A stretch of 63,684 nt of DNA, counting the filler, from Klebsormidium nitens (taxonomy: Eukaryota; Plantae; Klebsormidiophyceae), in assembly GCA_000708835.1 (NCBI GenBank). It is 3 parts of 3 records of this genome, joined end to end, with 100 filler letters (N's around TTAATTAATTAA, not from the genome) between each part and the next. Parts side by side here need not be neighbours in the genome. Positions count along the whole stretch, not along the records: positions 31,306 to 61,510 come from DF237771.1; 2 more parts are not named here. One strand, written 5' to 3'. Shown piece after piece: positions 1 to 63,684 of the stretch; within the stretch, counting starts at the first letter, position 1, and every line of letters begins with the position of its first letter. The notes under the pieces are model-generated. The model saw only the letters and a program-made list of their open reading frames with translations, was not told where the DNA came from and did no database searches. A program made the translations under genes and the position numbers.

Positions 1-284
1 CGGGTTTGGTTACAAAACTTGTTGACCCGGGTGTAGTATTGCCCACACAAGAAAACGGCAGTAGTGGACTGTGGAAGTGAAGGACGATCAGAAAGTGGGG
101 CGCTTCGGTTGGAAAGGAGGCGTTTGGCAGCAAGCACACGTTGGCAGGGGCAGGGGCAAATCCTGCCAGAAGCGGAGTGACAAAGTTGGTTGGAGCGTAT
201 CAGGAAAAACAGGAAAACGCTTGTAGCGGTTGCCATTCAACGGAAGTTGGGCAGTTAAGGGGGACCTTATCAGCCTGAGGCAGG

Positions 285-3200
285 ATGGCGAAGCAGAAGC
301 GCGAGAAGGCGCCTGCGACACCAGGAAAGACCAAGCATTCCCTGGACGCTTCCAAGAGAGATGGCAAGAAGCCGGACAAGAACCTTCGGACGGCCGCAAC
401 TGTTCGGCGTCTTAAAATGTACAAGACGCGTCCAATCAGGGACAAGAATGGGAAGTTGGTGTATGAGGAGTTGCAGTCGAAGGCCCTTCCGTCAACCAGG
501 ATACAGGGTGACAGGCGGTGGTTTGGTGAGCGGTTGACTTTCTGCTGTTCTGATCTGACGTTGTAAGACCATTACCATTTCAGCCCTGAGGTGGTTGATC
601 TTTTGAGTCACTCTGTTTTTCAGACAGAGTTTTAACGATGACAGTGGTGTTTACGCAATGATTGACAATCCAAAATTGTTATCCATTGATTCATCATCAC
701 CTGCGATTGTCTGGGTGGTATGCTATCTACTTCTTTGGAGTGTGTTCTGATTGTCGAAGTCTTTGATATGAGGAGTCTCTCCTTGTGTGTCTACTGCAGT
801 ATATTGCAAATGGCTGGGTCCATTTGCAATTCTCCTTTTGCCATCAAGGTTGAATCGTCAATCTGTGATGACCAAAACCCTTAAGCGACAAAAATTCATT
901 GCACACCACCAATAATGTACTGAAAATCGTCCATCAGTAGTTTCAGAGTGCCTCGCTGCAGCCAGTACGGAGCACATTGTTGCTTGTGAATCACTTTATC
1001 TTTGTGAAAAACAGAGTGGTCGGTGTGCCCAGCATTGTTTCACCAGATCAGTCGGAGTGAAGCTGCCTCGCATTGCATTGCGCAGGGAACACCCGCGTGA
1101 TTGGCCAGAAGGAGCTGGAGCAGTTCCGGGAGGAGATGACCACAAAAGCGGGGGACGCTTATACGGTGCTGCTGAAGGACCGGAAGCTGCCGATGGCGCT
1201 CCTGTCAGACAACCAAAAGGTGAGAATAGCCGCCTGGAAGGAGCGAGCAGCGCAAGAATTGCAGAGTTGGTTGTTGCCCCTCCTTAGGGGTGTGACCGAG
1301 GGGGCAGATTGTTGTATGCAAGGGTTCGTGCTTATAGCTTTTTTTTAGAGGCTCTCTTCTCTTCCCGCACTTTAAGCCGAGAACCAGATGATATGTTGGA
1401 GACCTGCCATGACGGAGATTAGTAAACGTCAGAGAGGCGCCTTTGAAAGTCAGGTCCAATTGTAACTTGAGTACCATGATTTATTTGTTCACTTTTATCG
1501 GTTATTCTGAGAGCTGCAGACTTATCCATATATAGGTCAGCTTCCTGTATAAGAATAAGTGCCGTTCTGAATCGAGTGTTCTTGGCTTGTTATTCAGGGT
1601 GAATTTTTGTGGCCTTTGTTTCAACTACGGAAGAGACGCTTGTTTCAACTTACGGAAGAGACCAGATTGCTATTGCCTTGCAAGCCTTTTTGAGGGCATC
1701 CTCTCCTCTTCTTCGATTCTTTAGTACTTAATTACAAAAGTCCTTTGCGCACACCCATGAAAAGATGTCAGACTTTAGATTAGCCCCTCATGGTCAACTT
1801 TTGGCTTTTCTTTCAGACCTCCCGCGTGAAGCTCCTGGGCACAGAGCCGTTCGGCGACGCCTTCGGGCCCAAGTCGACACGCAAGCGGCCCCGTCTCCAA
1901 GTCAGTGACTACGGTGCCATGGTAGACAAAGCGGCCGAGGTTGCAGACACGCACCTCGAGAAAGCGGAATTGGACTTTGCAGAGGCGCATCGGACAGGTG
2001 CCGACGAAGGGGTCAGGTCGGAGGTTAGGGATAACATGTTTCTCAAGGGGCAGAGCAAGCGCATTTGGGGGGAGCTGTTCAAGGTGCTGGACTCGTCGGA
2101 CGTGGTTATCCAGGTGAGGTTAAGCAGTGGCTTCGTAACTTATGCAGGCGATGCTTTGGAGTAGGCTCTTTGTGACGCCTCTAAGTGCAGTTGTCTTATT
2201 ATACAAACGAATAAACAACGCTGGTTGAGACCAAGCACCTGTGATTGCCATCTTGCTGACTCTGATATTTGCTCTTCTTCATCCGTTAGGGAGATAACAG
2301 AAACACTAAGGATATTGTGCCAGGTGTGGAGGGCCACACACTCTCTTGGCCATGTCATTGGCATTGTCGTTCATGTGGGGGACCCTTTGTCAGATCTATT
2401 GGAGTAGCATCTGACTTCACAGACTTGACCCCTGGATCAAGTCCTGGATCATGTCAACGAGTCAATTGACGCAATGACCAAGTTGACTTGTGCTGTTGAT
2501 GGCTCGAGGCAGAAGCACCCAAGAGGAACGTGTTGCGGAAACGTGCTCGATAGGACGTAAGAATAGGAAGTCGACAAATTCGGGATCAACTAACTAGATC
2601 GGGGTTACCAGGTGATTGACGCGCGTGATCCGATGGGCACCCGGTGCAAGTTCCTGGAGCACCACCTGAAGAAGAACGCGACGCACAAGCACCTGCTGCT
2701 GCTGCTCAACAAGTGCGACCTCGTCCCTGCGTGGGTCACCAAGGGCTGGCTGCGTGTCCTCTCGCGCGAGTACCCCACGCTCGCGTTCCACGCTAGTGTC
2801 ACCAACCCCTTCGGAAAGGTGGGTGCGTTATTATTTGGGTATGGTTGGCTGTGGTGATGTGTGGAAAAAAGCTGCTTTTCTGGTTTTTTTATTCGAGACG
2901 GGCGTCTTTGTGCTGAGTAGCACAAGAAAGTCACAGAACGACACGTTGGCCGAGCTGGATACTGAAGACGCCTTTTTTCCTTTGCATGGTTCTAGCATAT
3001 CGTGGTCTCCCGGCGACCTTCATCTTCCTTCTTTGGTTGATCATCGCTTCTGGCACCCGCTACTCTTTAGGAATGCGTTCTCCAGAGGATCAAACGTTCT
3101 TTGTGTTGTTTGCCGGACACTCGCTTCTGACTCCACGTTGCCTTTTCCACGACTCGTATTGGCTCTGTGGACCACTTTGTTTGGATCTGAACTGCTAGTT

Positions 3201-6200
3201 TCGCCTCCCGATTGAGGTCGAGCTCTTCTTGTGTAGTCTTGTCTTTACCCCTCCCTTGCGCTCATGCTCTGTCCCATCGCAGTGCTTCCTGTCTTTCGCT
3301 CCATCAATGGCTAACCGTCCTTGCATCCACCGCTGAATGCAAAACACCCTACTCACCTGCCGCTGACCCTCTGCTTCGAGCTTCCAACTACCAAGACGGA
3401 TGGATTGTTCTTCTTGTCCAGTTCCCTGCTCACCCCGTCGCTCTGTCTCTATCTTTGCAGGGCTCCCTGCTGTCGCTGCTGCGCCAGCTGGCGCGTCTTA
3501 AGAGCGACCGCCAGGCTATCTCGGTGGGCTTCGTGGGCTACCCGAACGTCGGCAAGTCGTCCGTCATCAACACGCTGCGAACCAAGAAGGTGCGCTTTTT
3601 ATCACGCTGAGGTTGCAGTTCGATTCTATGTACGAATTAAGAGGTGAACACTTCTGGATTGGGACTGTGGATGATCTCATGAAGGATTCAAAAATGGGAG
3701 GTGCGCAACGTAATTGTCGGGGCCTCTAAAATCGCAAGGCCGTTCGATCAAAATACGGATCGGACGCTTCAGAATGCACAAAAGGTCTAAAACTGGTCTA
3801 CGCCAGCGAGCATGCACGCAATGTGGCCGGCCACATTTTCAGTCCGTTCGATGAATATAACATCGACGATGCTGAAATACTCTTAATCTGGCCGATGCAT
3901 CGAAGCCTTCAATAACGATCGGACGGCTGTGCGATTTTAGAGTCCCTCTTTTGCCTGAGCGACATCTACGCGGCGCTCCTACTGAAAAGGTAAACCCTCA
4001 CTGATTCGACGAAGACGTCTTGATGGAGGGGTTTTGAGAACTTCAGGATCTGGGGTCGTTGTGGAAGAGATTCAAGCGCACCTGTCTTAGATTCACTTGG
4101 CTCCTGAGCTTGTTAGGTTCACGAGTTGCACGAATCTAAGCAAGATCCCCAGTGAATGGGTCGCCGGAGGCATTGGTTGAAACGGCAGAATTTGGTGATT
4201 GTTTGGAACGGTTTTTTGTATGTAGATTCGCCGGAGTTGGGGTTGGCTTCTTTTGTACGTATTCCCTTACATCCCTGCCCGTCGGTAGTTCCTTCTTTCA
4301 AACATCTGGAAGCTCAACTCTGATTTTGAGCCATATCCTCATGAGCCTCATCCCTACATACACACGGTCGTCTTGACTCCGCTCGTAAACCAGCAGATGT
4401 GCGGTCGAAGCACACTGCATGGTGCGGCAATTCGGTCAAGCATTGCAGGGGATGCGCATTCCGACACTCCTGTGTAAGCGACGCATTTGATAAACTCATC
4501 CCCCTTTTGATGGACGTACATTTACTGCTTGCGATCTTGTCCGCTTAGCGTCCAATTCGAAGTTTAACCGTACTCGACTTCAGCCCAACCCGAGTTTAAT
4601 CACCCGAGCCTACCTTAACCTACCCCAGATCTAACCTAACCCGGTTTTTTGTGTCCAGGTGTGCAAGGTGGCGCCCATTCCCGGGGAGACCAAGGTGTGG
4701 CAGTACATCACGCTGATGAAGCGCATCAACCTGATTGACTGCCCAGGGATTGTGTACCAATCCAACGACACCGACACCGACATCGTCCTGAAGGGAGTGG
4801 TAAGTTGCGCTTCTTCGGCGCTCGGCTTGGGTTTGTTGCGGCTTCGTTCCGGTCTCGTCGATCCGTTTGCTTTACTTCTCATTGCCCTGCCCAAATTTGA
4901 CTCACGAGTCTTCCTGTCAGTCTTGCCAGTACTTTACAGATTTTCGGGAGTCTGCCAAACTTGCTCTACTACTGGAAGAGTGCCGTCTGTCAATCGCATC
5001 CGCATCACTCAATTCGACACGGGAAACATCTGCTTTTCTGTTCCTCGATGGTGTTACGTGTCAAAATAATCCCACTTTTTGGGGGAGTGATTGTTGCGGA
5101 TGGCGTCAGGCTGAGCACGTCACGCAGGCACCCGTTGACCTCCTCAAAAGACATTGATTGAGTCATGTGTTCAGGCGTCTGGACACTGCATCTCTAGACC
5201 CTCAGGTCCATGCGGTGTCAGGCGAGACCAATACGCACACGCTCTTTCAACTCCTATAAGACATGGATCCATTTCCCATAACCTAGAATCGTCAAATTCA
5301 CTATGTCTAAACCCAGATCCTTCAAACCCTCAGGTCCGCGTGGGCAACTTGTCGGAGCCGGCAGAGCATGTGGCCGAGGTTCTCCGGCGGATCAAGCCCG
5401 AGTACTTGCGCCGGGCGTATCACATCGCGGACTGGGTCGACGATCTCGACTTCCTAACCCAGCTGGCAAAGCAAACCGGGAAGCTCGGAAAGGGGGGGGA
5501 GCCGGACGTGCAAACCGCGGCCAAGATGGTTCTCTTCGACTGGCAGCGCGGGAAGATTCCCTTCTTTACCCCCCCACCGAAGGACGAGGAGTTTCTGGCG
5601 CGCGCGGGGGTGGAGGCGGAGGGGGGAAACGGCCCCCCCGGAGAGGAGGCCCCGTTGGTGGTGCGGCAGAGTCTGCAGAAGGTGCCGGTGCAGGCGGAGA
5701 TGTTCGACGAGGACGATAACAGGGCCCAGGATGGAGCGGAGGAGGACGAGGGCGAGCAAGAGGAGGAAGAAGGTACGGCGAAGGTTCGACTTTGGAGTCA
5801 GTCGTCAGGTGTTGGAAGTTGGAACAAGGAAGGCCGAGTGCTTTCTTGTAGAGTTGTTGCAGTGGATTAGAGAGGGGTGTATTCTGGGGTGCGGTCTCTT
5901 GCCGGAAGCTTTGGGTCTGTCTGTTTCTTACCCTACTCGCCCTGTCTTTGCACAAAATTTTTGCACCGGCCTTTGCACCGGCTTGGTATAGTTACTGATG
6001 TTCAAGCGGCAGAGGCGACGCTTTGAGTTGGCTGGGCAAAGCTGCTCCTTAATGCTGCGGAGTGTGCATGAAAGTCCAAAAGCACGTCGTACGCTAGATT
6101 TGGAGAAATAGTGATTGCTCTGACTGGTCCCATTGACAGCAAGTCTCCTCTGTTTGATGCCTCGTATGATGGTTCGGATGTCTTTTGGATGAAGTCAATG

Positions 6201-6802
6201 GGATGGGAACTCTGACGGGGGTACTTCTTGGCTCCTCAGACTGCCTTGTATATTCGCGGGGTTCCCTGGTAGAGCTGCTTGTTAGCTGTCTGACTAACGC
6301 CTTCGCCTGCGTTTCTGCAGAAGACGATGAGAGCGTCGAGGCTGATGGGGAGGACGAGGAGGGGAGCGACGAGGAGGGTCAGGCCGAGGGTTACGACGAG
6401 GGGTTAGAAGGGGGTTACGAAGAAGCTCTAGAAGCTGACAGTGGCGGGGATGAAGGCATAGCGGGTGTGGCGGAGCCAAGCACGTCGGGGCGGTCTGCCG
6501 AGAGCACCAGGGTTAAGGAGAAGGGCGCTTCGAAGAAGGGAAAGAGGAAACGGGTCAGCGAGGGGGTTAGCGATGACGAGGAGCTGACCTGGGAGGAAGT
6601 GCTGGCCAGCGTGCAAGCGCAGGTGGGGTTGGTGCCGGGTCAAGATGACGTCACTACAAAGTCAAACGGGGAGGACGAAGAAGATACGGTGGTGAAGGGT
6701 AAGGGGAAAAGGGAGGAGCCTTACTCGGCCAAGGGAAAAGGGGAGGTCCGACGGGTAGGGCGGACTTCGAAAAAGCTGAAAAAGTCGAAAAGAAACGAAT
6801 GA
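285..6802 (+). CDS. NOG2: Nucleolar GTP-binding protein 2 (circularly permuted GTPase, NOG2/NUG2/GNL2 family), 8 exons
   Basis: Exons joined in phase at GT-AG sites: 285-525, 1086-1219, 1817-2113, 2612-2818, 3461-3589, 4659-4799, 5334-5772, 6321-6802. Motifs: NGP1NT N-terminus (RRLKMYK, RRWFGNTRVI), [26 protein letters not shown] (G4), GYPNVGKSS (G1), [12 protein letters not shown] (G3), GGEPD, acidic C-terminal tail. The last exon could alternatively splice at 6621. Confidence 0.95.
3720..3946. mobile_element. MITE-like element (227 bp) in NOG2 intron 5
   Basis: 30-bp imperfect terminal inverted repeats at 3720-3749 and 3917-3946 (26/30 match). Perfect 18-bp palindrome AATGTGGCCGGCCACATT at 3820-3837 near the centre. 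No ORF and no clear target-site duplication. Confidence 0.7.
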
Positions 6803-7564
6803 AACGAAGATCTTTGAAACGACTTCGAACCTTTCTTATTTGAAAGTGGGGCTGGCAATCTTGGAAACTTGTTCGACAGCTGGATGTTCGACTTTCAAAG
6901 GCTGTAGCCACATGGGCCTTAAAGTTCAAAGCAAACACGACCATCGACAGTTGGATCCTGAATGTCGTTAACGTTATCATGGCTCGATATTGCGTCAATC
7001 TGCATTGAACACCGTGTTGGATCAGTATAGCTTGCAGAGGATGATTAGAGCTAGCATGCTTTGTTGCATATGTACCGCGGGGTTGGCTTTGCATGCAAAA
7101 ACTTGTGTGACGCTAGCCACATTATAATCGTGGTCCATGTATGTGCACTTTATGAAATGTCGGCATGGCAATGTTGTGGCCAGATCATGATGATTCAGCT
7201 ATCGTCAGTGCAACACTGTTGTGCCACTAAACATTTAAGCCGGAGCTTGACAGGTGCATTGATCGATCATTCAGCAATGTGAGTGCTGGCAAGGTACAAC
7301 AATCCTTTTACTACTTATCTAAGACCAAGAGTCTGAAAACTCGAATCAATGATTGTTCTCCTATAAAAGTATCCCTGCAAGATCCACCTGGCCCCGCTGT
7401 TTAGCTAAGAGCGTGTCTCATGGCCAACTACGCGTAAGGACTCTTTGTCTGAACGTATCAAACCCAGGGGAGGACTGGCTTTCATACAAGAGCTTTTTGA
7501 AACAAAAACATGCAAATTCACAGCAAAACATGCAATCGATCAAGCACTGGCTTGAATGCAGCAA

Positions 7565-9474
7565 TCATGCAATTTGAAAGTGCACGATCTCTCCATAAAC
7601 TCGCTCTCTATATCTTGTGTCAAAATTTCCGACTGTTTGAAGGCACATGTGCATTGATGAGGATCGGACCACATGTTTCTCGTACCTAAAGAACATGTAT
7701 AAAAGGGGACGTCGATCGTACACCAAATCGTCCCGCCAGCGCTGCGAGGTTGCCTCTGTCAGATGCTTGGGATTGAAGAGCTCAATCACAGCATCGACAA
7801 AGTGGTCGAGTCCCTAATCGGGTACATCACCCGCAGCCCCTAGGCGCCCCGAGTATATGGTCCGAGCGAGGTACTGGTAATGAAGCTTCGATGGCAAGCT
7901 GTACGACGTTGTCGTCCCGATGAGTTGGCCCATCCGGACCAGCTCATTGGCAGCATCTTCTTCATCATTTGTCAATTGTTCTCTTGACACCTGCAAGTTG
8001 ATGTCTTCCACAAGCTTCCTAGCTAGGGATCTTGCAGCTTCACGGTTTGGTGAATAGTTCCTTTGAAGTAGAGTTTTCCTCATGCTTTCCAAGCTCCCGA
8101 GAGAGTCTAGAGTGTTGAAAAATTCAGGCGACAAGAGAAAGCCCGTGACCGCAGCCCGCCACTCCGGCTCCGTCTTCCGCCCCGTCCACAGGCCCATCAA
8201 TGAGATGCGTTCAAGAACTCGGGAAAGCGTGCCTGGCTGCCGCTCCGTCGTGCGCATGATCCACTTCTGAATGTTGGTCGTGTTGTAGCCCTGCCGACTG
8301 TTTGCGCGCAGCCATCCATCCCACAACTCATCCGCCTCGTGCGTGGTGTATTGGAGGCTGGGGAGCTCGGAAGTGGGGTTCGGCCACAGACTTATAGTGT
8401 TGGCATCGCTCCAACTCCCAGGTGTCTCTACAGACCTCCCCCCGATGAGCACCTGGTTACTACCCCATGACGAAACCAGGATCACTTTTGTGCACATCTC
8501 CCTCTTGCCAGACTGGGCGGATTTGATGTAGCTGAACAGGGGTAAGGGCTGATCGAACGCTGCCTCACCATCGTCAACTAGAAGAAGTGTCCTCCTTCCT
8601 ACCGCCTCTGTCTCGTTATAAGCCTCCCACAGCTCCCCAAAATCCACCTCTTTGTTCCCCGCCCGCCAGACCTCGTCAAAAGTTATCCGGCGCCCGTCTA
8701 CAGTTTTCCCCACGTTTCCAAGACTCACGTAGTAGACTCGGTCAAAATCGGGGGAGAGCCCTTGGCCGACATGGTCTGCGAGCAGCTGCAGCATGGAAGT
8801 CTTCCCGGACTCGGGCGGTGCTCGAATCAGGAGGGCACCTGCCACCACCAGCCTGGGACGCAAGGATGCGGACACACGTGATGGTTCTCTGAGTGTAGAT
8901 TCCCAGTGCCTTCTTCAGGTTGACGCCGTCCATTGCGGCACCGATAGAGAAAACTGGGCTAGGGGGGGCTGGACGACAGACCTTGGCTGGCGCTTCTCTT
9001 GAACGTGTACATGCCGGGGGGCAGGACAGCAGTAATACTAGGCGCAGCGTAACCAGTCCCGCTTTCAGGACTCCACGACCATACTCCTCCTTCAACAGCT
9101 CGATGACTTCCTGACGAGTCACTGAGACCATCAGAGGAGCGGAAGAGTGTGGCGGCCTGATCAGGCTCAATGTTCACCAGAATGTCCGCCTGCTGAGGAG
9201 CCTCCTGCGTCGGATTAGCCACCTCTGGTTCCAAGTCGGACGAGCTATGCGGATCGGGCGCCGCCGCCGCCGCCGCTGCCCTGGTGTGTCTGTCGGCCAG
9301 TGCGCTCCCCGGAGTGGATTCTTGAGTTCTCCAGATGCGGCTCTGCGTCAGCTTGAGATACTGCGGTGCAGCGACGGTGACGGGGATGTCATTCTTGAAA
9401 TCCCAATGGAAGGTTTGCGAAGCGGAAGCACTCAGGCCCACGGGGACCCTCACAACCCTGCCAGCAGCAGCCAT
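7565..9474 (-). pseudogene. Degenerate P-loop NTPase gene resembling Crinkler/CR-type effector NTPases
   Basis: ORF 7814-8875 has a Walker A (LLIRAPPESGKT) and a Walker B (TLLLVDDGE). An in-frame TAG at 7814-7816 is followed by same-frame continuation (GLDHFVDAVIELFNPKHL, ORF 7565-7789). The N-terminal segments (MAAAGRVVRV at 9474; VTRQEVIELLKEEYGRGVLK; LPPGMYTF) lie in different frames, implying frameshifts. The family assignment is by motif resemblance only. Confidence 0.55.
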
Positions 9475-11081
9475 GCTTTGAGTCCGTCTGCGGAAAGCAA
9501 AAAGGTGAAGTTGAACTTGAACAAAAGTAGGGCGGCAATAATACTGAACTTCTCGGCACACGTTGTCCATAGAATCGGTCCATATTCTACATAAATGCGC
9601 GTTTATCGTCGAAACGCCGGATTGGATGCCGCGCGGGCGGGCTATTTTGCATTTTCAATAGCGACGTACAGAATTTAGTGACGGATCGTACCTCACGTCA
9701 ATTCTGTCAAACAGAATCTACGGCCATTTTCAGACGCCGTCGAAATTTCCTCCCCGGGGAACTTCATCAGAGCGACTGTCTCGGTGTGTTCTACACTCAG
9801 AAAGTCGCTGCATTTCAAGACCCGGGGGAAGAAGACAGAAGTAGATTTGATATCTTGGAATTTTTCAGTTACGTACTCGGGTTTACTAACGATCGGTGTA
9901 CCGGTGATCGCTGTTGACCTAGTCGTCAATCCCGGTTGATTCTATCACGCTAGCCGGTCATGCAAAATCCTACAACAAAGACTCCGGCGGTGGTAGTTAG
10001 CCTCGGTACTTCGTTCCACGCTTCTGGCAACCTTGGTGCCCGGCGATCTGTAGGCGAAGTTCAGTATCACCTCGTAGATTAGTTGCTACCTGAACAAATG
10101 ACTGCATACCGCTACCTATTCAGCTGCAGTACATCCGGAACGTCCGTCCATACCTACTAACTCCGTACTAACTCGGAAATCTGGACTCGAAAGTTGCCTG
10201 AGGCTAAACCGGAACTTAGCGATCAGCTAGCTGGCTGCTGAAGGCTAGCTGGCAATGATGATGGGCGGCCGCGGCCGCGGGCCCGGTTTAAGTCCGACAT
10301 CATCGCGTGCATACATGGCGCGATATGACGTCATGGCAATGATGACGCCCGCGCATATCATCTGTCTAGTAACTACACAATCAGGTCGTCGAAAACCCGA
10401 AACTGTGATTCGTGAAACAACAAAAACAAGGAAGGGCTTTGCCCTGCGGCTTGCACCCGGGGATGAGCCGGGCGGGTAGGTTAGCACTAACCCTCCCGAC
10501 TGCGGACTGATGCAACTGATCGGTACGACTAGTACGGAGCCGTTAGGTAGGTACCAAGACTCAGTCCTGGAGACCAAAGTTTCAACTTCGTTCCGAAAGT
10601 CGATTTGCCAAGCTCCCAGGCCGACTGTTCCCAGTTCATCCGGGGAACCCTGGCTGCTCGATCACCAGACTCGAAATAATCCACGACTTGTTGGGCATTC
10701 TGCTGAAGCCCCTCGGTTGAGTCGGCCGGGTCGCAACTTTGTCAGTTGCTGTTTGCCTGCTGCTCGTGTCGAACACTACGATCTATGACGGTACGTACCG
10801 TACCTCCTCAGAACATACGGTACCTGGCTAGAACTTACAGTCCACCGAATGTCTAGCATGGAGGAAACACTCCAAATTCCAGTCTGAGTACGTGCAGGCA
10901 GCAGCACAGGTGCCTGCATCATCATGAGCGCAGCGTAAGTATCTAGACTCAGCTTACTACCTAGCTACCTTACAGTTTTAGCGTCATACGGTAGCTTCAT
11001 TTTGCTTTTGCTTGAGCAAAGAGTCTCTAGACGATTGAGCAGCTTACTTTGCACCAGGGTAGCTGTGTCAGCGAGAGTATC

Positions 11082-14000
11082 ATGGCGCAGGGAGCAGGCT
11101 CGGCGTTGGGTGACCCGCCTCACAAACGGACTGCGAATGGCGTAAACGGCAGTGCAACTCGCGCCTCTGCACCTTCTTTGCCCGCTGAAGTTGTGGGGAA
11201 GATTCTGTCGCTTACGGGGGAGAATGCGACCTTCATAGCAAGGGTGGCGGTGCTTGGGCGTGCTTGGCGTGACGCGGTGGAATGGCTGGACCATCTAGGT
11301 AAGTAAAAGTTGCAGGCTTGCTTTCTTTACGATTGCCTCGTTGAGACCAGAGTCCCTCACTGGAAGGAGAGTTCCAGATTGACTTGATGCTCCTGTTCAT
11401 CAGAATGCACAGATGAAAAGCTGTTCGGCTGAAGAAGGTGCAGCATTCCCATTGCTACTGACAACTAGCTGGGTGAAAGTAGCTCTGTGTCAGTTTGCCA
11501 GAGCTCAACGCTTCCTGCAAAGTTGCTAACATTTTATGTGCACCATGAGAGGCCAAGTATTCAAGAGGCACCTTGGAAAAGTGTCTCCGCTCACCCCAGA
11601 AATTTGTGAGTCTGTATTGAATGTCTCCCCTGTCGACTGACAGCCCTCCCTGTGTCCTGCCAGACGTTCGCTTACACGAGACTTCCATATTGGAGCGGTC
11701 AGCCAAATCGCAGGCGGGAGTGACGCGCCTCATTCTGCGGGCCCGAAGGCTCCAGATTCTTGACCTTGAGTTCACGCACTCCCAAAATTCGGAGGAGGAC
11801 CTCACCCTGACCAACCACAGCGCGACACCTGTCGCTGTCCTTGAGCCAAGCACTCTCGCAAAGTGGATCAATCACACCAAGCCGAGCCTGCTGCAACTCG
11901 CGGTCGCTGTGACAACCTCACGCAACCCTATTGTAAACGAGGCAGCTCTGGTGGAGACCATTCTCATCCACACCCGCGGTGCCACCAAGCTCAATAAGCT
12001 ATGGCTCCATAACCTGGACCTCGACCTCCCGACAATCCAGGGGGCCCCCCAGGGCACGTTTCCCATCATGGCGGCGTCGCTGAAACCGCGCCGTATGTCG
12101 CAAGTGTTTGTGGAGCACTTCTTAGCGCAGAGCCCGAAGCTCCTTTTCATGAACGTGGACCTCGCTACCGAGGAGCAGGAACTCACGTTCACCTCCGACC
12201 GGCTCCAGCGGTTAGCGATAACCATCCTCGCCGGAACCCGTGTCAACTCGCTGACGGTCAACATGCCGGCACTGATGCGGCTGAAGGTGGAGTCGCCGTA
12301 CCCGTTTGGCCCGCTGCACGCCCCCCTCTGCACGAAGCTCTCGCACCTCAATGTGCGGGTGTTCTCTCCTGGGCCGGAAGTTGAGGACAAGTTCCGGGTC
12401 AACCTCGCGCCCGAGCTGCGCGAGCTGCAGGGCGCGACGTTCCACCTGCCGAATTGCTCGTGGGAGCGCGTGAAGGCAATGGTCGGCCATGCGCCGAGCG
12501 TGCAGCACGTCGCGTTCACGCGCTCGATGGACTCGGTGCTTTCGCGGATGGACCTGGAGGTTGAGGGAATGATCCGGATGTTCCCGCGCCTAGTTAGCGC
12601 GTACTTTGGCGAGGCGATCTTCTGCGACATGATGGGGCAGGGGGGGGGGGAGAACTGGCGGGGGGAGGCGAAGTGGCGCGACATGCAGGCGATGCGGGTG
12701 GTTACAACGACGACGAGCAGGGAGTTTGTGATTGCGATCGCAAAGCTGCTGCGCAAGTGCCCGAAACTGATGGTGCTCGAGATCGCGCGGCCGTACGGGT
12801 GTGAGGAGGACCGTGTGGCCGCCGCCGTCGCTGGTACGTACCTTTCTTTCTGCTTCTCTCTGAAAATGCTCTGTTGCTTACATTCTTTTTGCAACCTTCT
12901 CACTGCATTTGCTGTCTGACATTCTGGCCACGGAGAACGACTTAGTAGAGCGAGGAAGCTGGCTGGCTCATTTGTCAAAAACATACTGCAATGGAGGTCT
13001 AGGAAAGTGTTTTACTCCTCTCTGGAGTGTGTCAATTGCTGGGTTGCAGAAAGCAGTCCGCTGGTTCTCAGGACCAAATTGTCCCGCTTCGCCCCCTGGA
13101 TTCAAAAGCAATGGAAGACTGTCCTGGCACTGGAAATCTGAACTGACTGTTTAGGAGTGCCTGCTCCACTTCGCAGCTTTGATTAAGCCCCTTTCCTCTG
13201 CTCTTTCATGAAGTTGGAGGCACTTTGACGCTCCCTCTCTCGATGACGTGGGGAAGCCAACTCGCTGCTAATGGACATTCCCTCTGAGCTGTCCTGGTGG
13301 TTTTCTTCTCCTGTTTGACTAAGATAAGGGTTGAAGTGGTCAAGCGGAGCTTACAGTCCCTTCGCAACGATTGCAATTCCAAACACAGTAGGTTCGTTCG
13401 TGTTATGTCGGGGTTTGGGTCAACTGGTGAAGATGGTCAAATTAACCTCGTAGTGTCATGAACCTTTTGCCCCGCTGCTGTAGCTAGAGCCAGGGGTCAT
13501 TGCCAAGGTTGGTGAACTGCTTGTCAGGGCAGGCAGTCCGGAGCTGCTTGCTGCAAGACCGTGCTGCACCGACTGCTGGATTCCAAACCCTTGATATGTA
13601 AACAATTTATTGCAACTTGACAAGAGGGCCTGTACCTTTGTTGGAGGAACAGACACCTTTCAGCAGTGCAGGAGGCAGTGCAGGAGACAGTTGTTTTTAT
13701 CAGAAGCTTCAACCGAAGCTTCTCGTCCTTTCCTGCACATTGTTAGTGTTGGGTCTTCATGAAAACACAGTACTAACAACGGATGTCAGGAGTTGATCAG
13801 AAGAGTTGGACAGTTAGAAAAGTATTGAGTGCGCTGGCTTTTGCGTGCGGGTGTTCCTGCCTGGCCTGTTCACTGCTGTCAAAGCTTACGGTTACTGTTA
13901 TCATTGGCATCATGAAGTCCGCTTTTGACCCGTTCTCAACGAGCGTAAGAGTTCAATGAAGCAGTTTGCCCGGAACTTGGGGCCCTTACTGCTGCTGCCT

Positions 14001-14414
14001 ACCCGCAGGGTTACGAAAGTTTCCTTCTTCCAATCGTAGGCAGCAAGGTTCGAAGCTCGTCTATTCGGCGCCCCTGGAAGCCGGACGTTTTCAGCCTGTC
14101 AAGGACTCACAATCGTTATCGAGGACTGAGAGATGCTTTGCTGATACACTCAGGAGGCCCGTTTAGCTTTTCAAATTGGCTCAAACACCGCACTTCCTAA
14201 TGCAGGCGATGCTGGCTACGAGTCCTCCGACAGCCAGGAACAACCGCTCGTTGACTACCGCGAGTTGGAGCGGGACAACCTGGAAGCTGTCGTCGGGCGC
14301 CTGCGCAAAAAGTACCCTAAGCTCTATGTGAAGGGCGACTTCGGGGTGGGGGAGTATGATTATTACGGATGGCAGTTTTCAGTTATCTGCCGGCCCAATC
14401 GGGATGCGTTGTAG
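11082..14414 (+). CDS. F-box protein with downstream LRR/RNI-like region, 3 exons
   Basis: Exons 11082-11298, 11664-12834 and 14206-14414 join in phase. F-box-like motif LPAEVVGKILSL...AVLGRAWRDAV, then Leu-rich repeats (LQILDLEF, LNKLWLHNLDL, LMRLKVES, CPKLMVLEI). Confidence 0.7.
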
Positions 14415-17400
14415 CGCCGAATCGTCAAAGAGTATGATTTCAAACGTTGTTATTACGGTTGGGATTTCTTGGGTGTCTGGCCGCTCCAATCTGGTTGCGT
14501 TTTGTGGTGCGAGGTTATCAAAGTTGCACGAACGCCCTCTCCAATACTGAGATGATTAGTCTACTACGGTATGATCTGATTGTGTTGCTTAGAGACTGGG
14601 AGCCACTATTTTATAGGAGATTCTGCTTTGTTGATGCGTACAGCGTTGAGTATTGTCATTGCTTCTAACTTTGGAGAAGAACGTTGGATGACCCATTTGA
14701 TTGTCTTTGTAAGGTGAACTTCGGAAATATTCAGTAGTAGTAGGAGTATAGTATCTAGAGTTTATTACGGCCAAGGTAGTTTAATCCGACGGGACATGGT
14801 TGAACAGGGGCATTGAGAATAAAAATCATGCAAGCACAATCCAAGGTTGCAACTTGCGGGCATCGCTTCAAACTCTGGGTCGAATCAAGGCTTCATTTGA
14901 CGGTCAAGTGTTTCCAATCATTCGCGACAGGTGCAACGAAGTCTAAAGGTCTGGTCTATGCCATGGGTTTCAAGTTTTTGCGGCTGTGCCGATATAGGCA
15001 TATATACAATAGGCATACACTGTGCATGAGCTGCTGGTCGGATTTGTTAGTAACATGTACCTACATGTTGATGTATGATCGAACGTACTCGTACATTGGT
15101 TGCACTGATTGTCCTTCCTAGCCCCATGCAAAATTAGTGGATAAGCATGCCATGGTCCCGAGTAGGCACCCATCTCCGTCGCATGAACATGATAGACGTT
15201 TAATGATGTGCATCTGGGCCATGATGCGCCGCCACTCAGGCTGAAAGGCTGGATATTGAACTCGGACCCGGGAATTAAGCCTGATCGGACCGTCGCCTCA
15301 TTGGCCGATTGATCCATGTGCCGCGCCCATGATGATGATCCTCAAAAATGCAATTAACTGGACGTGTTCGTATTGCATGAGGATGCATGATGTGCGTGAT
15401 CGCAGACTTAATCTACAAGTGACGGCTTCCGCAAGGGGAAGGACAAGGCCGAGTAGCGATCATGTTCTAGCATGTCCAGCCTTACCCCGTGTACTATACT
15501 ATAGGAGCATTCAATAAAACATCTAGCTCATGTTAAGTTAAAGTGGGCGTAGGCGTCACGCCGGCGGCATGGCCGAAGCGTGACGACGGCACAGGTTAGG
15601 CAAGCGAGCATCGTCCGATAGATTCAACTCGTGCTTTATTGCCGTCCGATTTCAAATGCACTCGCGAGTGCATACGCCCACTTGAAGCATGTACTAAACG
15701 TACATCGGATGGCCATGCATCCTTCAGTTCGGCACATCGACTCATAGCTAGAATAACTTGCTAGCATGCAGTTTAGGTTACTTGCATCTTCATGGACATG
15801 ACTCAAATACATGCAGCCGTAGCTAGAGCTGTAGAGTGATCAAAAACACCCATGGATCCCGGCTCGGCCGTGCTCAAACTTAGGCTGCAAATGACTCAGG
15901 GTGTGCCACGGCGTTATATATGACAATTTGGAGGCTTAGTATACTATGATACCATACATGAACGTACACGCGACCATGTTGTTCGACTCGAACGGTCGCA
16001 CTTAAGACTCCAACCGTGTACCACATGATGTTCTCTTTTCAAACGCCGTAGCCACATGGGCCATAGGCTTCCATGGCATACGTACATGGGAATAGATGTT
16101 CGAGTTTTGAACGCCTAGCTACCCTACCGAAACTCCATGTGCTAAATCCGTCCAAACCTAGATCCTGGCAACTACTTATTCCCGGGCTAATGATCCCAAA
16201 TCAGTATGCTAGCGAGGGACTACGAGCCAGCATCTTGCTGCAGAACTAGGATTGGCGCTGACTACCAGACGTCGGTTGGCAATCTCGGCAGGGATGTAGA
16301 CCGCAAAAGGCCATACTTCACACATGATTCACGAGCAATTGCGGTGTTTGGTACACATGCATCATGCCGGCCATCAAAAAACCCCTGCCCCGTACACATG
16401 ATCCAAGCTAACCTTAGTTCACAAGCAACCTATGGTGGGTATCGGCGGTCTCGATCGCGCGACGGTCCGGTCACAAATTTGAATCACCGGTGTCTCGCGT
16501 CGCGACAATTACTGTACGCGGTACTGACGACCGTGCAGACCGGTACTTGAGAATCCGGTCCGAGTTCATAAATTAGAATCTGTCTGACATTCCGATCGTC
16601 AGAAACTTCCGGAGTTTCCGGCGGTACGGTACCGATCAAGTCTGACCGTACGTGAAATTTGAAAATCATGGTTTCGATCGGAAGTTCCGACTCGAACCAC
16701 CCTAGAGTACCGCGGTACCTAACTTGAAAGGAGAGTGCAGAAGATGGAAACGGGAGTGTAGGGAATGGCGCTTTTTAGAAGCAAGCAATGGCGGCCAACT
16801 TTGCAGCCACGATGGTGCTTCTTCCGATTTGTCCTCAACATAACAAGATGTTGGAGCTTCGAAGGAGCCTTCATGACGCTCTCCCAACATTTTTTTCTGC
16901 TTGTCAGAGGTTTTTATAAGCTGCATATGGCTCTTCTTTGCGTGCCAATTTGATGCTCCTCTCAAAGTGTAAAACCTGACACTGTCTAAGAATCTCCTCA
17001 CACTTACTTACGGCCCGGCAAAATTTTTCTGAGTATTTGTACCGCCCGAGTAACATAAACCTGAGTAGCCGTGACGCGAACCGCCGGTAACACTGACGAT
17101 ATTCGATACGCGCTAAATCGATTTTGTGGCGGCCGGAGTCGGAATCGACTCGGCCGGTACCCACCATAGGTAGCTTGTGTTGATGTTTATGCAGTGCATG
17201 AATCGAGCATCCTCAATCGATCATGTTGACTCAACGCCGGCCGCAGATATCAGCATGTCCTTTTCAATGAGGTCACGCCACATACGGCCTGATTAATGAC
17301 ACAATCGTTTTGCTGGGCGGCTCAGCGCGGTCAGCTGCCCGCATGCCAACCGCGCCCGTGCAAAGGGCATCGTTTAAAGGCAGTTTGGCTGATTTACCAA

Positions 17401-17664
17401 CCCCGCGCCGCAAGTCGGAACTTATGTGTGAGGAGGCCAAGTCGGTGTGCTCGGCTGTAATGCACCATCGCATTTGAGAGTGCAGCGCATTATGTTGCGG
17501 CACACTCTCCTGCCACAGGCAACCGGCTCTGCCATTTATTTAAGAAAGGCCAACAGACTGTCAATCCGTGCGACCCTCGACGTCGGTAGGAAATCAGACC
17601 GCATCGTTCCGCACTACATGTTGCAAATGTTGGTCAATCGAATCGACAATGCGGAGCCCAACCA

Positions 17665-20600
17665 TTAGGCGGCCTCTTTCTTATACAACAGAACCTCCTT
17701 GATGTCCACGCCTTCTAAGTCCCTTACGACGTCATCGAACTGTAGGCATGGAAGCAGATTTTGAGGTTAGAACCATACAATCAGCAGATTTCCAGCTGGG
17801 CTCTGCACAATCCAGAATTTCGAAATTCGGGAGGAGTAGCTTCAAATAGAGGGTTAGTGCTCAACTTTGCCTTTGCAAGAAGCTGCGTGGATGTGATATC
17901 CACAGTTTTGCAGTTTCGCAGATTACAGTGAAGCACTACCGGCAACCGATAAAAGTTCGTAAACAACAGAACAGAGAGCAACAAGCCAGCACATGCGGGT
18001 GCACCTCTGATAGACGAACGAGAACAAAAGAAAGTCTCAACCAAGCCATCACCCTCACTGAATGAGAACCCTGCACCCCCCGCGACTTTCCCTGCCAAGT
18101 CGATCTTAAACTGGAACACGAAAATGTAGAGATGGCACCTCTTGATGCTGACGGACTGCCAACGTCAGCAGCACCCACTCACCTTCACAATGTTCCGCAC
18201 GAAGAAGTCGCCGAATCGCCGGTTGCTTTTCGTCTCTGCTACGTGGATCATGTCCTGAAGGGAAAGGCGCCATGTAAGCAGAGCTGCGACTGCCAGTCCG
18301 AACAAGCGTCTTGAAGCCAGCAAGAAACCAAAGCAGTTCCGCAAACCAAGAGGTGTGTGTAAAGTCGTAGCTCTACCAGGGTCGGTTGCAAAATCCCGTG
18401 ATCAAAGATGCCAACCCAAACGAGCGTTTCTAAGCGGCACTCTCCAGCTGCACAATTGCAACCAGACGCTTCATCTGGAGCGCTCTCAGTTGGCGCGCTT
18501 CCGTCGTCTCACAATTTAGCTCGGCTCATCGCAAAACTCAAAGAACGGCTTCAGTCCATCCTAGAATGGACATCGTGGGACAGTCTATGATGTCCCATAG
18601 ACATAATCTACTATCTATTAGGATAATATCTATCTTAGTATGGTATCTTAACAACCCGGCGACCGAGTGTCCGAGTCACCGCCCTTATGGTCGCCCAGAT
18701 GACCACGTGCATCAGAGGATAGGCAGCGACAGCCAGTCGAAACAAGTTATCTGTGTGTCGCCCGGAACTATGAGGGGGAAAAGAGCTCGTGGGGAAAGAG
18801 GAGAGTGCTCACCCCCTCGATGTAGAAGTCTAGGTCACTCGTCCGGTAGATGCTGCCGTCGACGCTGTCGACAATGTGCGTCTTGTGCTTGTACGTCAAC
18901 AGGTGCGACCTAGAGGAACACGAGGCGCGTGTAAGGAAATGATAAAAAGTTGGGACACTGCAATTGCCCAAGAGTTCCCAAGCTTGGAAAAGGCACTTGT
19001 GCGGTATGTCGTTCTTGTCGACCGAGCAGGTGCATTTAAGAGAAATGAGGCGCAATTGAAAGTGAGGAGCGTTGAGACGAACGCACAACCAGAAAGACTG
19101 GTGCTGCTTCGACTTTCGACAGTGTGAATTCCCTAAAAGCGGCATTTGAGACGGACCTTGGGAGCTTACGCCTTTCAGAACCTCGGACTCTCATCAAAAC
19201 TAACGATTGAGAACGGAGAGGAGGACAAAAGACAAAGCTGATTGAGCAGCCCACAGCCGACCTGGCAATGAGCTTGTTGGCGCCAAAAGACGGGGCAGAC
19301 TAGAAAACTTAGGAGCTCAAGCCCTTCCAGCATTGGAGACAGAGCATTGAGGAAACATCGGTGTCTAATTGTTGCCCGCACCGTTGACAGCCGCATCGGA
19401 CACGAGCAGATGCGAGCTTGGCGACGGAGATGGAACCGCCAAACTCGAATGTCCCGAAACCCCGGCTGAGTGTAGGAGGAAAACCAGAAGGCAGATCGGA
19501 GGAGAAGGAGGGAGCAAAACTGACCACCAAGGAACTTGTGCATGTTTGAAAGGTCTCCCGCTAAAACCCGCGAAGGCACCTTTGCTCTCAACTTGCGTCA
19601 AGAAATTGCGTTCCTGACTCCTCGGACTCTTCGAAAAACGGCGACATTGAAGAGAAAAGGGGAGGTTGAGGAAGAAAGGTTCAAGGAGAACATCGATGGA
19701 TTGAAAGATGTCTCACCTGACGGTCGCCTCGTCGGAGCCGACGAAGGAGGCGAGCTTGGCGACGGAGATGGTGGTGTAGAGCTTGAGGTAGGAGCGGATC
19801 TGCTGCCCGCGCTGCTGTTGCCGGACGTCCGTCAGGAAGATCTTGAGCTGCAGCCGGTACGCGTCCTGAGGAGAAAACAAGATTGTCCGAATCTAAAAAT
19901 GCTCCGAATAACCGAAAGAGTGATCAGTTCGGAGCGGTTGGAGAAGATTGACGTTTGAAGAACAGTGATGAACAAGCGGAGACGGGACCAGTTGATCCAA
20001 GCATAGGACACGTTTCGTCGCTCGTTGTTTCTAGACAAAGCGCAGATATGAATCTTGAGCTGCAGCCAATATGCGTCCTGTGGAGAAGACAAGCTTGACC
20101 TGTTTAGCAACGCTCCAATTGTAGACGAAAGTACCAACACTTCAAAGGCGTGGAAGTTGTTGGAAAGCCCTTGCAAACCGTGGGAAGCCGTTGGAAGCAG
20201 TTTGGAAGCTTTTAAAAAGCCGTTGGAAGCCGTTTGGGAGCTTTTGGAAAGCCGTTGGAAGCCGTTAGAAGCTGATGATTGAGCGGAGATGCGACCATTT
20301 CATAGCAAGCATAAAGAACATTTCATCGCTCTCTGTTCCTAGGCAAGGCTCAGCAATGGATCTTGAGCTGCGCCGTGATTAGTCCTGCAAAGAAGGCACG
20401 CGAGTGTTTACGAAGGAGATAGCTTACGACAAACGCATAGGAGATGCTCACCTGGTTGAAGTTGACGGGGGGTTCGTCCCAGTTTGGCGTGGAAGGCGTG
20501 ATGAATTTCGGGCACGCGAACGAGAAGAGCTCGTCGTATATGGCGTCCACCTCATAGCCTATCCCCTGCAGCCGCTGCAGCTTGTCGCCGTGCTTCTCCC

Positions 20601-23600
20601 GCAGCTGGCTCGACACCGTCTCCTCCACCAACTGCAGGCAACGGAACGGCGGAATGAGAACGGAACCAAGGAATCAGAGGGAACAGGCAGGGAAACAGGT
20701 GGCTGAACACCGTCTCCTCCACCAACTGCGAGAACGGAACGGCGGAATGAGAACGGAACCGCGGAAGGAATACGGAACCGCGGAATCAGAGGGGAAGAAG
20801 GAAGGGGAACAGGTGGCTCGACACCGTCTCCTCCACCAACTGCGGGCAACAGAAGGGCGGAATCAAAGCGGAACAACGAACTCATAGCAGAATAGAAATC
20901 CGGATCATTGGCTCGACACCCGTCTCCTCCATCAGATACGGGCAACGGAACGGCGGAATCAGAGCGGAACGGAAGCATCTGAGGGGGATGCAGAAGAAGT
21001 ATGTCTAGCTGACAACCATCTCCCCTCCCAACAACTGCGGGCACTAAATGGCGGAATCTGTATGGCGCCCGGGAGCCGTGCCAGAAACTTCGTCTCCTCC
21101 ACACGAGGAGTAATGGACGAAACGTGGTTAACGAGTGACAAGGGTCAGTGACAAATGCTGCTGGCTGTCTTTGGACACCCGTTGTGTTTGGCAAACAACG
21201 CGCTACAAATCTGGAAAGAGGGAAAATTGCGGCGAGGACTCATAGCGATCCTCTGCAATCGCTGTGTGAAACCATGCAGAACCGCAGAAAAAGTGTCACA
21301 AAATAAGTCAAGCAACAAGACCCCGGATATTTGACACTGATTGACGAAGCAGGTCTGAAGCGCACCTTGTTTTGTGGGCTCAGTGCGAGTGCGGTCACTA
21401 GCAGAGCGTACAGCTGCTCGTTCTTCTTCGTGATCTGGTCGTACTGCGGGGACTGTGCCAGGTACGTTTGTGTCCGTGCGATGTACACCAGAACTGCGTT
21501 GAACACCTTGATGGCGTCTACGTACCTGCGGGTTAAGGGAACAAAACGGGTTTAGAATCAGAGCAAAATGAGATGGTGCAGCGTGTCTGGGGATCGAGAC
21601 GAATTTGACATATGGCCGACTACGGGGTTGTAGGGCAGCCTTTCAGAGGCGCTTCTCAAGCACGACAGGAAGCAATAAAAGGATTGCGTTTGTCATCCGC
21701 CCAATAAGTCTATCTGACAAGGCCCTGCACAACGACAAGCTTCTGAAGATTCGATTCTGATTCAAAAGACAATCCTGAGACTGCTGTCCCAGACAGTTTG
21801 TCCAACGGCCTAAACTGAGCGCAAAGCACCTCAGGAAGAAGCTGTTCCTGACGCAAACCTTTTGCCCCCCATCCTTACCTCCGAATCATCAGATAGGCGA
21901 ATCCTGCGTAGTACATCGTCGTGATATGGCACCCGCTGACTTTCGTGAACACCCCCGGCCGACTGATATCCAACGGCTCCAAAACCTTCAGCCCCCCGTG
22001 GTAATCTCCCAGTAGGATATGCACCCGAAGAAGCCCGACGATCGAGAAATAACCGAGGACTTTGAGGACGTTGCTCCCGCCCTGGTAATCATAGCCGTCA
22101 GCCGAGGTGAACGCTGCGCGAGCGGTCTCGTTGTCGAGGAGCGCGTAGATCTGGCTCTTGTCGATCAGGGCCTGGAGGTAGTTGAGAACGCCGTACACGT
22201 TCCAGACCTGGTTCAGGGGGGGTTATGTAGAATCAGCCTCGTCTGAAATTCACTACTGCGATTGAATATTTGCTCCCGTGAAACGAAGAAGCTTGGCCCT
22301 CTGCGAGAGTCTTGTGCAAGAACGCGAATGTGACAGCAAAAAAACGCCTTCTCTAGACGACCTGCCGGAAGAGGACTTCAATTTGAATGAGGAGCCCAAA
22401 CCTTTATCCACTAAGATACTCGGAAGTCTAGCCCATCGATCTGGTCACGGCTCGTCGCCGCAACTAGTGCATAAACTGCCCCTCAAGCTCGACAGGACAG
22501 GATTTTGTGACAATTCCTCCATCTTCCGACATGCAAAACTCTCAGCTTCACAACAGTCGGCTCTTGCTACCCCGCTGGCCTGTTTCCAACTTTAAAACAA
22601 CATAGGTCACAGCCAAGATCTCTCCGCCCAGTTAAAACCTCCCTCTAAGACAGAGAGAGAAGAGATGAAGAAGGTCGAAGCAGACAGCAAATCCGGATAG
22701 CCAAGGTGAAAAGAAAGCGCAGGGTTGCACAGCGAGTCGGACCTGGTCGTACTGGCGCAGCTGCTTGAGCTCCTCCTCCGAGCGCGCCTTCATCTTGGCG
22801 CGGTACTGGCAGAAGGACTGGAACTGGTAGATGAACTCATCCACCATGTCCCACAGCCACTGGTTCGGCAGCTGCATGTTCACGTTCCCGTGCAGGATGA
22901 TCTGTACAGGAAAAAGAAGCTATGATCTTCAGTATGCTGTAAATAGGCCCTTCAGGAGGGAAGAAACGACATGAATCTGTTGATGTCTGCGTGCAGAATG
23001 AGCTGCAATGAGAAGATTGTAGCACGCCTTCACACAATTGACAAAGCAACAACTGGAATAAGATGTGGGCAGCTGCATGTTCACGTTGCCGTGCAGGATG
23101 ATCTGCGGAAGACGGGGGTGCCGTAAGATGAACTCTTGCTTTTGTAAACTCACAAAGCAACCAAACAAGCCCGTGGGGCGCGTTGGCTTTCAGATCAGAT
23201 TGATGGCCCACACACGTGCTTTTTGGAAAAGCAGGAGGGGCAGACACCAAAATGGCCCCTGCTTCATACCTGCCAGAGGACAGTTTCGAACCGACTGATG
23301 ACTCTTTTCAAACAGCAAAAAAATGTTTTTATGTGAGCAGTAATGGAAACTGGGTGCGGGCTGCTTGCAGGATGATCTGTGCGTGCATTGTAGGGTCAGG
23401 TTGCCTGCTTGCTTAGGAAAGATCGTCGGAAGTGGTGGTCGATGACTCTCGGAAAAAGCATTCGAACTGGCCTCACCGGCGGCTGTCCAATATACACGGG
23501 CTGGAAAATCTCTACCCCTCACTTGTTCAATTGGACGGGGCATTAGTCCCTCAGCATGACTTGGCTGAGGCGAAACATGAATGGAGGGGGTGGTTATCAA

Positions 23601-24687
23601 GAATCCCCATCCTGCCCGTAGCCAGATGTGAAAGATACCAGACAAAGTGCTGTTAAGCGCCCTGAGTGACGCCCAATCTGTTCACTAGCTTAATAGCAAT
23701 TGCAACGTGGGGGCTGAATTGTTAGACTGTGAGGTTATGTAATCAAGGTGGTAGAGGCACAAAGGACAACTCCTTCCTGAATCTACCACCAGTGCTTAGC
23801 TTTAAGGGGTTGCCGCTGACCATCAGACATATAGGGCAGATTGCAAAGTCGCGAGATTTTAAGAGAGTTCAAAACAGTCCCACATTGACAATTGCAAAGC
23901 GACGTGTAAAAGAAACAGATACGCTTCACGAAATATCAAGGAGTGACCTGATATACTTGCAGTGTCCTAAACCTTCACACAACAGAAGAGGGGGCAACAA
24001 GCTCAGCAAGCGCCATTTCGTGATGCTGCACGACCCCATGACTTGGTTTCATACACACAGCCTCCAAGTAAGGAATTGCTGGTGATACCAGATGGTAATG
24101 GTGCGGCGCCCAAAGCAATTCCAACAATGCACTTGATGCGCACCGTTATCAGCGGCGCTTCACAGAAGAGCGGTGATTGAACGCTTCTGATAAGGCGCCA
24201 ACGAGCAGCACCAATTACTCTTTTCTGAACTGATCAGTGGCCCAGAGGAGCCAATCAAACGATTCTGAGCAGAGCGTGTCAAGAAAACCTGAGAAATGCA
24301 CTGACGGCATGAAATGTTGGCACCAACCTGGAAGAGGGTGCAGTAGTTGTCCCATGACTCCATCCTCTGCTCGAGCGTCGGCGTCAGCCTTGCAAACACG
24401 TGCCTAAAGTACAGCTCCTTGTAAAGCAGACAAAACACATGGTCGTTCTCCACAAACGGCGCAATCGCATCTACCACCGGCCAGGGCGACTGCTTGAACA
24501 TTCGCTCTGTGATCTTGTTGAAACTCCCCTCGTACATCTGATGGATCTCGTACACATTCTTCTCTCTGATGTGACGATACAGATAGATGACGAAGGACTG
24601 GACGATATCGGGGACAGCGCCATAGCTCGCCGAGGCGCCGTAGGCTGGCCCCTCGTCCTCCTCGTAGCGGCCCCGCTGATACGCCAT
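17665..24687 (-). CDS. EIF3L: Eukaryotic translation initiation factor 3 subunit L, 9 exons
   Basis: Exons: 24687-24328, 22901-22743, 22207-21879, 21525-21366, 20631-20452, 19865-19717, 18909-18813, 18254-18183, 17739-17665. Hallmark motifs LYKELYFRH, LPNQWLWDMVDEFIYQFQSFCQYR, GLLRVHILLGDY, LFSFACPKFI, RSYLKLYTTI, DLDFYIE, RRFGDFF. The last exon is less certain. Confidence 0.95.
19380..20375 (-). repeat. Partial duplications of eIF3L exon 6 ends in the flanking introns
   Basis: 20052-20085 copies the acceptor plus exon start (CAG|GACGCATATTGGCTGCAGCTCAAGATT). GATCTTGAGCTGC recurs at 20359-20371. 19412-19433 is identical (22 nt) to exon 19750-19771. Confidence 0.75.
20148..20273 (+). repeat. 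About 11-nt GTTGGAAGC(C) minisatellite in eIF3L intron 5
   Basis: Repeated CCGTTGGAAGC / GTTTGGAAGC / TTTTGGAAAGC units. Confidence 0.75.
20605..21105 (-). repeat. Tandem array (about 95-110 bp unit, 5-6 copies) of the eIF3L intron 4/exon 5 junction
   Basis: Plus-strand core GCTCGACACCGTCTCCTCCACCAACTGC...AACGGAACGGCGGAAT at about 20607 (true exon), 20700, 20813, 20909, 21006, and weakly 21090. Confidence 0.9.
22867..23380 (-). repeat. Duplicated acceptor plus exon-2 start in eIF3L intron 1
   Basis: 23068-23105 matches 22867-22904 at 37/38 nt. TGCAGGATGATCTGT at 23366-23380 matches 22891-22905. Confidence 0.9.
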
Positions 24688-25879
24688 GCTAGCTCACGTG
24701 CTTGCTTCACCACTTCTTACCATCTAAAGCTGAAGGGTCCAGCTAACCCGGAAACTCAGCAAGACCTAGGGCCCTTCCTTCCCCTTCCTGATTCTGGCGA
24801 CTCAGACTCAGAGTCAAGACTCAAGAGCCAACGCTCTTGAAACTTGGTCTTAAAGTTTGAGCGCCCTGGCCGCCCGAGATCGGACAATGGACACATCCCT
24901 TAAAATCCCCCTTTAAAGAAATGGTTCTTGTTTGAGACCCCCCCTCTGGTTCGCGTGAGCCTTTTTGATCTATAGGCAGTCTGCTTCAAAGTTGCACGAC
25001 ATTACTTGGTTCCAGATCCATAGCCGAAATTTCGATGCACGGGGGGCAACCTTTGAATAACATTTGAGGCCGACCCGGGGCATCTCAACAAACAACACTT
25101 TGCTCACAATTCTGCTACTGCTGCCAGCTGTCTGCATTTCACCTCCTCTTTCAAAGTTGCATTGATTGGACATGGAGGCAATCGCCAGGCCGCTGTCTGT
25201 CAGGACGCTCTTCAACCTCTCCTGCAAAAGCCAGCTGCAAGGAGCGCCTTACAGCAAGGTGGGCCTGTAATCTTATACTTATGTGCGGGTCTTAACTGCG
25301 TTCTCTATGTGATGACCAGCATTATTCGTGGCGATTGACTCGACTCCGCAATCTGCTCATGGTGTTGCGTTTCTCTAGTCCATATTGATCCTGGAAAGTA
25401 TCTTGCAGCATTGGGCCTTTTAAAGCTCATTGCATGAAGCAGACTTCTCTTGCAGACTTCTCTTGCAGCTTTCTAACTTTCTGGAGCTGAATTGGTTTGA
25501 CGATTTTATGTACATGTGCGAGACATGCATGTGTTTTGCTGCCAGTTGGTTGGTTCCTGGTTGTATTACAAACGTCCCACCACTTTGTTGGGTCTGACAA
25601 CGTAATCTACGTCTGCCACCCCCGCAAACGCAACTTCGTTGATTGTTCCATGTCTTGCCTACATAACAGATCCTGACACAACGCACCGTTTTGGGAAGTT
25701 TCTACTTTCGTAAGCAGCATTCATAATTGCCACCTTGTTACATTCACCAATCGCTTACCTCGCTGGCTTGACCTTTCTTCCAGACATGCTCAGCATTGAG
25801 AGGCGCCGCCACACTCCCCCTTTTTAGACCACCCCCCCCAAACCCCTTCGCCGGAAGCCTAGCCAGCAACTTTCAAACC

Positions 25880-28800
25880 ATGGCCGAGCAGCGAAGCCGC
25901 ATCACCCTCCCGCCCTTTGCCGCGCCCCAGAAGTCGAGCGGGGCCGCCACAAAAGAGTCGGACAAGGTTCAGAACGCAGACAACGGCGCGCTCGCCTCCG
26001 GGGAGCCAAAGAAGGAGCCAGTCCCCGGAAAGGACTTCCCAGCGCACCTGTTCCCGTATCCGGAGGGGTATGCTGATGTCAGCCTGGAGCGGATTCTGAA
26101 CATGCCGCAGCTGCAGAGGGCTGTAGCGGCGTATGTGAAGGAGGCCAGTGCTGCGGCAATCAAGGAGAAGGGAGCGTTCACGGTGGTATTGTCTGGGGGC
26201 TCGTTGGTTAAGGTGAGAAGCACTTGGTTTCTAGTTGGTGGGGGGGTTGTTTGGTCATGATGCGGGCGATATGTAGCAGGAAGAGCGTTTTAAGGAGCTT
26301 CACTCGCAGCGGGCCCCCCGTTGCAGTTGGTGGGGGGGGTCGTTTGGTCATGACCTGGGAGGATATGTTGCAGGAAGAGCATTTTAAGGAGCTTCGATCG
26401 AAAGGGGACCCCCCTTGCAGATGGTGGGGGGATGGTTGGTCATGATGGGGCGATATGTAGCAGGAAGAGCATCTGAAGGAACGTCAATAGAAGGTTGGCC
26501 TCCGTGGAAGTTCAAAGTTGAGAGGCAGGCCCCCAATAGGTGCGCGGAAATGGGGCCTTTGAAATCGAACGAGCTCAAAAATCGCACTTTGCTGACCCTT
26601 GAGATGCAAGTACTTCTTCAGTACATTATGAGGCGCACTGTAAGGGGCTGTGATGAGGGAAAAGCTGCCTTTGGGCTTCTGAAGGTCACAGCTTGCTTCT
26701 TGATGGACATGCAACTTGGTCAAGCAATCAGAGATCCCCTGTGGAATTCCTGAGGCTCTTTTTATGTCTATAATCAGGTTCTCATCATGAGGGCTTGTCT
26801 TCACAAGCCAGACAATTGTTTTGTGCCCCCCTCCGTGGGCCATCCATCTCCCTCAAAAGGGCGATGGAGATTTCCCATCTGTCGAAACACCAGATTGAGT
26901 CATCAGACGGCCTCTGCCAAACTCCTAACAACGGCGACTCTCCTCGCTAGAATGCCCGACTCAGACATTGATCCTCTGGAGTTGGCACGTCACGTGCGCA
27001 CACATCGTCAACTATGTTTACACAACTTCCCATTAGCATACTGGGCCGCTGGCATTTCGAAGCAATCTACACACCTGTTTCCCTTCTGCTACCTCATGAA
27101 GATTTCGTGTCTCATGCAAGCGCCAATCTTGCAGGGCCTGTCATCACTCATTGGCATGAAGGGGATTGACTGGTCAAAGTGGCACGTGTTCTGGGCGGAT
27201 GAGCGGGTGGTCAAATTGACGGACCCAGACAGCAACTACAAGCTGGCTACGGTAAGGATACGCTGACTGTTCCTCAATGGTCCCCTTTCCTCTTGATGTA
27301 GGGATCTGGAGTCAGAACCAGGAACCTCTGCTGATTTCGAGAAGTTGACCACGGTTAGCATCTCCATCTTTGCCTTACTTTCTTCTTATTGGCCCCTGTG
27401 CCCGTGTCCCTCAAAAGAACAGGATGGCCACTTCCATCCTTTTCTAGGCAGACCTCGGCTTCCAGGTGGAGAACCCAAGCCCTCGTTGGAGTGCTTGCTT
27501 GAGTTGGTCTAAGTCGTGATCATCAAAGTGAGTCGAACAGCTTCATTTTCTCTAGATTCCGTACAGTCGTCGACATCAAAAGCCGCACTGAAATAAAAGT
27601 TGGTCATCACGCTTCAACTTGGGCTTTCCCTGTAGGACGAGTTTCTGTCAAAGGTCGACATTCCTGACAACCAGATCTACGCGTTGAACGACACCTTGGG
27701 GGCAAAGGCAGCCGCCGCAGACTACGAGAAGGTCCTCAAGTGAGCGATCACTTTTTTGTCCAGGTCGGCCAGTTGGCCTGATCATTCTGATCTGGACTCT
27801 CGAGGCCGTGTCTAACAATCTTTGATCAGTCTCAGGCCGTACTTCAAACCTTAGGCAATTCTCGACTGTGCTTCGAAAACCTCAAGTGGGCCGTGCTTCT
27901 GAGACATGAATCAGTCACGAGTCGTGCTTCAGAATCTTGGATGAATCTCTTGCCGTGGTTCAGAGATTCTGAGCGGTTCTAGCCCGTGCTTCGAAGCCTC
28001 AGGTGAGTCAGGACAGTCCTTCGAAGCTGACAAGAACGCGTGGGTTTGACTGCGAAATAGAGCATTTCCAAGGAAGACGGACGCGCCGCAAGTAGTTTGG
28101 TTGCACGAAGCAAGGTGGACTTTTCGGATCAATCTTTAACACCTTCACGCCTCGCATGGTCAAACTCACACGCAGCCTTCATCTTTGTAGAAACCTGCCT
28201 CGAGACGTCCTTCCCCTGAGCAAGGGCGACCAGTACCCTCGCTTTGACCTGGTAAGGTCGCCCCGAAGCCCCGTTCTCCCCATTAGCCTGCTCTTGATTT
28301 CGATGACTATCCACTCTGATTGGCCGGTTAGAGTTGATATGAGATCCTCTATGTGTTCAGAGGACGAAAAGTGAGTAGCTCAGTCAAGGCGGCGGCCTGC
28401 AACCCACTTCACCGTTAGCAAAGTCTGCTTTTAAAAAGCTTCTCCTTTTAGAGTAGGATACTAGTTTTCAGGCGAACTTGCTGCCTAAGAACTTGTCAGG
28501 TTCAAAGCCGGTCAAGACACTTCCATGAGCTGCTTCCTCAAAGGGAGGGGACTCCCAGTGGTGTCCCGCTGCAGGATATGCCGGTTTTTATGAGTCCATC
28601 TCTCTAGCACTTCGGAAGGATCTGCTTGCCTTGAAAAGGAGCCGTTCAGAGGAAAGCCTTTGATTCTGTTCCCCTTAGGAGAATTCCTCGCAGAGAAATC
28701 CCTTCCTGAGCCCCCACTTTGTGCGCAGATTCTGCTCGGCATCGGTCCGGACGGCCACATAGCGTCGCTGTTTCCAAACCATCCCCTTGTGGGAGAACGG

Positions 28801-30116
28801 GCGAAGTGGGTCGCACACATTACGGACTCCCCAAAGCCACCCCCCCAACGCATCACCCTCACGCTCCCCGTCATAAACTCGGCCAAACAGGTGGGTTAAG
28901 TGGCCGGGTTTCGGAAAAGGTGGCTGGTTTTTGCTGCGGTATATGGAGAGAAGTTGCTGCGGTTTGTAGCGGAGTAGCTGAGTTTGGCTGAAAGTGCATG
29001 GCGTTCGAGAATAGAAGTTTGGTTCATGAGTAAGCGGCCGCAGTCTGTGGATCGTTCTACGGCGGTGTTCATATGAATCCGGTTTGACCACTTTTATTTT
29101 TAGGGTCTTAGTCCCGTAGTTGCAAGCGCTGGCTACAATCACCAAGACTTTGCTCTTCGTGTTGGTTCATGCGTCATCCTATTCCCTGGAGCTTATCACA
29201 ACTGGCACAACGATCCCATCTGACATCGCTCATGACTCGGAACAGACGATCCAAGCTCCTTGAGAGTTTCCATCGGCTTCGACAGATGGAAGAGATGACC
29301 GTAAGCAATGCATAATAGCAAGTAAACTGCAATATCAACAATCTTGAGGGGGCCATATGTAACCCTGCAGAACTTGTAGAGTGAAGAACTGTCCTCCTTT
29401 TTGAGGTCCACTTTAAAGAAGAAACCACCCTGGCTGTGTGTCAGTTGCCATGCTTGTTGATCCTTCTTTGCTGCAACCGAGACTCGTTTCTGTTTGCTGT
29501 CTGCTCCAACAACTTCAAGGACCCAACCAACTGTCGGCCTGACAAGCTGGATAGGCATCACTTGTTTGCGTTTTGTCGATCTTCAGCATGTTGAGAGTTG
29601 CCGTCGGCCTGGAAAGGCAGAGGGCTGCGGCGGCCGTTTGCTGTATCCAACGTGGACCAGAGCGCGACCTCGTTCGAGTTCATTGAATCCTCAGCCGAGT
29701 CCTGTTGCGGCTTTCGGTCTGGCCGAAGAGGTTCCGATACCCTAACAAGCTAGCAATGCGCCCCTCACAAATTGCTCGTCCAGTCTTCTTCACGTCAGCC
29801 TTTTGTCCTCGTCCACACGGAGCAAACTTGGCGTTCGTTTACGACGACTTTGACGTTCTGTGTACGTCGTTGTGTTCACCGATATCAAGTGTCTCAAACC
29901 CCCCCTTTGCAGGTGGCATTTGTGGTCACTGGTCAAGGGAAGGCCGAGGTTTTGCAACGAATCCTAGAGGTGTCTGCACTCCCTGGGGCGCTGCCCGCGC
30001 AACTCGTGCGGCCAACCGACGGTAGTGTGACGTGGTTTGCGGACTTGGCAGCGACAGCAGAACTGAACTCCGAGGCGTGGGCGGATGCTAAGAAGTTCCC
30101 TCGGAATGCGCTATAA
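25880..30116 (+). CDS. PGL: 6-phosphogluconolactonase, 6 exons
   Basis: Exons 25880-26212, 27135-27251, 27636-27739, 28191-28251, 28729-28890, 29913-30116. Motifs [24 protein letters not shown]...[67 protein letters not shown]. Confidence 0.95.
26236..26490 (+). repeat. Three tandem copies (about 92 bp) in PGL intron 1
   Basis: GGTGGGGGGG..TTGGTCATGA..GATATGT.GCAGGAAGAGC..TTAAGGAGCTTC starting at about 26236, 26327 and 26420. Confidence 0.85.
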
Positions 30117-31205
30117 CATACCGCATCAAAAGGTTGGGGTCAGGTCCGTTGCAAAGAATATTAATCGGGGTTTTATATAGCAAAGAACTCTCCCTTCAAA
30201 GTGCATCATGGCATGGTTGCTCCAACTCTTGGATGGGAGCACGGTTTGCCTAGGTCCTGCGACCTAGTCGATGTGGAGCTGAAACAAGTTATAGACGACT
30301 GCTTGGCATATGCTAGGTGCAAATGCAAGGCAACTCGAGTCAAGTGTACTCAACCGTAATAAGCCGGCAGACCTCTATCTAGCCTGCCAAGCGCTATCGT
30401 GCTGCCATGATCCGAATGTGGTGTCCCTGAAAAACACGCTAATTACTCCAGATATTAATGCAAATACATACAAATACAGTGAATGTTGCATTTATTCGTA
30501 CTTAGCTGTACAATGACTTTGGTGCCTGATTAGAATTATAATGCCTATGTTGTATGATCGTAGTTTGCGTCGACAATCGTCCGACGTGGCGCTCTATGTC
30601 AGGCTCCGTTAGTGCCAGCACCTGTCATGGTGCCACTGGCATTGATGCAAACCTATCAAAGCATTCTTTTTTTGTAACTCTCGTGCCAGCCATTTAGGAC
30701 TATAGTATATCCTGGCCCGGATCTTGCTGAACCCTTTTTGTCAACCAACCCAACATGCATATAGCGCTTTTTTAAGCGGCTCTTTCTAAAGGCTTTTGCA
30801 AGACAGGACAATTCTTCACCTGCTCCGACTAAACAATACCGACTAAACAATACCTGAGACAGTCCAGATGAGGCCTCGCATATAGTCCTACGGTAATAGG
30901 TAAGTCAAACTTACAGTCTTACAATGCAGGGAGGGGGAAGGAGGAGATAGGTTGACGTCTGTCATTGTCGCAACCTGGCGGAAGCCGAGAAGCGAATGAT
31001 GAGTCATGATTAGAAGTTCTAGTGGAACCCAAAACTTGAAAAGCGCCACACAGAATCTTTGTCAAAACCGTCCGATGCAAGTTTAACGGGCTTCTGCGAC
31101 CGTCCGATGAAAAAGTCGTGGCAAAATGCGGGCCAGGATATAAACAACACGAACCTGTTTGAATTTACGATCCTGACAGTGAAATACACGCGGATAGGTT
31201 CTGAG

Positions 31206-31305
31206 NNNNNNNNNNNNNNNNNNNNNNNNNNNNNNNNNNNNNNNNNNNNTTAATTAATTAANNNNNNNNNNNNNNNNNNNNNNNNNNNNNNNNNNNNNNN
31301 NNNNN
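31206..31305. other. Artificial assembly gap linker
   Basis: 44 N + TTAATTAATTAA (stop codons in all frames) + 44 N = 100 bp; identical to the linker at 61511-61610. Confidence 0.97.
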
Positions 31306-32392
31306 GCAACAGCGACAATCGGTTGCCTGACATTAATGTGAACGTCTTGTAGTCGCTTCGTGAACACGAACGCTTCAATCGATCCACTACCGGATGTTGT
31401 GACCATGTTCATAATTGCATCTACTCGCATGCATGAGGACTTGTGTGGATGCGAAGTTCTGCAAGCTGCTCCATGCTGCATAACATATGCAGCATCATAA
31501 CCGGCGGCGATGTGTAGTGTGTATATAACCGCATCCACTTGCAATGATCGAGGACCAAGATACATCCAACTGAAATGCAATCTGAGAGCTACACGTAATT
31601 CGGTTCAGTGATGACGATCATCAGCCTCCAGTGCCTGGTCAGTTAGCATTATGCAGCTGTGCCGTCAGCTATACGATTAGTGCACTGAGCCATGTACGTC
31701 CCAATATATAGAGAGGCTGCTTTGGAAAGCACGGGTTAATTGGACGGTTGTCCATCCCCGATAAGAGAATTGCCGACCTCTTTCAGGAACGTCGTGCCTA
31801 GACTCATCTGCTCAGCCAATTTGCAAATGGCATGCCCGTCCGCAGCACTAGTGCGGCACGTCTAGTTCTGAGTACGCACGTTTTCTTCGCTTGTGCCATT
31901 GGTTCTGGTTTTTTGACCACCGCTGCATAAAAGTTGATCGATGGCAAGGGCCTATGCAACTTGATTTGAAGCTCCTTTTGAAGCCTGCATGTGAGCTTTC
32001 TTAAATAACAAAGACTTGCACAATTGCAGAAACATTTGGCAGGAAGCTGTCACTTTAGAACGTCAAACCCCAGCGACAACAGCGGCGGCCGCGCTGTCAC
32101 CGTCGATTCAGCGCGGCCGCAGGCCCGACAAAGCGCTCAGTGCGCGACCGAGTCAAATTTCGGGTCGCGCAGCCGACGCGGCCTGGCAAACATGAAAATC
32201 ACAAGTTGTTTTTCTGCGCGGTGCCGACTCTGCTCGGCGTCGCGCCGAACCCGCAAACCCGGCTTAGTCAGCGTTGCAAGATCACCAGTATTCCGAGAGC
32301 GCCGACGAAGTGTATGCCTTGAACAAAATCCGAGGATCCTTTCTACAAACGCAAGAGCCAAGATCAATACATCCTGAAGTCGTTTTGCCAGC

Positions 32393-35300
32393 ATGGGGGA
32401 TGACACCGACGAGGGTTGCAGGGTCTTTGTTGGGGGCCTCTCATGGAAGACCTCTAGCAAGGGCCTTCAGGATGCTTTCGCCACGTACGGAAGGGTCCTT
32501 GATGCTAAGGTGCACGGTCCTACCTACCATTACACCTCCTCAGCATTGAGCAATATTCCATTCTTGGCTAGCTGGGGATTTTCTGCTTCTCTACGATGTC
32601 TGGTTTGCGTCTGACCCGCGTGTGATCAGCGATAAGATCAACTATTGTGTCCACTTCCTTGATGGCAACCGATGGGAACGATGAACCTGAAAGGAGGCAG
32701 CTTATGGATGCATGATTCACAGTCCATCACGATTGAGTTTGACGACTATTGCAAGTGAAGACGATAGGTTTGATTGCTGGTAAAGAGGTAAATGTGTCCT
32801 GCTCACATCAGTAACTTTGGAGGATAGGGTGTTAGCCTGCGGCCACTATCTGAAGAAGAATACAGAGCAGGACCATGAAAGCGGAAACCTCATGTTTGCA
32901 GGTTGTCTGTGATCATCAGAGCGGCAGATCCAGGGGCTTTGGCTTCGTGACGTTCAGGGACAAGGGGTCTGTGCAAGCCGCGATCAAGCACTTGGATGCG
33001 CTGCAGCTGGATGGCCGGAGGGTTACTGTCAGAAGAGCGCGTCCCAGGGGGACAGAAAGGCAGGAGAACAATACGCGGCTGGAAGATGGAGGCAAGGGGG
33101 GACGCGGTGCTGAAAGGGGTTGCTGGTGAGCACCTGGGCCTTATGGTGTCTCAATCCAGAGAGGTTGGAGTACTTGTTTTGTTCTATCCGACAGCTTATA
33201 GCCCTGTTAGGCATGATTCAGGTTGCTCTTCTCAGGGTTTTGCGCAGGATGCTTGTTTGCTCGATTTCAGAGCCTCTTCTACTGCCGGCTCTCATGAGAC
33301 TGGGCTCTTTCTATCTTGGGCAAGCTTATAAATGTATGTTGTTAAGATAAGCCTCAATGGAAGTTCTCTGCTTGTGCAGCCACAAGTGCGGCGCCCGGGG
33401 TCACTATGCTCATGGATGCCACTCGGGCGCTGGAGGTGGGGTGGGGGGGGCTAATAGAGGCGGTGGAGAATCTGGCGGTGGCAGTGGCTACGGAGGGCTT
33501 CGCAGGTGACAGGATTACACTTTGTGCGATGGAGCTTTTCAGTTTCTGGGAATTAGTAGGCCGGTGCAGATGCTGCTTGGAAGAATTCAGATGATAGTCG
33601 AGTTGCTAGGGTTTTGAAGCTGTTCCATGGTATGGTTGCAGGCACATGTGGCGTCTGTCCTAATCAGCATTGTTGGGTTGAGTATCGGCTCTGTCTCAGA
33701 GAGTGATCTTTCCTCTGGGGCCTTGCTCCTGCTTATGGAGTTCTGGTAAATGTTTGTCTTTGCATATTTCATGGCGTTAGAAGAGTAGAACTTGCTTTTA
33801 CTGCTGGAGCATCCTTCTTGGTGACCTGTTTTGAAGCATTCCATGCCAATCCAACCTGGTCTCTTCACGCTTCCTTCGGAGGTTTTCAATTTGCTTTAGG
33901 TCCAATCCAGCGCTTCATATTGGTCCATCTGCTGGACAATAGCATGAAGGTGGGCTTGAGGTGATCCCGCAAGGTACGTCATGCTCAGCGTTGCGAACCC
34001 TTCCCGTTCCACTTGCAGCGCAGAGCAGTGTGAGGAGTACCACGCTGAACAGGAGGAGCGTTCGAGGGGCCCTCCCAGCTGGAGTGGCAAGAAGCGCGCA
34101 AGGGGCTACTCTAGCGAGGACGAGGCGGGGCAGGACAGAACGGGGCCATGTCGTGGCGGAGCGAAAGAGCGCGGGGGGGTAGCCACGCCAAGAAACTTCG
34201 AGTCGACGAGGGCCCCAAACCCCCTGGAGAGACGGCACCGGAAAGGATTGAGAGACGGCTGCCTTTCACGGGGAGGCCCAGAGGCGCGGAGGACGTGGGC
34301 GGCTGGCTGTTGCGCAAGTATGGGGCCACATTCAAGAAGGTGCACTCAAAGAAGCCGCTCGAGTCGCTTAGGGAACGGGGTCTTGACACTCGTGAAGGCA
34401 TCATCGAGCACCTCCGGATTGTTGGCCGGAAGGACGCCTTCCTGTCGTGGCTGGCGTGGGTGGCGAAGATTTACAGCAATTGGAGGAGGCGAACACCTTG
34501 GGTGGACGATCGGGACTACACAAGGCTGACTGTTCACCTGCTCCTCTTGGGCTGCCCGGGGTCAGGTCAGTGCTGCTGCACAGCTGGTCTGTGGGGCGTG
34601 AGCTTCAGCTCCCATCAGTGGTGATGCTAGGCCCTGCTGCAGACCTCCGCAAGATGCAAACACAGTCCGATCCAATCAAAGTGAAGGGGATTACGTCTGC
34701 AGGCATCCTCTCTGTCGTTATCTCGAGGTGCCCTCCCCCTTTGAGCAAGCCGCTCTAGTTCTTTACCCCTCTTGTTTGCAGGCAAGACTACGTTCTTGTA
34801 CCACAGCTTGCGCTGGCTGCAGGAGTGGCTTAGACCAGATACCCCAGAAGCGGAAGCGCACAGGCTGGACTATCTGGCGGGCGCGATCTACAGTGAGAGA
34901 GCAACGCGTCTAGAGAGCGGCCAGTTGAAGTTGGTGAAGGACTTGCTTGTTGCCCTGCACACAGCTGCTGGCAGCAACGGAGTTCACGCCTTTGGTGTCC
35001 TCAGGCAAGCTCGCATAGTCCCTCGTGGTTGTGCTTGCGCGTTGACTGAAGTCCATCGGTGGCGATCTGTTTTCTCGTTTTTCACAGCATCCTTCGCTCA
35101 GCTTCTGGCCCGTACCCGACATTTCGAAAAAGCGGCTTGATGTCTGAAAGGGGCACAGTCATTGTAAAGTCTTCCCGTCAGAAGGTTTGTGACGAACTTT
35201 TTCCTCTGCATCTGCAGGGTCGAGCAGACCAGCCTGACGGACACCGACGCCGAGAAGATGGTGCGCATCATAGGGCGCCACGCGCCAGCGCTGAGGCTGC

Positions 35301-38300
35301 TCTACTCACTGCTCAGCCCGCTCGATGGCCCCGCTGAGGATGAGTTCGAGGATGAGGAGGAGGAGCTCTTCAGCAGCTACTCGACCTTCTTAGGCGACTA
35401 CTGCGGGAGCGCCCCCGATTATGTTCAGGAGTGCATCTCCATTGAGGCCGTCCTTGCCTTCGCTCGGAGAGGGCTTGGAGTCCCCCAAGAGCAGCTGCTT
35501 CTGGTGCTGCTCTTGATTGACGAGGGCAACACTGCCAGCGGTGTCTTCCCAGTAAGCTCCAAAATGCGCCTCTTGTTGCCTACTAGGAAGCTCGTGAAAA
35601 GGTCGTTCGCTCCTTCTCAAGGAAACCGCCTGGTTTGTTGGGACCTGACTTCTGTTCCTGCGAAGGGACGTGTCGAGACCCCTCCGTGTGGTTTGCGCCT
35701 TATGATTGACGGCCATCGCATGTCGCACTGCGTTGCGTTGGCCCCTCCACTCTGCTTCCGATGATTGCGCAGGAGTCTTCTGCACTTACTGCAAGTTGCA
35801 CAGAGTTGCTAGAAGTTGGCCTGACGGCTAGGTGCTTCTCTCTATTTTGCAGCGGGAAAGCCCTTCCAAGACCAAGAAGCACCTAACGTGGTTGAAGGAG
35901 TTTCTGAGCGTGATCATCAGGACCAACAACGAGGCAAAGCGGGACCTGATCATCCCAACAACCGCCACCACGCGTCGGGCCTCGACCGATCTGGAGTGCA
36001 CCGCTAGCGGCCATGCTCAGGCTGCGTACGTCCCGCTCAAGGCCCTCTCCGTGCCCGAGCGGAAACGACTGATCTGCGACATCGCCACCCGGGTGGCCAA
36101 AGCCCTTAAGCGGTCCCGTGTCGGAGTCAAAGACCTGTCGATCGCCTTGAACGACGCCCTAGACTTCGTTGGCGGGAATCCCAGCCTGATGAGCTGGCTG
36201 CTGGAAGAGCTCGGAGGCCCTTCTTGGCATGAAGGTGCGTACCTCATCCCCTGTCAAAAGCACAGAACCTCGCAAGTAGGACTGAGAGTTTTTGTCTCTT
36301 GACAAGCCATGATTTCCGGATTAAGCGGTGTCAGTTTTAATATGCACCAGAGGCGCTTCTATGAACAATGTCTTCTTGGTGAAACTGGTGGGGATTGTAA
36401 GCTTCTTCTGAGTGGTCCGTTTGTGCAAGCGCTTCCAGTACAGCCTCTTTGATGTATGGTGAGGTCAGACTCCCGCATCCCGTCAACATCTTTAAATGAA
36501 CAGGCTATCAAGGATGGCGAAGTCGATTAATGCTTTCGTCACTGGCAGATTTGGAATCAGCAGTCGGGGCTTTCCCTTTTTTGGAAATGTTGGGATTCTT
36601 TTCGGAGGCTGAGAACTTCCCACTGTGCCACAGGTGTGCCTAGTATGATTGCGACCCCAACAATCAGCTTGTTCCGTGCAGATTTGGACCTGGTCGTAAA
36701 GAGCATGGACTACACTAAGTTGCTGGTGAAGCTGGGAAGGCTGAAGAAGGCAAAACGAGCGGCACGGAAAAGGAAAGGGGGAGCCGGAGAGGCGCCGCCG
36801 TTTACGGGCGCAATCAGACGGAAAAGCAAAACGGAAAGGAACTAGAGCGAGGCGTCCTCGGGGGCTTGCATCTGCACCTGCACGGGAGTGCGGATGTCAA
36901 GAAGATGTGGGCGGATCTGGTGCGGCACGCGGGGGGCCACGTGTGCCGGTCGCTGGAGCACGATTTGGCGCACGCGGTGCTGCTGGAACCGGGCGTTGAT
37001 GCGCCCTCGGAGCTGAAAGGCGCGGCATGGCGGGCCAAGATCGCTATCAAGGTGAGGTGGTCACATAGTTGGTTCAGTCTAGAAATCATCTCGGTCGACG
37101 AGCTTCGCAATCGTTCCGGAACAGGGAGGCAGAGGTTGCTTTGTTTCGCTCTGGTCGAGCGGGTTACACCGACTCACTAGAATACAACGTCAAGTTTCTA
37201 AGTTTCGCCATGCATGTCTGACACGCGGAACCTGTTTCTTTAGGCTTGGTTTCGATGAGTTTGACAAGTGATACTTCTTTTGTTTGGTCCGCCGTTCATC
37301 GACCACTATTTTTCCTTGTTTCCACCTCCCACATGTATAGAGCATTGCGCAGATTAAGATGATGCTAAAGAAAAAGCCAGAGTTCGTTTGAATGCTTCAA
37401 CTTTTCGTTCGAAGCCAGCCCATCCACATGGATCTCTTTATGAAACTCAGGAAAAGTGTATGCAGCCAAGTCAATGATAAGCTCCGACTAACAGAAAATA
37501 CCGCAACGTGGAAAAGTGATGCTCCGCACCCTACAACCACCCTAACCCCGAGAACCAGGTCGGTATCATCTATTGTAATCACTTTTCTGTATCTTTGTTG
37601 ACCAACATCTTTGTTTGCAGCCGTCCGTTGACGTTGTGCGAAGCACAAGCCGTTTGTGCGGCCCGCTTTTAAGGCGCATGGGTTTCAAGCCTCAGTTACC
37701 TTAACCACGTTTACAATGTGCTCTACTTGCTAACTTTTGCTGACGCTCGTTCCGTCCGCTCCGCAGACCCTGGATTGGGCCGTCGACGCTCTCCTGTCGG
37801 GCAGCCGCCCGACCGACTTTCCAAACCCGCCAAACCCCGACTAAACCCCCTCGCCGCCCCAAGCCGCAAAGGGCGACCAAGACAGCCCCAAGGATTCCCC
37901 AAAGAGGCGGAAATCCAGCCTTGGGTCCAGCGTCAAAGGCAAAGACCCGGAAAAGGCCGGCGAGCCAGATCGCGTGCCCCGGGAGGAAACTTTGCTGGAA
38001 GGGGGACCTGCCCGGGAGGGTCTGGGCCTGCGGGAGCCCCCCCCTCTGCCACCGCACGCTCTCGTGGCGCCCGGGGTTACGGACGCTCCTCCGGCGAAGC
38101 GGACGTACTTTTCGGCAGTGACGAGCGCCGGCGAGGGTCACCAGATTGGGGACGCGGCAGATATTCAAGCTGACGGAAGCGCGAGCGCGCGCGTCGTCCA
38201 GCTGATGTCACTCTGGGAGGCGTCCGGGATTGGCGGGGAGGGGTGTATGCGGGCCACGTGTCGGCTGCTCATGCGCCCCCGAGAGACTGACTTTCCGTTT

Positions 38301-38516
38301 TTTGGGGGGCGTGGTTTGGGGGCTAACCAAGGGTCAGCGGAAAGTGGTTTGCAGGAGGTGTATCTGTCCAGCGTGGTGCAAGAAATGGATGTGTCGGAGT
38401 TGAGGAAAAAGGTGCACGTGGCGAGGAGCACGGGAGGTGCTGGTCCGAGTGCTGGTTTCCTATGTAGATTCTTCTACGATGCGGAGCGGGAGATCTTGCA
38501 GAAACTCGAAGTTTAA
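32393..38516 (+). CDS. Multidomain protein: RRM, CCHC zinc knuckle/Gly-rich, P-loop NTPase, BRCT, BAH. The reading frame is interrupted (pseudogene, assembly errors or more than one gene).
   Basis: Exons about 32393-32509, 32901-33125, 33380-33505, 34019-34565, 34782-35004, 35218-35551, 35853-36234, 36682-37051, 37767-38516. RNP2 VFVGGL, RNP1 RGFGFVTF; CHKCGARGHYAHGC; Walker A GCPGS|GKT; Walker B LLLIDEG; BRCT-like GGLHLHLHG...WADLVRHAGG...TLDWAVDAL; BAH-like VVQLMSLWE...CRLLMRPRET...EVYLS...FLCRFFYD. The join needs two frameshifts (about 34175 and 36780) and has an in-frame TAA at 37842-37844. Confidence 0.6.
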
Positions 38517-39552
38517 CGGAGAGATCGGCCACGAGAGACCGTTGTCGCCTCTGCGGGGGCAGCAAAAGAATCAAGCGCTGAGTCTTTGACGGAACAGAGG
38601 ACTTAGCTGTGCCAGCGCCATCCTCCACAATCCTTGATCCGAACGTTTTGCCATCACGTTGAAGCCGCTCGGTATGATCGATTGCCGGATGTTGTGACTG
38701 TACGTACCATGTTCACCATTGGATTCACTTGCATGAATGCTTGAGGACTTACGCGAATGCGGAACGCTAATCTGCTTCATGGCGGCACGTACATACAGCT
38801 GCCAGCATCACGTACAACATTCTAAATCTACGCCTGCATGCATGTCACAATTTGATCGAAGATGCAGATCATCGAAGATGTAGATACACATAGCTACCTC
38901 ATTAATGAGTGGCATGTCGAACTGTATAATATACACACAAGCATATAATGATAAGCACGAATTATGATCAAATTGCAGAATTTCAGTGCACGCGTACGCG
39001 CAGCAGCGCCATATGGCCGGACTGCCCGCACGTCACATATGCATGATCGAGTGTATACACTGAGCCTGACCGGCGGCCGCAATCTGCACGGCTTAGTCCC
39101 TTGACGGTCATGTCGGGGATTAAAACCTCCGGCCTGGCTGTGTCTGCATGAATGGAGCGAGCTGTCACTTGAAACATGCATACCGTCATCGATGCACATT
39201 GCACTCTGATGACTGAGGGACAGCGGCCCGACGCCGCTCAGTGTTCGAGCTGGACGGGTTGGCACCAGCGCATCCACATACGGAGCGCGATCAAGTCAGC
39301 CTCAGTAAGTGCCTTGATCAAAGTGTTCTCACGTGTCCAAGGTCCAAAATCGAACCATGCTTTGCTCAAAAGCCTTGCTTGCCTTGACCCTATGCCATGC
39401 ACATGAGATCCCGCATCACGACCGAGCAATCTTATATCCACGGCACGTAGCCCGCACAAGGCCTACGAAGCAGGTGGCTGCACCTGCCAGCACACTTACC
39501 GTCAGAATCGAAAGAGCTACCCGGATTGACTAACAAACACTGGCCCCCTTTG

Positions 39553-46786
<7,234 letters not shown>

Positions 46787-48180
46787 TCAAGCAAGGTCCG
46801 TTCTGTACTTGAGCAGGCTTGGTATAGCCTGTTGGGGAGTGTCACTTTACATGCTCCTCATGCAAGCCAATCTAGAGTGTTCACATTAAATGCGGCACAT
46901 GCTGGGCCGCCCAAGCACCGGGAGAACGGGGGTCCTTCTAGAAAGCTGCAATTTTGCCGCAACACCGCGCCGGATGCTGCTCAATAAGGGTGCTTGCGCC
47001 GCATGGCCCTCTCAAAAGATTGTCCCAAAAGCACGGCCAGCCAGTCATCAGGAAACCTGGACACCACAGTAGCAGAATGCACGCCCGTTGCTTGAAAAAA
47101 CCAGAAAGCTGCCTCTCCTATGTTCTTGCAAACCCGCTGGAGCTTCGCTTGCCTAAAAGCTCTGCCTCATGTATGTACCGTTATGTACATTCAGAAAAGG
47201 CTCCCAGGGCCATGGTGCAACTTCAATTTCAATTTTGACTTCAAGCGCATGCCATTCTCACCACCTTTCTCAATGTCATTGTCATTGTCCAGAGCAGGTG
47301 CCGCGAGCCAGTCTAGGGTTTCGTGCTCGCTTGCTGTGACAATGCCCCCCTGCTTCAAACCAGGCTTACCTTTATCCCAAAAAGACGGTGCGATAATCAA
47401 GACTTCGTCCATCGGACGATTCTCCATCCATCATATCCAAACTACATCCTTGAAGGGGGCTCAAATGAAGAGAGGGGTCCCGCAACATTCTGAGCTTGCT
47501 TGCAGAACATTCTCAGCTTGCTTGCAGAACAGCCCCATGCATGTGGCGTAGACTCGGACCTACCGGTACCTCTTGATCCTGATCCAAGTTCAATTTGTCA
47601 TCATATTCTTGTCCTATGAGGCTCCTGCACAAGTGTGCCACGCTTGTGAGCTGCTGCACGCTCTATGCCGTTGCACGAATGGCGCTAAGAATAGCTTTGG
47701 CTGGCGCTCCGGAAGAGAATTTGCAACCTTTTATTCCAGTGGTGGAAGTTCTGCCGAAGCCCGTATAAGAGTGGATATCATCAATGCGGTCCACACTTTC
47801 CCAGACACTCCAAAATGTTTTGCATCATTGGGTGGAGTGACACAATTCCTTTCTAGTGGCATTGCTGACTAAAGCTGCAGAAAGACTTCTGGAAAGATAG
47901 ACCTTGGGCGATCACGCTACTCGATACTTGCATTTCTGCGCAAGAAGTGCAGAGAGTAGAAAGTGGACTGTTTAAAGTCTATCTAATTCCAATTATGATA
48001 TCCCACGGTCGCTGATCAAATCTGTAATCCCCCACAAAACCCTTCGCAGCTGTTCCATCCATAGGCTACGCATTGAGCACCTAACAAAGAATCCTTTAGA
48101 GGGTTTTTGGAAGTTAAGCAATGCTTATTTAGCTTAGCGGGTGCTGTTTGCATGATGCGGAAATAATTACTGGCATCTGA

Positions 48181-51164
48181 ATGGAAGTGGCGGAGCCCGC
48201 CGGTGGCATTCCAGTGGGGTGGACTTCTGGGCCGGTAGGGGGCGTTGCTGTAGGCACCAAGAAGAAGAAAAAGCAACAGGACGGGGGGCGTGAGGAGGTG
48301 GGTGGCAATGAAGGAGCCTCCTTTGAGAAAACACTTTTATCAGGGGCCCTTCCTGTTGTGTAGAGCTGACCATTGCAGTTCTAAGAAAAGTAGTGAGCCT
48401 TCAGGGGTGACCATGGATCCCTTCGTGCTATGCTTGTTAGCGGAATCTGAAAGGAAGTGGTGCTTCCATGATTGCGGCAGTTCACCGGCTTGGAGTGCTG
48501 CGACGCTCCTTCCGGGCATTCGTAGATCATTTTTCTGATTGTTCAGCTTCTGGGCAGTCTACTATCCTCCTTCTGGCTTCCCAATCAAGTACCAGTGCCC
48601 ATGGTTTGTCAACGGAAGGCCTTCAAAAGGGGGCTATCACTACCTTTGAAATTTTTATTTGGCTATCACAATAGACGCAGGCTGAGATCTAATTTGACGG
48701 AAAGTCAAGGTTCAGAAGCGTGCAAGTGCATGGCGCTGTCTGGTCGGGCTCGCCCTGCATAGACCAGACCGGTGAGCAACTGTACTCTTGGACCGATATC
48801 AGATGCCATGATAACCTCTTCGAAGTTAGCTTATTTCTGCCGCATGTTTTCCCAGGGCCACCACCTACCCCAGAAGCGCGTTAAGGACGTCGAACTGGTG
48901 GTGCCCATAGCTTATGGCACCATATCCTTCTGGCTGGGAAAGAGGGCGACGGAGACGAAGGCCTACCAGTGGGCCGTGTACGTTCGAGCTGCCAACAATG
49001 AGGACCTGTCTGCGGTGATCAAGAAAGTGGTGTTCAGCTTGCATCCCAGTTTCGAGAATCCAACGCGAGGTGAGGATTTTCCTTTCATGAATGTCCTTCT
49101 CGACAAGTAGAAGTGCATGAGTCAGCATTCATCAGCGTTTAAAGTACAAGCGTGGACTTTGTAGACATTAGTCACGTCTACTTTATTGCTTTCTGGTGCG
49201 GGAGAACAGAGCATTGGACTTGACTCTTCGGAACGTGAACTTGCAAGTGGTAGAAACGGGAATATTTCCCCCCTAACGGTCTCCTTGGCTCTGGATGACT
49301 GGCAATTGCTTCTTTCTACAAAATAGTGCGAGCTCGCCGTCCCCTTCCCCTTCTCAGTGCTTGCCAAAGCACTGTGATCCATGCGTCAACCCGAAGCAAG
49401 CCGTATGCCGTCTTCCTTGATCTTCCAGGGGTCACCCTTTTGCTGCGGTGCCTCGCCATCCGTTTCGTTCAAGCATTTGCCCCACCACATCTTTTGCAGC
49501 ATGGCAGACCCCGGCCATTTGACCAGCTGTCTTTACTCCCAGAAGAGCTTTCTATTCGACACGTTGTCTGAAAAACATTTTCTGTGGCAGTCGTCGACAA
49601 GTCCCCGTTCGAGCTGTCGGAGTGCGGGTGGGGCGAGTTCGAAATCACGCTCACGATCCACTTTCACAGCGACGCAACCGACCGACCAGCGGAACTGACA
49701 CACCATCTCAAGCTGTACCCGGAAGCGGAGGCGGCTCCCAATCCGAAGCGACCGGTAATTGCCGTAAAGTTTTGACCGCTCTTGCACGTTCATACAAGCG
49801 TCCAGAAGGCTTATGACCCTCTTCCCGCTGTCACGACCACTTCTGCAATTTGCGAAACGGGCGTTCACACCCATTGGCTCGCGATTCCATTCCGGAGGCG
49901 AACGTCCTGATTTGGTGTCTGGTTTGGATCCTGGCGGCCTTGCATTGGGCAAAACGTTGTTGGGCTATTAGGCAGCGGAAGGAAACTATGGACTCTGAGA
50001 TCAGACTGAGCCTCTATGTGTCCATGCCAAAAGCCGTTGCAGCTGCTGACGTGGATCGTCTCCACCCATTGATTGAGCGCCACAGTCTATCGTGTTGGAC
50101 GAGAAACGCTGCTTGCCGCCAGCCCGACCCGCCCACACGCTCGAGGCTAATTGCAACGGAAGAGTGTGGCGTTCCTTCTGGTTATAATGTTTTGAAGCAG
50201 GCTCGGAAAGTCGAAGGTACTGAGATACTTGACTAAGTTCGTACTCACCATTATGTTTCCACCTTCAGAGTCGATCCGAAACTTCTTTGCAGGTTGTTTC
50301 CGAGCACTACGACGAGGTTGTCTTCCCGGACCCGGGGGAGGCCTTCTTCGAGCGGGTCAAAGACAGCCCCGCCGTAACCGTCTCGGTAACCGGCGACGGC
50401 GCGCCCCCCTCCGCCATCGAAGCAGCCACGCGGCCGCAGATCGAGCGGGCGGGCACGCCTCCGGTTCCGGACGCTTGCCCAGCGGACGGAACTCTGGCCA
50501 TGGTAGCGGGAAAGGGGGACGGCAGCACGCTGAACCATCCGCTCCGGCCTTTCTGTGAGGATACACTCTTTCTTGCACCTGGTTTGGATTCGTTCCGTTC
50601 GTATAATTGTTGACCGTTCATGCGAGTCGGAAGAGTGTGGGTTGTGTCCTTCGTTTTTGAGACGAGGGTTTGCTGCAAGTCCTTCAGACCGTTGAAGGGG
50701 GCGAAGGGGTTCGAGTCTTCTGAAGAAATGCTCGTATGCAAACCAACCAATCTGTAGACTGGCAACGGACTCCGGGTTCTCTGCACCTGGCGGGCCGAAA
50801 AGAAGACTGTTCATAAACCGCACGTATGTGCGTATGGTTTTCGAGTGTGGTTTTGAATCTTCCGCCTTTTCATGAGTTCCGTTTGCCTTAACCTGTCTTC
50901 GGTATGTTGGAGTTGAGGGCTTGCGCAGAAAGCAGTACAGCAGTAGTGAGTCCGACAACCTTGCTTATACGGAGACTGACTAAGGCCAGCGTCGCATGCT
51001 CTGCAGATCTGAAGCACTCAGATGCGAGCGAGCTTCGAAAGCTAGCCGAGGCAAAGGAGCAAGTCGCGGCTCGAATGGAAAAGTTGGAGAACGCTGTTGT
51101 CGCAGTCGAAGAGGAGATTGCTCAGCTGCGAAGCCAGCTGGTTGACGGTCCTGTGTCGGTGTAA
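48181..51164 (+). CDS. YAF9: YEATS-domain protein (YAF9/GAS41/TAF14 family), about 5 exons
   Basis: Probable exons 48181-48297 (tentative), 48856-49069, 49591-49754, 50293-50554, 51007-51164. Motifs [65 protein letters not shown]-terminal coiled coil. Confidence 0.9.
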
Positions 51165-52786
51165 TAGTCTGCATCGAAGGAGGTTCTGTGGAGCCAGACG
51201 GTGTATGCTTCAGTCCAAAAGTCGGTAGCTCTTGAATTTCGAAAAGCACAACATTGAACTGCCATTGGGGGACGTCTACTTCTCATGGTCTGAGGCGATT
51301 CTCACCCAAGAGAGAGTCGCACATGAGCAGATCATGTTGGGCTCAGGAATATGCAGGACAACTCAGACGGTTGCAATCTGAGAAGTTCGACCTGCCATGA
51401 TTTGGTCAGTGGATACAGAACACGAATGCAACTGGCACCCTCGTGCATTCGAGATGCATTTAGCAGTGAGAATGGCCGTGCGGGGCGCTCGTCATGTATT
51501 TTTACCGGATGCAGGACTGTTTACATTGTGCCTATCATGTCGGAAGATGACAAGGAAATGCGTACTTGTAGGTATACTAGCATGCCTCACTGCTTGGAGA
51601 ATATATACGCGTACATGAGCTAGTACGTTGCATGTACCATCACTTACCTATACTTGATCGTATGACAAGAATTGCTCGGTAGTGCGTTCTATGCATCGGC
51701 ATAACGAGCAATCCCCTCCACATCCCCTCTTGCAGCACAAACCAGCTGGAGGTTCGCGTATAGAGGGTATATAGAAGCATTGCGCACCAACTTTGAATAC
51801 GGGAAAGATGCAGTTCACAGCACTTGCAATTCTGGCATCATTAAGTTAAGTTCAGCCCGTCGGGCAAACGAGCGCGGGCGGCCGGCGCGCCTGAGTAGGG
51901 ACGTCTAAGGAATTCTGATCGAACGGTGCCCAGCACGATTGCGACATACCGTAACCAAGATGTAGGTACCTATCCTACCATGCTGCACGCCGCACGGTAC
52001 GTACCGGAAAGCCCGGAATCTTAGGGACTCGTCTCTAGCCGGTGCTTACCGGATGCAAACGGTACCTTGAGGTACCTACCGCTGTGTCAGACATTCAAAT
52101 TGAACGATTTAGATGCAGCTCTTGACATCCAACTTCATGTTTTCAACGGCTTCAGACCTTGAATCGGCGCATTGCTCAATGCTTGCGCGGTCCACGTCAC
52201 ACGAGTAAGCCGTACCGGTACGGAGCTTGATGTGCTGTACAGCTTGCATGCACAATTTGTCGAGTCGCAGCTTGCAAGCCGGACAGATGGCACCCTCCAC
52301 GTGCGCAAGCCTGAGCAGAGCAAGCAGGAGAAGGGCTTTGGCATTTATGAGCAGGAGAGGCTTTGCATGGCCGCCGTTTCTGTGAGGGAGGAGGCAAAGT
52401 GTGGACCATGGTGCTCCAGGCTGGGCCGTTGCTCTGACAACTCTCACAGAAGGCCCGCGGCTCTAGCTGACCTTCTCTTCCAAGCTTTTGAAGCTCTGTG
52501 CTCCCCTCTCTTTGTGGAACCATGATGCAGGAAGAAGCTGAACAAGGACTTGCTGAAGCTTGCAAGCTGGATTGACCAGCTCCTGTGTCTGGTAAAGGTT
52601 GTAGCTTGTGGTGATCAAGAAAAGACCCCAGGATTACCTTCTGTAGATCCAAGGAAGCAAGGCATTTTCTGCGTAATGCAAGGAACGGGAGGTTTAGAGC
52701 GCAGGTCAATGTCTTGAGGACAGCTGCATTGTGGCTGCCTCAAGAGCCGGACCTTACCTCAGTGGAGGATAGCTCTGCCTCAGGCC

Positions 52787-55700
52787 ATGCTCGCGAGTCT
52801 GCACGGGTCACCGCAGCAGTCTCAGGGATGGGATGCATTCCATCCCGGCACCCTTAACCTCTCCTTTCCCTATGGTCACATCGAGCCTCTGAAGCAATGG
52901 CAGCCAAAGGCTTACGCAAAAAGATTGGAGGATGTGAAGCCTGACAAGAAAAAGGGAGCCAGCAGAATGCAGGTCAAGCGCGAGGCACAGAAGGCCATGC
53001 TGGCCAGGTGCAAATCGAACAACTCTGCAGGCCAGTCCTTCGCAATGCTGCCGCCCCCTTACGCTCCCCTGGGGTTTGTCGGCAGTTCCACAGGGGACGG
53101 GGCCCAATGTGACTCCTTGAAGCGCAAGTATGATCAGGCTTTGCCAGCATTGGATGAGCAGCTCTCAAGCAAGCGCTCCCTAGTGGAGAGCGCGTGGCCA
53201 GTGGAGTTAGCAGGCTTCGCTGCGGGTCAGAGCGTGTGGCGGTTGCGGGGTGGAGGGCAGGCAGCGCAGGATGAGGCCTCAGAGGATCCCCCTGCAGAGG
53301 GGGGGACCCAGAATCAGGCGGAAGCTGAGGGGAGCCAGCAGGCAGGCCAGCGGGTAGACGCATTGATCTCTGAGGTTGCAAGTATGATGGAGAGTGCACA
53401 GAGGGGGGGACAAGCAAGTGAGGTTATGCTCCGCCTCAACAGGTTGGAAAGCATCCCCTCTCTCCCGCGGTTCAACAGTCTAGAGCTGGCAGACGAGATG
53501 TTTGCAGACATCCTCAAGTGGGATCTTCCCAAGGGAGAAGAGCGTACAGTGGAGGTGAAGGAGGGGGAGGTTGGGAGGACAAGGGGGGGCGGAGTGGAGA
53601 GCGACGATGCGCAGGTGGAGGAGTTTCTGAAGTCCCTGGACCCCGCTTTGGCAAACCGGGAGCCGGTCGCGATCCAGGATCAGTTGCAGAAGTCGGCTGC
53701 GGAGGGAAAAGATGGGGCCGAGGGGAAGCAGCGCGCGGGGGCGAGGCCTGTATCCGTGCGGGGGGGTGCGAAAGATTTAGGCGATGCTGGAGAGAACAAG
53801 TCGGAGGGTACAGCGTCGGAGCAGGCTTCGCAAGATCAGGCTGCAGCGGGGGAAGGGTTGAAACACTCTGGCAGCGGCGAAGCCGCTCAGCCATCAAAGC
53901 TGCAGAGCGCAGAGGCAGTCCCTGGGAAGCAGTCCGGTGGAAAGCCCGAGGTGCAGCCCAAGCAGGGCCCTGCCATCTCACAAAAGCCGATGGTGCGGTC
54001 CCCAAGGGCGGGAGAGGAGAAACCTAGGCAGCTAGTGCGTCCCAGTCTGGACATCCTTGCGCAGGCGTCCGCCAGTTTCGGTCCCACGAGCCCTGTAGCC
54101 AGCAAGGACAGCCTGGAGTCCCCAGAGTCACCGATCCTGAGCAGCCTGGGGGGGGGGCCGCGGCGCCCCAAGCTCACCCCCCCGCAGCAGGAGAAGTTGC
54201 GGGGGTTTGCAGCCAAGGTGCACTGGAATTGGGGGGCGGCGGAGGGGACTGGCGAGGCGCGCCAGCTGTGTGCTGAGTTGGGGATTGACATGAGGCAGAT
54301 GAAGCGTTGGGTGGAAAGTCACCGACCCAAGGACGTTGCGCCGCCGCCTCCTCAGGCGGTGCCGTTCATGGGGTGGGGGGTGCCACCAGGGGTGGGGATG
54401 ATGAATCCAGCCTACATGTCCTATATGGCAGGAAGCCCGATGGCTTTTCCGGGGGCGTGGCCTGGCATGCCCCGCCCCCCCCTGGGGGATGGGTCGTGGG
54501 GAGGGGGGCCACCCATGGGCCCCATGGGCCAGCCGTTCAACCCCACAATGCAGGCGCCGTTTACTCAGCCGTTGCTTGGGCCCAGTTTCCCGGGACCGCC
54601 GTTCTTGCCGGGGGGTTTTGCCAGCACAGGGTTTGGTGGGGGAGCGCCAGGGGGGCCTCTGAGCGCCCCAGCGGCCACCCCCCTGAATGTGGATGAGAAT
54701 CAAGAGTTGGTGGCATCAGCTGAGGCGCTGGGGAAGCTGTTGGGCGACCGGGTGAACACCATCCCCCCTGAAAAGTTGAAGGAGATCCTGGCGGCCTGGA
54801 TGGCGCACAAGCGCAACAAGCGCGAGCAGGAAACAGTCCCGGCAGCCCGGGAGGCGCCACTTTCCGGCGCGGGGGGGACCAAGCGCAAGGAGCCCGAGCC
54901 CCTAGCGCACCCCCCTGCCGATGAGCCGTCGGAGGGTAGCCTGTTGCAGTTTTCGATCCCGTCACTTGAGCGGGGGCTCTCCAACGCGCCCTCGATCTCG
55001 ACCCTGCTAGCTGAGGAACTAGCGTCGGCAGCTGCGGAGGACGGGGGGCTTGGCAAAGATGGCGATGGAGCCCCGGGGGGGGCGTTTAAGGGGCAGGGGG
55101 CGAGCCGGGATCCCTCGCTGAGCGTGCTCTTGCAGGAGATTGGGGGGGCGATGGAAGAAGCACCGAAGCGGACGATGGGACCGCTCGAGAGGCAGGTGTT
55201 TGGCGTGGACGAGGACAATATGCAGATGGGGCCAGCGCCGGAGTCAGGTGAAGTTCCTGTGAAGTTGTGGGCTTAAGCTGTTGCGTGTGATTGGTTAATT
55301 TGGTGATGTGGCATAGTCTGCTCTGATTGCTGCAGCTTCATCTCTCCAGCAGGCCGCGCTTTTGCCTCCTGCAAAGTAGCTGCAACTTAGAAGGGTTGTT
55401 GATTGCCAATTAGATCGAAGGTCTGGCAAAACATTGCACAGCCAGCACTTTGTTAAGGCAAACCTTGTAGACAGGAGGTCTTGGAGGTCTTCGGTATCCA
55501 TTCTCTTCATTCCTCTTCCTCTTCAATCAGGCATGGAACCGCCAGGATGTGTGCCCGTGCTTCAAGGTTTTGAAGTGTCGTACTTTTTTCATTGGTGTTC
55601 CTTGGGAACACCAAAGTCTGCTGTATGATCCTTGACTGCTGAGAATTGACATCCAAACCTTGACCTTTGTGCAGGCGATGACGAATCCGCATCCTCTTCC

Positions 55701-58700
55701 GACGAACCCTCCGAGCGGCGGCCCGGGTTGCGCCCCCGGTCAAAGCGGCGCCGGTTTGCCGAGTCTTCCGCTGAGGAGGAAGAAGAGGAGCCGGAGGAGC
55801 CGCAGTCGGAGGAAAACGAAGAACCGGGGGTGGATGAAGAAGTGTTTCCCCATGATCCGGAGGGACGCGCAGAGGGGGGCCAGTGGCAGCTTGGTACAGG
55901 GCTTGAGGATCGGAGGCTGCCCCCCCCGCTAGGTTATCAGGGCCACGTGGGACAGGTGGGTCTCGAGACTGGTTGAAGTAGATGGTGGTAGGGCATCAAA
56001 CGATCCACGCCGTTCTGGATGGTATGATGAGGAGCTTGTGTGATCAGAATGGCTCTGTGCTACCTGGCAAGAACGACGCTCTTGTCATTGAGACAAGGCT
56101 TGGGGAGATAGAGAGGAGTTGTGCGGGTCTCATTCTTTGACCTTTTGTGGACTTGCAGACGGGGATACGGGCTGTCCTTTTTGAGAAGGCGCTGACGGCC
56201 AGTGACACGAGCCACCTCGGTCGGTGGGTGCTCCCCAAGGTAAGGACGTAGACTCGATTCTACATTGTCTCTTTGCATTCTACACAGTCAAATTTTACAC
56301 AGTCGATCTTTCTTCGAGTCGTGCGGGCACAGGAACTTGTCTTTGATGGAGTCAATGGCTTCGAAGCCAGCGCCTGCATCTGTTGACGTGTTTACCGACC
56401 AAAAAGTCGAGGGAGGTGCATATATACTAGATTCGATTCTACCTTTGATTGCTTCTGAGATCTCTTTGCAGCTTGTCCCCCCTAGCACAGAGTGTCCGCC
56501 TTTTCTGCAAACCGTGGACGAACCAACGAGCATCAGCAAAGAATCTCATTGGGTACTTGTCCCTGCAGCTGGCTGCTGAGCGCTACATGCCGTACATGGA
56601 ACACAGGGACGGGACGTTCATGCTGGTGGAGGATAGCAAGGGCGGCCGCTGGTGCTGCAAGTACAGGTGAGCCGTGCCGAGGTCCCAGTACTCTGTAGGG
56701 CTGGGCTGTTTGATATTGGCAGAAGGGTTTGCTTGACTGTGTGTTTCCTTCGTTTGGTCATCCCTGAAGCGTCTAGTGGGTCTGCTACGGAGAGATCAAA
56801 CGCTCATCATTGATCAACGGATTTCTTGCAGGTGGTGGCCAAACAACAAGAGCAAGATGTATGTCCTCGAGCAAACGGGTGAGGTGCACTTCCGTTTCGG
56901 TTTTTCTGAGTTCCAGGACTCTGTGACTCATTTCGAGGAAACCAAGCTGCTCAGGTGCTTGGGTTTTGGAAGCGAGACGGTGAGGATTTTGTAGAAGATG
57001 TGCTCCGTGCGTATAGCGTATTCCTGTTCTCAGATGACTTTTGTGCCAAGTTGATGCCATAGGCTGCGATAGATTGACTGCCGTTATCTGCAGGCGAATC
57101 CGGGTGGTCGCATATGCAGAACCTTGCTCAGCTTTTGAAAGCTGTCCTGATTCGCGTCCTCATTTTGTGCAGGCGACATTGTGAAGCATTTCAAGTTGCA
57201 CCCGGGCGACACCATCCACTTCTGCCAGTCTGTAGAAGGCCACCTGGTGAGCGATTGTGTCGACAGTGGCTCAGCGATTGTGTCAATACTGGCTCAGTCT
57301 GCGCATCTGTGGCGAACGCCTCCGCAAAATTGACCTTTTATCCTTGTACTTGTGTGGCTGCTCATCGGGCAATGGGCCCCCTTGTCATAGTCTCCGCAGT
57401 TTCGCCTGCCTCCTCGTTAAGTCTCCGCTTCCTGCCGCAGATGATATACGAGCAGAAGAAGAACAGCAAGCAAAGGCCCCCCGTCGCCAGCGCGGCGTCC
57501 CCTGCGCCCCTCCCCAAGCGCTACGCCAAGCGTGTGCCCATCGAGCCAAAACCCTCCCCCAAGGGTTCCCGTAAGCAGCTGAAGGCCCCCAAAGCGCCCC
57601 GTTCCCCGCCGCCCCCAAAAGCGGCGTACAAGCTCCCGAGCCCCTTCGCTCGGGTCTCAACGCGAGGCCGCACGATTCGCCCCTCGAGCCGCCTCCGCCG
57701 AGGGGGGGACGGGAACCCCGAGAACGGCTCCCCCGCTTTGGTTTATAACGCATCTGCCGGACAGGGCCTTGCGGGGCGGCTTGTTTCGCACGAGTGGCGC
57801 GGGTCGGCGATGCTCTCACCAGGGGGGTCCGGGAATGCGGCTTCGGACACCCCCGAAGTGGGCGTCGACCCGTGGGGCGCCGACGAGCTGCTCGGCCGGG
57901 GGGAGGGCACCGCCCAGATCAACGAGCTGGCCCGCCACTTTTTGCAGCAGACGAACCCCGGGGGAGCCGGTCGGGGGGGTCTCTCCGCAGGCGTTCCACG
58001 CCCCCTGGCGCGGACTGGCTCGGCAGATTTGGCGAACGAGATTTTGGCGCTGACAAACAGCGGCCGGGAGGTCGGGCCGCGCGAGTTGAGCCCCCTTGGG
58101 GCGCCCTCGCGGCAGGGGAGCTTGACACCAGTCCTGCAGCGGACTAAGAGCAGCGAGAGCCTGCCGTTCTCTGTGTCAAACTTCCCGCCCATCCCGACGG
58201 GCCTCGAAAGCCTCAGCCGCAGCAGCAGTTTGAATCGAACGGCGAGCCTGGCGCGCGCGGGCAGCCTGCTGAGCCGGCTGCCGTCGGATCTGGAGGCACT
58301 GAGCAAGATGGACAACTTCCCGTCGTTCGACTTTGCGGCCACGCCGCCCTTGCCCGTGCGTACACTTCTTTTGTGTTCTGAAGCTCTTGTTCTATCTTAC
58401 TCAATTTCCTTCCAAGTGCATCGTTCAGTTTGTGCGACTCCTCGGCGGCTCTTTTTGTTCAGCTTTGGTTTGAGCTGTCGGGGGAAGGGATAGAAGCGAG
58501 AGCTTGTTTCTAGGTACTGGCAGTCGAGCGGGACCAGGCATCCAGCGGCTCTTTAGAGTTTCTCGTGTTGGCTTCAGTTTGCTTTAGCAGCCTCGAGCGA
58601 CTCAGTTTTTGCCCTCGCGTCGTATTCCTTGCAAGTCGGCCAATTGGACCAACAAGAGAAGCGCCGCTGTTCCAGTCTTGAGAGGATCGTGGTCTTCGTT

Positions 58701-58809
58701 GCAGGTCGAGTCAGCATTTCAACCATACGGGGGCACTCCCGGCCGCCAGGCGAATGCGGCCGTGGCAACCGCAGGCGATGCGGCCCAAAATCGGCGGAGA
58801 GCCGGATGA
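52787..58809 (+). CDS. Transcription factor with a ZF-HD-class homeodomain and an ABI3/LAV-class B3 domain
   Basis: Exons join in phase: 52787-55247, 55675-55955, 56159-56239, 56569-56666, 56832-56878, 57173-57246, 57441-58355, 58705-58809. Homeobox 54161-54331 (RPKLTPPQQEKLRGFAAKVHW...LCAELGIDMRQMKRWVESH). B3: LFEKALTASDTSHLGRWVLPK...[33 protein letters not shown]. The true start may lie in an upstream exon. Confidence 0.8.
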
Positions 58810-61510
58810 ACGCGTCAAGAAAGACAGCGGAACTTGTGCATACAGGTGGGCCGGGACGCCCTTACAGTTTTAGAGCACGCTTAAGGACAGGACGGATCAG
58901 CAGTCGGATGCTTAGAATGCAGGCGAAGTGGCCCCCCTCAGTCGATAGACGGGCTTGCATCCCTGCTCAGCGGTAAGGGACCTGAGCGCGGGTTCCCGTC
59001 ACTTCCAGATGCGGAGAGTGGGCGCTGAAGGTGCTATTGCATGTGGGGAAACCACTTGATCATGTTTATTTTTAGTTGCTAGGAGATCAGCGAGCCTCGA
59101 GCGCGCGCAAGCTACGGAGGCCTTTTGAGCGGGTCGTGTTCAAACCTACGGGAGCGGAAGAACATGTACCCTGGCTGAGCCCAGTTTTGACCACATCTTT
59201 GTGTCCTCATTCCTCCTTCTTTGGGGGTACCATGTTGCAAAGTATACTTCCCAGTCATGTCATGTCGAGGGTGCAATTGCTGAACTGATTCGCAGCCTAA
59301 ACATTGACGTGCCCCATCTGGATGAAACATGTCAAAGATTTGCAGGAGTGTTACAAACCGTATAGAAGACAATACCAGCGTAGCAGTTGCTTTAGCTATC
59401 TAACATGCTGCAGACATCCTTAGTGCCCTCGTCAATGACAGACTTTGAGTTCTGACATATGATGGCGTTTGCATGGTGTGCCGCGTACATGCTTCTGCTC
59501 GTATGGTAAAGCCCCTTCAACAACATTGGAAAGCATGTACTAAGGTCACCGTAGGTGCCCTTGCTTGCAACCCTATCTAATGATGGTTTCTTTTCGTAAT
59601 GCCGTAGCCAGTGCGCCCACAGGCTTCTCATGATCAAGCTCCATTGATTGTTTCTCAATTCGTAAGCGACTTGTGATTTCAGGAACCTATCGCAGCAGAG
59701 TCATGCGCCACATGATCGATTTATCTTATCCCCAGCAAAGGTGGCCCACATCTCGCCCACATGCGACCGGGCTATATCGAAATGGCACACAAAGTGCGGT
59801 CATGTTACCTACCAACTACCATTGCTTAAACTGATTGGCTCCTTTTTTCCTGCGGTTGTAATTCTGAGCATTCAACATATCTTTCAGGGTTATCTGAAAT
59901 GCTTCATAATTGCACCCGTTTTTAGATCAAGCTATAACAATTGCGAGGAGAAGCTAGCAAAAGCCACAGCTGCTCACGGCTCGTTCTGGCCAAAGGCCGG
60001 GGTCCGAGTTCGTTGCTTGTGTTGCTAGCTTGCCTTCAACGTGATGAATGAATCATGCAGACCACTGCCAGATGACCTCTTTTCGTTGTCTAAGGCCGCA
60101 CGGTAGCATTGAATCGCGGCCTGAGAGGGAAATAGGACGAGGGCCGAGGAGAAAGTTCTAGTACAGCCTACAAACGATTCTGGCGGATTGCACCTCGATT
60201 TTGTGTCTCGTAGCAGGCTTTCTATTGGCCAAACATGACCACGTGCCTGAAGGGGGCAAATCTTCCTGTGGTCAAGTTACAAGTCTGGACTCTGTACTGA
60301 TTGAAACAGGGTTTAACAAAGGGCAGCGTGCTCCAAAGGAATTTCAAAAACGACGCTGCCCTTGGACACAGCATACTTCGTGCCACAGGCTCATCGACCG
60401 TGGAAGCAATATTCACTAGGCGATAAACCCCAGATTAAAGCAGAAGAGAGTAAAGCTAACCGTTTGCAAACGAGCAGCAAGTGGAATCTGGACTCTGAAG
60501 AAGGGGGCCCCAGCTACGTGCTTCAGTCCCGCCAAACAGCGAGCGCAATGAGGCGAGCGTAAGCTTCCGCAAATGCCGGACGCTCGCTTTTGACGTCACA
60601 AACGAGCGTTAAACGTCACAAACGAGCGTCCGCTTTTTGCGGAATTTTAGCCTGGTCGCCGAGCAATTGCAGTTTGCGGCAAGGTTAAACCTCGTAACCA
60701 ATGCTGACGTAAGCATATGGGTCGGGACTCGGAAGACAGGCTCGCGGGCGTATCGAGCGGAGCCGCCCGGATTTAACATAGATATGCCGAGACTCATGGC
60801 ATGGCGAGAGGGCGATGAACGTCCGATATATGATCCGAAGAGTTTTGAGCAATGCGGCAGACTTGACAAGACTTGACGATGATCAGGCGATGCTGCGCTG
60901 GACACGATTAATATACTACCATCCGAGGCTATATACGTCGAAGATATCGTGGCAGGCTTACACCATGGATGCATGGATCACATGGATGATCCGTTTTATG
61001 AATGATCCATTTCAACCTTTGCCCACAAAACCTGAATCCAATATTATCAAATCTAAAATTAAACCGTCAATTTAGTAGTTCAGTAACTTTGAGTGACAAT
61101 TTCACTAAGTCACTACCGTGTGACCGCCGGGGTCCCACCGGGGTGTGACCGTGACATATTGAACATATGCCAAATATGTTTAAGAACCTGATGCAGCACT
61201 GCAGCAATTGAATTGCATGTGAGCAGGGATGCATGATTTCCAATCATACAACTTTTATGTGCTTGCATATACGTGCCGATGTGCGTTTCGGATGCTGGCA
61301 TGGGCCCATGGTACCATGGTACAGCTAGTAAGCTATGGTGGATGATTGAAAGTCAAAAATTACTTTGATAGACCTTTAATATGCTTGCCAACCAGCAATT
61401 CGATTGCACCTCGAAACCCCTCTCGAGTGCCAATACGGTCAAATGGACACTCGAGCCGAGCTTTGTAACGATTACGACTGGTTAAGCCTAACCTCGTTCT
61501 CGACAGGATT

Positions 61511-61610
61511 NNNNNNNNNNNNNNNNNNNNNNNNNNNNNNNNNNNNNNNNNNNNTTAATTAATTAANNNNNNNNNNNNNNNNNNNNNNNNNNNNNNNNNN
61601 NNNNNNNNNN
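61511..61610. other. Artificial assembly gap linker
   Basis: 44 N + TTAATTAATTAA + 44 N. Confidence 0.97.
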
Positions 61611-63684
61611 GTTCGGGAACAAGGGAACCTTGTGGGCATAGGAAGGCGGCTTGGTTGAGCTGCTGTGTGCGACATCGACGGGAAAGCGTCTGGTCACTCC
61701 GCAGAACGTGATGTATGTCCTAGGAGTTGCGGCAAACCTGATCTCGGTGAGCAAGGCAATCAAGGTCGCATCAGTGTTGTTCAAGGAAACGGCAACTGTG
61801 GGCTTGAGGTTGACGGGGGGGTAGTCCTTGTAGCTCGAAAAGTGAAAGGGATCTACGTGGTCGACCGGGCGGAGAACGCAGAATCTAAAAAAGTGGTTGG
61901 AAAGGGGCCGCTTTCGAAACAGGAGCGGAAGGGCGCCGCGCCGGGGGAGGACGCGTGTTTGTTCCTGAGAAAGCCGGAAACGGCCGAGCTGTGGCACCGA
62001 CGGATGGGGCATGCCGGGTATGAGAACTTGGCGAAGACGGTGCAAGACAACCTTGCTGAGGGTGTCGGCGTGAAACGGTGGGCGTTTAGGGCGCTCAAAA
62101 CCTCGGTGTGTGAGCCTTGCATCATGGGGAAGCAAACGCGGCTCCCCTTCCTGGAATCGAGGTCGGCGAGCACGGAGCCTCTCGAGCTGAGCCACATGGA
62201 CGTCTGCGGGCCGATGCTGGTCCCCTCGGTCGGGGGTAACCGAAAGTTCGCCACGTTTCCGGACGACTACAGCAAGCTCTCGGTTGTAGTCCCCATGAAG
62301 CAGAAGAGCAAGGTGGCCAAGGTGACCGAGCACGTGATCAACCGGGTGGAGTTGCAATCCGGGAAGAAGCTCAGGCCGGTGCGGACGGATCGGGGGAAGG
62401 AGTACGTCAATAAGGCCCTTAAAGACGTGTTCGGGTTCAAGGGGACGGTTCACGACAAGATCGCCCCCTACACGGCCGAGCAGAATGTGTCGGCAGAGCG
62501 CCTCAATCGGCAATGGAAGAGAAGGTCCGGGCAATGCTCGAGGATAAGGGGCTGCCCAAAGAGATGTGGGCGGAGGCGGTTGTGACGGCCAACCACACTC
62601 GGAACCGGACCAGTGAGTGCACACGGAAGGACCCCTTGGAAGGCATTCTACGGCAAGAAGCCCAATGTGGGCCCGGCACATGCGGGTGTTTGGGGCGCGA
62701 GCCTACAGGCACGTTCTGGCGGAGTTGTCAGAAGTTGGATCCGGTAAGCGAGCGGTGTGTGTTCGTGGGGTATGAGCCGGACTCCTAGGCGTACCGGGTG
62801 CTCCGGGAGAGCGACGGGAGGATCATAATCTCATGGGACGTCATCTTTAATGAGGGCGAGGGGGACAACGGGGTTGTTGAGCTAAGCTCCAACCCCACGG
62901 AGGGATCCCAAGAGGCGGCCGGCGAGCGCGACACCGTGCCCGCACACGCGCACGCGCCCGCGAGCGACCGCTGCCGCGACGCACGCACGATTTCCGAAAC
63001 CGACCAAGTTTCGGAAACGGTGCGAGAGCGCAGAGCAGAGCCGGAAGAGATTGCGGAGGACATAGGAATGCCAACATCGGCTGCTCAGAGGTACCCCGCG
63101 CGTGAGAGACACGCGCCTGGTGAGTGGTACCGCGCCAACTTGGCGGCGAATACGGAAGCCAGAGAACACCCAGGAACGGGGGAGCACTCAGAAGCGCAGA
63201 GTTCTCAGGAAGCCGTAGGGGGAGACGAGAGAGGCCTCTGGCGGAAGTCAATGGACGAGGAAATGCGTTCTCTATTGGAGAACGGGACGTGGAAGACCGT
63301 CGAAAACCCGGAAAGGGTCAAGCCGGTTCCCATAAAGTGGGTTTACAAGATTAAACGGGACGCTCACGGGACTGTGGGGCGGTACAAGTCCCGGCTGGTG
63401 GCGAAGGGCTACTGCAGAAGCATGGGATTGACTTCGACGAGGTCTACGCCCCAGTGAGTAAGCACATGCCGTTGCGTGCGCTGTTGGCGGCGGTTGCGGA
63501 GCACGATTTGGATCTGCATCAATTGGACGTCAAAACGTCGTTCCTTAACGGGGAGCTCGAGGAGGAGATCTACATGCAGCAGCCGCTGGGATACGAGCAA
63601 GGTGGTCCGTAGAAGGTCTGCCGCCTCAAGCGCACCTTGTACGGGTGCCAGGCGCCGCGTGCGTGGCACATGCGCCTGAAGGAG
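61611..63684 (+). mobile_element. Degenerate Ty1/copia LTR retrotransposon pol fragment, truncated by the gap and the window end
   Basis: Copia domain order: GAG-pre-integrase (LWHRRMGH), integrase (HMDVCGP, RTDRGKEY, AEQN..AERLNR), CVFVGYEPDS, RT (WVYKIKRD...[10 protein letters not shown]; [22 protein letters not shown]). Frameshifts near 62510 and 63410, in-frame TAGs at 62786 and about 63609. No LTR is visible. Confidence 0.93.

Follow-up and report, generated by a model that had tools for sequence, protein, structure and literature searches.

Proteins of the RZ-1 type (class IV glycine-rich RNA-binding proteins) are small stand-alone proteins of about 150-300 aa in which an RRM is followed by a CCHC zinc knuckle and a glycine-rich region. 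The AAA+/STAND ATPases (Orc1/Cdc6, TnsC/MuB, PAB2304/ATPase_2, NB-ARC/NACHT) share the Walker A motif GxxGxGKT and the Walker B motif hhhhDE, and ORC1 combines an AAA+ domain with a BAH domain. C-terminal tandem-BRCT proteins, such as bean PHAVU_005G018200, carry a BRCT_2 plus BRCT_3 pair; we know of no described family in which tandem BRCT repeats are combined with BAH. Crinkler-type (CR) proteins, in the outline that PMC5289972 and PMC12957317 give after Zhang et al. 2016, consist of an N-terminal header, a P-loop NTPase, an HTH and a REase nuclease. Crinkler homologues are reported from chlorophyte algae and from land plants (PMC12957317).

Here we describe a locus on scaffold DF237771.1 of the charophyte Klebsormidium nitens that can be compared with each of these systems. 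It occupies positions 32393-38516, on the plus strand, of the window, the whole stretch of 63,684 nt that was analyzed, and is already in the public annotation as two hypothetical genes, KFL_008220010 (679 aa) and KFL_008220020 (253 aa). The initial annotation took it for either a single RRM-CCHC-NTPase-BRCT-BAH protein or a chimera of an RZ-1 gene with an NTPase-BRCT-BAH gene. It overlooked the public models, together with a G absent from the run at 34166-34172 and the GC-AG intron at 35005-35217. Our analysis suggests that the locus is probably a lineage-specific chimera of three unrelated genes, with a 705-residue RRM-CCHC-NTPase protein as its main product and the BRCT and BAH sequences as a 3′ untranslated relic. 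The idea of a chimera thus stands, with its boundary redrawn: there are three sources rather than two, the NTPase and the BRCT/BAH part having also been separate genes. The fusion of RRM, CCHC and NTPase is supported and a five-domain protein is not.

Results

Splicing and reading frames were read from assembled RNA contigs of four studies (four runs), a type of evidence that is blind to transcript starts, transcript ends and rare isoforms. Eight joints with GT/GC..AG borders connect exon 1 to the last exon and are identical in the contig sets of all four studies; the eight acceptors used have the consensus TGCAG/ in common. Misassembly of the scaffold was ruled out, as RNA contigs from four studies span both junctions between the constituent genes. 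Similarity searches were run exon by exon, with the public proteins P0001 and P0026 as joined references.

The first three exons form the RZ-1-like part. Exon 1 (32393..32509) contains the start codon and the N-terminal half of the RRM in 39 codons, the same number as in the first exon of a stand-alone paralogue, and its RRM half is matched by Pfam RRM_1; loose ends of RNA contigs at 32900 read into this exon. Exon 2 (32902..33125) encodes the C-terminal half of the RRM (RRM_1, E=1.9e-9) and a Gly/Arg linker, and also carries the Cys codons with which the zinc knuckle begins. On the whole public protein P0001, RRM_1 reaches 62.9 bits against a threshold of 20.7. Exon 3 (33380..33505) supplies the remainder of the knuckle and a Gly-rich tail. 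As the initial annotation had supposed, the knuckle appears only when 33125 is spliced to 33380, and Walker A (see below) only when 34565 is spliced to 34782; both GT..AG joints are exact in the contigs of all four studies. The first of them completes the pattern C-X2-C-X4-H-X4-C (CHKCGARGHYAHGC), which scores 17.1 bits with zf-CCHC_3, below the 27-bit threshold, and aligns with the knuckle of the paralogue (zf-CCHC, 36.4 bits). That paralogue, K. nitens P0030 (156 aa, RRM_1 plus zf-CCHC), is 53% identical to the RZ-1-like part and shares its intron positions, its three-exon structure and its C-terminal codons; land-plant RZ1A proteins are also among the matches. The RZ-1 assignment holds for the RRM, for the domain order and for the gene structure shared with P0030. 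It fails for the small stand-alone size, as the dominant RNA frame has 705 codons. Compared with RZ-1 proteins, the locus has its stop spliced out and about 550 further residues, and its knuckle has diverged so far that Pfam zf-CCHC is not reported.

The way in which the stop is bypassed is visible at the end of exon 3. Its donor, CAG/GTGACA, overlaps the ancestral stop TGA at 33506-33508, and P0030 ends in CGC AGG TGA CA, identical to the ending at this locus; reading through the donor gives a 157-aa RZ-1-like ORF. In the RNA contigs the RRM, zinc-knuckle and Gly-rich exons are instead joined to the NTPase exons (joint 33505/34019, 4/4 runs). The run at 34166-34172 has 7 G in the assembly and 8 G in the RNA (insert after 34172, 4/4 runs), and this extra G places the RRM/CCHC exons in frame with the NTPase. 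With 8 G, a frame of 705 codons is open from 32393 to the TAG at 36843-45. The ATG at 34148 then opens a frame of only 11 codons, and upstream of exon 6 the NTPase frame is devoid of Met codons, so that the NTPase can be translated only from the RZ-1 start. Because the assembly lacks one G, about 40 residues (209-248) of the KFL_008220010 model are in the wrong frame.

The NTPase part begins with exon 4 (34019..34565), which comprises a charged linker, NTPase-family homology from about 34304, strand beta1 and the GCPGS half of Walker A. Exon 5 (34782..35004), bounded by the RNA joints 34565/34782 and 35004/35218, supplies the (G)KT half and a helical segment, and the motif is completed across the first of these joints as GCPGS/G/KT. 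Exon 6 (35218..35551) encodes an acidic insert and then, as seen in alignment A1, the Walker B motif LLLIDEG; initially placed at about 35510, it lies at 35505-35525. The conserved core of the family is in exon 7 (35853..36234), with TWLKxFLS, IIPxTATTR and the lid motif GGNPSL (GxP-like). The 5′ part of exon 8 (36682..36745) holds the last NTPase-family residues (DLDLVVKSMDYTKLL...), in frame A. This frame ends 54 codons past the lid-motif exon, without a nuclease.

Walker A (GCPGSGKT) and Walker B stand in the right order, and both are conserved in P0002 and P0016 (alignment A1), which together with P0003 and P0007 are relatives of the NTPase; a search with exon 7 found 25 relatives. The paralogue locus L004 gave a tblastn match from WLLRKYG onward and shares the exon blocks, including the split Walker A, and the truncated copy has the same introns as KFL_007660030. 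The start of exon 8 aligns with P0002 and P0003 (A1) and with the start of exon 8 of L004. BLASTP of the 53-residue frame-A tail against P0003 gave no alignment, and homology of the first ~15 residues of this tail was taken from the multiple alignment A1 and the L004 exon start. The NTPase belongs, as a truncated paralogue, to a green-algal AAA+/STAND-like family in which full-length members have a nuclease-like domain at their end. The copy at the locus keeps Walker A, Walker B, TATTR and GGNPSL and has lost everything past the lid.

Profile and structure comparisons were used to place this family. No Pfam NTPase family exceeded its threshold (for P0001, AAA_33 18.5, AAA_22 16.8 and NACHT 13.9 bits; for P0016, AAA_16 20.7 bits, also below threshold), and exon by exon Pfam gave no match for the NTPase or BRCT exons. 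Sequence and profile searches of the PDB returned nothing significant for the NTPase exons, the NTPase family profile, the C-terminal family profile or the BRCT exon. A low-confidence fold model of the NTPase (pLDDT 64.9) matched Orc1/Cdc6, ORC subunits, TnsC, PAB2304, ZAR1 and Apaf-1 with Z up to 7.9, and the lists of fold matches were homogeneous (ORC/Cdc6, TnsC, NLR, Clp, HslU). Foldseek returned AAA+ matches only, with E-values of at least 0.016, and protein-language-model features of exon 7 led to STAND-type families, which we treat only as a lead. The locus copy shares with AAA+/STAND ATPases the two Walker motifs, the TATTR strand after Walker B, GGNPSL in the lid and fold matches of Z 5.5-7.9. 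It differs from them in having about 170 residues, including the acidic insert, between Walker A and Walker B, and in lacking a winged-helix or repeat sensor domain.

In the full-length relatives, the C-terminal domain has an alpha-beta-beta-beta-alpha-beta topology with a conserved E...D...QSK. Its fold matches (Z at most 5.4, pLDDT 53.2) are nearly all PD-(D/E)xK nucleases, namely HamA, Cap4, Avs3/4, Can2, MspJI, FokI and Shedu. The N-terminal domain is ubiquitin-like in KFL_007660030/P0002. These models suggest, tentatively, a family layout of a variable N-terminal domain, an AAA+/STAND-like NTPase, a helical region and a C-terminal REase-like domain. Such a layout is that of Crinkler-type proteins, and P0002, P0003, P0007 and P0016 all share it. 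By query, the best TM-score in the ESM Atlas, 0.48, was to a cluster named 'Crinkler family protein'; no match of Pfam Crinkler (PF20147) was reported on the NTPase relatives. From the layout and the weak structural scores, the green-algal family may resemble Crinkler-type proteins. The copy at the locus differs from these in that it has no nuclease and that its 'header' is an RNA-binding module. Among PADLOC defence models only P-loop noise was found, and a metagenome scan with exon 7 retrieved one locus, 28% identical.

Within exon 8 the source of the sequence changes. The 3′ part of this exon (36746..37051) comes from a tandem-BRCT plus BAH gene and encodes the inter-BRCT linker and strands beta1-beta4 of the second BRCT (~36851-37051) in frame B, which is -1 to frame A. 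The RNA joint 37051/37767 links it to the last exon (37767..38516), also in frame B, which contains the last BRCT helix (37767-~37810), a TAA at 37842-37844, a Pro-rich linker, BAH (38094-38513) and a stop at 38514-16. The two joins in the locus are of different kinds: RZ-1 is joined to the NTPase by splicing and in frame, and the NTPase is joined to BRCT by a DNA breakpoint within an exon and out of frame. Frame B does not open until 36719, and the earliest ATG in it, at 36905, is inside the BRCT. Codon-usage scoring over the purine-rich interval 36720-36842 was positive for both frames. Inspection led us to reject both a signal for -1 frameshifting and the use of an alternative acceptor at 36720.

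At the level of sequence the BRCT and BAH segments are supported by orthology. The frame-B exon (36746-37051) has 74% amino acid identity to P0151 and 44% to L002; P0151 aligns with bean P0152, in which the matching repeat is Pfam BRCT_3 (54.3 bits), and in L002 the first repeat scores above threshold for both BRCT and BRCT_2. The exon thus corresponds to the second repeat of such a pair. On its own it has no Pfam or PDB match, and its protein-language-model features lead to BRCT clusters. The BAH of the locus scores 19.9-20.9 bits, below the 30.8 threshold, with positions 6-120 of the 121 in the profile covered, and weakly matches the BAH of DNMT1. Its orthologue P0028 (48% identity, E=5.9e-51 to the locus sequence) passes with 32.9 bits. 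A syntenic relative, L003, is collinear with the locus at 82% nucleotide identity from 36746 onward, a stretch that takes in the BRCT exon, the last exon and, downstream of them, a kinase gene; upstream of about 36746, L003 shows no similarity to the locus. Both L003 and L002 have intact tandem-BRCT plus BAH genes, that of L003 at the same position as the locus. In these Klebsormidium-like relatives a tandem-BRCT pair is followed by BAH; at the K. nitens locus only BRCT2 and BAH are left, out of frame and with a stop, the TAA at 37842-44 being GAA in L003. No full-length K. nitens tandem-BRCT protein was found within the 571-1816 aa range searched. Relative to L003, dN/dS is 0.24 for BAH and 0.37 for the BRCT exon, and the window lineage is not significantly faster (22 vs 14 unique changes, chi-square 1.8). 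This constraint means either that the disruption is recent or that the region is still used somehow.

These data were weighed against three other readings. The first holds that only the short 157-aa RZ-1-like protein matters, made when the donor at 33505 is left unused, and that the long RNA is a read-through by-product of two dead gene fragments from which no functional protein results. The ancestral stop is indeed intact right after the donor, and low-depth contigs cover part of the intron (33506-33850) in two runs. Moreover, the NTPase has lost its presumed effector nuclease, and the locus carries obvious debris in the form of a nonsense codon and an out-of-frame junction. The TAG at 36843-45 lies 206 nt upstream of the last exon junction, a placement that is normally expected to trigger nonsense-mediated decay, and such decay can be predicted for this mRNA from its features; the transcript is nonetheless well represented in the contigs. 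Against this reading, the spliced form is dominant, with a contig depth of 42-90 compared with ~2-3 in the intron after exon 3. The 705-codon frame is open over seven splice junctions, with all NTPase motifs intact and 49-59% identity to paralogues, and a separate, better-conserved RZ-1 gene is already in the genome. We therefore consider it unlikely that the short protein is the only product of consequence.

The second reading follows the public models. KFL_008220010 (RRM-CCHC-NTPase) would end near 36845, and KFL_008220020 would be an independent BRCT-BAH gene that starts at ATG 36905, with its own promoter between ~36700 and 36900; the contigs would merge overlapping transcripts. An RNA contig that spans two genes is not proof of a single molecule, since de Bruijn contigs cannot separate overlapping transcripts, and the downstream contigs have 1.2-1.5 times the depth of the upstream contig, a difference that could come from an additional start within the locus or from nothing more than 3′ bias. 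The BRCT and BAH codons also look constrained, and the frame after the TAA shows clear coding-like codon use. However, a product begun at ATG 36905, which falls past strand beta1, would contain only part of the BRCT. The 253-aa model avoids the TAA by means of an intron of ~120 nt that is absent from the RNA contigs, which are continuous there in 4/4 runs (for example 37782-38194 and 37765-38266); without this intron, the ORF from 36905 ends after 74 codons. Around 36746-36905 the RNA contig data reported neither loose ends nor a pile-up of starts. A scan for promoters and terminators at the junction came back empty; with models of the prokaryote type, it has no bearing on a eukaryotic host. 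Two independent genes as annotated are accordingly an improbable account of the locus.

The third reading, one five-domain protein made by recoding (a -1 ribosomal frameshift within 36719-36845 plus read-through of the TAA) or by a rare frame-restoring isoform, can draw on the exact -1 relation of frame B to frame A over an overlap of ~125 nt, on an AG at 36718-19 that by inspection would give frame B if used as an acceptor, and on the constraint on the BRCT/BAH part, but is highly improbable: the offset comes from a DNA breakpoint between unrelated genes and not from an evolved recoding site, inspection of frame A gave no slippery heptamer of the form X XXY YYZ, the consensus of the acceptors in use is missing from the candidate ACTAAG/, the TAA is a plain GAA-to-TAA change in the Pro-rich linker, and the contigs show the major form only.

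Discussion

These observations provide the basis for a model of how the chimera arose. We propose that an RZ-1-type paralogue supplies the promoter, the start codon and the first three exons, with RRM, CCHC knuckle and Gly-rich tail. Where its coding sequence ended, the final codons and stop (CGC AGG TGA) also contain a splice donor, CAG/GT. In most transcripts this donor is spliced to the opening exon of an NTPase gene fragment further downstream, itself a DNA-level paralogue, with shared introns, of the green-algal family, and the stop is thereby bypassed. At ~36740-36746, within exon 8, a DNA-level junction connects the NTPase gene to a tandem-BRCT plus BAH gene, of which the last 1.3 exons are present. 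This join being out of frame, translation would continue through ~33 basic, wrong-frame codons to the stop at 36845. The predicted main product would have 705 residues, made up of RRM, zinc knuckle, Gly-rich region, linker and NTPase. The second BRCT and the BAH would be left behind as a recent relic within the 3′ untranslated region, lacking a start codon and broken by one nonsense codon.

The domains that the initial annotation had strung together fare differently under this chimeric origin. Its BRCT-like (36851-37800) and BAH-like (~38150-38500) segments are upheld as sequence similarity (now ~36851-37051 with 37767-37810, and 38094-38513) and lose the frame that they were thought to share with the NTPase. 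A single RRM-CCHC-NTPase-BRCT-BAH protein is contradicted by the TAG at 36843-45, the -1 frame change and the TAA at 37842-44, all of which are in the RNA contigs; no indel or substitution occurs there at either stop. The comparison with ORC1 does not hold either. A BAH and an AAA+-like ATPase do lie at one locus here, and the best match of the ATPase fold model is Orc1/Cdc6; their order, however, is the reverse of that in ORC1, and the analogy fails because the two come from different ancestral genes. They are in different frames and are not translated together.

We infer that the predicted 705-aa protein is made, and its NTPase may still hydrolyze nucleotide. The RNA-binding module could have been swapped in as an N-terminal 'header' and serve to recruit the NTPase to RNA. 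That the fusion is a working protein, in which RRM and zinc knuckle replace the usual header of a Crinkler-type conflict NTPase, is a speculation to which we give little credence. If true, the charophyte would possess an AAA+/STAND-like switch, tethered to RNA or sensing it, that works without a nuclease of its own, and the locus would show natural header swapping in a Crinkler-type family, caught soon after its origin.

An attractive but mistaken domain architecture is put right: at this locus, BAH and ATPase do not belong to a single chromatin enzyme. The analysis also defines an unannotated green-algal family of NTPase plus nuclease-like proteins, which may be of the Crinkler type. In the reference strain of K. 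nitens a tandem-BRCT plus BAH gene is present as a truncated copy; a relative has the gene intact at the corresponding position. Finally, the locus offers, in a model charophyte, a clear case of gene birth by way of a stop codon with a second role as splice donor.

RNA contigs with a 705-codon reading frame

Positions 31306-61510 correspond to Klebsormidium nitens scaffold DF237771.1 (assembly GCA_000708835.1) over its full length of 30,205 bp. With exon 7 (35853-36234) as query, the public protein GAQ91630.1/KFL_008220010 (679 aa, 100% identity) was returned, named 'hypothetical protein', whose gene model covers 32393-36845. The adjoining model, KFL_008220020/GAQ91631.1 (253 aa; 36905-38516), bears the UniRef name 'BAH domain-containing protein'. 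Public annotation thus already covers the locus, with two gene models, neither of which carries an NTPase or BRCT call. These two public proteins served as references for the joined protein, and the exons themselves were used singly.

Of the words sampled along the stretch, about half were present in twenty public RNA runs, the proportion expected because RNA is spliced. RNA contigs from four runs of four studies, placed on 32650-38649, gave identical exon joints in every run (last exon base/first exon base): 33125/33380, 33505/34019, which connects the NTPase exons with those of the RZ-1 part, 34565/34782, 35004/35218, 35551/35853, 36234/36682 and 37051/37767. The first and third of these are exactly the splices proposed in the initial annotation: with the first the zinc knuckle becomes complete, with the third the Walker A motif. 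A contig with a loose end at 32900 continues into exon 1 sequence, which places the first intron at 32510-32901, and one contig in one run spans exon 1 to 47 nt beyond the last junction. The intron at 35005-35217 is of the GC-AG type (CAG/GCAAGC ... TGCAG/G) and is used in all four contig sets; the transcript's other introns, seven in number, are GT-AG, and each of the eight acceptors ends in (T/C)GCAG.

The G run at 34166-34172 has seven Gs in the assembly versus eight in the RNA contigs of all four runs. With eight, the frame of the RRM, CCHC and Gly-rich exons carries on across exon 4 (34019-34565) into the NTPase frame, giving an open frame of 2118 nt (705 codons plus stop) from ATG 32393 to TAG 36843-36845. 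Because of this one-base assembly error, the GAQ91630.1 model sidesteps the frameshift by an artificial intron; about 40 of its residues (209-248) are read out of frame, and it lacks the conserved beginning of the NTPase module. With eight Gs, translation from ATG 34148 reaches a stop after 11 codons, and the NTPase frame has no Met upstream of exon 6 (35218-35551), so that the NTPase is translatable only from the RZ-1 start.

The initial annotation had read the locus mainly as one protein with RRM, CCHC, P-loop NTPase, BRCT and BAH domains. Its observations (splices, motifs, and BRCT and BAH calls) were largely correct; the five-domain interpretation does not stand. The frame that encodes the first three domains terminates inside exon 8 (36682-37051), at the TAG, and the BRCT-like sequence lies in the -1 frame, which is open only from 36719 and has its first ATG at 36905, downstream of the first BRCT strand. 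This second frame crosses the last splice, but a TAA at 37842-37844 precedes the BAH sequence. The RNA contigs match the window at both stops, and the intron by which the 253-aa public model bypasses the TAA was not seen in them.

Origins of the RNA-binding and NTPase modules

A stand-alone RZ-1-like gene of K. nitens (P0030, 156 aa; RRM_1 85.6 bits, zf-CCHC 36.4 bits) is 53% identical to the RNA-binding module and has three coding exons in common with it, including an identical 39-codon first exon. It ends CGC AGG TGA CA, letter for letter as the module does; in the window these letters serve as a splice donor (CAG/GTGACA) and the stop is spliced out. Contig depth in the RNA runs was 42-90 for the spliced form versus about 2-3 for the intron, so the fused form is the main form in these data.

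Relatives of the NTPase were found in K. nitens (P0002, KFL_007660030, 1913 aa), in a K. subtile transcript (P0003) and in Coccomyxa (P0007 and P0016), together with numerous short fragments. Exons 4-7 match separate blocks of the KFL_007660030 locus with the same boundaries, split Walker A included; this rules out a retrocopy and marks the window's NTPase as a DNA-level paralogue of that gene. At the beginning of exon 8, roughly 15 codons in the NTPase frame (DLDLVVKSMDYTKLL) can still be aligned both to the family and to the beginning of exon 8 in the paralogue. The switch from NTPase to BRCT therefore falls inside this exon, out of frame and within purine-rich sequence at about 36740-36746.

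Full-length relatives run 500-700 residues further, into a C-terminal domain with a conserved E...D...QSK and an alpha-beta-beta-beta-alpha-beta topology, whose fold matches are weak (Z <= 5.4) and almost all PD-(D/E)xK nucleases. The NTPase fold model (pLDDT 64.9) matched Orc1/Cdc6, ORC subunits, TnsC, PAB2304, NLRs and Apaf-1 (Z 5.5-7.9); Foldseek returned AAA+ proteins only, and the top TM-score by query in the ESM Atlas (0.48) was to a 'Crinkler family protein' cluster. Pfam gave no NTPase family at threshold for the window's NTPase or its relatives, and no family-level match on any relative. The four relatives form an unannotated green-algal family with an AAA+/STAND-like NTPase, a C-terminal PD-(D/E)xK-like domain and variable, ubiquitin-like or helix-hairpin-helix-like N-termini. 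Crinkler-type proteins consist of a header, an NTPase, a helical region and an REase (PMC5289972) and are reported from chlorophyte algae and land plants (PMC12957317). The relatives resemble them in domain order, with a variable header that in KFL_007660030 is a ubiquitin-like domain, and the Crinkler type is the closest known kind for this family, as a putative membership.

Remnant of a tandem-BRCT and BAH gene

A search with the last-exon peptide (37767-38516) returned two orthologues with uninterrupted frames (E about 1e-51), one of which scores 32.9 bits for Pfam BAH, above the 30.8 threshold; the window's own sequence scores 19.9-20.9 bits. In L002, a metagenome contig, the exon 5′ of the BAH exon is a 1038-codon ORF with two BRCT repeats at its end. 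The first exceeds the BRCT and BRCT_2 thresholds. A protein on the Logan contig L003, from a closer relative, is 74% identical to the window's -1-frame exon. The second repeat aligns to a protein of bean, over a segment that Pfam assigns to BRCT_3 (54.3 bits). These matches bear out the BRCT and BAH calls and, by sequence comparison, identify both segments as the 3′ end of a tandem-BRCT and BAH gene.

The intact gene occupies 5528-9878 of L002 and 858-5150 of L003, both from Klebsormidium-like relatives. It encodes a long N-terminal part of low complexity, followed towards the C-terminus by two BRCT repeats in tandem, of which the second is interrupted by an intron, and then by BAH. Distantly related to this pair is a BRCT-domain protein of bean, PHAVU_005G018200. 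We know of no described family that combines a tandem BRCT pair with BAH.

The window and L003 are collinear from 36746 onward, at 82% nucleotide identity in the BRCT exon and 80% in the last exon, and the collinearity extends to the kinase gene downstream; 5′ of 36746 the comparison revealed no similarity. At the K. nitens locus the first roughly 890 codons of the BRCT exon, first BRCT included, are missing, and L003, whose last exon is intact, has GAA opposite the window's TAA. Comparison of the two gave a dN/dS of 0.37 (BRCT exon), 0.42 (linker) and 0.24 (BAH). When L002 was taken as the outgroup, unique residue changes numbered 22 in the window versus 14 in L003 (chi-square 1.8, not significant). 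Either the gene was truncated and acquired its nonsense codon recently, or some constraint still acts on the remnant.

The minus-strand neighbour (39553-46723) is an SnRK1/AMPK-type kinase gene (Pkinase and KA1/AdenylateSensor; 542-aa public model), with two exon blocks 92-96% identical to L003, far more conserved than the BRCT/BAH gene. Within its span lies a tandem array (43823-44937; period about 100 bp, about 10 copies, 68% match, higher-order periods 182 and 301) that also matches the end of L003, and ORFs at 43207-43818 carry a kinase-exon peptide in duplicate, FDDEN(I/F)PNLFKK(I/T)KVGLC. Further along, on the plus strand, is an intron-free, low-complexity ORF of 829 codons (52787-55276), rich in Gly, Pro, Ala and Glu, in a stretch of 63-66% G+C.

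Interpretation

The best-supported reading of the locus is an RZ-1 paralogue spliced in frame to a nuclease-less NTPase paralogue, with a predicted product of 705 aa and a 3′ untranslated region that holds the out-of-frame remnant of the tandem-BRCT and BAH gene. As to function, we infer that the fusion would most likely be an NTPase tethered to RNA; the alternative is a chimera of recent origin that may be neutral.

Follow-up and report, generated by a model that had tools for sequence, protein, structure and literature searches.

A homeodomain joined to a LAV-type B3 domain in one gene of Klebsormidium nitens, and its relatives in streptophyte algae

Structure and transcription of the gene

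The window analysed here is a stretch of 63,684 nucleotides (filler included) from Klebsormidium nitens. Positions 52787-58809 (+) hold eight exons, which form one open frame across 7 introns and encode a 1353-aa protein (Table 1). The joined exons come to 4062 nt, equal to 1353 codons plus the stop. All introns are GT..AG, and each acceptor reads ..gcag (7/7). Exon 1 starts at the first in-frame ATG past a stop at 52715-52717 and ends at the donor CAG/gtgaag, with an in-frame stop (55274-55276) 27 nt further on; the position and phase of this donor are kept in the relative L001.

Table 1. Exons, domains and conserved motifs of the homeodomain-B3 gene in the window
Feature	Position	Strand	Protein residues	Description
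Exon 1	52787..55247	+	aa 1-820 plus 1 nt	
Motif a	53447..53527	+	aa 221-247	acidic/hydrophobic, ..SLELADEMFADILKWDL
Homeodomain	54161-54331	+	aa 459-515	nearest class ZF-HD (PLINC)
Motif c	54707..54826	+	aa 641-680	helical-looking block
Exon 2	55675..55955	+	aa 821-914	
Exon 3	56159..56239	+		B3 domain start, ..VLFEKALTASDTSHLGRWVLPK
B3 domain	56171-57461	+	aa 919-1021	
Exon 4	56569..56666	+		mid-B3, ending ..RWCCKY + R (beta4 strand; K64, R66)
Exon 5	56832..56878	+		LAV DNA-contact loop
Exon 6	57173..57246	+		B3 C-terminal part
Exon 7	57441..58355	+		last B3 residues, then Pro/Ser/Ala-rich tail
C-terminal block	58179-58355	+		59 aa, ..RSSSLNRTASLARAGS..DNFPSFDF.., in exon 7; identical in L011
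Exon 8	58705..58809	+		stop codon 58807-58809

All 7 junctions were found in spliced transcript contigs from 4 runs of 4 studies, with 0 mismatches. The contigs begin at least 447 nt 5' of the ATG, join 55247 to 55675, and run on past the stop for 400 nt or more of 3' UTR. One of them (X7 record 18, 3648 nt) covers 53646 to 58849 and takes in the homeobox with sequence 5' of it, the B3 exons and the stop codon. The runs had been labelled 'RNA?' by guess; we took them as RNA because their contigs skip the GT..AG introns precisely, and the single-transcript status shown in this way applies to the window locus (52787-58809). The initial annotation had joined eight exons in frame, and we recovered all of them at their positions, with GT..AG introns and one open frame. 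The two junctions that it had left to cDNA (55247/55675 and 55955/56159) are both present in contigs of the four runs from four studies without a mismatch, and the transcript end that it had considered, at the 55276 stop, is passed over by contigs that splice 55247 to 55675. With a spliced contig spanning the homeobox through the B3 exons, the proposal that one gene encodes both domains is borne out.

The homeodomain and its nearest class

The TIGR01565 profile matched the window homeodomain at 34.8-39.1 bits (E 1.2e-8 to 5.4e-10) over profile positions 4-56 of 58, a score under the curated cutoff of the model (39 vs 57.45 bits); true ZF-HD proteins reach 125-164 bits with it. The same profile matched 10/10 family members, the alignment again covering positions 4-56 of 58. 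The general Homeodomain model of Pfam gave no match to the window copy, and the ZF-HD dimerisation zinc finger (PF04770 / TIGR01566) was absent from exon 1 even at E <= 10; there are only 3 Cys in the 820 aa of this exon.

Two solved ZF-HD homeodomains (1WH5 and 1WH7) were the best PDB matches by both sequence and structure. In the sequence search, the single sequence found 1wh7 at 1.3e-4 and the family profile found it at 8e-6; the profile placed the ZF-HD structures at 8e-6 and 4e-5 and other homeodomains at 0.05 or weaker. The AF2 model of the domain (pLDDT 81) shows three helices, spanning 10-22, 34-43 and 47-57, and a further short helix in the loop. Foldseek on this model returned 1wh7 first and homeodomains as 50/50 of the top 50 matches, though for so small a domain the E-values were no better than about 0.1-0.2, and the structure comparison gave VIA Z values of 7.0-7.6 over 53-60 residues. 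When 1.84 billion representative proteins were searched with phmmer, bona fide ZF-HD proteins came next nearest after the family itself, and the two share a loop Trp, a Cys preceding helix 2 and, in helix 3, K.W. These results indicate that the homeodomain is, as modelled, real as a fold, and that its nearest known class is ZF-HD.

The window homeodomain has the basic N-terminal arm, Trp48, Arg53 and Lys55. Positions 50/51 are Glu/Ser in the window copy and in P0001, a 64%-identical relative, whereas homeodomains normally carry a near-invariant Asn51. This Asn is present in P0002-P0006, P0011 and P0012, the second clade keeping Ser50/Asn51, and Closterium has Ala51. Seven homeodomain columns are invariant across clades that are ~40% identical, and between the window and P0001 the homeodomain is 70-75% conserved, compared with 100% for motif c. 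Because Asn51 is replaced by Ser, DNA binding by the window homeodomain is doubtful; dual DNA binding would be more plausible, judging by these residues, in the paralogous clade that keeps Asn51. Of the initial assignment to a ZF-HD-class homeobox, the nearest class and the TIGR01565 match stand, but the sub-cutoff score, the missing zinc finger, Ser51 and the lack of a match to the general Pfam model qualify it, and with Glu50/Ser51 the description of a 'dual DNA-binding' regulator is weaker for the window copy than it had been stated.

The B3 domain

The LAV loop motif was read directly in exons 5 and 6. In phmmer searches of PDB, exon 3 matched the VAL1 B3 domain at 0.0066, followed by TEM1, RAV1, LEC2 and NGA1 (7/7 matches were B3 domains), and the exon 5 ORF matched LEC2 (6.5e-5), FUS3 (5.8e-4) and VAL1 (0.06) and no others. 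Exons 4 and 6, searched singly in the same way, gave chance matches only, none significant. Pfam gave no match on the single B3 exons, of which there are five with 7-32 residues each, pieces too short for it. The fused exon 3+4 of Closterium, which is 62% identical, matched PF02362 positions 1-52 at E 7.2e-6 and VAL1 at 1.8e-11; the fused second-half exons of relatives matched Pfam B3 weakly at positions 54-90, and the product of the Closterium downstream gene is listed with PF02362 in a precomputed table.

The window B3 mixes a VAL-like N-terminal half with an AFL-like WPNNKS..TGD loop. A bearing on ABI3-type desiccation/ABA control, as first suggested, would be conjectural. Its loop has NKSKMY where other LAV domains have NKSRMY, one change from Arg to Lys. 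The second clade and Closterium carry RYRFWPNNKSR, which we take to be identical to the beta4/loop of ABI3. In beta4, the window residues are K64, R66 and P69, a triad for which the work of Jia et al. (PMC8136769) suggests moderate, not maximal, affinity, and the R64, R66 and P69 of the second clade and Closterium are the ABI3 triad of the same paper. Taken together, the sequence matches argue that the B3 domain is of the LAV type; the same had been claimed at first, and the loop, searched against PDB, gives LEC2, FUS3 and VAL1 only.

Conserved motifs outside the two domains

Within motif a, aa 221-240 are 100% identical in P0001, and the motif is recognisable in the second clade; it is a possible activation or interaction motif. 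A Pro/Gly-rich linker lies between the homeodomain and motif c. The latter is the best conserved stretch of exon 1, with 40/40 residues identical in P0001, and it is common to the second clade as ..ADNLRQVLGRKLKDFDP.KV..; it matches no known family, either in PDB or in Pfam. Exon 2 encodes an NLS-like basic stretch, RPRSKRRRF (55731-55757), and after it an acidic tract rich in Glu; the exon is conserved in L001 and L011. The 59-aa block of exon 7 contains several RxxS/T sites that may be phospho-sites.

A family of homeodomain-B3 genes in streptophyte algae

L001 and L011 have all eight exons in the same order, with introns that have diverged; exon 4 is 97% identical to L001, and exon 6 is 92% identical in both. 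At L003, L004 (K. nitens DF237797.1), L005, L007, L008 and L006, too, a homeodomain ORF precedes LAV B3 exons of the same orientation. L006 is Closterium NIES-68; there, the distance to the downstream 698-aa PF02362 gene is 174 bp. The pairing was present at every readable relative contig, namely in the two close relatives, in four second-clade members (K. nitens included) and in Closterium. In neither of the two annotated genomes examined can the architecture be seen from the proteins, since annotation shortens the gene in K. nitens (model P0002, with the B3 exons unannotated) and splits it in two in Closterium (CLOM_g7920 and the B3 gene downstream).

In a protein word-index search, exons 1 and 7 matched nothing beyond metagenome ORFs from close relatives, and in the length range searched with each of them no annotated gene product of the source organism came up. 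The protein is also missing from the collection that includes the K. nitens proteome. The tetranucleotide signature (r 0.86-0.91 with Klebsormidium-type contigs, 0.67 with Closterium) and the relatives are indicative of Klebsormidiophyceae. Searching the ESM Atlas by features yielded nothing usable, and a scan of metagenome contigs with the homeodomain alignment confirmed nothing. The gene had initially been treated as a singleton; it in fact belongs to a conserved family with several members, which occurs in two or more classes of streptophyte algae. The accompanying statement that no family was known to combine the two domains agrees with our searches, in which no annotated protein and no paper with the homeodomain plus LAV B3 architecture was found. 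The homeodomain-B3 family is old, because the unannotated pairing recurs in Klebsormidium and Closterium, and these plant-lineage regulators had been overlooked; what they present is best taken as a new architecture assembled from known domains.

Proposed function and alternative explanations

Most probably, the locus is one transcribed, spliced gene for a 1353-aa predicted nuclear transcription factor that carries a ZF-HD-nearest homeodomain and a LAV B3 domain. From the N-terminus, the protein would present acidic/hydrophobic motifs, the homeodomain, the Pro/Gly-rich linker and motif c, followed by the NLS-like basic stretch and acidic tract, the LAV B3 and a Ser/Pro-rich tail with a probably phosphorylated block. 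LAV B3 domains bind RY/Sph-like (CATGCA) elements, and by analogy the B3 would anchor the protein on such elements. The homeodomain could add either a further DNA contact of a non-canonical kind or a surface for protein-protein contacts, with Glu50/Ser51 in the window copy arguing for a weakened canonical DNA reading. The paralogous clade, in which Ser50/Asn51 are kept, could be truly bipartite, analogous to AP2+B3 in RAV. The affinity of the window B3 is expected to be moderate, from K64, R66 and P69 (PMC8136769).

The in-frame stop just beyond the exon-1 donor, together with the Closterium and K. nitens annotations of separate or shortened genes, would fit two neighbouring genes, the first with the homeodomain and terminated by the 55274 stop, the second with B3, and the joined contigs would then be read-through or assembly chimeras. 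However, exons 1 and 2 are joined by a precise, frame-keeping GT..AG splice in four independent runs, the spliced contigs of which leave intron 1 with zero coverage and include none ending at the 55274 stop; the exon-1 donor is conserved in L001, and the homeodomain and B3 pairing was found again at each locus examined. Moreover, a separate B3 protein cannot begin in exon 2 because there is no in-frame Met there. On this RNA and comparative evidence we rejected the two-gene reading, which has hardly any credibility left. It is also very improbable that the ZF-HD resemblance is a chance or convergent likeness of a generic helix-turn-helix without homology. The sub-cutoff score, additional weak matches to HTH_29 and transposase HTH models and the modest Foldseek E-values would agree with such a likeness, but the profile is covered at 4-56 of 58 in 10/10 members, the ZF-HD-specific landmarks (loop Trp, Cys before helix 2, K.W) are shared, and ZF-HD proteins come next in the 1.84-billion-protein library. 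A much more serious alternative, to which we give somewhat less than an even chance, is that the homeodomain is a degenerate relic, a protein-protein module that no longer reads DNA, leaving B3 as the sole DNA-binding domain. It would account for Glu50/Ser51 in the window and P0001 and Ala51 in Closterium, with Asn51 in the second clade only, for a window-P0001 conservation lower than that of motif c, and for the silence of the Pfam Homeodomain model on the window copy. What it explains less well is that the domain retains its basic N-terminal arm as well as Trp48, Arg53 and Lys55, that seven columns are invariant between the ~40%-identical clades, that the fold is predicted with a pLDDT of 81, and that the domain has been kept since before the Klebsormidium-Closterium split.

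A further reading concerns descent, and we regard it as unlikely: the homeodomain-B3 family would be the pre-land-plant form of ABI3/VP1. COAR (B1/B2) would then have its counterpart in the homeodomain and/or motif c, and B2 in the basic exon-2 stretch. The order of acidic N-terminus, helical region, basic stretch, LAV B3 and tail parallels A1-B1-B2-B3, and the B1 sequence presumably bears a loose resemblance to motif c and helix 3. Zygnematophyceae, which are sister to land plants, also have the family. In the second clade and Closterium, RYRFWPNNKSR includes R64, R66 and P69, the ABI3 triad (PMC8136769). However, no land-plant ABI3/VAL protein came up at E <= 1e-3 when the homeodomain was searched exhaustively with phmmer, the N-terminal half of B3 is nearer VAL1 than AFL, and published surveys find no AFL genes in charophytes (PMC5379062). 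The wider proposal has a similarly small probability: either homeodomain-LAV B3 was the ancestral streptophyte source of ABI3/VP1, COAR/B1 being a decayed homeodomain plus motif c, or the family donated the homeodomain that founded ZF-HD/PLINC. If true, a single algal gene family would stand at the origin of two 'plant-specific' transcription factor families and would provide the RY-binding factor still missing in Klebsormidium.

Our preferred reading of one gene and an old family bears on the early history of B3 and ZF-HD, textbook plant-lineage families for which that history comes mostly from domain-rule classifiers on annotated proteomes. Rules based on Pfam miss the ZF-HD-nearest partner because the Pfam Homeodomain model gives no match. 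It follows from the family that a LAV-type B3 was already part of a complex multi-domain protein in streptophyte algae, and the family gives a hypothesis for the origin of the ABI3 N-terminal region or of the ZF-HD homeodomain. Tounosu et al. (PMC10272232) reported that the RY-motif binder in K. nitens could not be identified, and the homeodomain-B3 family is a candidate for the binder that they sought.

Comparison with known systems

The window homeodomain resembles those of ZF-HD/PLINC proteins (1WH5, 1WH7) in its three-helix fold, lengthened helix 1-2 loop, loop Trp, Cys and K.W, but it scores below the cutoff, has Ser for Asn51, lacks the Cys/His finger, and lies in a 1353-aa protein with B3, whereas ZF-HD proteins are short and without B3. 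With AFL proteins (ABI3/VP1, FUS3, LEC2) the window B3 shares the WPNNKS.MY..E.TGD loop, and with ABI3 the gene shares a long N-terminal exon and a B3 divided over small exons. It differs from AFL in the VAL-like N-terminal half (LFEK.L.ASD), in Lys for Arg in NKS(R)MY and in the added homeodomain. A further difference from ABI3/VP1 would lie in the A1/B1/B2 (COAR) region, of which B1 and B2 have no Pfam model. Like VAL/HSI2, the first half of the window B3 is nearest VAL1 (exon 3, 0.0066; Closterium, 1.8e-11), with Pro69 in common, whereas the loop after WPNN is AFL-type (TGD). Membership in VAL was rejected, as PHD and zf-CW had no Pfam match on any exon and EAR (LxLxL, DLNxxP) is absent from the gene model. 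In RAV proteins the partner is AP2 and not a homeodomain, and the B3 reads CACCTG/CCTG instead of RY and has another loop signature; RAV (AP2 + B3), with KnRAV of K. nitens as a characterised member, nevertheless sets a precedent in that it unites B3 with a second DNA-binding domain, for a bipartite site, in one streptophyte-algal protein.

One gene and one mRNA for the homeodomain and B3 domain

The eight exons of the homeodomain–B3 gene join into 4062 nt (1353 codons and a stop), starting at the first in-frame ATG downstream of a stop, and all introns have a GT donor and a ..gcAG acceptor. We found 20 sequencing runs from nine studies that match the gene, and placed contigs from four runs of four studies on 52850-58849. 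The 'RNA' label of these runs is a guess; because intron removal is precise, we take them to be cDNA. The results showed that all seven predicted introns (427, 203, 329, 165, 294, 194, and 349 nt) were removed exactly as GT..AG skips, with 0 mismatches.

Positions of features in the window (exons 1 to 8 form a single joined frame)
Feature	Position	Strand	Basis
Exon 1	52787-55247	+	
Exon 2	55675-55955	+	
Exon 3	56159-56239	+	
Exon 4	56569-56666	+	
Exon 5	56832-56878	+	
Exon 6	57173-57246	+	
Exon 7	57441-58355	+	
Exon 8	58705-58809	+	
Homeodomain	54161-54331 (aa 459-515)	+	TIGR01565, PDB sequence and fold matches
B3 domain	56171-57461 (aa 919-1021)	+	piecewise PDB matches, relatives' Pfam B3 matches
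C-terminal block	58179-58355 (aa 1261-1319)		
SnRK1/AMPK-type kinase gene	40211-43818	-	
ORF with a near-duplicate segment	43207-43818		
YEATS exon	48772-49110	+	PF03366

An in-frame stop lies 27 nt beyond the exon-1 donor, so the initial annotation had been concerned that the transcript might end at 55276, leaving two genes. This was ruled out: contigs splice exon 1 to the B3 exons, and intron 1 has zero depth in all four runs. One 3648-nt contig of run X7 leads from 53646, 5' of the homeobox, through all junctions and past the stop codon, while X1, X3, and X4 each carry the 5' UTR and exons 1-4 on one contig. The coding frame of exon 2 contains no Met, so that a separate B3 protein could not begin there. 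Introns 3, 5, and 7 were retained solely in minor, low-depth unspliced contigs. The proposed in-frame joining of the eight exons and the assignment of homeobox and B3 exons to one gene were thus both confirmed, and the locus is one gene with one mRNA and two domains.

Runs of 6-8 G are unusually frequent in exon 1 (e.g., GGGGGGG at 53401, 53584, 53760, and 54150); they encode Gly-Gly stretches and might cause assembly errors, yet the transcript contigs match the genome at every base. The upstream neighbour is a kinase gene with a Pkinase match (1.9e-32), a UBA domain, and an adenylate-sensor C-terminal domain; an ORF there includes a near-duplicate of the segment '..FDDEN.PNLFKK.KVGLC..', apparently a local tandem duplication covering an exon end and intron start. 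Between the kinase and homeodomain–B3 genes lies a GAS41/YAF9-like gene, with an exon for a YEATS domain (1.9e-11).

The homeodomain is nearest to the ZF-HD class

A homeobox HMM match was obtained with NCBIfam TIGR01565 ('homeobox domain, ZF-HD class'; E 1.2e-8 to 5.4e-10, profile positions 4-56/58), though its score of 35-39 bits is below the curated cutoff of 57.45; Pfam matched neither Homeodomain nor ZF-HD_dimer on exon 1. The top two PDB sequence matches were the Arabidopsis ZF-HD homeodomains 1WH7 (1.3e-4) and 1WH5 (0.011). When ten family members were combined into a profile (A2), these improved to 8e-6 and 4.3e-5, other homeodomains reaching 0.05 or weaker. The AlphaFold2 model (pLDDT 71 from the single sequence, 81 with A2) has three main helices and a short helix inside the long helix 1-2 loop. 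Foldseek ranked ZF-HD structures first, all 50 top matches being homeodomains, and VIA-align gave Z 7.0-7.6 across whole homeodomains.

An exhaustive phmmer search of 1.84 billion representatives matched just 15 proteins. Nine are family members without any Pfam domain, and four are bona fide ZF-HD class (TIGR01565 125-164 bits), one of them with the ZF-HD zinc finger; Pfam B3 was found in none of the 15 gene models. The dimerisation finger is absent from exon 1, which has 3 Cys in 820 residues. Asn51 is near-invariant in homeodomains; helix 3 here reads W-V-E-S-H-R, with Glu50 and with Ser51 in place of Asn51.

The B3 domain is of LAV type

Because the domain is spread across five exons, it was searched piece by piece. 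Exon 3 matched seven solved B3 domains in PDB, the best being VAL1 (0.0066), and the ORF with exon 5 matched solely LEC2 (6.5e-5), FUS3 (5.8e-4), and VAL1 (0.06); exons 4 and 6 were uninformative when searched singly. Exons 3 and 4 form a single exon in Closterium, with 62% identity to the window's piece. This fused exon matched Pfam B3 positions 1-52 (E 7.2e-6) and in PDB ranked VAL1 (1.8e-11) first, then FUS3 and NGA1 about equally, LEC2, RAV1/TEM1, and, far behind, ARF. The N-terminal half of the window's domain (LFEK.L.ASD) is similar to VAL, and its WPNNKS.MY..E.TGD loop to AFL. Numbered as in Jia et al. (PMC8136769), the beta4 triad is K64, R66, and P69; the second clade of paralogues and Closterium have R-Y-R-F-W-P there. 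Pfam searches per exon and a motif scan of the model found no PHD domain, CW domain, or EAR motif.

A conserved family in streptophyte algae

In a 5.8-billion collection, the metagenome ORF P0001 was the sole close protein (58-64% identity to exon 1). All eight exons occur in order on its contig, L001, and on contig L011; the B3 exons are 86-97% and exon 7 81-84% identical, the introns have diverged, and the intron-1 donor has the same codon phase in L001. The clades have three blocks in common: the acidic/hydrophobic motif a, the homeodomain, and motif c. P0001 has 100% identity to the window in motif a (aa 221-240) and in motif c (aa 641-680), and 70-75% in the homeodomain. A 59-aa C-terminal block is also 100% identical between the window and L011, against ~62% for exon 1. 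Its clustered RxxS/T sites (RSSS, RTAS, RAGS) and acidic/aromatic end DNFPSFDF suggest a possible role in docking or activation under phospho-regulation.

On the contigs of distant relatives, a homeodomain ORF is followed by LAV-type B3 exons on the same strand in six of six cases (L003 and L007 from one Logan run, L008 from another, L005 from JGI, L004, and L006). In K. nitens DF237797.1 (L004), the annotated 524-aa model P0002 ends ahead of three B3 exons that lack annotation; in Closterium psl complex NIES-68 (L006), 174 bp separate 'hypothetical protein CLOM_g7920' (P0009) from a downstream 698-aa PF02362 gene with its own annotation. Many ORF-called relatives show the conserved '..DP.KV' and then junk sequence, as expected from donor-site read-through. 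These comparisons indicate that the gene is a member of a conserved family and no singleton, with a minimum of two to three paralogous clades in Klebsormidium-type genomes. Since Klebsormidium-type contigs and Closterium share the pairing, the family is older than the Klebsormidiophyceae/Zygnematophyceae split. Composition, together with the relatives, suggests Klebsormidiophyceae as the source of the window's gene. One transcript for both domains, seen for that gene, may also hold for the paralogues and the Closterium pair.

The relatives' loci have features of their own. In L003 (7084-7760) the WPNNKS-loop exon is present in four tandem copies (7084-7143, 7273-7338, 7464-7529, and 7635-7760), of which the last alone runs on into the remaining B3; these represent exon duplication or pseudo-exons within the relative's B3 region. 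L007 has two copies (13813-13860 and 13949-14068). Closterium has two copies of the second part of the first B3 exon, FLPHVESKEGILIIVEDSIGGQWCFRYR, ~330 bp apart (L006 14475-14892) and separated by a short-period repeat both strands of which translate to proline/histidine/threonine-rich units. The L004 paralogue is flanked (3901-8175, 15664-20176, and 21701-22066) by Prim-Pol/D5_N/DUF5832 (1125 aa), DEAD/ResIII helicase, and ribonucleotide reductase large subunit genes, a set that recalls insertions of giant viruses (NCLDV). In L005, the second-clade paralogue is preceded by retrotransposon ORFs (RVT_1, zf-CCHC; 1-5500), and an RVT_1 ORF lies close to the contig end in L010.

Discussion

Surveys of chlorophytes and charophytes have reported LAV/ABI3-HSL-type B3 domains but 'no AFL sequences' (PMC5379062; PMC11685440), and a further study assigned charophyte domains to a 'B3-ABI3' class but did not report them (PMC6797205). 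In K. nitens, Tounosu et al. (PMC10272232) counted nine proteins with Pfam B3 and found RY motifs enriched in auxin-induced promoters. In full-text literature on ZF-HD/B3 in Zygnematophyceae or ABI3 B1/homeodomain in algae, we found no description of the homeodomain–B3 architecture. The combination appears to have gone undescribed, mainly owing to truncated or split gene models and to a Pfam Homeodomain model that misses the domain. It is a new architecture whose component domains are known; streptophyte algae conserve it, annotation has overlooked it, and it is clearly of interest for the early evolution of the LAV-B3 and ZF-HD families.

The initial annotation's reading of a ZF-HD homeodomain fused to a LAV-type B3 domain therefore stands in part: one gene, the LAV type of the B3 domain, and ZF-HD as the nearest class are upheld, the defining ZF-HD features are not, and its functional claims are inferential. 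The protein would be nuclear, via the basic RPRSKRRRF stretch of exon 2, and its B3 domain would bind RY-like elements. The basic N-terminal arm, Trp48, Arg53, and seven invariant columns that are kept argue for a functional homeodomain; Glu50/Ser51 in the window and Ala51 in Closterium speak against base reading of the canonical kind.

Compared with known systems, the ZF-HD class is nearest to the window's homeodomain, yet three of its defining features (score above the cutoff, dimerisation finger, and Asn51) are lacking. The second clade, with Ser50/Asn51, could be truly bipartite, by analogy with AP2 and B3 in RAV. The order of parts in the window protein resembles the A1-B1-B2-B3 order of ABI3, whose B1 sequence may resemble motif c and helix 3.
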